A stretch of DNA of 46,619 bases. It comes from Candidatus Limnocylindrales bacterium. GTDB lineage: Bacteria > Chloroflexota > Limnocylindria > Limnocylindrales > CSP1-4. Of the stretch, positions 1-46,619 are shown piece by piece. The stretch is taken from the NCBI GenBank assembly GCA_036277775.1, contig DASUMJ010000137.1, forward strand, positions 1 through 46,619, given 5' to 3'. The notes under the pieces were generated by a model. It worked only from the letters and a program-made list of their open reading frames with translations. It was not told the origin of the DNA and searched no databases. The position numbers were made by a program, and so were the translations under genes. How positions within the stretch are numbered: the first letter of the stretch is position 1; each line of letters starts with the position of its first letter.

Positions 1-1
1 G

Positions 2-547
2 GGCGTCCGGCTCGACCGGACCTACCAGCTGAACTTCGGCGGCAACACCGACTTCCTGAACATGCTCGAGCGCGAGCGCCTCGAGTCGAAGAAGATCTCG
101 AAGACGAACGCCGTCACCTCGATGCTCGACTACGAGATGGACCCCGACGACGTCCACGTCGGCCCGAGCGACCACGTGCCGTGGCTCCTCGATCGCAAGT
201 GGTGCTACATCCGGATGGAGGGGACGACCTTCGGTGACGTGCCGCTCAACGCCGAGCTCAAGCTCGAGGTCTGGGACAGCCCCAACAGCGCCGGCGTCAT
301 CACGGACGCCATCCGCTGCCTGAAGCTGGGCCTCGACCGCGGCCTCAAGGGCACGCTCGTGGCGCCCTCGAGCTACTTCATGAAGAGCCCGCCGCAGCAG
401 ATCCACGACGACATCGCGTACAACCGCGTCGAGGCCTTCATCCGCGGCGAGGACAACGAGACGCTCGTCGGGACCGAGGCGCCGCAGAAGCGGGCCCTCC
501 GCAAGCTCGCCGGCGCGAAGGCGAAGGTCGCCGCCGCCGCGAAGTGA
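2..547 (+). CDS. ino1: myo-inositol-1-phosphate synthase, C-terminal part (5' end lies outside the window)
   Basis: Frame 2 is open from the window edge (…[28 protein letters not shown]…[14 protein letters not shown]…SSYFMKSPP). This is the conserved C-terminal region of Ino1-type inositol-1-P synthases. The stop TGA 545-547 overlaps the next gene's GTG (GTGA). Confidence 0.85.
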
Positions 548-1545
548 CGGACCGGAAGCACCGGCTCGAGTCGCCGCACCGGCGGCTCGACGCCGGGTCC
601 CGAACGTTCGAGCGGGCGGTCGTCCTTGGCTACAAGGCGTTTGCCTGGTTCATCTCGCACATCCCGCCGCAGATCCCGCAGGCGATCCTCGCCCGCGGGG
701 CCCAGCTCTCGTACCTCCTGTGGCCGACGAAGCGGCGCTGGTCGAACGCGAACTTCGGCCACGTCCTCGGGCTGCCGCCGGGCCACCCGGAGGTCCGGCG
801 GACGGCCCTCGCCGCGTATGCCGCGTACGGCCGCTACGTCGTGGAGCTGGCCCGGCTGCCGCAGCTCGCCCGCGAACATGCGGACCAGCTGGTCCCGGCC
901 TCCGACCTCGACGAGATCCACCGGATCTGGGACGAGTCGAAGGGCGGCCTGATCTTCAGCCTCGGCCACGTCGGGAACGCCGAGGCCGTGGCCGCGGGCG
1001 TCGCGTCGCGGGGCTGGCCGATCAACGTGGTCGCGGACGACTCCTCGTTCCCCGGCCTGTTCGAGGAGTTCACCCGGACCCGCGAGCAGTGGGGCGTCCA
1101 CGTCATCCCGTGGCGGAACCTCCGGGAGATCTACACGGTCCTCCGGCAGCGCGAGATGCTCGCCCTCCTCATCGACTGGGGCTATCGCCCGGACGGGATC
1201 CCGGTGAAGCTCTTCGACGCCTGGACGGCGCTGCCCGCCGGACCGGCCACGCTCGCCGCGAAGACCGGCTCGCGGATCCTGCCGATCACGATCACCCGGA
1301 ACGACGATGGCCGGACGTTCTCGATCAGCTGGGCCGACCCGATCGAGGTCACGTCGTCGGATCCGGCCGCGCTCCAGGCCGCCACGCAGCAGATGGCCGA
1401 CGCGTTCGCCGCGTCGATCGCGCCAAACCCGGCGCAGTGGTACTCGTTCAAGCCGGTCTGGCCGGCCGACCCGGCCGAGCGTGAAAGCCTCGCCCGCCGG
1501 GCAGCGGAGATCGTCGGCGGCTCGCCGCTCGCGGAGCCCGCGTGA
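544..1545 (+). CDS. lysophospholipid acyltransferase (LpxL/HtrB/PatA-like), PIM acyltransferase candidate
   Basis: 333 aa with GTGA start/stop overlap to ino1. It has an N-terminal hydrophobic segment and the HX4E acyltransferase motif 'LGHVGNAE', comparable to H(F/L)GNWE of the LpxL/PatA family. It sits between ino1 and the pimA-like gene. Confidence 0.75.
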
Positions 1546-2585
1546 CCGGCACGCCGGAGATCCCCACCCCGACGCTTGCCCAGCGGATCCGGGCGCGGGT
1601 CGTGGCCGTGCTGGCGCGACTGCTCGTCGCCCTCCCCGAGCGCCCGGTGGATGCGGCCGCGGACGTTGTGGGCGAGATCTGGTACCGGCTGGCGCCGAAC
1701 CGCGCCGCACGGGCGCGCCGGAACCTCCGGCGCGTGGCGGAGCACCTCGTCGCACGAGGGCTCGGCGGAGCGCGGATCCGGGCCGCAGCCACCCACGACC
1801 GGGCCCTCGAGCGGGTCGTCCGCCTGGCGTTCCGCCACGCCGTCCGCTACTACCTCGACATGGCGCGGCTGCCGTTCCGGACGGCGGACGACCTCGAGCG
1901 GAACCTCACGGTCGAGACCCCCGACGTCGTGGCGGACGCCTTCAGTGCGCCCCGGCCGCTGCTCTTCGTGGCGATGCACTTCGGCGCCGTCGAGTACCCG
2001 GCACTGTTCGCCGTCGCGCGGACCGGCCGGCGGGTGACCGCGCCGATGGAGACGCTCGGCGATCCGGCGCTCCAGGCCTGGATCACCGCGACCCGGGGCA
2101 GCGCGGGCGTCGACATCGTGCCGTTGCGCGACGCGCGACGGGCCCTCACGGCGTCCCTCGCCGCCGGCGGAACGGTCGGGATCGTCGCCGACCGGAACGT
2201 CGCCGGCGGCACGATCGACGTGCCCTTCTTCGGTGTTCCGGCCCCGCTGCCGATGGGCCCGGGCCTCCTGGCCGTCGAGTTCGGGCTCCCGATCTGGGTG
2301 GCCGCCGTCCGGCGATCGCGCGGCGGCCGATACCGGGGCCAGCTCCGGCGCGTCGATCCGCCGGCGGACGGGACGCGTCGCGCCCGCCTGGCCGCGACGA
2401 TGGCGGGCATGGCCGCGGCGATGGAGGAGGCCATCGCCCCGGCGCCCGAGCAGTGGTGGTCCGCCTTCGCGCCGGTCTGGCCGGACCTGGACCCGGAGGC
2501 CCGGGAGGGCAGCGGCCGGCTCGAGCCTCGCGCCGCCGCGCCGTCCGGATCTCCGGCCGCCTCCACGGCCGAGGCCGCGCGATGA
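1542..2585 (+). CDS. second LpxL/HtrB/PatA-like acyltransferase (tandem paralog)
   Basis: 347 aa with GTGA overlap to the upstream gene. It has the same family architecture and the motif 'AMHFGAVE'. The C-terminal 'APEQWWSAFAPVWPD' parallels '[15 protein letters not shown]' in the paralog. Confidence 0.75.
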   Translation: MTGTPEIPTPTLAQRIRARVVAVLARLLVALPERPVDAAADVVGEIWYRLAPNRAARARRNLRRVAEHLVARGLGGARIRAAATHDRALERVVRLAFRHAVRYYLDMARLPFRTADDLERNLTVETPDVVADAFSAPRPLLFVAMHFGAVEYPALFAVARTGRRVTAPMETLGDPALQAWITATRGSAGVDIVPLRDARRALTASLAAGGTVGIVADRNVAGGTIDVPFFGVPAPLPMGPGLLAVEFGLPIWVAAVRRSRGGRYRGQLRRVDPPADGTRRARLAATMAGMAAAMEEAIAPAPEQWWSAFAPVWPDLDPEAREGSGRLEPRAAAPSGSPAASTAEAAR

Positions 2586-3361
2586 CCGACCGCCTCGGCC
2601 GGGCCGATCTCCACATCCACACCCTCGCCTCGGACGGCACGGCGGGCGTGCTCGAGATCCTCGACCACGTCGAGGCCGCCACCGACCTCGACGTCATCGC
2701 GATCACCGACCACGAGCGGATCGATGCCGCGATCGCCGCCCGCTCGATCGCGATCGATCGCGGGCTCCGCGTCGAGGTCGTCGTCGGCGAGGAGATCACG
2801 ACGCTCGGCGGCCACCTCCTCGGGCTGTGGCTCGAGACCCGGGTCCGCCCGTTCCGATCGCTCCGCTCGACGATCGCCGCGATCCACGACCAGGGAGGGA
2901 TCGCGATTCCCGCCCACCCGCTCGTCCCGTATCCGCTCTGCGCCCAGGGTTTCGTGCTCCGGCGGCTCGCCGCCGACGAGCCGCGCTACCGTCCCGACGC
3001 GATCGAGGCGTTCAACCCGACGACGCTCGGGCGGCCGTGGCACGGCCGGGTCGTGGCGTTCGCGGACGAGCTGGGACTGTCGAAGGTCGGCAACTCGGAT
3101 GCCCATGCGCTCGCCGCGATCGGATCGGGCTGGTCGACGTTCCCGGGCCGGACCGCGGAGGACGTCCGGGCTGCGATCCTCGCCGGCACGACGCACCACC
3201 ACGGCACGTTCCACGGGACGACCGCCCAGCTCGGGACGTTCCGGGACCAGCTCCGGAAGTACGGCCGGGATGCGCGGGCGAACCTCGGTGGCCGGATCCG
3301 GCGCGACGGCACGGGCCGCGACCTCGGCTACCCGGTCCCGGCCGGCGAGGAGCGGCGGTGA
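2582..3361 (+). CDS. PHP-domain metal-dependent phosphoesterase
   Basis: The real gene is the last 259 aa of track ORF 1307-3361. ATG 2582 overlaps the upstream stop (ATGA). The N-terminus 'ADLHIHTLASDGT…VIAITDHERID…IPAHP…NSDAH' matches the PHP His/Asp metal-ligand pattern. Confidence 0.8.
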   Translation: MTDRLGRADLHIHTLASDGTAGVLEILDHVEAATDLDVIAITDHERIDAAIAARSIAIDRGLRVEVVVGEEITTLGGHLLGLWLETRVRPFRSLRSTIAAIHDQGGIAIPAHPLVPYPLCAQGFVLRRLAADEPRYRPDAIEAFNPTTLGRPWHGRVVAFADELGLSKVGNSDAHALAAIGSGWSTFPGRTAEDVRAAILAGTTHHHGTFHGTTAQLGTFRDQLRKYGRDARANLGGRIRRDGTGRDLGYPVPAGEERR

Positions 3362-4560
3362 AGATCGGGCTCGTGACGCCGTACGTCTACCCGCTGCCGG
3401 GCGGGGTGAACCAGCACGTCCGGTACCTCTACGAGAACCTCCGCCTGCGCGGCCATGACGTCCGGATCCTCACCAGCTCGCATGGCCTCCAGCGGGCGTC
3501 CGAGGGCGACGTCATCCGGATCGGCAAGGGCTTCTCGATGCCGACGAACGGCTCGGTCGGCACGGTGACGCTCTCGCCGCGCTACCTGTCGCAGGTCCGC
3601 GACGTCCTGGAGCGCGAGCAGTTCGACCTCCTCCACTTCCACGAGCCGTTCGTGCCGTTCCTGTCGCTCATCGTCCTGCGGCTCTCGACGAGCGTGAACG
3701 TCGCGACCTTCCACGCCTACGGCGGGTTCTCGCCGGCCTACGAGTTCGGCTCGAAGGTCATGGGCTCGTACGCCCGGCGACTCCACGGCCGGATCGCGGT
3801 CTCCGCCGCGGCGCGCCACTTCATCGACCGCTTCTTCCCCGGCGACTACAAGGTCATCCCGAACGGCGTCGACGTCGCCCGGTTCGACCGGGCCGTCCCG
3901 ATCGCCCGGTGGCAGGACGGGACGCGGAACATCCTGTTCGTCGGGCGGTTCGAGCCGCGCAAGGGCCTCCTGGACCTCCTGAAGGCCTACCGGATCCTCC
4001 GGAAGACCGGCTGTCCGTGCCGGCTCCTCGTCGTCGGCGGCGGGCCGCAGGAGCGCGAGGCCCGGCGCTACGTGATGACCCGCCGGATGGGCGGCGTGGA
4101 GTTCCTGGGCCGGGTCTCGGACGAGGAGCGCGACGCGCTGTTCAAGACGGCCGACGTCTACGTCTCGCCGGCCACCGGTCGGGAATCGTTCGGGATCGTG
4201 CTGCTCGAGGCCATGGCCGCGGGGACGGCGATCGTGTGCAGCGACATCCACGGCTACAAGGGCGTCGTCCGGCGCGACCGCGACGCGCTCCTCGTGCCGC
4301 CCCGGGAACCGAAGGCGTTGGCGGCCGCGATCGGGCGGCTCATCGCCGACGACGCGCTGCGGACCCGGATGGCGGCCTCCGGGATCCAGCGGGCCCAGGA
4401 GTACAGCTGGGAGCGAGTGACGGCGAAGGTCGAGGACTACTACGGCTTCGTCATCCGGCGGCTCGAGGCCCAGGGGGCGCTGCCGCCGGGCTTCCGGGCC
4501 GAGGTCCCGCCGCCGGCTCGCGTCCCTGTCGCGGCGGAGCCGGCCGTCCCGGTGGCCTGA
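3358..4560 (+). CDS. pimA: GT4 glycosyltransferase, phosphatidylinositol alpha-mannosyltransferase-like
   Basis: GTG 3358 overlaps the PHP stop (GTGA). 'KIGLVTPYVYPLPGGVNQHV…HFHEP…IPNGVDVARF…FVGRFEPRKG…ESFGIVLLEAMAAGTAIV' is colinear with mycobacterial PimA as I recall it, including the EX7E region. The ino1 and acyltransferase context agrees. Confidence 0.8.
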   Translation: MKIGLVTPYVYPLPGGVNQHVRYLYENLRLRGHDVRILTSSHGLQRASEGDVIRIGKGFSMPTNGSVGTVTLSPRYLSQVRDVLEREQFDLLHFHEPFVPFLSLIVLRLSTSVNVATFHAYGGFSPAYEFGSKVMGSYARRLHGRIAVSAAARHFIDRFFPGDYKVIPNGVDVARFDRAVPIARWQDGTRNILFVGRFEPRKGLLDLLKAYRILRKTGCPCRLLVVGGGPQEREARRYVMTRRMGGVEFLGRVSDEERDALFKTADVYVSPATGRESFGIVLLEAMAAGTAIVCSDIHGYKGVVRRDRDALLVPPREPKALAAAIGRLIADDALRTRMAASGIQRAQEYSWERVTAKVEDYYGFVIRRLEAQGALPPGFRAEVPPPARVPVAAEPAVPVA

Positions 4561-4610
4561 TCAGGCCTGGGCGTCTGATCGGGCCCGGGCTTCTGATCAG
4601 GCCCGGGCGA
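4557..4610. repeat. 3 x 18-bp tandem repeat spanning two convergent stop codons
   Basis: The units are CTGATCAGGCCTGGGCGT / CTGATCGGGCCCGGGCTT / CTGATCAGGCCCGGGCGA. The array contains the pimA-like stop (4558-4560) and the giant GT-C gene stop (4597-4599, - strand). Each unit is internally palindromic (TGATCA, GGGCCC). Confidence 0.8.
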
Positions 4611-7600
4611 CGTCGGTCCCCGGCGCGTCCGGTCCGGGCGGGCCCGGGAGGTCGGAGCGGTCCGGGCGGGGCGCCTCCGTGCCGAGGTACGCCTGCTCCG
4701 CGAGCGTGATCCGCCAGACCCAGGCGGCGTATCCGACCGCCACGCAGACCGCGGCCAGCGTCACGAGGAGGAGTGCCGGGCCGGTGTCGATGAGCGACGG
4801 CCCGGCGACGCTCCGGTCGATCGTGCTGACCGGGAACTGGAACGGATAGACGTAGGTCGGGAGCAGGCCCTGGTAGGCGTTCGAGAGGGCGCTCGGCAGC
4901 GGCAGCGCGGCGAAGTTCGGGTACCAGAGGAAGAACCACGCGGCGATCGCCACGACCGCCCCGACGACGAACCGCCGGGCATCGCGCGCGGTCGCGACGA
5001 ACGCGGCGACGGGCAGCAGCGCGAGCGTCACGACGAGGGCGATCGGCTCGACCGGGATGTTCGCGGCCTTGATCCGGGCGGTCTCGTCGAGGAAGACCGA
5101 CGCCACGACGAAGGCCAGGCTCACGCCGAGGGCGGTCAACGCGGCCATGCCGAGGCGGCCGCCGATCCCCCGGCCGGATCCCCCGCCGCCCGGTCCGTCC
5201 TCGGCCTCCGCGGCGAGCGACAGCAGCAGCCGGACGAGGAGGAGGACGCCGACGCCGACGACGACCGCGATCCCGAGGGCGCGATCCGTCAGGACGAAGT
5301 CGGGGATCAGCGTCGGGCAGGCGCGGGAGTCGGGGTTCACGTCGGTCACCCGGACGAACCCGCAGAGCGGCCGGTGGAAGAGCCACAGCGTCGTCGGTGC
5401 CATGACCGCCACGGCGGCCGCGAGGCGGGCGAGGAGCCACGTCCGCCGGGAGGCGCCGCGCCACAGCTCCGACAGGAAGTAGGCAAGGGCGAGGAACAGG
5501 AACGGCAGGCTCGTGTAGTAGTGGTACTGGAAGGCGGCGCGGTCGATCCGCGACCAGGCGATCCACTGGCAGGCGAAGCCGATCGCGATGAGCGCCAGGC
5601 CGGCGTTGCGCCGCACGAACGCCTGCCACGCGACGAAGGCCATCGCGGGGATCGCGAGCCACCACGCGACGAGGTTGCCGGCGTCGTAGATCGCCGCGCT
5701 CGTCCCCCCGGCGAACGACTCCTGGTAGAACCAGACGGGCTTGAAGTCGAAGGCCCAGGCCCACCACGGCGACGACGCCGCATGGGCCGCGCTCAGGGTG
5801 TTGTGGTAGCGGTACATGCTCTGGGTCAGGTCCCAGAGCGTCTGGCCGGTGTGGCCCGCCGGGAACGCCTCGACGATCCGGTGGTCCTCCATGAAGGCCC
5901 ACGGCAGGTACGAGGCGACGTAGAGCCCGAGCGGCAGGACGACGAGGCAGAGGGCGATCCAGACCAGCGGCAGCCCGAAGCCGGCGCCCGGCCTGAGCCA
6001 GCCCTCCGGAGCCCCGGCCGGCGGCTCCAGGAGCGATGCCGGATCGTCCGCCGGCGGCGGCGCGGCCATGGGGCCGAATCCCCATCGCCCGACGATCGCG
6101 AAGACCGTGTACGCGACCGCGCCGAGGACCACGAGGGCGAAGGCGAGCTCCTGGGGGGTGAAGGCGACCGGCCCGAGGACGACCGGCGTGCCGGCCCGGC
6201 CGAGCGCCAGGGCCGCGAGGAAGACGGCCCCGCCGAGGACCGGCGGCCCGACGACCGCGAGCCGCTGCTCCTCCCACGTCCAGGCCACGGGATGGAGGAC
6301 GTTCGCCACGACCGCGACGAGCGTCAGCCCGACCATGATCGCGAGGAACAGGTAGTTGCCGCCGGATTCGCCCTCCGGGACCGAGATCGCGAGGTAGCCG
6401 AGGGCTGTCGTGAGGACGACGAGCCCGCCGATGAGCAGCACCCGGCCGAGGGCGCTGCGGGCCAGCACGAGGATCCCGAGGGCGCCGATGGCGTAGGCCG
6501 CGACCCACTTCGCGGCGAGCGCGAACCCGAGGAAGAAGCCGATCGCGGGCATCCCGAGCGCGAACGCCAGCCACCGGCGCCGGCCGCCGCCCGCGGTCCG
6601 CCAGAGCGCCGCGAAGATCGTGTACGCGGCCACGATCCCCAGGCCGACGTACGCGTCGTTCATGCCGATCCGGCTCTGGGCGAAGAGCATCCCGTCGAGG
6701 GCCACGATCGCGGCGAGGAAGACGGCGACCTCGCGTCGCCGGAAGAGGATCCGGGCGAGGACGTAGAGCAGCAGCGCCATGAGGACGCCAGCGATCACCC
6801 CGGGCAGTCGCCAGGCGAACGCGTGCTGCCCCACGTCGATCGTCGCCACGGAACCGTCCGCGGCGAGGGCGAGGATCTGCTGTCGATCCGAGCTCGGGTA
6901 GCGCTGGGCGTCGTCCATGACGAGTGCGGCGGGCTCGAGCGGGAGGGCCGCGTCCGCATAGATCGCCGCGTCGGCATAGATCGCATTCGCGTGCGGCTCG
7001 ATCACGTAGATCGTCGCGGCCGACCCGTCGGGCGTGGAGCCGAGGGCATGGACCATCTGGCTCGCGAGGTCGTAGCCGACCCAGCCGGCCTCCGTGCCGG
7101 GCAGGACGAGCGTCGTCTCGTGGGTCGGCTCGCCGCCGCTGCCCGGCGCAACGATCGTGGCGACGCGGGGCCCGTCCGCCGTCTCCACCCCGACGTAGAG
7201 CCGGTCCTTGTCGAGGTTCGTGACGAACGCCAGCCCGACCGCCGCCCCGCCGAGCTCGATCGTCGCGGTCGATTCGGCCGTTGTGGTGTCCAGGAAGACG
7301 ACGCCGCCCGCCGTAGCCAAGGCCACGGTTGCCGCCCCGGCATCGGCGATCTGGGCAACCTCCGCGAGCTCGAGTCGCCCGACCTCCGTCGCGGCCGTCG
7401 CGTCGAGGAGGACGACCGGCTCGGCGGCTCCGGGTGTGGCGGCCTCGAGGACGGCGGCAATGGACGTACCGTCGGACGAGACGTGGAGGAGCCGAACCGG
7501 GCCGTCGAGGGTCGCGAACGCGCGTGCGCCCGGCTCCGCGGCCGTGCCGGTCCAACGGGCGTCGTCGAGCGGGCGCGTCGGGATGATCCGGACATCGCCG

Positions 7601-9906
7601 GAGCTGGTGCCGACCACGACGCGATGGGTCACCCGGTCGATGGCGAGGGTGACCGCGCCGGGGATCTCGACCCGGAGCTCGATCCGCCGCGTCGCGAGGT
7701 CGTAGGCGCGGACCTCGTCGCCGGTCGCGACCCACAGCCGGTCGCCGGCGATCCGGCTGTTGGACCGGGCGTCGTCCCAGCGCGGCTCGATCGCGGCGTC
7801 CCGGACCCCGACCCCGAGGTCGCTCGTGGCGGCCGTCCGGTCCTCGCCCCAGGCGATGATCCCGAGGGCCATCCCGTACTTGGCAAGGTGGGGATGGGTC
7901 CACTCGTAGATGTTGTGCGAGATCCCGTAGCGCCAGAACTGGAGGAACTCGGTCGCGGTCCGCGGGTGGTAGACCTCGTCGAAGTGCATCTGGTACGGCT
8001 CGCCGAGCCGCCAGATCCGGCCGGTGAGGAGGACCGCGGCAAGGACGACGATCATCCAGACGTCGAGCCGGTCGAGGCGGCCGCCACCCTCGCGCTCCAG
8101 GCCCGCGGTGCGGTCCGGCCGGATCGGCCGCTCCGAGAGGCGGGCACGGAGCCAGCCGATGAAGCCGATCTCGCCCGAGGACGGTCGGCTCTCCCAGACC
8201 GGGAACCGCTCGACGTCCGCGACACGATGTGCCGGAGGCGGCGTCGGTGGCAGGCGACTGGCGAGGTCGTTGCCCGAGCTGGACACGATGACCCCGGCTC
8301 CCACCGCGGCCGGCTCGACGCCGTGGTCGCCCGGGTGTTCCAGCTCGGGGTCCCGGTCCCTCCCGACGTCAACCGCCAGCCGGTCGTCCGGGCCGGCGGT
8401 CGCGGCGATCTCCCGGCCGAGCCGGGCGCTCGCCGATCGGCGCAGCTCGGACAGTGCGAACAGGAACACGAGGACCTGCGTCGACGCCGCGATCGCCACC
8501 CCGGTCCACGAGCCGAGGTCCGGCCCGATCCCGAGCCAGTCGTCGATGCCGGGGTTGTTCGGGTAGAGCGTCGTGAGGACGAAGTACATGTTCGCGAGCG
8601 TCGCCAGGCTGGAGGCGACGTACGCGATCGTCCAGCGGACCGAGACGGCCGCGAGGATGGCCCCGATCGCGACGAGCGGGAAGAGGTATCGCTCGTGGAC
8701 CCGCGTCGGCACCACGAAGAAGGCCAGGGCGAGGATCGCGAGGCCCACGAGCATGGTCCGGCGGTCGGGTCGCCGGGCGACGAGCAGGCTCACCGCGATG
8801 AAGACCGCGAACGTCAGGACCGTCCCGACGACGACCGCCGGGATCGCCCCGAACGTCACGGCCTCCCCGCAGCGGGTCGCGGTGTCGCCGCTCGTGACCA
8901 CCATGTCGCAGACCCATGCCCGGTTCTGGGCGATCCCGCTGCCCCCGAGCGTGACGAGGGCCCAGGGGTTCCAGGCGTTCACCGACACGTACGGATAGCC
9001 GCCGGCGGTCTTGAAGATCTGCTCGACGAGGCCGCCCGGCAGCCCGAGGCCGAACGGCAGCGACAGGAGGATCGCCGGCAGCAGGCCCGCCAGCCCGGTC
9101 GTGACGATGCGGATCGGCCCTCGCGTCCGCGCCTCCCAGTCGGTCGTCGATCGGCGCCGCTCGGGCGGGGCCTCGTCGCCGTAGCCGCCGTCCGGCCGGA
9201 GGGCCCGCCGGATCGTGACGGCCGCCACGATCGGGACGAGGATCCCGAGCTGGGGCTTGATCATCGCGCCGACGACGGTGAGGACGGCAGCCCGCTCGGG
9301 CCGGTCCCGCCACAGCTCCCGCAGCCCCAGGAGCAGGAAGATCACCCCGACCGAGTCGACCTGGCCCCAGATCGCGCTGTCGAGCCAGGTGATCGGGTTG
9401 ACCGCCACGAGGATCGCCCCGAGACGCGCCGCCCAGCGCCCGGCACCGAGCTCCAGGGCCATCGACCAGACGAGATAGGCGAGGACAACGTCGCCGACGA
9501 TCGGCGGGATCTTGATCAGGTCACCGACGCCACCGAAGACCGCGCCGACGGCCCCGACGAGCCACAGCACGTAGAGGTACCCGGGCGTGTAGTCGTGGAG
9601 GAAGTCCCGCTCGTAGAACCCGTGGAGGCCCTCGTGGAACAGGTTCGACGCCCAGAACTGGAAGGCGCCGATGTCGTTGGCAAAGCCGGAGCCGGGCAGG
9701 AGGTATGCGATGATGGCGCGGAAGGTGAGGGCCAGCGCGAGGAGGATGAGGATGCCGCCGACGTCGTCCCGCGTCCCGGACCGCGTCGCGCTCCCGCCCC
9801 GAACGGGCTCACCCGACACGGGGCCTGTCAACCGGTCCGGCCTCCTGCACGAGCGATGAGGTGGAGGGCAGGGTAGCACAGGGCCATGCCTCGACCGGGA
9901 TCGCAC
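4597..9906 (-). CDS. giant fused membrane glycosyltransferase: N-terminal GT-C module + Pmt (GT39)-like module carrying a beta-propeller-like insert
   Basis: Uninterrupted 1769-aa ORF.
- aa ~50-485: multi-TM module with 'DYTPGYLYVLW' and 'VHERYLFPL' (ALG6/8- or Gpi18-like GT-C motifs).
- aa 613-685: Pmt signature 'HFDEVYHPRTA…YEWTHPHLAKYG'.
- aa ~686-1028: soluble repeat region.
- aa 1029 onward: the Pmt continues with 'AFAWRLPGV…' and a PMT_4TMC-like 'WWAWAFDFKPVWFY…FQYHYYTSLPF'.
The start is uncertain: GTG 9906 overlaps the divergent gene, and the alternative is GTG 9819. Confidence 0.8.
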   Translation of the reverse strand: MRSRSRHGPVLPCPPPHRSCRRPDRLTGPVSGEPVRGGSATRSGTRDDVGGILILLALALTFRAIIAYLLPGSGFANDIGAFQFWASNLFHEGLHGFYERDFLHDYTPGYLYVLWLVGAVGAVFGGVGDLIKIPPIVGDVVLAYLVWSMALELGAGRWAARLGAILVAVNPITWLDSAIWGQVDSVGVIFLLLGLRELWRDRPERAAVLTVVGAMIKPQLGILVPIVAAVTIRRALRPDGGYGDEAPPERRRSTTDWEARTRGPIRIVTTGLAGLLPAILLSLPFGLGLPGGLVEQIFKTAGGYPYVSVNAWNPWALVTLGGSGIAQNRAWVCDMVVTSGDTATRCGEAVTFGAIPAVVVGTVLTFAVFIAVSLLVARRPDRRTMLVGLAILALAFFVVPTRVHERYLFPLVAIGAILAAVSVRWTIAYVASSLATLANMYFVLTTLYPNNPGIDDWLGIGPDLGSWTGVAIAASTQVLVFLFALSELRRSASARLGREIAATAGPDDRLAVDVGRDRDPELEHPGDHGVEPAAVGAGVIVSSSGNDLASRLPPTPPPAHRVADVERFPVWESRPSSGEIGFIGWLRARLSERPIRPDRTAGLEREGGGRLDRLDVWMIVVLAAVLLTGRIWRLGEPYQMHFDEVYHPRTATEFLQFWRYGISHNIYEWTHPHLAKYGMALGIIAWGEDRTAATSDLGVGVRDAAIEPRWDDARSNSRIAGDRLWVATGDEVRAYDLATRRIELRVEIPGAVTLAIDRVTHRVVVGTSSGDVRIIPTRPLDDARWTGTAAEPGARAFATLDGPVRLLHVSSDGTSIAAVLEAATPGAAEPVVLLDATAATEVGRLELAEVAQIADAGAATVALATAGGVVFLDTTTAESTATIELGGAAVGLAFVTNLDKDRLYVGVETADGPRVATIVAPGSGGEPTHETTLVLPGTEAGWVGYDLASQMVHALGSTPDGSAATIYVIEPHANAIYADAAIYADAALPLEPAALVMDDAQRYPSSDRQQILALAADGSVATIDVGQHAFAWRLPGVIAGVLMALLLYVLARILFRRREVAVFLAAIVALDGMLFAQSRIGMNDAYVGLGIVAAYTIFAALWRTAGGGRRRWLAFALGMPAIGFFLGFALAAKWVAAYAIGALGILVLARSALGRVLLIGGLVVLTTALGYLAISVPEGESGGNYLFLAIMVGLTLVAVVANVLHPVAWTWEEQRLAVVGPPVLGGAVFLAALALGRAGTPVVLGPVAFTPQELAFALVVLGAVAYTVFAIVGRWGFGPMAAPPPADDPASLLEPPAGAPEGWLRPGAGFGLPLVWIALCLVVLPLGLYVASYLPWAFMEDHRIVEAFPAGHTGQTLWDLTQSMYRYHNTLSAAHAASSPWWAWAFDFKPVWFYQESFAGGTSAAIYDAGNLVAWWLAIPAMAFVAWQAFVRRNAGLALIAIGFACQWIAWSRIDRAAFQYHYYTSLPFLFLALAYFLSELWRGASRRTWLLARLAAAVAVMAPTTLWLFHRPLCGFVRVTDVNPDSRACPTLIPDFVLTDRALGIAVVVGVGVLLLVRLLLSLAAEAEDGPGGGGSGRGIGGRLGMAALTALGVSLAFVVASVFLDETARIKAANIPVEPIALVVTLALLPVAAFVATARDARRFVVGAVVAIAAWFFLWYPNFAALPLPSALSNAYQGLLPTYVYPFQFPVSTIDRSVAGPSLIDTGPALLLVTLAAVCVAVGYAAWVWRITLAEQAYLGTEAPRPDRSDLPGPPGPDAPGTDVARA

Positions 9907-11396
9907 GAACGGATCCGCACTGGCTCGACCTCCTCCCCTCGGTCCTCATCGGGCTCGGCCTCGTGGCGGCGGCGCTCGCCGCCTACTGGCTGCCCGGATC
10001 GGTCCGCTACTACAACCACTTCGTCTGGCAGGCGCTCGCCTTCCTCGACGGCAGAGCCGCGATCACCTGGCCCGTCCCGGGGAACGACTTCTTCCAGGAC
10101 GTCCTGCCACTGCGTGATGCCGACGGCAATCTGACGGGTTACGGGCTCCTGCCGTTCCCACCGCTGCCGGCGATCGTCCTCATGCCGGTCGTCGCGATCT
10201 TCGGGCTCGCGACCGACGAGCGGGCCGTCTCCGTCGTGATCGGGGCGATCGACGTCGGGATCTGCTGGTGGGCGCTCGGACGGCTCCCGGTCACGCGGCT
10301 CGTCCGCCTCGCGGTGACGATCTTCTTCGGCTTCGGGACGGTGTTCTGGTATGCGGCCGGCCTCGGCACGACCTGGTTCCTCGCCCACGTCGTGGCCCTG
10401 GCACCGCTGCTCCTGGCCATCGGGCTCGCGCTCCGCGCGGATCGGACGCTGATCGCCGACGCGGAGACGGCGATGGCCGTCGATGACGACGACGCCGACG
10501 CGCTCGAGCCGCGACCGGAGCTCGAGGCCGGCGACGAGGAGCCGCCCAGGACGACGGTCGCCGGCGTGATCCGTGACGCCGTCCTGGAGACGCTCGACGG
10601 CCTCCGGTCACCGCTCGGCTTCATCGACGGGCGCCAGTTCGTCGTCGGGTTCCTGTTCGGGCTTGCCTGCACGGCCCGGCTGACGATCGTCTTCGGGGCG
10701 CCGTTCTTCATGCTCGTCGGCGGCGGCGGCTCGCTGGCCCGGCGGTCGGTCTCGGCCGGGCTCGGGGCGATCATCCCGGTCGGGCTGCTCCTCGTCTACA
10801 ACCTCGCGACGACCGGGCACTTCTTCCACCCCGGTTACGAGTACCTCTACCAGCTCGAGGCCGTCGGCTACCGGGCGCTCGGGTACAACCCCGACTGGGC
10901 GATCGAGGACGTCCGCTATCTGCCCCAGAACCTCGCGATCATGTTCGCCTCGCTGCCGGCGTTCTTCCCGGAGTTCGTGCCGGGCGGCCTCGGTCCCGGC
11001 CGCGCGCTGTGCACCGAGCCGGGCGCGGTCCGCGGCCTCTTCGACCTCGCCTGCCCGATCGCGATGCCGCGCGACATCGGGATGAGCATCATCCTGACGA
11101 GCCCGGCCTACCTGTACATCGTGCCGGCGCTCGCCAGGTTCGGGCAGTCGCGGCTGGTCGCGGGGGCGGCCCTCGCGATCGCCGCGATCGCGATCGTCAA
11201 CCTCATGCACTTCAGCCAGGGCTGGGTCCAGTTCGGCTATCGGTTCAGCAACGACTTCGTCGCGTTCGCCCTGCCGCTCGTCGCGATCGGGATCGCCCGG
11301 CGCGGCGGCGTCGGGCTGCTCGCCGCCTGGCTCGTCGGGGTGTCCGTGGCGATCAACTTCTGGGGCGTCACGTGGGGCAACCTCCTGGGATGGTGA
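9861..11396 (+). CDS. GT-C fold membrane glycosyltransferase (ArnT/PMT_2-like)
   Basis: 511 aa and polytopic, with at least 10 hydrophobic segments. There is an early periplasmic-loop acidic motif region ('FLDGRAAITWPVPGNDFFQDVLPLRDADG'). GTG 9861 is the only canonical start ahead of TM1. The stop overlaps the next gene's start by 7 nt. Confidence 0.7.
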   Translation: MEGRVAQGHASTGIARTDPHWLDLLPSVLIGLGLVAAALAAYWLPGSVRYYNHFVWQALAFLDGRAAITWPVPGNDFFQDVLPLRDADGNLTGYGLLPFPPLPAIVLMPVVAIFGLATDERAVSVVIGAIDVGICWWALGRLPVTRLVRLAVTIFFGFGTVFWYAAGLGTTWFLAHVVALAPLLLAIGLALRADRTLIADAETAMAVDDDDADALEPRPELEAGDEEPPRTTVAGVIRDAVLETLDGLRSPLGFIDGRQFVVGFLFGLACTARLTIVFGAPFFMLVGGGGSLARRSVSAGLGAIIPVGLLLVYNLATTGHFFHPGYEYLYQLEAVGYRALGYNPDWAIEDVRYLPQNLAIMFASLPAFFPEFVPGGLGPGRALCTEPGAVRGLFDLACPIAMPRDIGMSIILTSPAYLYIVPALARFGQSRLVAGAALAIAAIAIVNLMHFSQGWVQFGYRFSNDFVAFALPLVAIGIARRGGVGLLAAWLVGVSVAINFWGVTWGNLLGW

Positions 11397-13015
11397 CGTC
11401 GGCGGGCAGTCCGCTCAGCCGCGTCCGGGCCGCGTTGCCGTGGCTCGTCCCGCCGGTCGTCGTCGCGCTCGCGGTCGTCGTGATCGTCAGCCCCGGGCTG
11501 ATGCCGGACGTGGGCTTCTGGGACACCGGCGAGTTCCAGACGGTCGCCCCGATCCTCGGCACCGCCCACCCGACCGGCTACCCCACGTACGTGATCCTCG
11601 GGTTCGTCGTCAACGTCCTGCTCACGCCGCTCGGCGAGCCGGCCTTCCGGATGAACGTCTTCTCGCTGCTCTGCGTCGCCGTGGCCGCCGCGGCGACCGT
11701 CCGGCTCGTGATCCGGCTCACCGGCTCGGTGCCGGTGGCGATGGCGGCCGGCCTCGGGCTGGCCCTGACGCCGATCGCCTGGGCGATCGCGACACGGGCC
11801 GACCCGCACTCGCTCCACCTCGCGTTCGTGGGGCTGCTCCTCGCGGTCCTCGTCCGCTGGGAGCACGGCCGCCGCGACGGCGAGCCGCGAGCGGATCGCT
11901 GGCTCGTCCTGGCCGCCGCGACCTTCGGGCTGTCGGCCGGGAACCACTCGCTGACCCTGCTGCTCGCGCTCCCGATCGGCCTGTACGTCCTGGCGGTCCA
12001 TCCCGGGATCATCCGGCGGCCCCGGCTCGTCGCGGCCTGCGCGGCCGTCCTCGTCGGGAGCCTCGTCCTCGTCTACCTCGAGCTGCCGCTCCGGGCCGGC
12101 CCGTTCAGGGCGGAGCTCGTCTACGCGAAGCCCGAGACGTGGGACGGGTTCTGGTACGTCGCCCTCGCCGAGCAGTTCCGAGGCTCGCTCCACGACCCGC
12201 TGGGCGAGCTCCCCCGGAAGCTCGGTGACGTCGCGTCGCTCGCCGTCACCCAGTTCGGGCTCCTCGCCCCGGCGATCGTCGTGGCGTTCATCGCCACGGC
12301 GGTCCGGCACCCGCGATACGCCCTCCTCACCGGGTCGGCGATGATCATCACGGTGCTCTTCAATGCCTCGTACTCCAACGCCGACATCCAGCGCTACTAC
12401 CTCGGACCGGCGCTCTGGGCCTGGACCTGGCTCGGCATCCTGGGCGGCGCGATCGTCGAGGGAGTCAGCGGTCGGACGTGGGCGGTCGAGGCCGGTGCCG
12501 CGGCCGGGGCGGAGACGGATGCCGACGCCGCGGTTGCCGCCCCCGGGCTGCCCGCGGGGCCGCTCGGGGCGCTCGTCCCGACCGTGCTCGCCGCGGTCAT
12601 CGGCGTCGTGCTCCTCGTCCCGGCCGTGGCCGAGTTCGACAGCCGCCGGCTCCATGCCGACCGGAGCGGGGACACGGCGGCGCGGCGCTGGGTCACCTCG
12701 GCGCTCGACCAGATCGAGGAGGGCGCGGTCGTCGTCAGCTGGTGGAGCACCTCGACGACGCTCTGGTACGCACAATATGTCGATGGACTCCGGCGCGACC
12801 TGTTCGTCGTCGACGATCGGACGCGGCTCGACCTGGGGTATGGAGAAGCGACCGACGTGATTGCGCGGTTCTACGGCACCCGGCCCGTCTACGTGATCCG
12901 GGCGAACAACCACGACCTCGGGCTGGTCCTCGCGCGCTATGACCTCGAGCCGCTGCCGGAGGGACCGGCGACGAACGTCTACCGCGTGCTCGGTCCCCGG
13001 GGCGGCTCGACGTGA
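11390..13015 (+). CDS. DUF2723 / TMEM260-like GT-C glycosyltransferase
   Basis: The real start is ATG 11390, inside track ORF 11009-13015. 'FWDTGEFQTVAPILGTAHPTGYPTY' matches the DUF2723 signature (WD-x-GE…HPPGYP). The protein has a multi-TM core and a C-terminal soluble domain. Confidence 0.75.
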   Translation: MVTSAGSPLSRVRAALPWLVPPVVVALAVVVIVSPGLMPDVGFWDTGEFQTVAPILGTAHPTGYPTYVILGFVVNVLLTPLGEPAFRMNVFSLLCVAVAAAATVRLVIRLTGSVPVAMAAGLGLALTPIAWAIATRADPHSLHLAFVGLLLAVLVRWEHGRRDGEPRADRWLVLAAATFGLSAGNHSLTLLLALPIGLYVLAVHPGIIRRPRLVAACAAVLVGSLVLVYLELPLRAGPFRAELVYAKPETWDGFWYVALAEQFRGSLHDPLGELPRKLGDVASLAVTQFGLLAPAIVVAFIATAVRHPRYALLTGSAMIITVLFNASYSNADIQRYYLGPALWAWTWLGILGGAIVEGVSGRTWAVEAGAAAGAETDADAAVAAPGLPAGPLGALVPTVLAAVIGVVLLVPAVAEFDSRRLHADRSGDTAARRWVTSALDQIEEGAVVVSWWSTSTTLWYAQYVDGLRRDLFVVDDRTRLDLGYGEATDVIARFYGTRPVYVIRANNHDLGLVLARYDLEPLPEGPATNVYRVLGPRGGST

Positions 13016-13779
13016 CGGACGGCGGCCCGGCCCGCGTCCCGGCGCTCTCGTATTTCTTCCCCGCCCACAACGAGGAGGCCAACCTTCGCGGCCTCGTCGA
13101 GGAGGCCCTCGCGACCCTGCCCGACCTGGCCGAGACGTTCGAGGTGATCATCGTCGACGACGGGTCGCGCGATGCCACGCCGCGGATCGCGGACGAGCTC
13201 GCCGCGGGCGATCCCCGGGTCCGGGCGGTCCATCACCCGAAGAACCGCGGCTACGGTGCAGCCCTCCGCTCCGGCTTCGCGGCTGCTCGCCACGACCTCA
13301 TCGCCTTCACGGACGGGGACCGCCAGTTCAGGGTCGCCGACATCGGGCGCCTCACCGCCCGCTTCGCCGCGGGCGACACCGAGGTCGTCGTCGGGTACCG
13401 GATCAAGCGGGCCGACCCGCTCGTCCGGACGCTCTACGCGAAGACGTACCGGCTCGCGAACCGGATCTTCTTCGGGCTCCGGGTGACCGACGTCGACTGC
13501 GCCTGCAAGCTCTTCCGGCGCGACGCGCTGCGGGGGATCAGCGTCGAGTCGGGCGGGGCGTTCTTCTCGGCCGAGCTCCTCATCAAGCTCCGGGCCGCGG
13601 GCCGGGGCGTCGTCGAGGTGGGGGTGCCGCACTACCCGCGGACCGCCGGGTCGCCGACCGGCGCGAAGCCCCAGGTCGTGCTCCGCGCGATGCGCGACTT
13701 CTGGCTGCTGCGGCTCCGCCTCTGGGCCGCCCCGCGACGTGCGCTGTCCCGCGGCGAGCCGATCCTCCCGGAGGGCTGA
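13012..13779 (+). CDS. GT2 polyprenyl-phosphate sugar synthase (Ppm1/DPM1-like)
   Basis: 255 aa with GTGA overlap to the DUF2723 gene. 'SYFFPAHNEE…VIIVDDGSRD…KNRGYGAALRSG…FTDGD' is a GT-A fold with the DXD pattern. No C-terminal TM is present (DPM1/Ppm1 type). Confidence 0.8.
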   Translation: MTDGGPARVPALSYFFPAHNEEANLRGLVEEALATLPDLAETFEVIIVDDGSRDATPRIADELAAGDPRVRAVHHPKNRGYGAALRSGFAAARHDLIAFTDGDRQFRVADIGRLTARFAAGDTEVVVGYRIKRADPLVRTLYAKTYRLANRIFFGLRVTDVDCACKLFRRDALRGISVESGGAFFSAELLIKLRAAGRGVVEVGVPHYPRTAGSPTGAKPQVVLRAMRDFWLLRLRLWAAPRRALSRGEPILPEG

Positions 13780-13787
13780 CCCGACCG

Positions 13788-14525
13788 TCAGCCGGGACGC
13801 CGGCCTCCCCCGGATCCGCCCGTGCCGCCCGTGCCGCCGGACCCGCCGCGGGGTCCGCCGGAGCCGCCCGCGCCGCCTGGCCCGCCACCGGTACCGCCCG
13901 TTCCGCCGGTCCCGCCGGTCCCGCCGGGGCCACTCGACCCGCCGCTCCCGCCGCTCGAGCTGCCGGGGTCGACGTCGAGCGAGTTGATGAACTCGCGGAA
14001 CATGTCGAGGCGCTCGTCGACGATGTCCTCGCCGAGGGTCTCGAGCGGGACGCCCGGCCCCATCGTGGCGGACGCGGCGCGCGTCGCGCCCTCCCCTCCC
14101 GACTCCTCGTCGCCGGGATCGGCGCCGAGGGCTGCCTGCTCGAGGACCGCCTCCGCGACGAGGATCCGGACGTCGGTGCGGACGGCGAGGGCGACGCAGT
14201 CGGACGGGCGTGCGTCCAGCTCCAGCTCGACGCCACCGCGCTCCAGGATCAGGCGGGCGTGGTACGTCTCCTCGGCGAGCTCGGAGATCACGACGCGGTC
14301 GATCCGGACATCGAGGCGCTCGAGGGCCGCCACGAACAGGTCGTGGGTGAGCGGCCGCTCCGCGGACAGGCCCTGGAGCTTCATGGCGATCGCGCTCGCC
14401 TCCCAGGGGCCGATCCAGATCGGGAGGTAGCGGTCGCGCTCGACGTCCTTGAGGATCACGACGTGGCGGTTCGAGAGCATGTGGACGCGGACGCTCTCGA
14501 CTGCCATCTCGACGAGACGGGCCAT
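13788..14525 (-). CDS. bifunctional nuclease family protein (DUF151) with Gly-rich C-terminal tail
   Basis: 'DRYLPIWIGPWEASAIAMKLQG…RPLTHDL…ARPSDCVALAVR…' is colinear with the Rv1829-type BFN domain as I recall it. The last ~55 aa are G/S/T/P only (GGTGGTGGTGGTGGGPGGAGG…). Confidence 0.8.
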   Translation of the reverse strand: MARLVEMAVESVRVHMLSNRHVVILKDVERDRYLPIWIGPWEASAIAMKLQGLSAERPLTHDLFVAALERLDVRIDRVVISELAEETYHARLILERGGVELELDARPSDCVALAVRTDVRILVAEAVLEQAALGADPGDEESGGEGATRAASATMGPGVPLETLGEDIVDERLDMFREFINSLDVDPGSSSGGSGGSSGPGGTGGTGGTGGTGGGPGGAGGSGGPRGGSGGTGGTGGSGGGRRPG

Positions 14526-14576
14526 GGCCGGATTATCCCATCGGGCGGACGGCCGGGCGGGCGGCGGCCGCGCGCC

Positions 14577-15284
14577 TCACCAGGCCGGCGGCCGGGGCCT
14601 GCGGGTGGTGGCCCGGACGACGGCGCCGACGACCATCCCGGCGACGAAGCCGCCGATGTGGGCGAAGAACGCCACGCCCCCCTGGGCCGTCGTCGCGCCG
14701 AGCGAGGCGACGCCGTCGATGAGCTGGAGGACGAACCAGAAGCCGAGGACGAAGACCGCCGGGACCTCGATGAGCTGGTAGAAGAAGCCGAGGAAGACGA
14801 GGGTCAGGATCCGGGCCCGGGGGTAGAGGACGAGGTAGGCGCCGAGGGTCGCCGCGATCGCGCCGGACGCGCCGACGAGCGGGATCTCGCTCGACGGATC
14901 GATCCAGACCTGGGTCAGCGCGGCCGCGATCCCGCCGACGAGGTAGAAGACGAGGAACGGCAGCCGCCCCAGGCGATCCTCGATGTTGTTCCCGAAGATC
15001 CAGAGGAACAGCATGTTGCCGAGCAGGTGAAGCCAGCCGCCGTGGAGGAAGAGCGACCCGAAGATCCCGGTCCACGCCGCCGCCATGTCACCGTCGCCCG
15101 AGAAGGCCGCGGAGATCACGCTCGGGACGGCGCCCCAGGTGCCGAAGAGCTCGCCGAGCGCGGCCTCGCCGCCCGAGGCCTCGACCGACAGCTCGACCGC
15201 GAAGACGGCGAAGCAGGCGGCGATGAGGGCGAGCGTGACGACCGGGGCCCGGCGGGTCGGGTTGGCGTCGCGGAGCGGGATCAC
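14577..15284 (-). CDS. rhomboid family intramembrane serine protease
   Basis: It carries 'WLHLLGNMLFLWIFG', the catalytic 'GASGAIAATLGAY' (GxSG) and 'AHIGGFVAGM' (His). The preferred start is GTG 15284, which overlaps the upstream stop (GTGA). The track start at 15440 would add an R-rich 52-aa extension that overlaps the upstream gene. Confidence 0.8.
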   Translation of the reverse strand: MIPLRDANPTRRAPVVTLALIAACFAVFAVELSVEASGGEAALGELFGTWGAVPSVISAAFSGDGDMAAAWTGIFGSLFLHGGWLHLLGNMLFLWIFGNNIEDRLGRLPFLVFYLVGGIAAALTQVWIDPSSEIPLVGASGAIAATLGAYLVLYPRARILTLVFLGFFYQLIEVPAVFVLGFWFVLQLIDGVASLGATTAQGGVAFFAHIGGFVAGMVVGAVVRATTRRPRPPAW

Positions 15285-17560
15285 GGGGCCACCGGCGGCG
15301 CGGTGGGGGCGGCCCCGGACCCGGCGGCCGGGATCGGCGAGCCGGCGGCGGGTGATCCGGCGGCGGGCGAGGCCGTCGCCCCTGGCTCGCTCGTGACGGG
15401 CTCCAGGACGGCCCGGCGGATGGCCTGGGCGGTGATCCACACGACGACGTCTGGGGCGTCCGCGATCCCCGGCTCCACGTACCAGCCCCGGGCGTCCGCC
15501 CAGTCCTCGGCGTCGCCCGCGAGCCGGTATTGCTCGACGTACTCGCCGCTCGACTTGAAGAAGGCCACGACCCGCTCGTTCGAGGGGTCGTACCCGTAGA
15601 CGCGGCCGGTCCGGCGCTCGGATGAGGACATCACGACCGTGAACTCGGGCGCCTCGCGGAGCAGCCCGTCCGGCAGGGCCTCGCTCGACCAGCCCTCGCT
15701 CGTGCCGCCGACGACGCGGAGGATCTCGCCCCGGTCGCAGATCCAGATGTCGCCGTCGATGTGGAGCGACGTCACGCCGTCGACCGGCCGCGGGGTCGTG
15801 AGGCGCTTCGTCGGCGGGGCCGGAAAGCCGCTGCCGTCCGCCGCGGGGGTGTAGGCGAAGATCTCCTGCTCGGACGGATCCACGGTGTAGAAGTTGTAGA
15901 GGCCGGCGCTCGCGTCCCGGAGGAACGTCCCGATCGCGCGGATGTCGTCACCCCACTCCGCCGAGCCGATGACCGGGACCTTCGTCGTGGTGCCGCGCCC
16001 GGTGGCGTCGGCCGGACGCCAGCGCCACAGCGCGTTCTTCACGTCGAGGATGAGGAGGTCCGGGCCGCCGACGGTCATGAGCAGCGGGGCTGCCTCCGTC
16101 GTGCCGGCGGCGCGCGTCCCGTCGCGGTAGATCAGGACCGCGGTCATGTCCGTGAGATTGACCCGGTAGACGCTCGCCGTCGCCGCATCGAGGACGTACG
16201 GCGCGCCGTCGGGCCCGCGCACGAGGCCCGTGAGGTTCACGCCCGAATCGGCGGCGAACGCGAAGACGTCGAGCGGCGTGACGTCGACGACGCCGTACAG
16301 GCGGTCGAGGCCGGCCACGGCCTCGAGCCGCAGCGGGCGGATCGTGCCGGCGGCGATGCCCGCGTCCTCCGCGATCGCCAGTTGCGCGATCGTGTCGGTG
16401 AGGAGCTCCTCGGCCCGGTCCGGGTCGTTCGCGACGAGGTCGACGCCCGGCCCGAAGACCCGGTCGAGATTCTCGCGTGCCTGTGCCAGGGCCGCCTGAC
16501 CGACCTCGATCGAGGCGATCGGCGGACCGGGCGAGCTGAGCCCGCCGAGGAGCGAGGCGCCGACGCCGAGCGAGCCGGCGACCGCCACGAAGACGAGGAT
16601 CGCGACGGCGGCCCGCTGCTGCATCTCGCGCCGGGCCCCGAGCGTCTTGACGCGGCGCTGCGAGGGCGATCGGCTCGGCATCGCGTCCTGGAGGCGCATG
16701 AGGAGCCTGCCGAACACCCCGCCGGCGGCGGAGCGGGCGCGACGGGCCCCCGCCTGGGCAGCGGCGACCCCACCGCTCACGCTGTCGGCGAGCGGGATCG
16801 GCGAGCGGTCCGGGGCACCAGCCAGCGGCTCGGGCGGGCGGACCGGGACGAGGGTCCGCGTGGAGCGGGTGACCGCGACCTCGGAGGCCTCGAGGACGAG
16901 CGCCCCGTGGCTGCCGGAACCACCCGCCTCGACGAACCGCCGGTGGAGGTGCTCGATCGCCGGTTGCGGATGGAGCGTGACGAGCGCGTCCTTGAGCTCG
17001 TCCGGTCCGAGGCGGCTCATGACGTTCGGCGAGACGAGCGCCAGCTGGTCGCCGACGTTGATCTCGCCCCGCCAGACGTCCGGCTCCAGGTCGGCGGTCG
17101 GCAGGCCCCGCTCGCGGTGCGGATCCGGGAGCGTCGAGAGCCGGGCGCCACGGCTCAGGTAGGCCTCGGCCGGACCGACGGTCGCCACGTACAGCTCGTG
17201 GTCCCGGACGACGGCGATCCCCACGCCGACCGGCGCGGTCCCGAGCGCGTTGCCGAGGCCGGACCGCTCGCGGGCGTGGGCGAGGCGCTTGTTCGCGGCC
17301 AGGATCGCCTTCACGACGCAGACCCGGATGCCGGCGGACTCGTCGTAGTAGTACTCGTGCCGGATCGCATCGGCGACGAGCCGGGTCGCCTCCCGGGCCC
17401 TGGGTCCCGGGACCATCGACGTCACGAGGAGGTAGAGCTGGCCCTTCGTGCGCGCCTGCGATCCCACGGTCGGCTCGACGACGAGGACCGTGTCTGGGGA
17501 GTCGGGCAGGCGATCTCGCTCGGCGAGGACGCCGAGCTTCATCTGGAGCCGGAGGGCCAT
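15281..17560 (-). CDS. membrane protein: degenerate PP2C-like N-domain / single TM / extracytoplasmic beta-propeller-like domain
   Basis: 759 aa. aa 1-230 align in order with the PP2C (PstP-like) blocks, but the metal-binding Asp residues are replaced: 'LVTSMVPG' for ADGMGG, 'VGPAEAY' for GDSR, 'VSPNV' for SDGL. The TM is at aa ~317-341. The C-terminal half has repeated strand-turn units (YVLDAATASVYRV, LLILDVKNALWRW, GDIWICDRGEILRV, GRVYGYDPSNERVVAF). Confidence 0.7.
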   Translation of the reverse strand: MALRLQMKLGVLAERDRLPDSPDTVLVVEPTVGSQARTKGQLYLLVTSMVPGPRAREATRLVADAIRHEYYYDESAGIRVCVVKAILAANKRLAHARERSGLGNALGTAPVGVGIAVVRDHELYVATVGPAEAYLSRGARLSTLPDPHRERGLPTADLEPDVWRGEINVGDQLALVSPNVMSRLGPDELKDALVTLHPQPAIEHLHRRFVEAGGSGSHGALVLEASEVAVTRSTRTLVPVRPPEPLAGAPDRSPIPLADSVSGGVAAAQAGARRARSAAGGVFGRLLMRLQDAMPSRSPSQRRVKTLGARREMQQRAAVAILVFVAVAGSLGVGASLLGGLSSPGPPIASIEVGQAALAQARENLDRVFGPGVDLVANDPDRAEELLTDTIAQLAIAEDAGIAAGTIRPLRLEAVAGLDRLYGVVDVTPLDVFAFAADSGVNLTGLVRGPDGAPYVLDAATASVYRVNLTDMTAVLIYRDGTRAAGTTEAAPLLMTVGGPDLLILDVKNALWRWRPADATGRGTTTKVPVIGSAEWGDDIRAIGTFLRDASAGLYNFYTVDPSEQEIFAYTPAADGSGFPAPPTKRLTTPRPVDGVTSLHIDGDIWICDRGEILRVVGGTSEGWSSEALPDGLLREAPEFTVVMSSSERRTGRVYGYDPSNERVVAFFKSSGEYVEQYRLAGDAEDWADARGWYVEPGIADAPDVVVWITAQAIRRAVLEPVTSEPGATASPAAGSPAAGSPIPAAGSGAAPTAPPVAP

Positions 17561-17668
17561 CGAGCCTCTGCCAGGGTCTGGGAGGTTGGTGGGGCGGGAT
17601 TATCGCACGGGGGCCGGTGTGGACAGCCTCGGGCGCGGGCGGCCGCGCCCGCGCGCCGCCACCCGCCG

Positions 17669-18022
17669 TCAGCTTCCCGAAGACGGACCCGGACGCCGGA
17701 GCGTGACGCGGAGCTCGCGGATCTGGGCCCCTGCCGGCGCGGCGCGGAACGCCTCGGCCAGCTGCCGGGCGTGGAGCCGCAGCTCCTGGGCGACGATCGG
17801 CGCGTCGGCCTCGACGAGGAGCGCGTCGCCCTCGATCCGGAGCGCGCGGCAGGCGCCGTGGGCGGCGGGGGCCCGCTCGGCCACGATCGCGTCGAATGTC
17901 GCCGCGGCGCGCGCGCGTCGGAGCTCGTCGGCAAGCCCGAGCCGCGCCGCCGCGTCCGGGATGAGGTCGCCGATCCGCGACATCGGCCGGCGCCGGCGGC
18001 GCTCCCGATCCTCGTCGCTCAT
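17669..18022 (-). CDS. dciA: DUF721 (DciA-like) protein
   Basis: 117 aa at the tail of track ORF 17669-19087. ATG 18022 overlaps the recF stop (ATGA). 'IGDLIPDAAARLGL…FDAIVAERAPAAHGACRALRIEGDALLVEADAPIVAQELRL' fits the DUF721 pattern. The position after recF is the classical actinobacterial one. Confidence 0.7.
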   Translation of the reverse strand: MSDEDRERRRRRPMSRIGDLIPDAAARLGLADELRRARAAATFDAIVAERAPAAHGACRALRIEGDALLVEADAPIVAQELRLHARQLAEAFRAAPAGAQIRELRVTLRRPGPSSGS

Positions 18023-19089
18023 CGCGATGGGACGGCCGGCCCGACGAGCTCGGCGCCGGCCTCGGACGGGACGACGCGCCAGGTCGTGGCGATCTCGAGG
18101 AGCGCCGGATCGAGGTCGTCGAGGGTCGTCGTCGTCACGAATGCCTGGGGCAGCCCCGCGATCCGGCGGACGAGGTGCGACCGGCGCTCGGGGTCCAGCT
18201 CCGAGAAGACGTCGTCGAGGAGGAGGAGCGGCGGGCGGCCGTCGTGGGCGGTCATCAGGTCGAGCTCCGCGAGCTTGAAGGCGAGGATCGCGGTCCGCTG
18301 CTGGCCCCGGGACGCGAAGCCGGCGAGGTCCCGGCCCTCGTACCCGAACGACAGGTCGTCCCGATGCGGCCCGACGAGGGTCGTCCCGTTCCAGGCCTCC
18401 TTCTCGGCCGTCTCCGCGAGCCGCCGCTCCAGGGCCTGTCGCGGCGACTCGCCGGCGGCGGCCGGTGCGTTCGTCTCGTAGCGGAGGTGGAGCGGCGCGC
18501 GCTGCGCCTCGTCCGGCGCGATCTCGGCATGGGCGGCGGCGAGCGGCGCCGCCAGCTCGGCGAGGAGCTGGAGCCGGGCGGTCACGACCTCGCTGCCGGC
18601 ATCGAGGAACGGCCGGTCCCAGTACCGGAGGTCGGCCCGGTCCGCCGCCTCCTCGCGGATCGCGCGGAGGAGGCCGTTCCGCTGCTGGAGCGCCCGGCCG
18701 TAGGTCGAGAGGGCGGCACCGTAGGCGGGGAAGCGGTTCGTCGCCACCCGGTCGAGTGCGGCCCGGCGGAGCGCCGGCGCGCCGGCGATCAGGAGCATGT
18801 CCTCCGGCGCGAAGACCACGACCCGGAGCGCGCCGGCCAGGGTCGTGGCACGGCGGGGCACGCCGTTGACCCGGATCCGCTTCCGGCCGCCGCCGGCCGA
18901 TGCCGGGCTGCCAGGCCGGACGAGGGCGACCTCGAGGGTGTCGCTGCCGACGGAGCCCTCGACCCGGGCGAGGTCCGCGCCCCATCGGATGAGCTCGGCG
19001 TCGGTCGTCGTCCGATGCGAGTGGCCCCAGGCGAGCAGGACGATCCCCTCGAGGAGGCTCGTCTTGCCGGCCGCGTTCGGGCCCCACAC
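18019..19089 (-). CDS. recF: DNA replication/repair protein RecF (N-terminus unresolved)
   Basis: Walker A 'GPNAAGKT', signature 'SRGQQRT' and Walker B 'LLLLDDV' are present. GTG 19089 sits immediately before Walker A. The conserved N-terminal strand (TLGSIRLADLRGYGALAASFGPGPQL) continues in frame up to ~19167 with no ATG/GTG/TTG. Confidence 0.85.
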   Translation of the reverse strand: MWGPNAAGKTSLLEGIVLLAWGHSHRTTTDAELIRWGADLARVEGSVGSDTLEVALVRPGSPASAGGGRKRIRVNGVPRRATTLAGALRVVVFAPEDMLLIAGAPALRRAALDRVATNRFPAYGAALSTYGRALQQRNGLLRAIREEAADRADLRYWDRPFLDAGSEVVTARLQLLAELAAPLAAAHAEIAPDEAQRAPLHLRYETNAPAAAGESPRQALERRLAETAEKEAWNGTTLVGPHRDDLSFGYEGRDLAGFASRGQQRTAILAFKLAELDLMTAHDGRPPLLLLDDVFSELDPERRSHLVRRIAGLPQAFVTTTTLDDLDPALLEIATTWRVVPSEAGAELVGPAVPSR

Positions 19090-19175
19090 GAGCTGGGGGC
19101 CGGGGCCGAAGCTCGCGGCCAGGGCCCCGTAGCCGCGGAGGTCCGCGAGCCGGATCGAGCCGAGCGTGGCCGGTC

Positions 19176-20294
19176 CTACGAGGTCGTCCGGACGGGCATC
19201 ACGACGTGGACGTAGTGATCGTCGCCGACCGGCTTGAAGACGCCCGGGGCCAGCGGGCCCTGGAGCTCGATCGCGAACTGGTCGGCCCCGACGTTCGTCA
19301 GGACGTCAGCGAGGTACTTGGCGTTGAACGCGATCGTGGTCCCGTCGCCCTCGACCGCCGCCTCGACCTGGCCGACGTGGTCGCCGATCTCGGCGTTCGC
19401 GCTGACCGTGATTCCGGCGTCGCCGTCCGCGCTGATCTGGAGCTTCACGATGTTCGCCGACTCGTGCGCGATGAGCGCCGCCGGGCGGACGGCCCGGAGG
19501 AGCTCCTCGCGATCGAGGACGGCCCGGGTCGTGTGGGCCTTCGGCATGACGGTCTGGTAGTTCGGGAACTGCCCGTCGATGAGCCGGCTGACGAGGTCGA
19601 CACCCTCGAGATGGAAGAGGATCTGGTTGCGCGACTGGGCGAGCACGAGCTCGACCGGGTCGTCGGAGTCGCCGAGGACGCGCATCAGCTCGGTCAGGGC
19701 CCTGGCCGGGACCACGACGCTCGTCTCGGCCACCGCGTCGAGGACCGGGATCGTCTTCACCGCGATCCGGTAGTTGTCGGCAGCGGCGAGCGTGAGGGTG
19801 TCGCCCTCGAACCGGCAGAGGACCCCGGTCAGGATCGGGCGGGCCTCGTCCGACGCGGCCGCGAACGCCGTCTGCTCGAGGGCCCGGCGAAGGACGTTCT
19901 GGGCGATCCGCGTCGTCGGCCGCTCGCCGGTCGTCTGGATCGCCGGGAACTCCTCGGCGTCGATCCCCTTGAGGTTCGATTCGAATCGCCCGCAGCGGAG
20001 GTGCAGCGTCTCGTTCGGGCCGAGCTCCAGGTCGACCCGGTCACCGCCCTGGAGCGAGTTCACGAGGTCCGTCAGCAGCTTGGCCGGGACGGTCGTCGCG
20101 CCGTCGGACTCGATCTTGCCGGGCACCCAGTACGTGATCCCGATCTCGAGGTTCGTCGCGGTGAGCTTGAGCCCCGCGTCCTCCGTCCGGAGGAGGACGT
20201 TGGCGAGAACGGGCAGCGTGCTGCGCGTGGAGACCGCCCGGCTGACGACGGACAGGCCGCGCGCCAGGTTCTCCTGCATGACCGAGAGCTTCAC
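19176..20294 (-). CDS. dnaN: DNA polymerase III beta sliding clamp
   Basis: '(V)KLSVMQENLARGLSVVSRAVSTRSTLPVLANVLL…' is colinear with DnaN. GTG 20294 gives the canonical MKxxV N-terminus. The track start at 20312 is a TTG six codons upstream. Confidence 0.9.
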   Translation of the reverse strand: MKLSVMQENLARGLSVVSRAVSTRSTLPVLANVLLRTEDAGLKLTATNLEIGITYWVPGKIESDGATTVPAKLLTDLVNSLQGGDRVDLELGPNETLHLRCGRFESNLKGIDAEEFPAIQTTGERPTTRIAQNVLRRALEQTAFAAASDEARPILTGVLCRFEGDTLTLAAADNYRIAVKTIPVLDAVAETSVVVPARALTELMRVLGDSDDPVELVLAQSRNQILFHLEGVDLVSRLIDGQFPNYQTVMPKAHTTRAVLDREELLRAVRPAALIAHESANIVKLQISADGDAGITVSANAEIGDHVGQVEAAVEGDGTTIAFNAKYLADVLTNVGADQFAIELQGPLAPGVFKPVGDDHYVHVVMPVRTTS

Positions 20295-20869
20295 GTCGGG
20301 TCCACTCCACAACGGGTGCGATGACGGCGATCAGATGGTACGGCGCCGGCGGACGGATGGGCAGGTCCGGGCTCGCGGGGCGCCATCCCGGAGGCGTCAC
20401 CGGCCGAGCCCGCGGCGGTCCGGCTCGAGGGGCCGGGTCGCCGGTCGGGGCGTGCCGTCGTGGTGTGTATCTTCCTCCATTCTCAAGAGACCGTCACCGT
20501 CATCACCGTGGTGTGGAGACGGTGGACGGGCACGCTCCGTCCCGTTCGATCGGGATGTGCCCGAGGCCGCCGGTCCCGTGGACATCCGGGCGCCGGCGAG
20601 GCCGAACCGGGGCGCGATGCCGGGCGCGATGTGGACAGCGATCGGCCGCCGCCCCCGGTCGTCCGGGTCGGTCCACGGAGGCACAGGCGTCCGGACACGC
20701 GCCGACCGCGCTCGTCGGCTGCGCCGCTGCGCTTGTCAACGCCGTCGGTCGGGTTGTCCACGGACCGGGGCGGATCGTCGAGGCGCGATCACGCCGTGGG
20801 TCGGCCGGGGAGAAGCGGTGCTCCGCAGTCCGCCGCCGTGAGATGGCTCCGGCTTGGCGGGCCTGGGCG
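20295..20869. other. probable oriC (dnaA-dnaN intergenic DnaA-box cluster plus AT-rich unwinding patch)
   Basis: DnaA-box-like 9-mers, scored against TTGTCCACA:
- TTGTCCACG at 20754-20762 (8/9).
- CTGTCCACA on the - strand at 20630-20638 (8/9).
- ATGTCCACG on the - strand at 20577-20585.
- GTCTCCACA on the - strand at 20512-20520.
- TTGTCAACG at 20733-20741.
- CACTCCACA at 20303-20311.
The most AT-rich patch in the region (TGTATCTTCCTCCATTCTCAAGAGA) lies at 20466-20490. Confidence 0.65.
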
Positions 20870-22267
20870 TCAGTCGGCGTAGATGAGCTCGCGGACCGCC
20901 GAGATCTCCCGGCGCAGCTCGTCGTTGGCACCCGACTCGCGGGTGATCTTGTCGCAGGCGTGGAGGACCGTGGAGTGGTCCCGTCCGCCGAGCTCCGCGC
21001 CGATCCGGAGGAGCGACACGTCCGTCTCCTCGCGCATGAGGAACATCGCGATCTGGCGCGGGACGACGATCGCCTTGTCGCGCTTCTGGCCCTTGAGCAG
21101 GTCCAGCCCCACGCCGTAGTAGTCGGACACCGCCTTGACGATCCGTTCCGGCGTGATCTGCCGCTTCTTCGGGTTGTAGAGGACGTTCGAGAGCACGGCC
21201 TGGGCCAGCTCGATCGAGATCGGCATGGCGCCCATCGAGGCGTAGGCGACGATCCGGTTCAGGGCGCCCTCGAGCTCGCGGATGTTGCTGACGACCTTGC
21301 GGGCGATGAACTCGATGACGTCGGACGTGATCGGGACGCCGCCCTCCTCCGCCTTCGCCCGGAGGATCGCGATCCGCGTCTCGAGGTCGGGTGCGGTGAG
21401 GTCCGCGATGAGGCCCCATTCGAACCGGCTTCGGAGCCGCTCCTCGAGGGTCAGGATCGCCTTCGGGGGCCGGTCCGAGCTCAGGACGATCTGCTTGCCG
21501 TCCTCGTGGATCGCATTGAAGGTGTGGAAGAACTCCTCCTGGGTCCGCTCCTTGTCGGCGATGAACTGGATGTCGTCGATGAGGAGGAGGTCGATCCGCC
21601 GATAGCGCGATCGGAAGTCGTCGATCTTGCCCTGCTGGATCGAGGTGATGAACTCGTTCGTGAACTTCTCGGACGTCGCGTAGACGACCCGCTTCCGGGG
21701 GAACTTCGCCGCGACCTGGTTCCCGATCGCGTGCATGAGGTGGGTCTTCCCGAGGCCGACGCCGCCGTAGAGGAAGAGCGGGTTGTAGGCGTGGCCGGGC
21801 CGCTCGGCGACGGACAGGCTCGCGGCATGGGCGAGCCGGTTGGCCGACCCGACGATGAAGTTCGCGAACGTGTAGCGGGCGTTGATGTTCGTCGCGCCGC
21901 CGTCCCCGCCGACCCGGGTCGCCTCGACGCGGACGTGCTGGGAGCTCGGCAGGGCGACCGGGCGGTCCGCCGGCACCGGCGCCGGGTCGCCCTCCGCCTC
22001 GGGCTCCGCCAGGGATTCTGGTGCCGTGCCGACGACGAACTCGACCTGGACGCTGTAGCCGACGATCCGGGCCAGCGTCTGCGAGATCAGCGAGCGGTAG
22101 CGACTCTCGAGCCAGTCCTTCGCGAAGCCGTTCGGGACCGCGATCCGGAAGCGGTTGTCGTCGACGTCGACGAGCATCGTGTCGCGGAGCCAGGTCTCGA
22201 AGTTCGCCGGGGAGAGGGAAACCTGGAGCTCCCCGAGGGCGGCGCGCCAGACCTGCTTCGCGTCCAT
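20870..22267 (-). CDS. dnaA: chromosomal replication initiator protein DnaA
   Basis: 465 aa. Domain I is 'VWRAALGELQVSLSPANFETWL'. The AAA+ region has 'YGGVGLGKTHLMHA' and 'LLIDDIQF'. Domain IV has 'RIGAELGGRDHSTVLHA'. Confidence 0.95.
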   Translation of the reverse strand: MDAKQVWRAALGELQVSLSPANFETWLRDTMLVDVDDNRFRIAVPNGFAKDWLESRYRSLISQTLARIVGYSVQVEFVVGTAPESLAEPEAEGDPAPVPADRPVALPSSQHVRVEATRVGGDGGATNINARYTFANFIVGSANRLAHAASLSVAERPGHAYNPLFLYGGVGLGKTHLMHAIGNQVAAKFPRKRVVYATSEKFTNEFITSIQQGKIDDFRSRYRRIDLLLIDDIQFIADKERTQEEFFHTFNAIHEDGKQIVLSSDRPPKAILTLEERLRSRFEWGLIADLTAPDLETRIAILRAKAEEGGVPITSDVIEFIARKVVSNIRELEGALNRIVAYASMGAMPISIELAQAVLSNVLYNPKKRQITPERIVKAVSDYYGVGLDLLKGQKRDKAIVVPRQIAMFLMREETDVSLLRIGAELGGRDHSTVLHACDKITRESGANDELRREISAVRELIYAD

Positions 22268-22660
22268 TCGTCGATGACGGCTCTGCTTCGGGGGGCTGCG
22301 ATGGATCGTACGGCTGGATTCGACTCGAGCCGACGCGTCGAGCCTTGGGAACGCCGGGATGCTCGGAACGACGGCTGCTGGGACCGGCCTCCGGTCGGTC
22401 CCGGGTCCCTCGACGCGGGCGCCGCGGGGGGCCGTCCGGGGTGCCGAGGGTCCCGAAAGATAGCACCGCGCCGGAACCCTCGCAAGGCGATTCTGCGATA
22501 CTCCCCAGGAGTATTGTCGCTCGGGTCTCCGACGGACTCCGGGCCGATGTCGGTCGCGGCCGCCGGGCCTCCGGGCCGGGTGCGTCCCGACATCCGCTCG
22601 TGCAGGCTCGCGGCGCCGGCCGGCGCTGCCGCGCGGGGCCTTCGCGGGCGCGCGAGCGGG

Positions 22661-22690
22661 TTTGACACCCCTTCTCGGGGCGTCCTATGA
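22661..22690 (+). promoter_or_regulatory. near-consensus sigma70-type promoter upstream of rpmH
   Basis: TTGACA at 22661-22666, an 18-nt spacer, then TATGAT at 22685-22690. This predicts a ~110-nt leader containing nested GC hairpins (AACGCGCC…GGCGCGTT). Confidence 0.5.
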
Positions 22691-22807
22691 TCCCCCGGAC
22701 GACGAACGCGCCAACGCGCCAATGGGCGCTCGGCGCGTTTGCGTGCCTCTAGGGGTCGAGACCGACACAGCCCCGAGGCCTGATGGAGAGGATCCCGCGC
22801 AGCCCCG

Positions 22808-22942
22808 ATGAAGCAGACCTACCAGCCCAAGAAGCGACATCGCGCCAAGGAACACGGCTTCCGCGCCCGGATGAAGTCCACGGGCGGCCGCCGCGTCCTG
22901 GCCGCTCGGCGGGCTCGCGGTCGCAAGCGACTGACGGTCTGA
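22808..22942 (+). CDS. rpmH: 50S ribosomal protein L34
   Basis: It is not in the ORF track because it is only 44 aa. The translation [44 protein letters not shown] is the unmistakable L34 sequence. Confidence 0.9.
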
Positions 22943-22977
22943 CGGACGGTCGCGGCCGGCTTCGACCGCGGCTGGTG

Positions 22978-23310
22978 ATGCTCTCCCGTCCGCAGGATTT
23001 CGCGGCCCTCCAGGAGCGTGGGACGATGCGGTCCCATCCGCTGCTCGCGGCGCGGATCGCGCGGACGGACCTCGGGACGACGCGCTTCGGGTTCGCGACC
23101 GGGCGGGCCCTCGGCTCGGCGGTCGTCCGCAACCGGGTCCGGCGACGGCTCCGCGGGGCACTCAGGGTGATGGCGCCCTCGTTCCAGCCCGGCTGGGACG
23201 TCCTCATCATCGCCCGGCCGGCGCTCGTCGCAGCCGACCACGAGGCATTGGTCGCGGCGCTCAACCGGCTCCTTGGCCGGGCCGGCGTCCTGGGAGGAAC
23301 CGACGCGTGA
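22978..23310 (+). CDS. rnpA: ribonuclease P protein component
   Basis: 110 aa from ATG 22978 (GTG 22975 is also possible). 'LSRPQDFAALQERGTMRSHPLL…GSAVVRNRVRRRLRGAL' contains the RnpA RNR motif. It directly follows rpmH, and its stop overlaps the yidD GTG. Confidence 0.8.
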   Translation: MLSRPQDFAALQERGTMRSHPLLAARIARTDLGTTRFGFATGRALGSAVVRNRVRRRLRGALRVMAPSFQPGWDVLIIARPALVAADHEALVAALNRLLGRAGVLGGTDA

Positions 23311-23513
23311 AGCGGATCGGAATCGGGTTGATCCACCTGTACCGATTCGCGTTCGCCTGGCTGCCCACCTCCTGCCGCTACGAGCCGACCTGTTCGCGCT
23401 ACACGGAGCAGGCCATCGACCGCTACGGCCTCCTGCGCGGCAGCTGGATGGGCGCTCGACGGATCGCCCGCTGCCATCCCGGCCACCCCGGCGGGTTCGA
23501 CCCCGTCCGATGA
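23307..23513 (+). CDS. yidD: membrane protein insertion efficiency factor YidD
   Basis: 68 aa. 'LIHLYRFAFAWLPTSCRYEPTCSRYTEQAI…CHPGHPGGFDPV' is the YidD signature. Confidence 0.9.
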   Translation: MKRIGIGLIHLYRFAFAWLPTSCRYEPTCSRYTEQAIDRYGLLRGSWMGARRIARCHPGHPGGFDPVR

Positions 23514-23529
23514 ACGAGGTCCCCACCGC

Positions 23530-24708
23530 GTGATCCCCCGCCTCCGGCTCCGAGAGCTCGCGCCGATCCTGCTCATCGTCGCCGTCGCCCTCGTGGTCGC
23601 CGCCTGCGGACCGGGCAGTGGCTCGCTGCCGCCCGGCGTCACCGCGCCGCCGACGCAGACGCCGCCGGCCGGGATCCCGCTCGTGCCGGCGCCCCTGAAC
23701 CCGGACCCGTTCAGCTTCCTCTCGTGGCTGTTCACGCCGATCTTCCAGGTCTTCTTCATCACGCTCGTGCTGCTCGACCGCGTGACCGGGAACATGGCGG
23801 TCGCGATCATCCTCCTGACCATCCTCATCAAGGTCCTGCTGATCCCCGTCTTCCGGCGCCAGCTCGTGTCGACCCGCCGGATGCAGCTCATCAGCCCCGA
23901 GCTCAAGGAGATCCAGCGGCGCTTCAAGGGCGACCGCGTGAAGATCCAGCAGGCGACCGCCCAGCTCTACAAGGAACGGGGGGTCTCGCCGCTCGGCTGT
24001 CTCCCGATCGTCCTCCAGATGTTCCTGCTGATCCCGCTCTACTCGGTCTTCAGCCAGGGCCTCACGAACTTCAACGTCCAGCCGATGATGGAGGTCCTCG
24101 GGTTCACGATCCTCGACCTCGGCTGCGACGCGGCGCCGATCTTCGGGCCGAACAACACGGTCCTGAACCCGTGCCTCAACCCGGTCGCGTTCGGCGTGAA
24201 CTGGGGCCAGCCGGAGGTCTTCCTCGGCAGCCCGGGCGCACTGTTCTCGGGCCTGAGCCTCCTCGCGATCATCTCGGCCCTGGTCCAGCTCGTCGCCTCG
24301 CGGATGATGATGCCGGCGGCGAGCGCGGCGACGGCCGACGACCCGAACATCCGGATGCAGCGCCAGATGGCGATCTTCCTGCCGTTCATCTCGCTGATCT
24401 ACGGCAGCATCCTGCCGGCCGGCCTGTTCCTGTACTGGATCTTCTCCACGGTGTTCTCGATCGGCCAGCAGTACCTGATCCTCGGCTGGGGCGGGATGTT
24501 CCCGCTCTTCGGCCGGACGCCGGGGTTCGCCGTGGATCATCAACCGCGCTTCCCGGTCGCCATGCCAACGGCGCCGACCACCCCCACGCGCGCGGCGGGA
24601 GCGACCGCGCGACCCACCACCGATCGGTCTGCCCTGGACCGGTCCGCTTCCGCCCAGGCAACGATCCGCCAGCGGGGCCGCCAGGGCCGGCGAGGGAGAC
24701 GACGCTAG
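23530..24708 (+). CDS. yidC: membrane protein insertase YidC
   Basis: 392 aa with a signal-anchor/lipoprotein-like N-terminus (…VVAACG). The 60-kDa-IMP core is 'ILLTILIKVLLIPVFRRQ…MQLISPELKEIQRRFK…PLGCLPIVLQ'. The C-terminal tail is basic. Confidence 0.9.
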   Translation: MIPRLRLRELAPILLIVAVALVVAACGPGSGSLPPGVTAPPTQTPPAGIPLVPAPLNPDPFSFLSWLFTPIFQVFFITLVLLDRVTGNMAVAIILLTILIKVLLIPVFRRQLVSTRRMQLISPELKEIQRRFKGDRVKIQQATAQLYKERGVSPLGCLPIVLQMFLLIPLYSVFSQGLTNFNVQPMMEVLGFTILDLGCDAAPIFGPNNTVLNPCLNPVAFGVNWGQPEVFLGSPGALFSGLSLLAIISALVQLVASRMMMPAASAATADDPNIRMQRQMAIFLPFISLIYGSILPAGLFLYWIFSTVFSIGQQYLILGWGGMFPLFGRTPGFAVDHQPRFPVAMPTAPTTPTRAAGATARPTTDRSALDRSASAQATIRQRGRQGRRGRRR

Positions 24709-24724
24709 AGATGAGTGACCACTG

Positions 24725-25852
24725 ATGAGCGCGTACCGTGAATTCACCGGCAAGACCGTCGAGGAGGCGCTCCGGCTGGCGCGCGAGGCCTTCGGGGCCG
24801 GCCTCGACGATCTCGACTTCGAGATCCTGACCCCGGGCAGCCGTGGCGTCCTCGGGATGGGCGCCGAGCCCGCCCGGATCCTCGCCGCCCCCCGCTCGGA
24901 GCTGGGCGGCGCCGCGCCGAAGCGCGAGGCCGCGGCATCGCGACCGCTGCCGGCGCCCCCGCCCCGCGAGGACCGCGGCGACCGTCCCCGCTTCGGTGAC
25001 CGGGACCGCGGCCCCCGGCGCGACGATCGGGGCGACCGCGGCCCGCGCCGCGACGACCGTCCGCGCGACGACCGACCGCCGCGCGTCGACCGACCCCGCG
25101 ACGATCGCCCCCGGGAAGACCGCCCGCCGCGCGACGACGCCGCGCCCCGCGAGGACCGCCCGCCCCGCGAGGACCGCGGCGACCGCCCCCGCTTCGGCGA
25201 CCGGGACCGCGATCGCGGCCCCCGGCGCGACGATCGCGGCGATCGCGGCCCGCGCCGCGACGACCGGCCGCGCGAGGATCGGGCCCGCGGCTCCGCCGAC
25301 CTGACCGAGCGGGAAGCCGCCGAGGTCGCGGCCCTTCGTGGCTCCGTCGCCTCGGAGCGCGCCGAGCTCGAGGCCGCGGAGGCATCGCCCGAGGCCCTGG
25401 CCGCGGGCAAGCTCATCCTCGAGAAGCTCCTCGTCCTCATGGGCTTCGATGTCACCGTGACGGTCGAGTCCGCCGAGACGAGCCGGCTCAACGTCACCGG
25501 GGAGGGCGACGAGCGCGAGGCCCTCGGGGCGCTCATCGGCCGGAAGGGCGAGCGGCTCTCGGCCCTCCAGCACCTCGTCAACCTCATGCTCTCGAAGGAG
25601 ATGGGCGGCTGGACGCGGGTGCTCGTCGACGTCGAGGACTACCGCGGGCGGCGCGAGCGCCAGCTCCGCGAGATCGCCGAGCGGGCCGCCCGACGGGTCA
25701 TCGAGACCGGCAAGATGCTCCAGCTGGAGCCGATGCCGGCCCTCGAGCGGCGCTGGGTCCATCTCGCCCTCCGGAGCCACCCGGACGTGGCGACGCAATC
25801 GATCGGCGAGGAGCCGAACCGCCGGATCGTCGTCCTGCCGCGGCCGGACTGA
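24725..25852 (+). CDS. jag: Jag/KhpB RNA-binding protein (Jag_N + KH + R3H) with expanded Arg/Asp-rich linker
   Basis: The N-terminus 'FTGKTVEEALRLAREAFG…LDFEIL' is a Jag_N domain. The C-terminus has KH/R3H regions ('…ALIGRKGERLSALQHLVN…', '…LEPMPALERRWVHLAL…EEPNRRIVV'). About 170 aa of RD/RP repeats lie between them. Confidence 0.85.
   Translation: MSAYREFTGKTVEEALRLAREAFGAGLDDLDFEILTPGSRGVLGMGAEPARILAAPRSELGGAAPKREAAASRPLPAPPPREDRGDRPRFGDRDRGPRRDDRGDRGPRRDDRPRDDRPPRVDRPRDDRPREDRPPRDDAAPREDRPPREDRGDRPRFGDRDRDRGPRRDDRGDRGPRRDDRPREDRARGSADLTEREAAEVAALRGSVASERAELEAAEASPEALAAGKLILEKLLVLMGFDVTVTVESAETSRLNVTGEGDEREALGALIGRKGERLSALQHLVNLMLSKEMGGWTRVLVDVEDYRGRRERQLREIAERAARRVIETGKMLQLEPMPALERRWVHLALRSHPDVATQSIGEEPNRRIVVLPRPD
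24962..25279 (+). repeat. ~110-bp imperfect direct duplication inside jag (period ~201 bp) plus short RDDRP-type repeats
   Basis: Copy 1 runs from ~24962 and copy 2 from ~25163. Both read CCCCGCGAGGACCGCGGCGACCG(T/C)CCCCGCTTCGG(T/C)GACCGGGACCGCG…, with a 6-bp indel. They encode PREDRGDRPRFGDRDR(DR)GPRRDDRGDRGPRRDDRPR. Confidence 0.7.
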
Positions 25853-26009
25853 GCTCCGGGCCCGCCGCGCGGCTATTTCGGACCCGGACGATCGGGTCAG
25901 GTGCCGAGCGCTCGACGAGCCGTCACGATATCGACATGGTGCGCGTCATCCGAACGCGCCCCATCGCCGTACCGAGGGCGTACGGTGCCACTGCTAGGAT
26001 GAATCACCC

Positions 26010-27986
26010 ATGGACCTCGTGAACGAATCGCCCGCCGAGTCGATCCAGGCCCCGACCGCGTCGGTCGAGGCCGGGACGCCGGCGCCCGCGAGCGGGGACG
26101 GGGCCGCATCCGGAACGGCAGCCTCGGCGGCCGCCTCCAGGGCCCGACGGCTCGGGATCCGGCGGTTCGCGGCGGCATTCTTCTTCGGCGTCATGGGCGT
26201 CCTCGCCGTCTCGGCGGGTGCGCTCGCTGCCTTCGAGTCGTCGAACAACGGCCGCATCCTCCCCGGAATCCATGTCGGCGCCGTCGATCTCTCCGGCCTG
26301 ACCCCGGCCGAGGCGCGGGCCCGGCTCAACGAGGCCTATGCGGCCCTTGCCGTCGGCGAGCTGACGCTCACGGCCGGCGGCACCACCCGGGTCGTGACCT
26401 ATGCGACGCTTGGCCGGCGGCTCGATGTCGACGCGGTCGTCGACCAGGCGATGGGCATCGGCCGGACCGGCGCGACGCTGGAGCGGATCGCGTCGAACGT
26501 CCGGAACATGGTCCGTGGCGTGGAGCTCGCGCCGTCCGCCACCTTCGAGCGCCCGGCGCTCCGCCTCGAGCTCGACCGGCTCGCCGCCTCGGTCGCGATC
26601 GCGCCGGTCGACGCGACCGTCGCCCTCGTCGGCGAGGACTTCGCCGTCGCCGAGGGCGCCGACGGTCGGTCGGCCGATGTCGCCGCCGCGCTCGCCGACG
26701 CGACCGCCCTCCTCGTCGACGTCGCCGCACCGGACGCGACCCGCGTCACGGTCCCGCTCGATGTCGTCGAGCCGGCCGTCACGACGGTCGAGGCGACGGC
26801 CGCCCGCGAGGCGGCCCTCCGGATCGCGGTCGACACGGTCCTCGTCGACGGCGCCGAATCGTGGACGATCGCCGGCGCGACGATCCGCAGCTGGATCTCC
26901 TTCGCTCCGACGGCCGACGGCGGCTACGGGCCGGTCGTCGCCCAGGCCGGCCTCGAGGCGGGCCTCGCCGCGATCGCCGGCGACGTGGCCGTCGCCCCGG
27001 TCGACGCCTCGTTCCTCGTCGGCGACGGCGATTCCGTCGTCGGGGTGACCGAGGCGAAGAACGGCCGGGCGCTCGATGTCCCGGGCATGGTGACCGCCCT
27101 CACGAAGACGATCGACCAGCGCGTCTCCGGCCTGACGATCTCGCGGGTCTCGATCCGGACGATCGTCGTCGAGCCGGCGCTCACGACCGAGGAGGCGACC
27201 CAGACCGCGCCGCTCATGGAGCCGATCGCGGAGTGGACGACGTGGTTCCCGATCGGGATCAAGAACGGCCAGGGCGCGAACATCTGGATCCCCGCCCGCG
27301 ACGTCGACGGCTACGTCGTGATGCCGGGCCAGTGGTTCGACTTCTGGGAGGCGATCGGGCCGGTCACGCGAGAGCGCGGCTACAAGGACGGCGGCGCGAT
27401 CATCAACGGCAAGACCGAGCCGCAGGGCGCGCTCGCCGGCGGCATCTGCTCGACCTCCACGACGCTCTTCAACGCCGCGCTCCGGGCAGGCCTCGAGATG
27501 GGCGCCCGCCGCAACCACTACTACTACATCGACCGCTACCCCCTCGGCCTCGACGCCACGGTCTTCCAGAGCAGCTCCGGATCGGTCCAGACGATGTCCT
27601 TCCGGAACGACACCGAGAGCCCCATCCTCATCCGCGGCTCGGGCTGGTCCGTCGGCAGCAAGGGCTACGTGAAGTTCGTGCTCTGGTCGGTTCCCACCGA
27701 GCGGACGGTGTCGTTCTCGACCCCGATCGTGAAGAACGTGAAGCCGGCCACGGACAGCGTCGTCTACACGACCGCCCTCGCCCCGGGCGCACGCGAGCGG
27801 ATCGAGTACCCGGTCGACGGCAAGGACGTCTGGGTGACGCGGACGGTCAAGGACGCCGCCGGGACCGTGCTCCACGAGGAGACGTACTACTCGCACTACG
27901 CGCGGATCACCGGCATCGTCCGGGTGGGCATCGCCCCGACGCCGGACCCGACGCCCGAGCCGACCCCGACCCCGCCCGTGCCCTGA
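26010..27986 (+). CDS. VanW/YoaR family protein (membrane-anchored)
   Basis: 658 aa. An N-terminal TM ('FAAAFFFGVMGVLAVSAGALAAF') is followed by repeated PG-binding-like modules. The VanW core is 'VVMPGQWFDFWEAIGPVTRERGYKDGGAIINGK…GGICSTSTTLFNAALRAGLE…RRNH'. Confidence 0.8.
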   Translation: MDLVNESPAESIQAPTASVEAGTPAPASGDGAASGTAASAAASRARRLGIRRFAAAFFFGVMGVLAVSAGALAAFESSNNGRILPGIHVGAVDLSGLTPAEARARLNEAYAALAVGELTLTAGGTTRVVTYATLGRRLDVDAVVDQAMGIGRTGATLERIASNVRNMVRGVELAPSATFERPALRLELDRLAASVAIAPVDATVALVGEDFAVAEGADGRSADVAAALADATALLVDVAAPDATRVTVPLDVVEPAVTTVEATAAREAALRIAVDTVLVDGAESWTIAGATIRSWISFAPTADGGYGPVVAQAGLEAGLAAIAGDVAVAPVDASFLVGDGDSVVGVTEAKNGRALDVPGMVTALTKTIDQRVSGLTISRVSIRTIVVEPALTTEEATQTAPLMEPIAEWTTWFPIGIKNGQGANIWIPARDVDGYVVMPGQWFDFWEAIGPVTRERGYKDGGAIINGKTEPQGALAGGICSTSTTLFNAALRAGLEMGARRNHYYYIDRYPLGLDATVFQSSSGSVQTMSFRNDTESPILIRGSGWSVGSKGYVKFVLWSVPTERTVSFSTPIVKNVKPATDSVVYTTALAPGARERIEYPVDGKDVWVTRTVKDAAGTVLHEETYYSHYARITGIVRVGIAPTPDPTPEPTPTPPVP

Positions 27987-28044
27987 CCTCGGCCGCGCCC
28001 TGCTCCGCGGTCCCCGCTCGACACGCAGCAGAGCGTCGTCCGCG

Positions 28045-28509
28045 CTACGGCTCGCGGTCCGTCGCCGCCTGACAGGCCGGGCAGAGCCCGAACAGCTCGA
28101 GCCGGTGGCCGTCGATCCGGTAGCCGGTGTCGCGCCCGATCCGGGCCACGGCCGCGGCGAGGCCGGCATCATCGACGACATCGGTGGCCCGCCCGCATCG
28201 CTCGCAGACGACGTGGTGGTGGTGGGCCGCCGGCTCGCAGGCGATCCAGGCGTGGTCGCCGGTCGGCAGGTCGATCCGCTCGATGGCGCCGACGCCCTCG
28301 AGGACCTCGAGCGTCCGGAAGATCGTCGCCCGCCCGATCTCGATCTCGGCGGCCGTGGCCGAGTCGACGAGGTCGGCGGCGGTGAAGTGCCCCGGATGGC
28401 CGGCGATGAGCTCGGCCACGGCCCGGCGCGGCCCGGTCAGGCGATAGCCGGCCCGGCCGAGGGCCGACAGCGTGGTGGGAACGGCGGACGCCGCGGGGCC
28501 GGAAGCCAT
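28045..28509 (-). CDS. Fur family transcriptional regulator
   Basis: 154 aa at the tail of track ORF 28045-29874, starting at ATG 28509. The winged helix is 'RATIFRTLEVLEGVGAIERI'. The metal sites are 'HHHHVVCERCG' and 'CPAC'. Confidence 0.8.
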   Translation of the reverse strand: MASGPAASAVPTTLSALGRAGYRLTGPRRAVAELIAGHPGHFTAADLVDSATAAEIEIGRATIFRTLEVLEGVGAIERIDLPTGDHAWIACEPAAHHHHVVCERCGRATDVVDDAGLAAAVARIGRDTGYRIDGHRLELFGLCPACQAATDREP

Positions 28510-28595
28510 GCCCGCAGGATACCGGCAGGTCGCTCCGCGGCGTTCGAGGGCGCCCGTGGCGCGGCCGCGACGACGGGACGGCTCCTCCCGGCCCG

Positions 28596-29912
28596 CTAGG
28601 CGCTCGGCGACCCGGCAGCGTCGCCGGAAGGGAGGCCTCGGCCCTTCTCGAGCACGATCTGGTAGTCCTGGCAGACGCCGGTGTCGAAGCCCGCCTCGCT
28701 GATCGCGAGGTAGTACTCCCACGTCCGAATGAACCGCTCGTCGAAGCCCAGGGCCCGCACGTCGTCGAGGCGGGCCATGAAGGTCGTCCGCCAGGTTGCG
28801 AGCGTCCGGACGTAGTGGGGCGCGATGTCCTCGACGTCGCGGAGAAGGAACCGCGTGTCGTGCAGCGCGTGCTCGATCGCCGCGAGCGACGGCAGCAGGC
28901 CGCCCGGGAAGATGTACGTCTGGATCCAGTTCGCGCCACGCGCCTGGGGGCCGTACGCGACGTCGGGGAAGGCGATCGTCTGCATGCTGAGCCGGCCGCC
29001 GGGTCGCAGCGCCCGGTCGCAGGCGGCGAAGAAGGTCGCGAAGTACTCGGCGCCGACGGCCTCGAACATCTCGATCGAGACGATGGCGTCGAACTGCCCC
29101 TCGACCTCGCGGTAGTCCCGCAGGAGGACGGTGATCCGGTCCTCGAGCCCGGCCGCGCGGACGCGCTCGGAGGCCAGCTCGTGCTGCGCTCGCGAGATCG
29201 TGAGGGTCGTGACCCGGCAGCCGAGCTCGCCGGCCGCGTAGAGGGCGAACCCGCCCCAGCCGGTCCCGATCTCGAGGACGTGCTGGCCGGCCGACAGGCC
29301 GGCTCGCTCGGCGATGACGCGGTACTTGTGGCGCTGGGCGTCGGCCAGGGACTGCTCCGGCGTCGCGAAGACCGCGCTCGAGTAGGTCATCGTCTCGTCG
29401 AGGAACAGGCGGTAGAAGTCGTTGCCCAGGTCGTAATGGGCGGCGATGTTGCGGCGGGCGCCGGCGAGCGTGTTCCGCCGAAGCCGATGGCCGACGGTCG
29501 TGACCAGCCTGGCCGGGATCCGCCACCAGCCGCGGGTCAGTCCCAGCCCGTCGCGGTTGATCGACGCGAGCCTCGCGAGACCCGCCAGGTCCGGGCTCGA
29601 CCAGAGGCCGTCCATGTACGCCTCGCCGGCGCCGAGGTCGCCGCCGAGGAGGATCCGGCGGACGGCCGCGATGTCGAGGATCCTGAGCTCGGCCGTCGGT
29701 CCCGTCTCCGGGTCGCCGAACGCGCGGCCGGAGCCATCCGGCAGCTGCACGACGAGCTGGCCATGGCGGATCCGGCCCGCGGCCGCGAGCATCACCCGGA
29801 GCGCGAGGCGGTCGAGCAGCCCGATCGATCCTCCGCGTCGAGCGGCGCTCGAGGTCGGCCCGGACCGCGGCCACTCCGGCGTGGCCGGATAGCGGTCCGC
29901 CTCCTCGCTCAT
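28596..29912 (-). CDS. cyclopropane-fatty-acyl-phospholipid synthase family SAM-dependent methyltransferase
   Basis: 438 aa. 'NIAAHYDLGNDFYRLFLDETMTYSSAVF' and the SAM motif 'VLEIGTGWGGFALYAA' are present. ATG 29912 overlaps the DUF1365 stop (ATGA). Confidence 0.85.
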   Translation of the reverse strand: MSEEADRYPATPEWPRSGPTSSAARRGGSIGLLDRLALRVMLAAAGRIRHGQLVVQLPDGSGRAFGDPETGPTAELRILDIAAVRRILLGGDLGAGEAYMDGLWSSPDLAGLARLASINRDGLGLTRGWWRIPARLVTTVGHRLRRNTLAGARRNIAAHYDLGNDFYRLFLDETMTYSSAVFATPEQSLADAQRHKYRVIAERAGLSAGQHVLEIGTGWGGFALYAAGELGCRVTTLTISRAQHELASERVRAAGLEDRITVLLRDYREVEGQFDAIVSIEMFEAVGAEYFATFFAACDRALRPGGRLSMQTIAFPDVAYGPQARGANWIQTYIFPGGLLPSLAAIEHALHDTRFLLRDVEDIAPHYVRTLATWRTTFMARLDDVRALGFDERFIRTWEYYLAISEAGFDTGVCQDYQIVLEKGRGLPSGDAAGSPSA

Positions 29913-30724
29913 CGCGAGCCGCTCACGGCGTGGCTGCCGACGACACTCGAGCCGACCGCCCGCCGATGCCGGAAGAACGGCGCCCTCCGCAGCCAGAGCC
30001 GGAGCGCATGCCAGTGGATGAGCCCGATCGTCCGCTGCGTCAGCAGGGGGTGGCGCAGGAGGAGGCGGAGGAGCGACCCGTCGGTCAGGGGGCGACGCCG
30101 GAGCACGAGGCTCGTCGACAGCAGGGGCGATCCGTCCTGCCGGAGGGCAATCGCGATCCGCACGCCGTCCGCATCGTCGCGAACGTGGACCTCGTACCGG
30201 CCGCCGAGCGAGATGAAGGGGGACACGAAGAAGTCCTTGTCCATCGCGGCGCGAAACGCGTCTCCCGCCTCGTCGGTGTCGCCCGGCGTCCGTGCCTCGC
30301 CGCCGGCCGACCGGTGGAGGACGTAGAGGTGGCGCTCGCCGAACGTATTGTGGACCTCCACGATGACCCGACGCAGCCTCCCCGATTCATCGCGGCAGAG
30401 GTAGAAGCTCGCCGGGTTGAAGACGTAGCCGACGATCCGCAGGTTCGTGATCAGGGTGAGGCGCCAGCCTGCCGGATCGACGCCGTCGGCCTCCAGGATG
30501 GCCCGGACGTCGCGGTCGAGGTCGGTCGCCGGCTCCGGGAGGTGGTCGGCGTCGCGGAAGCTCACCAGTGCACGCCGGTTCCGGCCGATCAGTCGTGACC
30601 GCGCGGCGACGGCGTCGAGCTCCTCGAGGTCGAGCGCGAAGTAGAAGACGTCGTGCTCCAGCGCGTAGGTGAACGGCCGGACTCGCCGGTGGCGGACCTT
30701 CCCGACGAGCAGGTGCGAGTTCAT
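29909..30724 (-). CDS. DUF1365 family protein
   Basis: 271 aa from ATG 30724, which overlaps the upstream stop (ATGA). '[30 protein letters not shown]…[17 protein letters not shown]' is the typical DUF1365 N-terminal pattern. Confidence 0.8.
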
Positions 30725-31989
30725 GCCGCGATCCGCTGCGAGGTCTCGGCCAGGGCCGCCGCCACCTCGTAGCCCGACCGACAGCCGTCCTCGTGGAAGC
30801 CGTAGCCGAGGTGGGCACCGGCGTACCACGTGCCGCGGTGACCCTGCAGCGCCCGGAGCCGCGACTGCGCGGCCAGCGTACCGAAGGTGTAGAGCGGGTG
30901 GCTCATCGCCCGCTCGACGATCACCGCGTCCGATCGGACGCTGTCGCCCGGGTTGACCGAGACGCAGTACTCGACGTCGCCGCCGAGCGACTGGAGGCGG
31001 TTCATGTGGTACGTCATGACCAGGCGGTCGGCCGGTCGTCGGCAATCGCCGGTTGCGATGTTCCAGGAACCCCAGGCCCGCCGGTTGCGCGGCAGGACCG
31101 TCGCATCCGTGTGGAGGACGACCTGGTTCGTCGTGTACTCGAACCCGCCGAGCGCTGCCCGCTCGGCGGCGTCCGCGTCGCTGAGCAGCCGCCGCGCGGT
31201 GTCGGCGTGCGTCGCCATGACGACGGCATCGAATCGGGCGACCTCACCGTCTGCGGTCCTGACGGTGGCACCCGCTGGGCCGCGGCGGACCTCGACGACG
31301 GGCACGCCCGTCCGGACCGAGCCCGACGGCAGGCCATCCACGATCCGCCTGGCGTACGTCCGGGAGCCGCCCTGGACCACTCGCCACTGGGGTGCCCGAC
31401 CGAGCCCGATGAGCCCGTGGTTGTCGAGGAACCGGAGGAGATAGGCGATCGGGAACGACTCGATCCGGTCCGGGGCCGTCGACCAGACGGCCGACACGAT
31501 GGGCACGAGGAAGTGGGCCGTGAACGACCGCCCGTATCTGTGGACCTCGAGCCATTCTCCGAGGGTGAGGCTCGACGGGACCGGGGCATCGAGCGTCCGC
31601 CGGGCGTCCCGGTAGAAGCGCAGCACGTCGATCGTCATCGCGGCGTGGGCCGGGCTGAGCGAGGAGGGCGACCCGAACCAGCCGGTGACGCCGCGCGAGC
31701 TGAAGGCGATCCCGCAGGCTCCGCACGAGGAGCCGAGCGACATGTCGCTCGGCTGCGTCGCGACGCCCAGCTCCGCCAGCAACCCCACGAACCGAGGATA
31801 GGTGCGCTCGTTGTAGACGATGAAGCCAGTGTCGACCGGGACGACCGCGCCGTCGACCTCGACCGGCACCGTCTTGACGTGGCCGCCGACCTCCGTCTCC
31901 TGCTCGAAGAGCGTGATCCGGTGCGACTTGTTGAGCTCGTGGGCCGCGGTCAGGCCGCTGATCCCGGAGCCGACGATCGCGATCTCCAT
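30721..31989 (-). CDS. NAD(P)/FAD-dependent oxidoreductase (amine-oxidase / phytoene-desaturase-like)
   Basis: 422 aa from ATG 31989. The Rossmann motif is '[17 protein letters not shown]…[11 protein letters not shown]'. The rest of track ORF 30721-32382 upstream of this Met is R-rich read-through. Confidence 0.8.
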
Positions 31990-31997
31990 GTCGCCGC

Positions 31998-32468
31998 TCA
32001 CCCGGCCGGCGTCGCGCCGCGCGCACCGGCGCCGGCGAGCTCGTCGAGGGCTCGCTGCATCCCGGACCGGGCGTTCTCGGCGATCCGTCGGAAGACGCCC
32101 CCCGCGAACGGCGCGACGAGGCGCATCGCGCCGCCGAGCCGGATGTCGGCGAGGTAGTCGACCTGCGTGCCGCCTGGCGTCGCCTGGAACGAGATCGCAT
32201 CCACCGCCGTCACGCCCGAGCCGCGACCGGTCAGGACGACGCGGCTGGGCGGGTCGAACTGGGTGATCTCGTACTCCATCGGGGTGACGCGTCCGCCCAT
32301 GCGGACGCCGAGCCGATACCGCGACCCGACGCGGACCGGCCCTTCGTCCAGCCGGACCGACGACGCGACGCCTGGATCCCATCGCGCCGCGTTGGCGAAG
32401 TCCGCGACGAAGGCGAAGGCATCGTCGATCCCGAGTTGTGAAACGATCCGCTCTCGAAGCAGCGCCAC
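31998..32468 (-). CDS. SRPBCC (START/polyketide-cyclase-like) family protein
   Basis: 156 aa from GTG 32468, preceded by AAGGAGGG 7 nt upstream. '[18 protein letters not shown]…[16 protein letters not shown]' is present. The stop lies 8 nt before the oxidoreductase start. Confidence 0.7.
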
Positions 32469-32488
32469 GGGCCGCCCTCCTTGGGCTG

Positions 32489-32510
32489 TGTCTAGTGTTT
32501 GTCTGGTGTT
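32489..32510. repeat. two tandem 11-bp direct repeats in the divergent promoter region
   Basis: TGTCTAGTGTT (32489-32499) and TGTCTGGTGTT (32500-32510) are 10/11 identical. They lie between the predicted - strand promoter and the SD of the SRPBCC gene. They are in 11-bp register with TGTCAA (32544) and TGTATA (32555). Confidence 0.7.
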
Positions 32511-32521
32511 CGTGCAGGCAA

Positions 32522-32562
32522 TTCTTACTGACTTGCGGCGTGGTGTCAAGTGTCTGTATAAT
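32522..32562. promoter_or_regulatory. overlapping divergent promoters (SDR gene on +, SRPBCC-oxidoreductase-DUF1365-CFAS operon on -)
   Basis: On the + strand: TTGCGG (32533-32538), 18 nt, then a perfect TATAAT (32557-32562). On the - strand: a perfect TTGACA (complement of 32544-32549), 16-17 nt, then TAAGAAT (complement of 32521-32527). TGTnnA motifs at 32544, 32555 and 32565 overlie both. Confidence 0.45.
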
Positions 32563-32614
32563 CTTGTCCGTGGCACCGCGCGTCGCGAGGGTGACCGCAA
32601 CGCAGAGGAGCGCG

Positions 32615-33592
32615 ATGGATCACCGAGCCTTCCTCGACGACCTGCTGGAGCTCGTCGTCGTGCCGAGCTTCAGCGCCGTGGGGCCGCGGGTCCGCCGGCC
32701 GCTGTGGGCCTGGACGGACCCGAGCCCTGGGTCGCTCGAGGGACGGACCGCCCTCGTGACCGGTGCGACCGGCGGCCTGGGTCGGGCGGCCTCGCGTGCG
32801 CTGGCCGATCTCGGCGCGCGGGTCTTGCTCCTCGGCCGGGATCGCGGGCGTCTCGAGCAGCTCCGGCTCGAGCTCGCGGGCCCGGGCGACGCCGGGCGGT
32901 TCGCCGTCCACGTCGCTGACATGGCCGACCTCGCGTCGGTCCGAGCGGCGGGCCGGGCGATCGCGGCATCAGAGGCCGCGCTCGACATCGTCGTCGACAA
33001 CGCCGGGATGATCTACCCGGACCGGACGGCAGCCGCCGACGGGACCGAGGCGACGATGGCGCTCATGGTGGTCGGCCCGTTCGTCCTCGTGTCGAGCCTG
33101 CTGCCGCTGCTCCGGCGGTCGACGGACGCGCGCGTCGTCGCCGTCACGTCCGGCGGGATGTACGCATCGCCGCTCGACGTCCGCGACCTGGACGGATCGA
33201 GGCTCGAGTACAGCGGCCCACGGTTCTACGCCCGCGCGAAGCGTGCCCAGGTGGCCGTCATCCGCGAGTGGGCCCGTCGTACCCGGGGGTCGGCCGTCAC
33301 GTTCGTGTCGATGCACCCGGGCTGGGCGCGCACGCCGGGCCTCGCCGCGTCACTGCCCGGATTCGAGCGGATCATGAGCCCGATCCTCCGGTCCCCGGAG
33401 GAGGGGATCGACACGATCACCTGGCTCGTGACCGCCCCTCGCACGCAGTTGCAGGCCGGCCGGGTCTACCTGGACCGGCGGCCGCGGCCGTTCGATCGCG
33501 TGCCGTGGACCCGGCTGGGCGCCGCGGAGCGGCGGATGCTGTGGGACGAGGTCGTCCGCCGGACGAGGGACGCCGATCCGGCGCCGGACTGA
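32615..33592 (+). CDS. SDR family oxidoreductase (DHRS12-like)
   Basis: 325 aa from ATG 32615, with AGAGGAG 5 nt upstream. The cofactor motif is '[15 protein letters not shown]', followed by 'DNAG' and the catalytic 'YARAK'. The track start at 32438 would place the start inside the promoter region. Confidence 0.8.
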
Positions 33593-33665
33593 GCTCCGCT
33601 GCGGACCGGCGGCAGTGAGGACTTCCCGCTCGCGCTTCCGCCCGCCCGGCGGGCGCCCGACGCGC

Positions 33666-35117
33666 TCAGCTCGCGACGAGCGCGCCGACCCCTTGACGGG
33701 GCCCCACGTCGCGCCCGGACGCGACGCTCCCCGGCCCGCCCGACGGTGCCAGGTAGGTCGCGAGGCCCTCGTCGAGCGGGGTCAGGCGGCGCGGCATCCG
33801 GGCGAGCAGCGGCTCCAGGTCGACCGTCGCCGGGGCGTTGATGAAGTCCACGGCGTCCGGCGTCAGCGGTGGGGACGGCAGCAGCCGCAGCGGCTGCGCC
33901 AGCAGCTTGATGAGCGGTGCCGGGCCCGGGAGGATCGGCCGGGAGACGCCGGCGGCCCGGAGGGCGCGGCCGATGATCGTTCGCATCGTGAAGACGTCCG
34001 GGCCGCCGATCTCGAAGACCTGGTCCACCGCCGCGGGGTCGGCGAGACTGTCGGCGGCCAGGCCCGCGACGTCGTCCACGAAGACCGGGGCCAGCCGCTG
34101 CCGCCCCAGGCTCGTCATCGGGACGACCTGGAGCAGCCGGGCGAACCCGAGGAAGCGGTTCAACGAGACGTCCCGCGGACCGTAGACCCAGGTCGGCCGA
34201 ATGACCGTCCACGGGATGCCGCTCTCCCGGACTGCGGTCTCCGCGCGCCACTTGGCGCGGAACCAGTGGCGTCGCGCGTCGGGGGCGGCCCCGGCACCCG
34301 ACAGATAGACGAGACGGCCGACACCGGCGGCCCGGGCCGTCGCGACGAGGCGCTCCGTGCCGGCCGCGTCCACGGCCATGAACGTCTGCCCGCGGCCCGG
34401 CGCCTCGATCGGGGAGTTGCGGAACGCGAGCGCGATCACGAGCGCGTCCAGGCCGACCATGGACTCGGACAGCCCGTCCCCGGTCGTCGCGTCGGCGTGC
34501 CGGATCTCGACGTCGTCCGGCAGGGGTCCGCGGGCGGACTCGCCGCGGTGGCTCAGGACGACGACGCGATGCCCGCGCCGGTGGAGCTCCGCGGCGATCG
34601 CGCCGCCGACGAAGCCGGTCCCGCCGGCCACCCCGACGGTCAGCGGCCGCTCGTTCGCGGCCGGCCGGGCGAAGATGGCCGCCACGGCCCGCGCGCGATG
34701 GCGAAAGATCTCCAGCAGCTGCGCGCGGACGACCAGGTGATGCGCCAGCGTGCCGAGCGGACCGAGCGGTAGCTCGTAGACGACGGTGTCGTCGATCCGC
34801 GTTCCGCCATCGACCGCGGTGAAGCGGTGCTCGTGGCTCCATCGCCGATACGGTCCGTGGACCTGGACGTCCGTGAATCCGTGAGGCGGGTCGTAGGCCT
34901 CGATCCTCGAGCGCCACCGCATCGGGATCCCGAGCAGCGGCCGGATCCGGTAGTCGATCTCGAGGCCGGCTCGCATCGCGTCGTCCGTCGAGCGTCGCTC
35001 GAACCCCATCGCCGGCGGCGTGATCCGGCCCAGGTTGTCCGGTCGAGCGAAGAACGCGAAGACCTCATCGATCGGGCGATCGACGACCTGGCTCGTTTGC
35101 AGTCGATGGCGGGGCAT
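33666..35117 (-). CDS. fusion protein: SRPBCC domain + NAD(P)-binding NmrA/NDUFA9-like atypical SDR domain
   Basis: 483 aa. The N-terminal ~150 aa read 'VVDRPIDEVFAFFARPDNLGRITPP…WSHEHRF' (cyclase/dehydrase-like). They are followed by 'VGVAGGTGFVGGAIAAEL' (Rossmann) and 'WTVIRPTWVYGPRD'. Confidence 0.75.
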   Translation of the reverse strand: MPRHRLQTSQVVDRPIDEVFAFFARPDNLGRITPPAMGFERRSTDDAMRAGLEIDYRIRPLLGIPMRWRSRIEAYDPPHGFTDVQVHGPYRRWSHEHRFTAVDGGTRIDDTVVYELPLGPLGTLAHHLVVRAQLLEIFRHRARAVAAIFARPAANERPLTVGVAGGTGFVGGAIAAELHRRGHRVVVLSHRGESARGPLPDDVEIRHADATTGDGLSESMVGLDALVIALAFRNSPIEAPGRGQTFMAVDAAGTERLVATARAAGVGRLVYLSGAGAAPDARRHWFRAKWRAETAVRESGIPWTVIRPTWVYGPRDVSLNRFLGFARLLQVVPMTSLGRQRLAPVFVDDVAGLAADSLADPAAVDQVFEIGGPDVFTMRTIIGRALRAAGVSRPILPGPAPLIKLLAQPLRLLPSPPLTPDAVDFINAPATVDLEPLLARMPRRLTPLDEGLATYLAPSGGPGSVASGRDVGPRQGVGALVAS

Positions 35118-35189
35118 GTCAGTCGGACCTCGTGGATCGGGCCATGGCGGCCCGTGTTGCTAACCCGCCTGCCGGGTGCGCGTGGGAAC

Positions 35190-35248
35190 GGTCGCCCGGC
35201 GGCGAGGCCGGGCGACCGCTGGAGGGAGGGGCCCCGGATCCCGGGGCC
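35190..35248 (-). terminator. two GC-rich hairpins downstream of the fasciclin gene
   Basis: Hairpin 1 is GGCCCCGG-atc-CCGGGGCC (35230-35248). Hairpin 2 is GGTCGCCCGGC-ggcgag-GCCGGGCGACC (35190-35217). Neither has a U-tract, so their function as terminators is inferred only. Confidence 0.45.
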
Positions 35249-35265
35249 GGAGCGGCGTGCGTCGA

Positions 35266-35802
35266 CTACGGCAGGAGGACCGAGCCGATGACGTGGATGA
35301 CGCCGTTCGAGGCGGAGATGTCGACGTTCACGATCCCGGCGCCGACGAGCTCGGTCCGCGACAGCCGATCGCCGTTGAGCATCGTGTAGCCGGGTGCACC
35401 GATCACCGACGGGCTGATCCGTCGACCGTTGGTCACGTGGTATAGGAGGATGTCGGCGAGCGCGCCGGCCCCGAACGCGGTGTCGACGCCGCCGCTCTCG
35501 ATGAAGCCGACGACATCAGCCTCGGTGAGCGAAGGATCCCCGAGGATTCCGCGGAACGTCTCGACGAAGGCCCAGTCGGTCGGCGCGAACACCGTGTACT
35601 GGTCGTCGGTGCTCGAGAGGGCTCCGACGAGCCCGGCCTCGATCACCGCGGCCTGGAGGACGTCGAACTCGCCGTCGTTGGCGAGGACGATGTCCACGAT
35701 CGTCGCGTCGCCCGGCTTCGCACCCGGCGCGGCGAGCACCGAGGCGGCGGCGACGGTGAGGGCGAGGAGGGCGGCCGTGGCCCCCGCGAACAGCTTGCGC
35801 AT
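35266..35802 (-). CDS. secreted fasciclin (FAS1) domain protein
   Basis: 178 aa with a signal peptide 'MRKLFAGATAALLALTVAAASVLA'. The FAS1 H1/H2 boxes are 'YTVFAPTDWAF' and 'SNGVIHVIGSVLLP'. GGAG lies 8 nt upstream of the ATG. Confidence 0.8.
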   Translation of the reverse strand: MRKLFAGATAALLALTVAAASVLAAPGAKPGDATIVDIVLANDGEFDVLQAAVIEAGLVGALSSTDDQYTVFAPTDWAFVETFRGILGDPSLTEADVVGFIESGGVDTAFGAGALADILLYHVTNGRRISPSVIGAPGYTMLNGDRLSRTELVGAGIVNVDISASNGVIHVIGSVLLP

Positions 35803-35849
35803 GGTCAGGCTCCTGTTGAACGTACCACCTGTGTCTCAGGTTACGAGGG

Positions 35850-35903
35850 CAACTGTACATACTCTGTACACCCGTTGTCAAGAGTGAGTCAACGCCCTAT
35901 CCT
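35850..35903. promoter_or_regulatory. 11-bp phased operator-like repeats overlapping back-to-back promoters (litR/carH on +, fasciclin on -)
   Basis: TGTACA (35854), TGTACA (35865), TGTCAA (35876) and AGTCAA (35887) are spaced exactly 11 bp apart. On the + strand: TTGTCA (35875-35880), 17 nt, then TATCCT (35898-35903), with ATG at 35913, so the mRNA is essentially leaderless. On the - strand: TTGACA (complement of 35876-35881), 18 nt, then TACAGT (complement of 35852-35857). Confidence 0.5.
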
Positions 35904-35912
35904 GTGCAGACC

Positions 35913-36893
35913 ATGTACAACATCAAGAAAGCAGCAGCCCGTGCCGGGGTCAGCGTCCCGGTCCTTCGCGCCTGGGAACGGCGGTACGGGATCATCAAGC
36001 CCGACCGCACCGCGGGCGGCTACCGCCAGTTCGACGACGCCGACGTCGCCAGGATCCGGACGATGCGGCGGCTCGTGGATGAAGGCTGGTCGCCGAGCGC
36101 CGCAGCGTCCGCGATCATCGCCGGCGCCGTCGACGTCGAGCTCGACGGGGAGCCGGCTCCGCTCGGTGGAGCGGGCTCCGTGGCGAACCGGGCGCTCGGC
36201 CGCGCCGAGGTCGACGATGGTCCGACGGCCGCCGCCGAGCTCGCCGACCGCTTCGTCGCCGGCGCGCGGGCGCTCGACTCACGAGCGATCGCCGCCGCCC
36301 TCGACGACCTGTTCGCGCGCGGCTCCTTCGAGCGCGTGGTCTCCGAGCTGCTCTTCCCCGCGCTCGAGGCACTCGGCGACGCATGGGCCGCGGGTTCGGT
36401 GAGCGTTGCCGGCGAGCACCTCGCCAGCAACGCCGCGCTGCGGCGGCTCGGGCAGGCGCTCGATGCCGCCGGCCCGGCACCGACGGCGCGTGCCGGTCGG
36501 ATCCTCGTCGGGCTGCCACCGGGCGGCCGGCACGAGCTCGGGGCCCTGGCCTTCGCGGTCGCCGCACGACGGGCAGGCCTGCCGGTCGCGTATCTCGGCC
36601 CGGACCTTCCCACGGACGACTGGCTGGCCGCCAGCGACCGGGCCGCGGCCGCCGTGATCGGCGCCGTCACGCCGCGCGACCGCGCGGCCGCGCTCGAGGT
36701 CGCGAGTCGGCTCGGGATCGCCTACCCGGACCTCGTGGTGGCCCTCGCCGGGCGCCACGCGCCGCCGTCGACGGCGTTCCTGCACCTCCCGCCGGGACTG
36801 CGCGACGCGGTCGCTGCACTCGAAGCCGCCCTCGCCGCCCCGGCCGCTGGGCACGGCCGCCCGAGCTCGACGCCGCTCGCGGACCCCGCCTGA
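35913..36893 (+). CDS. litR: MerR-family, cobalamin-binding light-responsive regulator (CarH/LitR class I-like)
   Basis: The MerR HTH is 'MYNIKKAAARAGVSVPVLRAWERRYG…GGYRQF'. The helical-bundle signature is W-x9-E-H ('WAAGSVSVAGEH'). The B12-binding motif is 'GGRHELGALAFA' (x-H-x-x-G). ATG 35913 is preferred over GTG 35904, which would lie upstream of the predicted TSS. Confidence 0.75.
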   Translation: MYNIKKAAARAGVSVPVLRAWERRYGIIKPDRTAGGYRQFDDADVARIRTMRRLVDEGWSPSAAASAIIAGAVDVELDGEPAPLGGAGSVANRALGRAEVDDGPTAAAELADRFVAGARALDSRAIAAALDDLFARGSFERVVSELLFPALEALGDAWAAGSVSVAGEHLASNAALRRLGQALDAAGPAPTARAGRILVGLPPGGRHELGALAFAVAARRAGLPVAYLGPDLPTDDWLAASDRAAAAVIGAVTPRDRAAALEVASRLGIAYPDLVVALAGRHAPPSTAFLHLPPGLRDAVAALEAALAAPAAGHGRPSSTPLADPA

Positions 36894-36940
36894 CCCCGTC
36901 CGGCGTATCGTGAGCCGGCGTCCCGAGAGCGAGGGGCCGG

Positions 36941-37528
36941 ATGGATCGATACGCGGCATTCCCGAGCGTCCCCGTGCTCGAGACCCCACGCCTCGTCCTG
37001 CGCGGGCTGACCCTCGACGACGCGCCCTGGTACCTCCGGCACTTCTCGACGCCCGAGATCGTGTCGGGCCAGGGCTACGCTGCCCCGGTCGACCTCGCCG
37101 CGGCCGAGGCCGAGCTCCGCCGCTTCGTCCTCGACCTGTTCGCCGTGCGGGCCGGCTTCCGCTGGGGCATCGCGACGCGCGACGACCCCGCGCTCATCGG
37201 CTCGGCCGGCCTCTACCGCTGGGTCGACACACCCACGCCCCAGGCCGAGCTCGGCTACGACCTGGACCCGTCAGCGTGGGGACGCGGCTACATGCACGAA
37301 GCCCTCGGCGCGATCCTCGGCCTCGCGTTCGGCCGGATGGGACTCGAGCGCGTCGAGGCATTCGTCCTGGCCACGAACGATCGATCGCAGCGGGTCCTCG
37401 AGCGCCTCGGCTTCCTCCGTGAGGCGCTCCTGCCGGAGCACGGTGAGGACGAGCACGGCGTCCTTCGCGACGAGCTCCGGTTCGGGATCGCCCGCGGGGC
37501 ATGGCACCGCCGCGGCGGGCGCCCCTGA
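36941..37528 (+). CDS. GNAT family N-acetyltransferase (RimJ/RimL-like)
   Basis: 195 aa. 'LETPRLVLRGLTLDDAPWYLRHFS…ELGYDLDPSAWGRGYMHEALGAILGLAF…LERVEAFVLATNDRSQRVLERLGF' is present. It starts 48 nt downstream of litR. Confidence 0.8.
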   Translation: MDRYAAFPSVPVLETPRLVLRGLTLDDAPWYLRHFSTPEIVSGQGYAAPVDLAAAEAELRRFVLDLFAVRAGFRWGIATRDDPALIGSAGLYRWVDTPTPQAELGYDLDPSAWGRGYMHEALGAILGLAFGRMGLERVEAFVLATNDRSQRVLERLGFLREALLPEHGEDEHGVLRDELRFGIARGAWHRRGGRP

Positions 37529-37541
37529 ATCAGAAGGAGGG

Positions 37542-37914
37542 TGGTGGAGATGGGGGAGAGTCGAACTCCCCGTCCAGAGCCCTTCGGCCGCGACCACTAC
37601 GAGCGTGTCCGATCGTTTTCGTCGACCGTCGGGGCGAGGATCGGCACCCTCACCGTCGGTCCAGTCACGTGCCTCTAGATCGAGCTTGACTCCGGACTAC
37701 GCGACGCTCATCCGGGCTGCAGCCCCGCTGCATGACGCTTCCACAACCCGCGGGACCGAGGTTGCTTCCACGCTCACCTTACCGCCTAAGCGGCGAGGGC
37801 GAGAGTCGACTGCTTGTTGGCAGGTACTTCGATTTGCCGCCTGTTTAACGAGGCCTGACGGCACCTCGGCTCGCGTTCACGGTCTTCCGGACCCTGTCGA
37901 AACCACGCATCCCC
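37542..37914 (-). ncRNA. ssrA: transfer-messenger RNA (tmRNA)
   Basis: The - strand reads 5'-GGGGAUGCGUGGUUUCGACAGGG… and ends …GGGGAGUUCGACUCUCCCCCAUCUCCACCA-3'. The acceptor stem has the G3:U wobble and there is a T-arm. The internal tag reading frame GCC AAC AAG CAG UCG ACU CUC GCC CUC GCC GCU UAG (37821-37786) encodes ANKQSTLALAA. Confidence 0.85.
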
Positions 37915-37947
37915 ACAGGATCGGACGCACACCGGCGTCCTGGGCTG

Positions 37948-37976
37948 ATTCTAGCCGAGGTCACGGGATCGGCCAA
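37948..37976 (-). promoter_or_regulatory. candidate ssrA promoter
   Basis: On the - strand: TTGGCC (complement of 37971-37976), 17 nt, then TAGAAT (complement of 37948-37953). This lies ~35 nt upstream of the mature tmRNA 5' end, consistent with a processed precursor. The -10 overlaps the stop codon of the upstream ORF. Confidence 0.4.
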
Positions 37977-38376
37977 GCGGCCGGTCCAGGAACGTGGAGC
38001 GGCCGAATGCGGCGACGAGGATCAGGGCGTTGGACCCGTACATCGCCGCGAGGTGCCACGCGGTCGCGGTGAGCCCCAGGTACGTGGCCGGCGGCCCGAT
38101 GGGCTCCGGCTGCGAGCAGCCGCACGCGGCCTGGAAGAACAGCAGGAGGGCACCGATCCAGACCCCGGCCGTGGTCCATGCTGCGGCGATGGCGGCGCCG
38201 ATCACGTGACCGTGGGGACCGAGCCGCGGGTGGAACGCGCCGGCCGCGACGAGCCCGGCCAGCGTGAGCCCGGCAAAGAACTGGAGCTCGTCCCCGCCGC
38301 CCGGGCCTTCCAGCGCCGAGATCGCCGCGGCGACGGTCGTGAGCCCGGCGGCTCCAAGCGCCAGGACCGATCGCAT
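37951..38376 (-). CDS. hypothetical small membrane protein (4 predicted TM segments)
   Basis: 141 aa starting at an ATG. It has four long hydrophobic stretches and no recognisable family motif. There is no strong SD. It is supported only by ORF length, hydrophobic periodicity and the absence of a competing gene. Confidence 0.45.
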   Translation of the reverse strand: MRSVLALGAAGLTTVAAAISALEGPGGGDELQFFAGLTLAGLVAAGAFHPRLGPHGHVIGAAIAAAWTTAGVWIGALLLFFQAACGCSQPEPIGPPATYLGLTATAWHLAAMYGSNALILVAAFGRSTFLDRPLGRSRDLG

Positions 38377-38430
38377 GGTCCAAGGATCGGGTGCCCGTCA
38401 AGGCGTCCCGGGGGGAGCGGCGCGGCGCGG

Positions 38431-39291
38431 TCAGGCCTCGCCGAGGAGCTTCCGGAGCGCCGCAAGGACGTCGGTGGCCCAGCCCTCGGCGTTCGCGCGG
38501 TGCTCGTCAGGGCCCTGGAAGCCCGTCTCGAAGAGGTGGAGGCGCGTCCCGCCGCCATCCTTCCCGGCGACGTACCACTCGGTTCGGAGCACCTCGGTCG
38601 CATCGGCCAGGGGCACGTCCCGATGCGGCGTCCACGACCAGGCGAGATACCGCGGCGCCTCCACCGCCTCGATCCGGACCGCGAATCGACCGTGGGCCGG
38701 CCAGTCGAACCAGCCCTCCGAGCCGGGCTCGATCGCCAGCCCGACGATCGGGCCGAACCAGCCGTTCAGGCCTTCGGTCGTCGCGATCGCGGCCCACACG
38801 CGGTCGGGCTCGGACCGGAGCTCGTAGGTCTCGCGGATCCCCGCCTGCCATGCGTCGCCCGGCTCGGCCACGAGCTCGGCCAGCTCGTGGAGCTCATCGA
38901 GCCAGCCGTGGACGTTGCCGAAGCGCGCGGCCGGGTCGGTGAAGCCGGTCTCGCGGAGACGGAGCACCGAGCCCCCGTTCCGGCCCGGCTCCAGGGTCCA
39001 CTCGATGACCGTCGTCGGACCCGCGTCGAGCGCCTGGTCCTCCTCGGTCGCCCAGCGGATCACGAGCCGCCGCTCCGGCTCGACCGCCTCGACGCGAGCC
39101 GCGTATCGGCCGCCGTCGTCCCAGTCGAACCACGCCTCGCCACCCGGCCGGAGGTCGATCCCGCAGCGCTGGCTGAACCAGGCGGCAAGCTCCGCCGGAT
39201 CGGTCAACGCCCGCCAGACGCGCGCCGGGCTGGCTCGAAGCTCCAGGCGTCGCTCGATCGCGAGGCCGGGCTCGGTCATCGTCTCAGGCAT
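38431..39291 (-). CDS. tandem AHSA1/SRPBCC-domain protein
   Basis: 286 aa with two copies of the pattern '…SPARVWRALTDPAELAAWF…' and '…EPDRVWAAIATTEGLNGWF…', each ~140 aa. The start overlaps the ArsR stop by 8 nt (alternative ATG 39279). Confidence 0.75.
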   Translation of the reverse strand: MPETMTEPGLAIERRLELRASPARVWRALTDPAELAAWFSQRCGIDLRPGGEAWFDWDDGGRYAARVEAVEPERRLVIRWATEEDQALDAGPTTVIEWTLEPGRNGGSVLRLRETGFTDPAARFGNVHGWLDELHELAELVAEPGDAWQAGIRETYELRSEPDRVWAAIATTEGLNGWFGPIVGLAIEPGSEGWFDWPAHGRFAVRIEAVEAPRYLAWSWTPHRDVPLADATEVLRTEWYVAGKDGGGTRLHLFETGFQGPDEHRANAEGWATDVLAALRKLLGEA

Positions 39292-39598
39292 CGTCGTCCT
39301 CTCCCAGGTGGCGCCGGAGCGCCGCGATTCGCTCGTCCCATGCCGCGGCGTACGGCCGCAGCCAGTCGTCGACCGCCTGGAGCGGCCGGGGGTCGAGCTC
39401 GTGGAGCTGTTCGCGGCCGGCCCGGTGGACCCGCACCAGGCCGCTCGCGCGGAGGATCCCGAGGTGTTTCGACACGGCCTGCCGGGTCATCGGCAGGCCG
39501 TCGCCGAGGGCCGAGACCGAGAGCGCGCCGCCTGCCCGGAGGCGCTCGAGGAGCACCCGCCGGGTGGGATCGGCGACGGCGGCGAAGATCGGGTCCAT
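39284..39598 (-). CDS. ArsR/SmtB family transcriptional regulator
   Basis: 104 aa at the tail of track ORF 39284-41041, starting at ATG 39598. 'FAAVADPTRRVLLERLRAGGALSVSALGDGLPMTRQAVSKHLGILRASGLV' is a winged HTH. Confidence 0.8.
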   Translation of the reverse strand: MDPIFAAVADPTRRVLLERLRAGGALSVSALGDGLPMTRQAVSKHLGILRASGLVRVHRAGREQLHELDPRPLQAVDDWLRPYAAAWDERIAALRRHLGEDDDA

Positions 39599-39613
39599 CT
39601 GGCGGGATAATAC

Positions 39614-39629
39614 GCAACCAATTGGTTGC
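39614..39629. promoter_or_regulatory. perfect 16-bp palindrome, candidate ArsR operator
   Basis: GCAACCAATTGGTTGC lies 16 nt upstream of the ArsR start codon. It sits in the 83-bp divergent intergenic region shared with the zinc-ribbon ORF. Confidence 0.6.
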
Positions 39630-39681
39630 CCGTCAAGCGAGCAGGTACGATCCCGCTCCACGCCATCGATGGAGGCGGTCC

Positions 39682-39879
39682 ATGGACGAGCAGGCTCCGA
39701 CGCCGGTCGGCGGGCGTCCCCGCTGCCCGATCTGCGGTCACGACCAGTACCGGCGCGAGACCGGCAAGATCGACTCCACGTGGGGCATGACGGCCCACAA
39801 GGTGGACATCCTCGTCTGCCTGTCGTGCGGCTACGTGCTCCTCTTCTACCAGGGCAACACGATCTTCGACTTCGACTGA
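39682..39879 (+). CDS. small zinc-ribbon protein
   Basis: 65 aa at the tail of track ORF 38053-39879. ATG 39682 has GGAGGCGG 5 nt upstream. It carries two CxxC pairs ('CPICGHD…CLSCGY'). Confidence 0.55.
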
Positions 39880-40066
39880 CGGGCCGCGCCCGGCCCACCG
39901 CCCGCCGGCACCTCGCCCGGCGAGGTGGTGCCGGTCGATCCGGTGCCGGGGGGCCAGAAGGACGATGACGCCGGCGTCGCGCTCCGCCACGCTCGGCCCA
40001 CGACCCGGGCACCGGCACGGCGCGCCCGGGCGCGCGGCATCTCGCTGTGCCACAGGGAGCCTCGGC

Positions 40067-41086
40067 ATGGCCGTCAACCTCGGCGCAGACCTCGTCGGTC
40101 GATCGTTCCTGACGTTGCGCGACTTCAGCGCGACCGAGATCGAGTCGCTGCTCGACCTCGCCGCGCGCCTCAAGATCGAGAAGCGCGAGCACCGCGAGAC
40201 CCGCCGCCTCGCCGGGCGGTCGATCGCCCTGATCTTCGAGAAGGACTCCACCCGGACCCGGATCGGCTTCGAGGTCGCGGCCTACGATCAGGGCGCCCAC
40301 GTGACGTACTTCGGGCCAAGCGGCAGCCACATCGGCAAGAAGGAGTCGATCAAGGACACGGCCCGCGTCCTCGGCCGGATCTACGACGCGATCGAGTTCC
40401 GGGGCTTCCACCAGTCCGACGTGGAAGCCCTCGCCCGCTGGTCGGGCGTGCCGGTCTACAACGGCCTGACCGACGAGGATCATCCGACCCAGGTCCTCGC
40501 CGACCTCCTGACGCTCCGGGAGCACGTCGCGAAGCCGCTCCGCGACGTTGCCCTGGCGTACGTCGGCGATGCCCGCGGGAACATGGGCGACGAGCTCCTC
40601 ATCGGCTGCGCGACGATGGGCATGGACCTCCGGATCGTCGCTCCGCAGCCGGTCTGGCCGCGGCCCGACTTCCTCGAGTGTGCCCAGGGCCTCGCGGCCA
40701 GTAGCGGGGCCCGGATCACGGTCACGGAGTCGATCGCCGACGGCGTCCGCGGCGCCGACGCGATCTATACGGACGTGTGGGTCTCGATGGGCGAGCCGGA
40801 GTCCGTGTGGGACGAGCGGATCGCGCTGCTCCGCCCATACCAGGTGGACGCCGCGATGCTCGCCGCGACCGGGAATCCCGAGGTCCGGTTCCTGCACTGC
40901 CTGCCTGCGTTCCACGATCTCTCGACCGACGTCGGGGCGAAGATCTTCGAGCGCCACGGGTTGACGGCCATGGAGGTGAGCGACGAGGTCTTCGAGTCGC
41001 CGGCCTCGATCGTGTTCGACCAGGCCGAGAACCGGATGCACACGATCAAGGCGGTCCTTGTCGCGACGCTGACGCAGCCCGGCTGA
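40067..41086 (+). CDS. argF: ornithine carbamoyltransferase
   Basis: 339 aa from ATG 40067, with AGGGAG ~9 nt upstream. The motifs are 'FEKDSTRTR', 'HPTQVLADL', 'DVWVSMG' and 'FLHCLPA'. The track start at 39965 adds a non-homologous R/P-rich extension. Confidence 0.9.
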
Positions 41087-41128
41087 GGTCGCGCCGGGGC
41101 CGGCTCGCCACGGAGGGCAGCGGCCGGC

Positions 41129-41596
41129 TCAGCCCCTGCGGGCCTCGGCCACGTCGCGCTCCATCTGGCGGCGTGCATCGCGCTCGGCGATGTCGCGTCG
41201 GCGGTCGTGGAGCTGCTTGCCCCTCCCGAGCCCGAGCTCGATCTTGGCCCGGCCCCGCTGGCTGATGTAGAGCCGCAGCGGGATCAGGGTCAGGCCCTTC
41301 GCCTTCGTCCTGCCGAGAAGCTGGTCGATCTCGGAGCGGTGGAGGAGGAGCTTCCGGTCACGCTTCGGCTCGTGGTTGTCGCGGGCGCTCGTCGTCGACC
41401 AGGGCGCGATGTGTGCGCCGACGAGCCAGGCCTCGCCGCGCTCGATGCGAGCGTACGCGTCCGAGAGGTTGCCCTTGCCGGCCCGGAGCGCCTTGATCTC
41501 GGTCCCGGACAGCACGATCCCGGCCTCGATCGTGTCCTCGATCGAGAACTCGTGGCGCGCCCTCCGGTTGAGGGCGATGGTCTTCTCCTCGCCCAT
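41129..41596 (-). CDS. smpB: SsrA-binding protein SmpB
   Basis: 155 aa from ATG 41596. 'IALNRRARHEFSIEDTIEAGIVLSGTEIKALRAG…KRDRKLLLHRSEI…GLTLIPLRLY' is present. Confidence 0.9.
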   Translation of the reverse strand: MGEEKTIALNRRARHEFSIEDTIEAGIVLSGTEIKALRAGKGNLSDAYARIERGEAWLVGAHIAPWSTTSARDNHEPKRDRKLLLHRSEIDQLLGRTKAKGLTLIPLRLYISQRGRAKIELGLGRGKQLHDRRRDIAERDARRQMERDVAEARRG

Positions 41597-41674
41597 GGGA
41601 TCGGCTCCTGGTCGGTGTGGTTTGGGCCGGACGGCGCGATGCGCTCCGCGGCCACCGGCTCGGGCTGCGGACGC

Positions 41675-41706
41675 ACGAACGCCGGCCCTCGCGGGCCGGC
41701 GTTCGT
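41675..41706 (-). terminator. 14-bp perfect GC-rich hairpin between ctp and smpB (terminator/attenuator-like)
   Basis: ACGAACGCCGGCCC-tcgc-GGGCCGGCGTTCGT. There is no flanking U-tract on either strand. Confidence 0.4.
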
Positions 41707-41850
41707 CTGCGGCTTCCACCCGCTCGGAAGACCGGCTAGACGGTCATCTCCGGCGAGGTGGTGCAGCGACTGTGTTCTGACACTGCACATCACCTCCTTT
41801 CGTTCGCGGTGAACCCTACTCGATGCCGCCGGTGCTGGCAACCATCACCA

Positions 41851-43281
41851 TCAGGCGGCGCGCGGCAGGACCGCGGGGAGGGCGGCTCCGTCGGTCAGGT
41901 ACTCGATCGCCCGGTCCAGGACCGGGTCCTGGCCGGCCGGCGTGTCGGCCGGGATCTCGACCACGATGTCCGGAACGATCCCGACGTTGTGGATCCAGCG
42001 CTTGTCGGGCGTCAGCCACTTCGCGACCGTCAGCTTCACGCCGCCGGTGTCGTTCTCGAGCTCGATCCACTGCTGGACCGTGCCCTTGCCGTAGGACGTC
42101 TCGCCGATGAGCGTGGCGCGGCCGGTGTCCTGGAGGGCTCCGGCCACGATCTCGCTGGCCGAGGCGCTGCCGCGGTCGATGAGGAGGACCACCTCGAGCT
42201 CGTCCGGGTCGGTCGCGATGCCGTCCTCGAGCGCCTCCGTCGGCGTCTGCTCGCCCCTGGCGTCCTCCTCCCAGAAGACCGGGCCGTCCCCGACGAAGGT
42301 GCTCGCGACCTCCCGGGCGGCCGTCACGAAGCCGCCGGGGTTGCCTCGGAGGTCGACGATCAGCTTCGTCTGGCCCTTGTCGAGCGCGGCCTGGACGGCC
42401 TCGACGAAGCGGTCGGCACCGTTCTCCGAGAAGCCGGTGAGCCGGATGTAGCCGATCTCGCCGTCGGCGTAGTCCTCGACGATGATCTCGCGCTGATGGA
42501 TCACGTCGCGCACGATCTCGACCTCGAACGGCGCCGCGCCCTCGCGCTCGATCGTGAGGACGACGGCCGTGCCCTTCCGGCCCCGGATCTTGTCGCGCGC
42601 CTCGTCCGGCGTCAGCCCGTCCAGCGACGAGCCGTCGACCTCGGCGACGACGTCGCCCGGCCGGAGCCCGGCCGCCTCCGCCGGGGAGCCCTCGAGCGGC
42701 GCGACGATGACGAGCCGGCAGTCCGGCCCAAACTCCGCGCAGTCGACCGTCTCGCCGGCTGCGTTCACGGTCCCGATCTCCGCGCCGATCCCCTCGAACT
42801 CGCCGTTGATGTCCTGGAGGGTCTGCCGGAAGTCCTCGGACGAGAGGTACGTCGAGTACGGATCGCCGACCGCCTCGACCATGCCGCGGATCGCGCCCTC
42901 GATGATCTCCTTGCGGTCGACCGGCCCGAGCGCGTACCGATCACGGATCGCGTGGTAGGCGTCCCAGAACGGCTCGAACGCCTCCTCCTCCGAGCCGGGC
43001 GTTCCCGGCTGGGCGACCTGGCGCTGGCCGAGCACGTAGCCCGACATGAACAGGGCCCCGCCGCCGAGGACGGCCACGAGCGCGACCGCGATCCCGAGCA
43101 TCGCGCCGCCCCGGCGCGTCGCGGGCGCGAGCGCCGGTCCGGCGACGACCGGCGGGGCGCCCGCCAGGAGGCCGGTCGGGACGGGGCCTGCCGGCGCCGG
43201 CGTCACCGTCTCGAGGCTGCCGGCGGGGGGTGCCGCGCTCTCGGGGGCGTCGGACGGGCGAACGGGATCGTCGGGGAGCAT
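41851..43281 (-). CDS. S41 family carboxyl-terminal processing protease (PDZ domain)
   Basis: 476 aa with an N-terminal TM ('MLGIAVALVAVLGGGALFMSGYVLG'). The PDZ region is 'GLRPGDVVAEVDG'. The S41 core is 'LIDRGSASASEIVAGALQD…GETSYGKGTVQ'. Confidence 0.85.
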   Translation of the reverse strand: MLPDDPVRPSDAPESAAPPAGSLETVTPAPAGPVPTGLLAGAPPVVAGPALAPATRRGGAMLGIAVALVAVLGGGALFMSGYVLGQRQVAQPGTPGSEEEAFEPFWDAYHAIRDRYALGPVDRKEIIEGAIRGMVEAVGDPYSTYLSSEDFRQTLQDINGEFEGIGAEIGTVNAAGETVDCAEFGPDCRLVIVAPLEGSPAEAAGLRPGDVVAEVDGSSLDGLTPDEARDKIRGRKGTAVVLTIEREGAAPFEVEIVRDVIHQREIIVEDYADGEIGYIRLTGFSENGADRFVEAVQAALDKGQTKLIVDLRGNPGGFVTAAREVASTFVGDGPVFWEEDARGEQTPTEALEDGIATDPDELEVVLLIDRGSASASEIVAGALQDTGRATLIGETSYGKGTVQQWIELENDTGGVKLTVAKWLTPDKRWIHNVGIVPDIVVEIPADTPAGQDPVLDRAIEYLTDGAALPAVLPRAA

Positions 43282-43511
43282 CGCGGCGTGGTCCTCTCGA
43301 AGGCGGGCGAGCCGGGGAGGTTTCGGTCCCGGACATCGCGCGCGGCGGCAAGCCTACACGGGTGTCGCCGATCCTACGCCCCGCGTCGCCCGCACGGATC
43401 GAAGGTGGCGGAAACCCAATCGATCCCTCGCCTGGCCTTCACCCGGGCGGCGTGACCCTGGCGCGGGGCCCGCGGGGGCCGCCGGCGCGGGCCTCGCGCC
43501 GGGCCCGCCCG

Positions 43512-44396
43512 CTACCGGATCAGGTAGGTCCGGACGCTGATGAACGCCCCGAGGACGCCGAGGCCGATGCCGGAGCCGAGGACGAGGAGGCTGACGTCTC
43601 GGGCGATCGCGCCGACCCGGATCGGGAGGACCCGGAAGAAGTCGAACATGAACGCCCCGAGCGGCTCGGCGAGGGCCGCGATCGCCCCGAGCGTGATCGC
43701 GGCGCCGAGCAGGCCGACGAGGGCGCCCTCGAACACGAACGGCCACCGAATGAACGCGTCCGAGGCGCCCACGAGGCGCATGACCTCGATCTCCTCGGCC
43801 CGGCCGACGACGGCCAGCCGGATCGTGTTGATGATGATGAACAGCACGATCGCCCCGATGACGCCGAGGATCGCCAGGCCCGCCGTCCGGAGGAAGTCCG
43901 TGACCGTGATCACCCGGCTCACGAGATCGGTGATGTTCTTGACCCGCTCGACGGCGGGGTCGGCGCGGAGGCGCTCCATGACGGTCCCGAAGTCGGCCGG
44001 GTCGCGGAGCTTCACCTCGAGGCTGGCGTGGAGGGGGTTGTCGTCGAGGTAGCGGGTCAGGTCCTCCTCGCCCTGGGCGGCGCGCGCCTCGCGGAACCGG
44101 CGGAGCGCCTCCGCCTCGGAGACGTAGGCGACCTCGCGGACCTCCGGCAGGGCCTCGACCCGGGTCCGCAGCGCCGCGACGTCGGCCTCGGACGCGGTCG
44201 CCCGGATGTCCGCCACGACCTCGACCTTCTGCTCCACGAACGCCAGCCCGGCGAGGAGCCCGTTCTGGACGATGAAGAAGCCGGCGAGGAGCAGGAGCAT
44301 CAGCGTCATCGTTGCCGTCGCGGCGAGGCTCATCGCCGCGTTCCGCCAGAAGCCCTGCCAGGCGCGGGAGACGCTGAAGGCGAGGAACCCTACCAT
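43512..44396 (-). CDS. ftsX: cell division permease-like protein FtsX
   Basis: 294 aa. 'RAWQGFWRNAAMSLAATATMTLML' is TM1. It is followed by an extracellular domain and then three C-terminal TMs. It lies directly downstream of ftsE. Confidence 0.85.
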   Translation of the reverse strand: MVGFLAFSVSRAWQGFWRNAAMSLAATATMTLMLLLLAGFFIVQNGLLAGLAFVEQKVEVVADIRATASEADVAALRTRVEALPEVREVAYVSEAEALRRFREARAAQGEEDLTRYLDDNPLHASLEVKLRDPADFGTVMERLRADPAVERVKNITDLVSRVITVTDFLRTAGLAILGVIGAIVLFIIINTIRLAVVGRAEEIEVMRLVGASDAFIRWPFVFEGALVGLLGAAITLGAIAALAEPLGAFMFDFFRVLPIRVGAIARDVSLLVLGSGIGLGVLGAFISVRTYLIR

Positions 44397-44423
44397 CGGG
44401 GCGGCTCCTCGCTCCGTCGGGGC

Positions 44424-45242
44424 TCAGCCACGCCGGTGGTACCGGCCGCCGAGCTCGTCGCGGATGACGCGGCCGTCCTCGAGGGCCACGACGCGCTTCC
44501 GGAGGGCGGTGACGACGTCGGCGTCGTGGGTCGCCATCAGGACGGTGACGCCGAGCTCGTTGATCCGGAGGAGGAGCTGGATGATCTCCCAGCTGATGAG
44601 CGGGTCGAGGTTGCCGGTGGGCTCGTCGGCGATGACGATCCGGGGATCGTGGACGAGGGCCCGGGCGATCGCGGTCCGCTGCTGCTCGCCGCCCGACAGC
44701 TGGCGCGGGAACTGCTCCGCCTGCTGGGTGAGCCCGACGAGGCGGAGCGCCCGCTCGACGGCCGGGCGGATCCGGCCGCGGGGCGTGCCGGTGACCTCGA
44801 GCGCGAAGCCGACGTTCTCGCGGACCGTCTTCATCGGCAGGAGCTTGAAGTCCTGGAAGACCGTGCCGATCTTCCGGCGAACGTGCGGCACCTTGCGGCG
44901 CGGCAGCTTCGCGAGGTCCTCGCCGTCGAGGATCACCTCGCCGTGGGTCGCGAGCTCGTCCCGGATGATCAGCTTCATGAGCGTCGACTTCCCGGCCCCG
45001 CTCGCGCCGACGAGGAAGACGAAGTCGCCCTCGGGGATCGTCAGGTCGACGTCGCGGAGGGCCTCCCGGCCGTTCGGATATCGCTTCGTGACGTCGTTCA
45101 GGACGAGGACGGAGCGGCGGGCCGGGGCGCGATCGCCGTCGGCCGGCGGATCCGTGCCGGGCAGGGCTCGCGACCAGGGATCGGATGCGGTCGTCGCCGG
45201 CTCGGTGTCGAGGACGCCCGTCGGGGTGGCGGGAGGGGCCAT
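44424..45242 (-). CDS. ftsE: cell division ATP-binding protein FtsE
   Basis: Walker A 'GASGAGKST', signature 'LSGGEQQR' and Walker B 'VIADEPTGNLD' are present. ATG 45242 gives a ~43-aa N-terminal extension. The rest of track ORF 44424-45737 is R/P-rich read-through. Confidence 0.85.
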   Translation of the reverse strand: MAPPATPTGVLDTEPATTASDPWSRALPGTDPPADGDRAPARRSVLVLNDVTKRYPNGREALRDVDLTIPEGDFVFLVGASGAGKSTLMKLIIRDELATHGEVILDGEDLAKLPRRKVPHVRRKIGTVFQDFKLLPMKTVRENVGFALEVTGTPRGRIRPAVERALRLVGLTQQAEQFPRQLSGGEQQRTAIARALVHDPRIVIADEPTGNLDPLISWEIIQLLLRINELGVTVLMATHDADVVTALRKRVVALEDGRVIRDELGGRYHRRG

Positions 45243-45438
45243 CGTCAGGTTCGGCTCCGCGGTACGTGGCGCCGGTGGCGGGGGTGCGTCGCGGCGCGAC
45301 TGCGCGGGGCTCCGAGGGCGGGCACGATCGGTGGAGCCACGTCGAAGGGAGGCTACACCGGGTCGCCGCGACGGGCAAACGCCGTCGCCGGGCCTCGCGG
45401 CCGGCCCGGCCGCCGGGCCGAGGGAGCCCGGCGCGCCG

Positions 45439-46386
45439 TCAGAGCAGGCCCGGCGAGATCGGCAGGTAGCGGGCGAAGTCGGCGAAGGGCCGCGACCAGC
45501 AGACGAGGACCGGGAAGCCCTCCATCCGGAGCCCGGCCCGGACGAGCATCTCGGTCGTCGGCCCGGCGGCACCCGGGACCCAGACCGCGGACGCCCCCCG
45601 CGGCACGACCGCGTCGAGCAGGTGGGCGACGATCGGCGCATGGAGCGCCGGATCGCGGACGGCGATGGGACCGATCCGGCCGATCTCGGCCGCGTAGCCG
45701 TAGCCGAGCAGGTCGCCGCGGCCGTCGCGATAGGCATAGCCGATCCGGCCCTGGCGGCGGAGGAAGTCGTGGTCCTCGCGGTGGACGAAGCCGAGCGTCA
45801 TCCGGTCGAGGCCGCCGATCTCCGCGTCGTGGAGCCGGTCGCGTTCCGCCGGGGTCGTGGCGTCGAAGCGGACCGCATGGACCCCGGCGGGCAGCGGACG
45901 GAGCTCGTCGGGCCGCGATGGGCGCCCGACGAGGTTGAACATCGGCATCCGTGGCGGGATCCCGACCGACGCGTAGAGGCCGTTCGAGATCGGCTGGGCC
46001 GTGTCGGTGACGGTGGCGAGCGTCGCGTCGTCGCCGTCGGCGGGCAGGATCCGGCGGAGGATCGCCCGGCCGACGCCCCCGGTCTGCTCGCCCGGCCGCA
46101 CGAAGAGCATCGAGAGGAACCAAACCGACGCTCGTCGGACCGCCGACCCGAACGCGATCGGCCGATCGGCCCCGTCCGGCCCGTCCGACCGCGTCGCCAC
46201 CCAGAACCGGTCCGGGTCGGTGGCGAGGGTGTGGGCGTGGAGCAGCCGAAGCGACGGGTTGTCCTCGGGCACCTCGTACTGGCCGAGGGGCACGAGGTAG
46301 TCGTTGAGGCCCTCGCGCCAGATCACCTCGCAGGCCGGGAGATCAGCCTCGGTGGCCGGGCGGTAGCGGATTCCCTCGTCGGTCAC
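45439..46386 (-). CDS. GNAT family N-acetyltransferase (two-domain)
   Basis: 315 aa. The acetyl-CoA motif is '[21 protein letters not shown]'. GTG 46386 overlaps the prfB stop (GTGA). Confidence 0.6.
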
Positions 46387-46619
46387 TCGGCGTCGCTGCC
46401 GGACGACGGGGGTGCACCGGTCGCGAGGCGCTCGAGCTCGGCGGCCATGAAGGCATCGAGGTCGCCGTCGAGGACGGCACCCGTGTTCGAGGTCTCGTGG
46501 TTCGTCCGGAGGTCCTTCACCATCTGGTACGGGTGAAGGACGTAGCTCCGGATCTGGTTGCCCCAGCCCGCCTCGACGTGCTCGCCCCGGAGCTTCCGGG
46601 TCTCGGCCTCGCGCTCCTC
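46383..46619 (-). CDS. prfB: peptide chain release factor 2, C-terminal 78 aa (5' part outside window)
   Basis: It is not in the track because no start lies in the window. The - strand frame reads …[46 protein letters not shown]…*, the conserved RF2 C-terminus. Confidence 0.85.

Follow-up and report, generated by a model that had tools for sequence, protein, structure and literature searches.

The closest described systems to the protein studied here are two groups of GT-C glycosyltransferases, further GT-C enzymes with accessory domains, seven-bladed propellers and one lipid pathway. ALG6/ALG8, ALG3, GPI mannosyltransferase I (PIG-M/Gpi14) and mycobacterial PimE (GT87) share one fold; PIG-U has the same fold type and lacks transferase activity. 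Family GT39 comprises the protein O-mannosyltransferases, such as yeast Pmt1, Pmt2 and Pmt4 and the actinobacterial Pmt (e.g. M. tuberculosis Rv1002c). These enzymes function as dimers, and to our knowledge every characterized GT39/PMT member transfers mannose to Ser/Thr of proteins. A soluble domain is absent from the bacterial Pmt proteins. Other GT-C enzymes, viz. TMTC1-4 and TMEM260 (TPR), EmbA/B/C and AftD (carbohydrate-binding modules) and PglB/STT3 (periplasmic domain), have in common a GT-C core with an outward soluble domain presumed to bind the acceptor. The mycobacterial phosphatidylinositol (PI) mannoside pathway is represented by the PgsA1-PatA-PimA operon, Ino1, PimE and Ppm1. 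In Pmt1-Pmt2, the DE motif is located in the first loop, LL1, on the ER-lumen side, and the MIR β-trefoil of eukaryotic PMTs is located in LL4; MIR and TPR domains are outward domains of GT-C enzymes with a presumed acceptor-engaging role (PMC7759382).

The window analyzed here (46,619 nucleotides, contig DASUMJ010000137.1 of an uncultured Candidatus Limnocylindrales bacterium) contains a minus-strand gene in which modules related to both groups are fused, with the following features:

4597..9906, minus strand: maximal ORF, 1769 codons plus stop
8437..9774, minus strand: N-module (head 1), aa 45-490, polytopic, predicted ALG6/PimE/PIG-M-like (GT-C class B-type) fold
9577-9594, minus strand: DYTPGY, containing D105
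8686-8697, minus strand: H404-E-R-Y
8107..8436, minus strand: linker, aa 491-600, low-complexity and poorly conserved
7849..8106, minus strand: first part of the PMT module (head 2), aa 601-686, with TMH1 (about aa 613-634) and the beginning of LL1, an outward loop
7966-7983, minus strand: FDEVYH, containing D643-E644, the invariant DE motif of catalytic type
6829..7848, minus strand: predicted seven-bladed β-propeller inserted in LL1, aa 687-1026
6947..6984, minus strand: 18-nt tandem duplication found by TRF (2.1 copies, 95% match), encoding AIYADA twice in a propeller loop
5317..6828, minus strand: PMT core, aa 1027-1530, from TMH2 onward, with the PMT_4TMC region and without a MIR domain
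4600..5316, minus strand: C-terminal extension specific to the lineage, aa 1531-1769, with about five additional TM helices in the model

Because the window has a GC content of 72%, the length of the ORF alone was uninformative. Long spurious ORFs arise in such DNA, and two further frames overlap the same region, a 1500-aa ORF on the opposite strand (5374..9876, plus strand) and another minus-strand frame open for 1150 aa. From codon ~30 to the stop, GC3 in the frame of the gene was 0.84-1.00 (about 0.95), with no change of frame across the linker (0.84-0.94), and the Pfam PMT and PMT_4TMC matches fall in this frame. Homologues of full length (>120, 1690-1838 aa, 55-77% identity) were found in metagenome-assembled genomes (MAGs) of Chloroflexota/Limnocylindria. 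The ORF is one genuine gene, as the initial annotation had read it.

In 69 of the 77 informative related loci, module matches obtained by tblastn showed the N- and C-modules joined in one frame with no intervening stop, and the layout of two modules plus insert is conserved across hundreds of related genomes. The linker itself had a mean identity of 24% with 21% gaps in the alignment, compared with 62-74% identity for the flanking modules, and the gap between the module matches varied from 72 to 207 aa in relatives. The modules lie in different frames in a few relatives, as would be expected if the long ORF were a chance frame or if a frameshift introduced by sequencing or assembly had joined two genes. 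These exceptions comprised one locus with an assembly gap, three MFD-series MAGs in which long open frames overlap, suggesting indels, and two loci (L060, L064) with a clean GTGA stop/start overlap in the linker that look like natural splits. With GC3 continuous through the linker and the fusion recurring in 69 independent assemblies and >120 protein clusters, an artefactual ORF has a negligible probability and was rejected. In a further relative (L083) the two modules are separate genes; since split versions exist, the N- and C-modules are autonomous. None of the family models and structure libraries searched covered the combined layout of fusion and propeller.

The GTG at 9906 that opens the maximal ORF overlaps a divergent ORF whose start lies at 9861, and GC3 becomes coding-type only at about codon 30. 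The true start is therefore probably the GTG at 9817-9819 (codon 30; VSGEPV...), giving a protein of about 1740 aa, the length of its closest homologues.

The initial annotation had assigned the N-module to an ALG6/8- or Gpi18-type GT-C, which held at the level of the fold and failed at the level of a Pfam family. No Pfam model exceeded its threshold in this module (GT87 19.9 bits and Alg6_Alg8 16.7 bits, cut-off 25 for both), the sub-threshold matches across the family were spread over three Pfam families, and a sequence-level profile search of the PDB gave no match. The AlphaFold (AF2) model (pLDDT 88.4, pTM 0.90) matched yeast ALG6 (6snh) in Foldseek with TM 0.69/0.68 (E 3e-8), GPI mannosyltransferase I with a target-normalized TM of 0.72, ALG3 with TM 0.69 and PimE with TM 0.61; 9wno, 9dm5 and 9s6r were among the structure matches. 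On the basis of this model, the N-module is predicted to have an ALG6/PimE-type GT-C fold (TM 0.6-0.7 to these enzymes). Unlike them, it has no sequence-level family membership and is fused to a PMT-like module.

An alignment of 52 full-length sequences (51 homologues) revealed D78, D105, D139, D184, K217-P-Q and H404-E-R-Y as invariant in the N-module. The motifs DYTPGY (aa 105-110) and HERYLFP (aa 404-410) were found where the initial annotation had placed them. As in the ALG6-type class, the first outward loop contains an invariant Asp, that of DYTPGY, and an HE(R/K) motif occurs where the Alg6_Alg8 profile aligns. PIG-U chains were among the structure matches of head 1, and one homologue matches Pfam PIG-U. 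Head 1 might thus be a PIG-U-like lipid-binding scaffold, or the propeller a mere spacer or oligomerization domain that could aid assembly of a dimeric PMT; that one part of the protein is non-catalytic in this way appears improbable. Head 1 retains 56 invariant positions in sequences down to 39% overall identity, including the loop residues D105, D184, K217 and H404-E405, which argues against a scaffold.

The PMT-like nature of the C-module was confirmed by Pfam matches to PMT (aa 1029-1149, 42.1 bits, cut-off 22.7) and PMT_4TMC (aa 1355-1514, 40.1 bits, cut-off 32.4), both above the gathering scores in 25/25 homologues. The core also gave profile matches to Pmt4 and Pmt1 structures, to which its helix order aligns. 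The first part of the module (model helices at fragment residues 13-34, 46-60 and 74-86) aligned to positions 2-81 of the PMT profile and to Pmt4 from residue 61. Its HFDEVYH (aa 641-647) and EWTHPHLAKYG (aa 668-678) and the resuming AFAWRLPGV (aa 1029-1037) were located as annotated. Head 2 thus shares with GT39 the PMT and PMT_4TMC regions, the DE motif in the first outward loop and an HPxLxK juxtamembrane helix (HPHLAKY). It scored 28.8 bits against a cut-off of 800 with the NCBIfam equivalog for bacterial Pmt and is therefore not an orthologue of the characterized actinobacterial Pmt. The core has two invariant Cys, C1515 and C1530, in an outward loop. The C-terminal extension, which had no Pfam match, is conserved (53% identity, 14 invariant positions) and contains a conserved outward loop (YPN..LPLP..QG.LPTY.YPFQF). 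Head 2 differs from GT39 in this five-helix extension, in the second GT-C fused to it, and in a 340-residue insert in LL1; eukaryotic PMTs instead have their MIR domain in LL4.

Removal of the insert in silico yielded a contiguous PMT match (profile 2-198) with an increase from 42.1 to 56.6 bits, as expected if it interrupts the Pmt domain. The insert-free profile aligned with C. thermophilum Pmt4 across FDEV and HPPLGK and on into TMH2, and the insert therefore lies in LL1, between the DE motif and TMH2. The insert was modeled confidently as all-β with 27 strands at a pLDDT of about 90-95, and the top 50 Foldseek matches were all seven-bladed propellers, with target-normalized TM values of mostly 0.62-0.79 against single-domain propeller chains. 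The earlier proposal of a YVTN/WD40-like repeat fold was thus borne out, and all seven strand/turn strings quoted for it were found between aa 722 and 1025. According to the model, the insert is a seven-bladed propeller.

YVTN/PQQ-like propellers such as E. coli YncE and the Methanosarcina S-layer protein 1L0Q have the seven blades in common with the insert (target-normalized TM about 0.7), and profile searches gave weak matches to both (E 1.3e-4 and 1.9e-3, respectively). In contrast to these, the insert had no match to the Pfam repeat models searched against the window protein and was found only within this glycosyltransferase family. It is carried by 265 clusters at 50% identity, and no more, in 1.84 billion; the 55 listed representatives of at least 700 aa all align to this protein, in nearly every case past the insert. 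Among the clusters searched, the propeller thus appears confined to this family, where it is never lost and has invariant charged residues, which argues against a mere spacer. The AIYADA duplication is specific to this genome (the consensus of the relatives has one copy), and pLDDT dropped below 50 near it, at aa 975-978.

The model including the insert was globally confident (pTM 0.81), and the propeller lies between the juxtamembrane helix and TMH2. The side of the membrane it faces had been left open because the preceding helix is short. Its location in LL1, the length of that helix (only 13 residues) and the confident model point to an outward orientation, and from homology and topology the propeller is predicted to be extracytoplasmic. 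K+R counts showed only a modest bias (21 in 158 residues of the assigned inside loops versus 10 in 127 outside).

The gene is flanked by two operons:

62..4560, plus strand: convergent operon
62-547, plus strand: inositol-1-phosphate synthase, C-terminal part; the gene continues past the window start
544-1545 and 1542-2585, plus strand: two PatA-like acyltransferases
2582-3361, plus strand: PHP protein
3358-4560, plus strand: PimA homologue (E 3e-62 to PimA 2GEJ/4N9W)
9861..13779, plus strand: divergent operon
9861-11396, plus strand: polytopic protein, 10-11 TM, no assigned family
about 11390-13015, plus strand: TMEM260-like GT-C
13012-13779, plus strand: GT2 related to ArnC and Dol-P-Man synthase

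Adjacency to the convergent operon was conserved in 54-70 of 55-71 loci and adjacency to the divergent operon in 62/66, 59/63 and 61/61 loci. Gene order was retained in about 95-100% of related loci with the protein down to 45% identity; seen within one class, this synteny could partly stem from shared ancestry rather than function. A conserved neighboring ectoprotein has a tail rich in Ser, Pro, Ala and Thr, as is typical of O-glycosylated regions.

The PimA, PatA-like and inositol-phosphate synthase genes match those of the mycobacterial pathway, as do the GT2, the likely maker of the lipid-phosphate-sugar donor, and a CDP-alcohol phosphatidyltransferase present at the locus in relatives. 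The N-module gene adjoins early PI-mannoside genes, as expected of a PimE step. The system differs from the mycobacterial one in its Chloroflexota rather than actinobacterial host, in acyltransferases whose best NCBIfam match, the PIM acyltransferase, lies below the equivalog cut-off, and in outward steps that would be performed by a fused two-module protein.

Both heads could act on one PI-anchored, lipomannan-like lipoglycan, the PMT head being repurposed from protein to glycan and the propeller serving as a glycan-binding clamp or ruler, in the manner of the EmbC and AftD carbohydrate-binding modules. The adjoining PimA/PatA/inositol-phosphate synthase operon in nearly all relatives fits this reading, as do two further GT-C-like membrane proteins at the locus, as in multi-step lipoglycan pathways, the usual link of enzyme fusions to consecutive steps on one substrate, and the distance of head 2 from characterized bacterial Pmt. 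We nevertheless consider it rather unlikely, as head 2 retains the PMT-specific DE motif and PMT_4TMC region of a family characterized solely on protein Ser/Thr, and Pfam and profile searches matched the propeller to no glycan-binding family.

Membership of head 2 in the PMT family would suit a role of both heads in protein O-mannosylation, in which the propeller captures exported proteins, head 2 places the first O-mannose on their Ser/Thr, head 1 extends the glycan by a second transfer that depends on a lipid-phosphate sugar, and the PI operon is a mere neighbor. The TMEM260-like gene, a second one resembling protein O-mannosyltransferases, and the presumably donor-making GT2 of the divergent operon and the tail of the ectoprotein point the same way. 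This alternative is unlikely: it leaves the tight, conserved PimA/PatA adjacency unexplained, and we know of no ALG6/PimE/PIG-M-fold enzyme that modifies a protein-linked glycan.

We favor, at somewhat better than even probability, a two-headed GT-C with head 1 acting on a PI-anchored glycan, a propeller-bearing PMT head 2 and a shared donor. Such an enzyme would reside in the cytoplasmic membrane, probably with both catalytic loops facing outward. By analogy with every characterized enzyme of its fold, head 1 would extend a lipid-anchored glycan by one sugar, probably mannose; its acceptor would most likely be a phosphatidylinositol mannoside from the adjacent PimA/PatA-type operon. The poorly conserved tether of about 110 residues, presumably cytoplasmic, would join it to head 2 (aa 601-1769), a PMT-family module with the catalytic DE motif. 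As the propeller directly follows the DE segment and precedes TMH2, its connectivity would place it over the active site of head 2. There it would most likely select or hold the acceptor, either a segment of an exported protein or an elongating glycan, in the role of the MIR, TPR or carbohydrate-binding domains of other GT-C enzymes; in those with TPR, carbohydrate-binding or periplasmic domains the domain is C-terminal or in a later loop, unlike the β-propeller in the catalytic first loop here. The neighboring GT2 would supply a single donor pool for the two heads. We infer the identities of donor and acceptors and the role of the propeller; two sequential sugar-transfer activities and substrate recognition by the insert, as first suggested from the sequence, are plausible. 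The protein is most likely bifunctional, depends on polyprenyl-phosphate sugars and acts in a PI-glycolipid or envelope mannosylation pathway, with the acceptors presumably as proposed above.

At a G+C content of 72%, long open frames come cheaply in the window, and the region 4597-9906 also holds an ORF of 1500 aa on the plus strand and one of 1150 aa in another minus-strand frame. Three independent lines of evidence (GC3, Pfam matches and homologues) identify the 1769-codon minus-strand frame as the coding one. Its GC3 was 0.84-1.00 from approximately codon 30 to the stop, with no hand-over to another frame at any point, the low-complexity linker included, and the Pfam models PMT and PMT_4TMC exceeded their gathering scores in this frame. 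A homologue search of 5.8 billion protein clusters gave 1601 significant matches to the large protein. The best 120 of these were almost all full-length (1690-1838 aa, except for one fragment of 1478 aa), with 54-77% identity and a query coverage of mostly 95-98%. Named sources among these 120 were mostly Chloroflexota/Candidatus Limnocylindria, with a few other phylum labels, and the only product names given were 'phospholipid carrier-dependent glycosyltransferase' or 'Gpi18-like mannosyltransferase'. The single uninterrupted ORF described in the initial annotation was thus borne out, and all motif strings quoted there were found at the residues claimed. The maximal ORF starts at GTG 9906, which overlaps the divergent ORF beginning at 9861, and coding-type GC3 is missing from its first ~29 codons; therefore, the true start is likely GTG 9819 (VSGEPV...), yielding a protein of ~1740 aa. 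The start of the divergent neighbor may also lie downstream, at the next in-frame GTG (9963), because its homologues comprise 475-495 aa (611 aa in the distant locus L085) versus 511 aa here.

The distribution of the fused gene was surveyed by scanning a single genome from each GTDB species with two patterns per gene. At least 589 stretches matching the patterns were confirmed, corresponding to some 300 genes or more. Of the 80 best loci, nearly all were labeled Chloroflexota, mostly Limnocylindria, and four carried other phylum labels. In all 77 loci with sufficient upstream sequence, a match to the N-terminal module (head 1, aa 45-490) was found directly upstream of the match to the PMT-like C-terminal module (head 2, aa 601-1769), with tblastn gaps of 72-207 residues between them; both modules shared one frame without an intervening stop in 69 of the 77. 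Of eight loci flagged as exceptional, two were false alarms in which the stop marked the gene end, one contained an assembly gap, and three, all MFD-series MAGs, showed long overlapping open frames that suggest indels. Divided arrangements were seen in the remaining two (L060 and L064) and in the more distant L083:

L060, 280-300, and L064, 2225-2245 (two Limnocylindrales MAGs): split gene, with the TGA of the N-module gene lying in the linker and overlapped by the GTG of the PMT-propeller gene (GTGA)
L083, 5046-11399: split relative with two tandem stand-alone N-module paralogues in different frames, 5046-6122 and 6472-7707

Overlapping stop and start codons (GTGA) typically mark a pair of genes coupled in translation, and the arrangement in L060 and L064 looks like a natural split of this kind. 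In L083, a more distant relative (37-50% identity) with the same conserved neighborhood, the N-module paralogues are followed by an AT-rich gap of ~150 nt and a separate gene for a 1132-aa PMT-propeller protein. Thus, the fusion of two GT-C modules claimed initially is the norm in this clade, with separate polypeptides for the two modules also possible. That the large ORF is an artefact of frameshift or chance is vanishingly improbable: GC3 continuity, in-frame Pfam matches, full-length homologues, the prevalence of in-frame fusions and the exceptions examined rule it out.

The linker (aa 491-600) had a mean identity of 24% with 21% gaps, compared with 62-74% identity in the flanking modules. 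It is bordered on both flanks by Arg-rich segments, runs from the final helix of head 1 to the TMH1 of head 2, and is precisely where the natural gene splits are located. As TMH1 of PMTs begins on the cytoplasmic side, the linker is probably a flexible tether on that side of the membrane.

The assignment of the second module to the Pmt (GT39) family was confirmed by both domain models. In the intact protein, PMT (PF02366) scored 42.1 bits versus a gathering score of 22.7, with aa 1029-1149 aligning to profile positions 82-198, and PMT_4TMC (PF16192) scored 40.1 bits versus 32.4 (aa 1355-1514); both were matched in 25 of 25 homologues tested. Deletion of aa 689-1023 in silico made the PMT match contiguous over profile positions 2-198 and raised its score from 42.1 to 56.6 bits, in line with the initial claim that an insert interrupts the Pmt module. 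A profile built from eight insert-deleted sequences aligned with Chaetomium thermophilum Pmt4 (E 7.6e-6) in two stretches, one of which, though weak alone (11.7 bits), spanned TMH1, FDEV and the HPPLGK helix and reached into TMH2. From the contiguous PMT match and the Pmt4 alignment, the insert (aa 687-1026) takes the place of the short connection between the second helix of LL1, the first outward loop (TMH1-TMH2), and TMH2.

In the Pmt1-Pmt2 complex, LL1, which bears the catalytic DE motif, lies on the lumenal side of the ER membrane, and the MIR domain resides in LL4 (PMC7759382). The corresponding D643-E644 of head 2 (HFDEVYH), which aligns with FDEV of Pmt4, and much of LL1 were invariant across the aligned homologues. 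A Pfam search of the large protein detected no MIR domain in head 2, and the loop between helices aa 1308-1331 and 1402-1432 comprises only ~70 residues. Bacterial Pmt likewise has no MIR domain, and its absence rules out only the eukaryotic PMT subfamilies. Against NF058602, the NCBIfam equivalog model for bacterial Pmt, head 2 scored 28.8 bits versus a cut-off of 800. By sequence, head 2 is therefore a PMT-family member and not an orthologue of the studied bacterial Pmt: it shares the domain models and DE motif of GT39/PMT but fails the bacterial equivalog and has no eukaryotic MIR domain. Head 2 ends in a conserved element:

4600-5316, minus strand: C-terminal extension of ~240 residues after PMT_4TMC, with about five helices in the model

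This extension carries the outward-loop motif YPN..LPLP..QG.LPTY.YPFQF, and no match to it was found in Pfam, NCBIfam or PDB sequences.

The structure of aa 601-1769 was modeled with a pLDDT of 79.8 and a pTM of 0.81. The insert consisted of 27 β-strands, with a pLDDT of mostly 82-95 per ten-residue block and dips in two loops. All of the top 50 Foldseek matches in the PDB were seven-bladed propellers, among them G-beta, WDR5, Tup1, YncE and a bacterial WD40 domain; single-domain propellers aligned over ~350 columns with target-normalized TM scores of 0.62-0.79. With the C-module model as query, the list was filled by propellers, which left the membrane core unranked against PMT structures. 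The family sequence profile gave weak matches to YncE (1.3e-4) and to the YVTN S-layer propeller 1L0Q (1.9e-3). None of the Pfam repeat models WD40, YVTN and PQQ matched the window protein, for which only a THOC3 propeller appeared at E 0.13; among 25 homologues, one matched PQQ_2 and two matched an EML propeller. The proposal that aa 686-1028 adopt a repeat fold resembling YVTN/WD40 blades therefore stands on the predicted strands and the structural matches.

A search with the insert alone against 1.84 billion representatives retrieved only 265 clusters. Among the matches listed, all 55 proteins of at least 700 aa aligned to the large protein, nearly all of them beyond the insert, which rules out a propeller common to other families. 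Judged by these matches, the propeller appears private to this glycosyltransferase family. At 47% identity, it evolves faster than the membrane parts; seven of its 13 invariant positions are charged. Its conserved residues include E707, R709, D736, D985, D998 and R1008. One loop carries a local repeat:

6947-6984: in-frame 18-nt tandem duplication, 2.1 copies with 95% match, doubling AIYADA in a propeller loop

Relatives have a single AIYADA in their consensus, and model confidence dips near the duplication. No homology was detected between the propeller and the β-rich ectodomain of a neighboring 759-aa protein.

The sidedness of the propeller was deduced from its connections. The insert lies downstream of the DE motif and upstream of the helix that aligns with TMH2 of PMTs. 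The hydrophobic stretch preceding it, LAKYGMALGIIAW, forms a helix of only 13 residues in the model and is thus too short to span the membrane; if it did cross the membrane, the DE loop would be separated by the bilayer from all later conserved loops, and a PMT could not work in this way. Placing the propeller outside gathers the short Arg-rich loops FRRRE, GGRRRW, RSALGR, VRRN, RGASRR and ARDARR on one side and leaves the loops with conserved motifs, the invariant cysteines C1515/C1530 and the acidic propeller (53 D+E versus 26 K+R) on the opposite side. A positive-inside count on the DSSP helices revealed only a modest K+R bias because many arginines lie in helix ends, so the orientation rests mainly on homology to PMTs. 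Connectivity and homology together point to an extracytoplasmic propeller adjoining the active site.

For aa ~50-485, the initial annotation had suggested a GT-C enzyme of the ALG6/8 or Gpi18 type; the fold was recovered, whereas Pfam thresholds were not reached. Head 1 of the window protein scored 19.9 bits with GT87 and 16.7 bits with Alg6_Alg8, both below the cut-off of 25, and had no match in NCBIfam; at E ≤ 0.01, Alg6_Alg8 matched seven, GT87 two and PIG-U one of 25 homologues. The full-length family profile likewise had no sequence match to solved structures over the N-module region. An AlphaFold2 model based on an alignment of 42 sequences reached a pLDDT of 88.4 and a pTM of 0.90. Its top Foldseek match in the PDB was yeast ALG6 (6snh, E 3e-8, TM 0.69/0.68), and the list included GPI mannosyltransferase I (9wno, TM 0.63/0.72), ALG3 (9s6r, TM 0.58/0.69) and PimE (9dm5, TM 0.52/0.61; second values of the latter three target-normalized). 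PIG-U was also among the upper matches, and OST, PMT, ArnT and Emb enzymes ranked lower. Head 1 accordingly has the predicted fold of ALG6/PimE/PIG-M-type GT-C enzymes and belongs to a family that lacks a model of its own, a placement made by predicted structure and not by curated sequence family. It contains 56 invariant positions, including D78, D105 (DYTPGY), D139, D184, K217 and H404-E-R-Y, with D78 and D105 falling between its first two long helices. Because this invariance holds down to 39% overall identity, it argues for an active enzyme and against a scaffold; that one part of the protein is non-catalytic is very unlikely. No similarity was detected between head 1 and the neighboring 511-aa membrane protein.

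The neighborhood of the large gene comprises the following elements:

62-4560, plus strand: convergent operon with inositol-1-phosphate synthase (cut by the window start), two PatA-like acyltransferases, a PHP-domain protein and a PimA homologue
9861-13779, plus strand: divergent operon with a 511-aa protein (10-11 predicted helices), a TMEM260-like (DUF2723) GT-C and a GT2
15281-17560, minus strand: 759-aa protein with a single predicted TM helix (aa 317-335) between a faintly PP2C-like N-terminus and a β-rich C-terminal ectodomain
18019-25852: chromosomal replication origin region with recF-like, dnaN and dnaA genes (minus strand), then yidC and jag (plus strand)

The GT4 of the convergent operon matched mycobacterial PimA (4N9W/2GEJ) with E 3.3e-62 and 214 bits over residues 1-363 of 400, and this homologue adjoins the large gene in 70 of 71 loci. 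The best NCBIfam match of both acyltransferases was the PIM acyltransferase PatA, with scores of 142 and 97.5 bits, both under its cut-off of 209. In relatives, a CDP-alcohol phosphatidyltransferase is additionally present upstream. These similarities suggest that 62-4560 encodes an early phosphatidylinositol-mannoside pathway of the mycobacterial type in Chloroflexota; speculatively, the PI-phosphate phosphatase otherwise missing from it may be the PHP protein.

About 94-100% of related loci have the divergent operon beside the large gene. The closest solved relatives of its GT2 are ArnC and Dol-P-Man synthase, both makers of lipid-phosphate-sugar donors; a family search with the 511-aa protein gave no match. 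Together with both heads, this operon may bring the lipid-phosphate-sugar-dependent transferases of the locus to as many as four. The position of each gene is preserved in 54-70 of 55-71 loci, while identity of the large protein drops to 45%, and the arrangement is also retained in the split relative L083. Because all genomes belong to one class, part of this synteny may reflect inheritance. In relatives, dciA is located between recF and the gene for the 759-aa protein. The latter ends in a Ser/Pro/Ala/Thr-rich tail, also present in three related loci (L001, L002 and L085), and the conserved protein had no match in a family search; it is a candidate O-glycosylation substrate.

By analogy with characterized relatives, the GT2 would load polyprenyl phosphate with a sugar, probably mannose. 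To our knowledge, all characterized enzymes of the fold type of head 1 act on lipid-anchored glycans, and head 1 would transfer the sugar to such a glycan as an analogue of PimE or PIG-M, with an acylated PI-mannoside as putative acceptor because PimA, PatA and inositol genes adjoin. It is rather unlikely that both heads act on one PI-anchored lipoglycan. The PMT core of head 2 would glycosylate an acceptor that the propeller selects, the family default being Ser/Thr of exported proteins. That both heads serve protein O-mannosylation, one in initiation and the other in extension, is unlikely. The cytoplasmic tether would hold both heads in a 1:1 ratio close to one donor supply. We regard as reasonably probable the mechanism in which each head follows its family default, head 1 on a PI-glycolipid and head 2 on a propeller-selected acceptor, both acceptors being putative. 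A more far-reaching reading is a PI-anchored mannoglycan in Limnocylindria, PIM/lipomannan-like or GPI-like and outside Actinobacteria, whose outward-facing steps would be carried out by one two-headed GT-C 'assembly line' with a PMT core re-targeted by the propeller. This reading is doubtful; if true, a propeller in the catalytic loop would be a new way to program acceptor specificity in GT-C enzymes.

The Pfam, NCBIfam and PDB libraries contained no propeller spliced into LL1, no GT-C fusion of two fold classes and no such C-terminal extension. Head 1, the propeller and the extension are covered by no model in Pfam or NCBIfam, and public annotation is only generic. An incomplete search of the literature on Limnocylindria and on Chloroflexi together with phosphatidylinositol mannoside found nothing relevant, and a Limnocylindria paper (Nat Commun 2026) does not mention mannosyl, inositol or glycosyltransferase. 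On the basis of the family and structure libraries, the architecture is provisionally considered undescribed.

GT-C enzymes make N-glycans, GPI anchors, O-mannosyl proteins and the mycobacterial cell envelope, and their choice of acceptor is poorly understood. Limnocylindria are an abundant, largely uncultured class of Chloroflexota. Their genomes are small, with ~69% GC (PMC10608941). The family described here is robust, widespread in this class and mechanistically suggestive, with its chemistry putative. It offers a natural example of an acceptor-facing domain that has another fold and lies within the catalytic loop, and of two GT-C heads of different fold classes on one tethered chain, for which the natural split versions are usable as controls. 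The conserved neighborhood suggests a mycobacterial-type PI-mannoside pathway in Chloroflexota, which would extend the known occurrence of these envelope lipids, and it supplies a concrete, testable gene set.

Follow-up and report, generated by a model that had tools for sequence, protein, structure and literature searches.

A predicted CarH/LitR-type B12 photoreceptor beside tandem 11-bp repeats and an unusual putative regulon in uncultured soil Chloroflexota

Introduction

CarH/LitR is the model for B12-based light sensing and is widespread as an optogenetic and materials tool. To our knowledge, almost all of the CarH/LitR examples that have been studied regulate carotenoid genes.

The motifs that define CarH in the literature are RxWERRY, Wx9EH and the lower-ligand histidine; Wx9EH touches the upper adenosyl group and distinguishes CarH from CarA (PMC9304148). 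In Thermus thermophilus CarH (TtCarH, the same protein as LitR; PDB 5C8D/5C8E/5C8F), His132 ligates cobalt after illumination, forming the light-state bis-His adduct (PMC10442372). The published CarH direct repeat, 5'-nnnnTnnACAn-3', occurs as tandem 11-bp units that overlap the -35 or the -10; TtCarH uses three repeats, CarHBm uses four, or three plus a pseudo-repeat, and one M. xanthus repeat includes the -35 TTGACA (PMC9304148). Both the number of repeats and their quality vary from species to species (PMC9304148).

Two further systems are relevant to the genes described below. In Pseudomonas, a set of genes that is light-induced through class II LitR and clustered by litR encodes a photolyase, a short-chain dehydrogenase, an FAD oxidoreductase and the CMAS-type UfaM (PMC9758184). 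In Rhodobacter sphaeroides, the sigma-E/ChrR regulon contains the ufaD-ufaO operon and ufaM, where UfaO is a DUF1365 protein, and this set has been linked to singlet-oxygen protection (PMC7380195).

The DNA analysed here is a stretch of 46,619 nucleotides (the window), in which the predicted product of nucleotides 35913-36893 is clearly a class I CarH/LitR homologue, and thereby a predicted member of a known family of B12-based light-sensing repressors. The locus appears to be ordinary in kind, a member of a known family being encoded beside its own tandem-repeat site, with an unusual regulon (Table 1).

Table 1. Features of the litR locus and its neighbourhood, in window coordinates
Feature	Position	Strand	Details or evidence
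carH/litR gene	35913..36893	+	326 aa
Domain 1, MerR-type wHTH	residues 1-70		recognition helix LRAWERRY
Domain 2, linker			about 30 residues, disordered
Domain 3, four-helix bundle			W158-x9-E168-H169
Domain 4, Rossmann B12-binding module			H207 within GRHELG
Operator 1 (putative), four tandem 11-bp units	35854..35892	-	uniqueness, published core, conservation
Operator 1 units, + strand reading	TGTACA 35854-59; TGTACA 35865-70; TGTCAA 35876-81; AGTCAA 35887-92
Operator 1 units, - strand reading			TnnACA, TnnACA, TTGACA (-35 hexamer), pseudo-repeat TTGACT
Degenerate distal units, same 11-bp phase	35821..35848	-	CGTACC 35821; TGTCTC 35832; ACGAGG 35843
litR promoter	35875..35903	+	-35 TTGTCA 35875-80; 17-nt spacer; -10 TATCCT 35898-903; scan 9/12
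Leftward promoter	35852..35881	-	-35 TTGACA 35881-76; 18-nt spacer; -10 TACAGT 35857-52; scan 10/12
Fasciclin-domain protein, 178 aa, first leftward-operon gene	35266..35802	-	Pfam Fasciclin 3e-15
SRPBCC (START-like) fused to NDUFA9/NmrA-like atypical SDR, 483 aa	33666..35117	-	Pfam
GNAT acetyltransferase	36941..37528	+	Pfam Acetyltransf_3 1e-31
Operator 2 (putative)	32489..32560	-	within the 146 nt that separate the divergent small SRPBCC and SDR genes
Operator 2 units	TGTCTA 32489; TGTCTG 32500; cGTGCA 32511; two non-matching; TGTCAA 32544; TGTATA 32555
Operator 2 overlapping divergent promoters	32521..32562
Operator 2 leftward promoter	TTGACA (32549-44)-17-AAGAAT (32526-21)	-	scan 10/12
Operator 2 rightward promoter	TTGCGG (32533-38)-18-TATAAT (32557-62)	+	read from sequence
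DHRS12-like classical SDR, 325 aa	32615..33592	+	Pfam adh_short; ATG 32615; GAGGAG SD
Four-gene operon	28596..32468	-	Pfam; starts by GC3 and SD
Small SRPBCC	32468-31998	-	GTG start; AAGGAGG SD
FAD amine-oxidase family, UfaD-like	31989-30721	-
DUF1365, UfaO-like	about 30724-29909	-
CMAS-family methyltransferase, UfaM-like	29912-28596	-

Results

The initial annotation had called the protein CarH/LitR-type and had proposed HMM and structure comparison with TtCarH as a check; sequence, profile and fold comparison all bore out the assignment. Pfam placed MerR_1 (2.4e-16) and B12-binding_2 (6.4e-9) on the protein. A PDB search returned TtCarH (3whp/5c8d) as the best solved relative, with E values of 3-5e-34 (best 3.4e-34) and both domains aligned, and in this alignment the WxxxxxxxxxEH, RHE(I/L)G and YLGPD stretches were in register. 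The AF2 model had a pLDDT of 87, with values above 90 in the Rossmann module, an alpha/beta fold of five strands, and all of the top 50 Foldseek matches were TtCarH (full-length E 3e-16; for the cobalamin-binding domain, TM (target) 0.75-0.84 and rmsd 2.5-3 Å). The best NCBIfam family was CarH (NF052513, 'HTH-type transcriptional repressor CarH'), where the score of 140.4 bits fell far below the curated equivalog cutoff of 400; the protein is a distant member of the CarH family and not an equivalog of the seed proteins of the model.

The RxWERRY motif was found as LRAWERRYG (residues 18-26) and was invariant in 24/24 relatives. Both Wx9EH and RHELG, which had been noted from the start, were present in the ORF and aligned to the matching TtCarH motifs. 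The former is W158-AAGSVSVAG-E168-H169 (WAAGSVSVAGEH), with W, E and H invariant among the 24 relatives; the lower axial histidine of the latter (xHxxG) lies in G-R-H207-E-L-G210, aligned with E-R-H-E-I-G of TtCarH, and its H and G were likewise invariant. The equivalents of the tetramer-interface glycines and of the Arg-Asp dimer pair (G187, G222, R206 and D231) showed conservation among relatives and lined up with TtCarH; for their roles we follow PMC10442372 and PMC9304148, with TtCarH numbering as in those papers and not recomputed. The N-terminus MYNIK was invariant in the 24 relatives, which places the start at ATG 35913. A GTG at 35904, given as the start in a mechanical ORF list, was rejected; it abuts the -10, and the N-termini of relatives start at MYNIK.

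The classical motif D/E-x-H-x2-G ... S-x-T/V ... GG was only partly conserved. Its acidic residue is Gly (G-R-H), the Ser position is also Gly (G250-A-V252), and GG is replaced by A-G in the window protein, with GG in most relatives. The Pfam B12-binding model scored 19 bits, below its cutoff of 32.1. The window of 46 kb, which is too small to settle their presence, showed neither genes for cobalamin synthesis or uptake nor a B12 riboswitch; an Rfam gathering scan of it returned tmRNA only, and no cobalamin riboswitch.

The residue after the Trp of Wx9EH, equivalent to TtCarH His132, is Ala159, and this alanine was invariant in 24/24 relatives. In one study TtCarH H132A was mostly tetrameric after illumination (PMC10442372), and for these two reasons light release here may be weaker or different. 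The same observations speak for a reading in which the protein is a CarH-like repressor that occupies the repeats when cobalamin-bound, is poorly or not at all light-responsive without the His132 equivalent, and would serve mainly as a sensor of cobalamin availability or redox. However, an earlier study noted in PMC10442372 saw H132A disassemble in light, and this histidine is carried by many, not all, CarH homologues (PMC9304148). Furthermore, Wx9EH, the motif responsible for AdoCbl specificity and for activity as a photoreceptor, is intact, and the neighbouring genes in the relatives (heliorhodopsin, photolyase and a furan-fatty-acid-type operon) all point to light. A cobalamin or redox sensor is considered improbable.

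A promoter scan of the region upstream of litR gave exactly the two promoters that had been named by the initial annotation, and 0 in 50 shuffles. Their -35 hexamers overlap by 5 bp, and the 7-bp TTGTCAA is the -35 of both. Phylogenetic footprinting supports the back-to-back arrangement, the invariant bases being precisely TTGTCAAG plus T, A and T in each of the two TAnnnT hexamers. The shared -35, both TAnnnT -10s and phased TGTnnA units were conserved across 57 unique related upstream regions, with TTGTCA-N16/17-TAnnnT-N9-ATG in 50, TAnnnT-N9-ATG in 54 and AnnnTA-N17-19-TGTCAA, the leftward promoter, in 48. Columns A63, T67 and A68 of the leftward -10 were invariant in the MAFFT alignment (A2).

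The ATG of litR had been placed 10 nt after the -10; nine bases intervene and the A of ATG is the tenth. The proposal of a leaderless start held as regards a short or missing leader and the lack of an SD, no SD-like 4-mer being found upstream of litR in any of the 57 unique relatives, but the predicted transcription start leaves a leader of about 2-4 nt. A litR mRNA that is predicted to be leaderless or near-leaderless is supported. From the leftward promoter, transcription is predicted to begin close to 35845, and ATG 35802 is preceded, at a distance of 7 nt, by an AGGAG SD.

The repeat units upstream of litR were at the coordinates first reported and in exact 11-bp phase, and the first unit, alone among them, fits the older full consensus nAnnTnnACAn. 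The description as four 11-bp repeats applies to the three TGTnnA units, but the fourth (AGTCAA) is a pseudo-repeat, giving three repeats plus a pseudo-repeat at 35854-35892 that span the common -35 and the leftward -10. Read on the opposite strand, TGTnnA gives TnnACA, the published core of the CarH repeat (PMC9304148). The string TGTnnA-N5-TGTnnA-N5-TGTnnA occurred once in 46.6 kb, both strands considered, and in 0/100 shuffles. When the window and 27 related loci (about 240 kb) were scanned with a threshold of at least 11 of 12 core bases, 17 matches were obtained, all upstream of litR and on the litR strand, against a shuffle expectation of 0.06. TGT occupancy in 51 unique relatives peaked at offsets -10, +1 and +12, in 11-bp steps. 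The operator reading is supported because TGTnnA matches the published core and the phased units were conserved in relatives and found nowhere else.

It could be argued that these phased units belong to the promoters or serve another regulator, and that LitR binds elsewhere or has a different target. TGTCAA is the -35 of two promoters and one unit lies on a -10, so that promoter function does explain part of the conservation, and the conserved flanks AACCTT/AAGGTC exceed the CarH core. However, the G, T and A of units 35865 and 35876 were invariant across 14 aligned relatives even though 35865 is promoter spacer, an invariance not explained by promoter function. In addition, the units hold 11-bp steps in a single orientation, accompany litR in all of the more than 50 loci, and agree with the CarH core defined by experiment, and proteins with demonstrated binding to repeats of this kind carry an identical RxWERRY motif in the recognition helix. 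This alternative is regarded as quite unlikely.

The distal units, which fall in the 5' UTR of the leftward transcript, were homologous to a well-conserved D1-D3 set in relatives (alignment A2 and anchored alignments), where occupancy peaked at -52, -41 and -30. In the window this set has decayed to degenerate units, and the layout is unlike that of most relatives. The palindrome ACCTG-N5-CAGGT at 35826-35840, a potential 5' UTR hairpin, reads ACCTT-N5-AAGGT in close relatives, resembling a compensatory change. It was not taken as a demonstrated element because its RNA fold was no better than shuffles (z = -0.45) and the inverted repeat was missing from more distant relatives that retain the direct repeats.

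The leftward promoter had been said to drive the fasciclin gene. The promoter is conserved, but it stands before a conserved operon that begins with fasciclin and in relatives comprises fasciclin/DUF378, heliorhodopsin and the SRPBCC-SDR fusion. The fasciclin protein has a predicted Sec-type signal sequence at its N-terminus (MRKLFAGATAALLALTVAAASVLA/AP), and its gene occupies the equivalent position in at least 11 related loci. The most conserved member is SRPBCC-SDR, found leftward of litR in 16/27 loci, with NDUFA9-type subunits as its best PDB matches (1e-13 to 1e-19). Its co-transcription with fasciclin in the window is uncertain because 148 nt separate the two genes, a gap that contains two GC-rich hairpins and lacks a U-tract. 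Heliorhodopsin is lost from the leftward operon of the window, and no remnant of it was found in the 148-nt gap. Photolyase adjoins litR in relatives; no TGTnnA unit was found upstream of photolyase or adh_short in nine loci, and photolyase was not retained as a third target.

Downstream, 47 nt separate litR from the GNAT gene, which carries a GAGGGG SD of its own; a sequence scan found no terminator between the two genes, and GNAT may be co-transcribed with litR in the window. The idea of a litR(-GNAT) unit was not sustained by comparison. There was no tblastn match to GNAT downstream of litR in 27/27 genome-derived related loci, and the unit is therefore at most a local accident. No crt genes were found in the window or among the domain-scanned genes of related loci.

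No LOV or CarS-like gene was found beside litR in any related locus, which argues against a CarA-like B12-independent repressor with an antirepressor, or a class II-V LitR with a partner sensor. In favour of this alternative are the two degenerate positions of the B12 motif and a Pfam B12-binding score under the threshold, but the Trp of Wx9EH, which CarA does not have, is intact here, and the Rossmann module, missing from class II LitR, is present here in a high-confidence model. With both Trp and Rossmann module in place, the protein was not filed under CarA or class II LitR, and either identity is very unlikely. A classical MerR activator that remodels a suboptimal promoter upon ligand binding would share the N-terminal MerR domain, but is scarcely credible where spacers are 16-18 and not 19-20 nt, the -35/-10 hexamers are already near consensus, and the repeats are direct with no dyad within the spacer.

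A search for phased TGTnnA units in the window and related loci, of a kind that the initial annotation had suggested for the genome, yielded a second conserved site, operator 2, at a distance of 3.3 kb from operator 1 and with its units all in one 11-bp phase. At 10/12 or better, a scan of the window returned only 32489-32516 and the litR site (shuffles 0.08), and a pair scan of another 86 kb of related DNA gave matches only at the two regulatory regions (0.1 expected). TGTCAA-N5-TGTnnA and a distal pair were conserved in related loci L077-L081 and L083. The rightward -10 TATAAT falls inside the repeat unit TGTATAAT, and the matching -10s in relatives read TATAAT, TACAAT, TATAGT and TATACT.

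On the rightward side of operator 2, homologues of the SDR were mostly 325 aa long and are listed by JGI under the name 'SDR family member 12'. The order of the four leftward genes was identical in L077-L083. A 553-aa amine-oxidase ORF was rejected, GC3 placing the start at ATG 31989; the upstream part is the small SRPBCC gene in another frame. By its domain families, this operon is a candidate furan-fatty-acid / photooxidative-stress lipid operon.

Discussion

The homology, fold and motifs of the protein, and the geometry and conservation of the promoters and repeats, are documented above. The protein is probably a CarH-type AdoCbl light-sensing repressor acting on operator 1, with operator 2 in the same switch; B12 binding, oligomeric state, repression and light release are proposed by analogy with TtCarH. 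Gene context also speaks for this reading, through heliorhodopsin and photolyase near litR in relatives and through the likeness of the second operon to the Pseudomonas and Rhodobacter sets. Against it count the incomplete B12 motif, the Pfam and NCBIfam scores under their cutoffs, the Ala at the His132 position, the degenerate distal repeats with their differing layout, and the window's want of visible cobalamin genes. In the dark, the AdoCbl-loaded protein would oligomerise, to a tetramer if TtCarH is a guide, and its DNA-binding domains would occupy the tandem 11-bp repeats (TnnACA on the - strand). At operator 1 it would cover the leftward -10 and spacer, the shared TTGTCAA -35 and the spacer of the litR promoter. 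Because the repeats overlie both promoters, one bound oligomer would shut off two units: litR itself (autoregulation), possibly with the downstream GNAT, and the fasciclin operon, possibly including SRPBCC-SDR. In light, photolysis of the Co-C bond would break the oligomer and free the DNA, and both near-consensus promoters would fire. Operator 2 would put the UfaD/UfaO/UfaM-like operon and the DHRS12-like SDR under the same switch.

The protein has the three-part architecture and fold of TtCarH and shares with it RxWERRY, Wx9EH, the lower-ligand His, the interface Gly residues and the Arg-Asp pair. The loci are also alike in a tandem 11-bp TnnACA operator with one repeat containing the -35, an autoregulated gene (predicted here) and a divergent arrangement. 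In contrast to TtCarH, to which identity is about 31-34%, the protein has a longer, disordered linker, Ala in place of His132, and Gly at the acidic and Ser positions of the B12 motif; the putative targets are non-carotenoid, and the window carries a pseudo-repeat beside its three repeats as well as a second putative operator. The CarH systems of Bacillus megaterium and myxobacteria (M. xanthus, Cystobacter, Sorangium) have four units, or three plus a pseudo-repeat, over the -35/-10, with the -35 TTGACA inside a repeat as on the - strand of the window; they control crt clusters, whereas here one TTGTCAA is the -35 of both divergent promoters.

The genes around litR strongly overlap the light-induced genes of Pseudomonas putida and P. 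mendocina class II LitR (PplR/PmlR with a short LOV protein); these regulators lack the B12 Rossmann module and sense light through the LOV partner, whereas a full CarH-type B12 module is present here. The R. sphaeroides regulon draws on the same enzyme families (FAD desaturase, DUF1365 and SAM methylase), enzyme function here being taken from domain families only. In that organism an ECF sigma/anti-sigma pair responds to singlet oxygen, whereas here the regulator would be a light-responsive photoreceptor repressor.

A broader reading can be offered tentatively, and we would not yet favour it: in soil Limnocylindria-type Chloroflexota, a B12 photoreceptor repressor lacking His132 may govern a whole photoprotection island rather than carotenoid genes, via two operators that each overlie two overlapping divergent promoters. 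The island would consist of the heliorhodopsin operon (heliorhodopsin itself lost here), SRPBCC-SDR, the furan-fatty-acid-type operon and the SDR. If this is true, a cobalamin photoreceptor sets the level of a second photoreceptor, the retinal heliorhodopsin; a literature search found no paper connecting heliorhodopsin with CarH.

The new elements of this analysis are the conserved leftward operon, the non-conserved GNAT, the second operator and the clade-wide Ala at the His132 position. With this locus and more than 50 relatives, the CarH/LitR family reaches into an uncultured soil Chloroflexota lineage, whose regulon seems to consist of heliorhodopsin, lipid enzymes of photooxidative stress and dehydrogenases; they give testable hints on the function of the heliorhodopsin, SRPBCC-SDR and fasciclin/DUF378 proteins. 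The clade-wide Ala bears on the current disagreement over how photolysis is coupled to oligomer breakup; on the broader reading, the clade would also offer a natural setting in which to ask whether light-driven release requires bis-His ligation. The single 7-bp -35 common to two promoters under one operator would constitute a compact natural bidirectional light switch.

The public runs that contained the window DNA were soil metagenomes. Only two RNA runs were available, both from the study behind one of these metagenomes, and they gave 2 and 7 partial reads and no coverage that could be used.

LitR is a distant member of the CarH family

The proposed identity of LitR as a CarH/LitR-type B12 regulator was borne out by HMM and structure comparison. 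Pfam returned MerR_1 (2.4e-16) and B12-binding_2 (6.4e-9), with B12-binding below threshold, and the best solved-structure matches were Thermus thermophilus CarH (TtCarH) 3WHP and 5C8D (E 3-5e-34), aligned over both the DNA-binding and cobalamin-binding domains. CarH was the best NCBIfam family at 140 bits; as this is far under the equivalog cutoff of 400, LitR is a distant family member. In an AlphaFold2 model built with 24 relatives (mean pLDDT 87; linker 82-101 disordered), the cobalamin-binding domain superposed on that of TtCarH (TM about 0.8, rmsd 2.5-3 A), and the best 50 Foldseek matches in the PDB were all TtCarH.

The motifs W-x9-EH, (E/G)RHE(I/L)G (read initially as RHELG) and YLGPD were in register with TtCarH. 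The features that define CarH are a recognition helix containing RxWERRY, Wx9EH in intact form and a B12 motif that includes the lower-ligand His (PMC9304148); all are present in LitR and invariant among its relatives, and two interface glycines and an Arg-Asp pair are retained. In contrast to the classical B12 motif, LitR has Gly for both the acidic residue before the His and the Ser of SxT/V. LitR itself falls within the known CarH family, a kind already known; of interest are its lineage and the absence of the His132 ligand throughout the clade.

Phased repeats overlie two divergent promoters at litR

All coordinates given initially, with the 11-bp steps of the repeats noted upstream of litR, were recovered on reading 35000-37800. 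TGTnnA-N5-TGTnnA-N5-TGTnnA occurred once in the 46.6-kb window, both strands included, and in 0/100 dinucleotide-preserving shuffles. CarH binds tandem 11-bp units of 5'-nnnnTnnACAn-3' (PMC9304148). Since TGTnnA is the reverse complement of the TnnACA core, the minus strand reads TTGACT, TTGACA, TGTACA, TGTACA. TtCarH operators have three units and that of B. megaterium CarH four, or three and a pseudo-repeat; the units overlap the -35 or -10, and the M. xanthus -35 TTGACA lies inside one repeat (PMC9304148). Judged by its sequence, the minus-strand layout is the canonical CarH operator design for the predicted leftward promoter. The units also span the litR -35 and promoter spacer.

Coordinates of predicted features in the window
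Feature	Position	Strand	Detail
Operator 1 units	35854, 35865, 35876, 35887	+	TGTACA, TGTACA, TGTCAA, AGTCAA
Same units, minus-strand reading		-	TTGACT, pseudo-repeat; TTGACA, leftward -35; TGTACA; TGTACA, over leftward -10
litR promoter	35875-35903	+	TTGTCA-17-TATCCT
Leftward promoter	35881-35852	-	TTGACA-18-TACAGT
Unit pair	35903-35919		TGTGCA-N5-TGTACA
Inverted repeat	35826-35840		ACCTG-TGTCT-CAGGT
Operator 2 units, one phase	32489, 32500, 32511, 32544, 32555		TGTCTA, TGTCTG, cGTGCA, TGTCAA, TGTATA
Operator 2 leftward promoter		-	TTGACA-17-AAGAAT
Operator 2 rightward promoter		+	TTGCGG-18-TATAAT; -10 inside a repeat unit
Small SRPBCC gene	start 32468	-	GTG; SD AAGGAGG
FAD amine oxidase gene	start 31989	-	ATG
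Four-gene operon	28596-32468	-	small SRPBCC, FAD amine oxidase, DUF1365, CMAS methyltransferase
DHRS12-like SDR gene	32615-33592	+	ATG
tmRNA gene	37542-37914	-	Rfam RF00023, 125.8 bits
SmpB gene	41129-41719	-	tmRNA partner

A scored scan of the window and 27 loci, requiring at least 11/12 core bases over three units, gave 17 sites (shuffles 0.06), all 17 upstream of litR on the litR strand. With TTGTCAA as the anchor, 51 unique relatives showed peaks of TGT occupancy at -52, -41 and -30, and again at -10, +1 and +12; most relatives thus carry two triplets with 20 nt between them, of which the distal spans the start and early transcribed part of the leftward unit. In the window, unlike most relatives, the distal units are degenerate (CGTACC, TGTCTC, ACGAGG), a 2-nt insertion puts them in phase, and a new perfect repeat stands at 35854 where relatives have aGTAGc; the outcome is a single site with three perfect repeats.

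All units share one 11-bp phase at each regulatory region of the window (35821-35892 and 32489-32560). Most relatives have a 2-bp phase offset between the distal and proximal sets at litR, and in the operator 2 region the phase differs by locus (55, 57, 46 or 54 bp). The unit pair over the predicted litR transcript start and start codon is 5 bp out of phase with operator 1, its second unit being dictated by Met-Tyr-Asn codons. The inverted repeat in the predicted fasciclin 5' UTR appears in close relatives as ACCTT-N5-AAGGT, a double change that keeps pairing; it folded as RNA no better than shuffles (z -0.45) and was absent from more distant relatives.

A promoter scan of 35100-37600 returned both promoters described in the initial annotation and no others (0 in 50 shuffles). 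GTG 35904, the start of the mechanical ORF, was rejected as the litR start; because the proteins of 24 relatives begin MYNIK, the start is ATG 35913, with nine bases between it and the -10. When 14 close relatives were aligned with MAFFT, no variation was seen upstream of litR in TTGTCAAG, in the T, A and T of a TAnnnT that follows it after 16-17 nt, or in the A, T and A of a mirror hexamer that precedes it by 18 nt. Among 57 unique upstream sequences, TAnnnT-N9-ATG was found in 54, preceded at 16 or 17 nt by TTGTCA in 50, and leftward AnnnTA-N17-19-TGTCAA in 48. The predicted sharing of one -35 by two divergent promoters is a point of interest.

Within the 20 nt ahead of the litR ATG, none of the 57 had GGAG, GAGG or AGGA, whereas neighbouring genes of the window have SD sequences (AGGAG, GAGGAG, AAGGAGG or GAGGGG). 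The litR mRNA therefore has no leader, as first suggested, or one of a few bases, and its start is likely the purine at 35909-35910.

A second putative operator and the conserved gene layout

A relaxed scan of the window (10/12 core bases) gave one further site, 32489-32516 (shuffles 0.08), in a 146-nt intergenic region with two overlapping divergent promoters. Six relatives keep a proximal TGTCAA-N5-TGTnnA pair over the -10 as well as distal units, either a pair or a triplet. In the window, adjacent perfect pairs were found at the two regulatory regions alone (four plus-strand matches against 0.1 expected), and the same was true of seven further loci totalling 86 kb. This predicted second operator is also of interest.

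The long amine-oxidase ORF was rejected as a single gene; it comprises a small SRPBCC gene, then a separate oxidase. The SDR start agrees with the 325-aa length of homologues. The four-gene operon and the divergent SDR are kept in seven further loci. The enzyme families of the operon match Rhodobacter UfaD, UfaO (DUF1365) and UfaM, the makers of furan fatty acids that scavenge singlet oxygen (PMC7380195), and a Pseudomonas photolyase/SDR/FAD-oxidoreductase/UfaM cluster induced by light via class II LitR (PMC9758184). Domain families suggest a furan-fatty-acid-like function.

Tblastn of window proteins against related loci, with Pfam scans, gave a conserved layout: CMAS methyltransferase, DUF1365, FAD amine oxidase and small SRPBCC protein (leftward); DHRS12-like SDR (rightward); SRPBCC-SDR fusion, heliorhodopsin, and fasciclin or DUF378 (leftward); and litR (rightward), beyond which a convergent photolyase and adh_short often lie. 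Of these genes, only heliorhodopsin and photolyase are missing from the window. The leftward promoter assigned to fasciclin was recovered by the promoter scan, but fasciclin only opens a larger, light-related operon. The suggested litR-GNAT unit is not conserved, GNAT following litR only in the window among the loci compared by tblastn. Two GC-rich hairpins without a U-tract occupy the 148-nt gap (35118-35265) before the SRPBCC-SDR gene, which makes that gene a candidate for co-transcription in the window; the gap holds no heliorhodopsin remnant.

In ten related litR loci (L001, L002, L004, L006, L009, L013, L021, L077, L078 and L082) heliorhodopsin (PF18761, E 5e-78; for example L078:9499-10308, minus strand) lies between fasciclin and SRPBCC-SDR in the operon divergent from litR. 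No paper linking heliorhodopsin to CarH was found in the literature searched. In 10 relatives (L002:5172-6602, L007:4857-6326 and eight other loci) litR is followed directly by a convergent DNA photolyase gene that the window lacks. Upstream of photolyase, no TGTnnA unit was found in the loci examined, so it appears not to be under the same operator. The putative non-carotenoid regulon, including heliorhodopsin in relatives, is a further point of interest.

Proposed mode of regulation

With homology, repeat geometry and conservation all observed, LitR is quite probably a CarH-type dark-state repressor; its cofactor, oligomer and light response are what we infer. Loaded with AdoCbl in the dark, LitR would place its DNA-binding domains on the tandem repeats, this occupancy would block both divergent promoter pairs, and light would free it from DNA.

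A cobalamin-dependent but light-insensitive CarH variant is unlikely, and is the reading to which one substitution lends weight: TtCarH His132, the residue after the Trp, is Ala in LitR and every relative examined. His132 moves onto cobalt after photolysis; TtCarH H132A was largely tetrameric in light in one study, whereas an earlier report described disassembly (PMC10442372). It is more improbable still that the repeats belong to another factor, or to the promoters alone, since the G, T and A of unit 35865 are invariant in the 14 aligned close relatives although this unit lies within the leftward promoter spacer, without a promoter role. A CarA-like or class II-type B12-independent regulator is rather less credible again, as LitR keeps the intact Wx9EH that B12-independent CarA, a CarH paralogue, lacks (PMC9304148). 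A classical MerR activator is the least plausible.

Relatives and genomic setting

LitR homologues at 60-69% identity were numerous, and the MAGs they come from are named as Chloroflexota, Candidatus Limnocylindrales/Limnocylindria or Dormibacterota. The loci collected together with their upstream region were 27 from genomes and 37 from metagenomes. Sequencing runs containing the window DNA were soil metagenomes. Two different litR loci, L003 and L006, each with a divergent fasciclin gene, lie on contigs of one MAG (JANLSG01), either as paralogous copies or as two strains binned together.

The tmRNA gene directly follows the GNAT gene, with SmpB 3 kb beyond. The genes at 18019-25852, recF-like, dnaN and dnaA (-), a 1.26-kb gap, then yidC and jag (+), form a classic chromosomal origin neighbourhood, which puts the light-response island about 10 kb from the likely origin. 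A very long ORF at 4597-9906 (-; 1769 aa), with protein O-mannosyltransferase (PMT) domains, adjoins a TMEM260-like mannosyltransferase and a family 2 glycosyltransferase.
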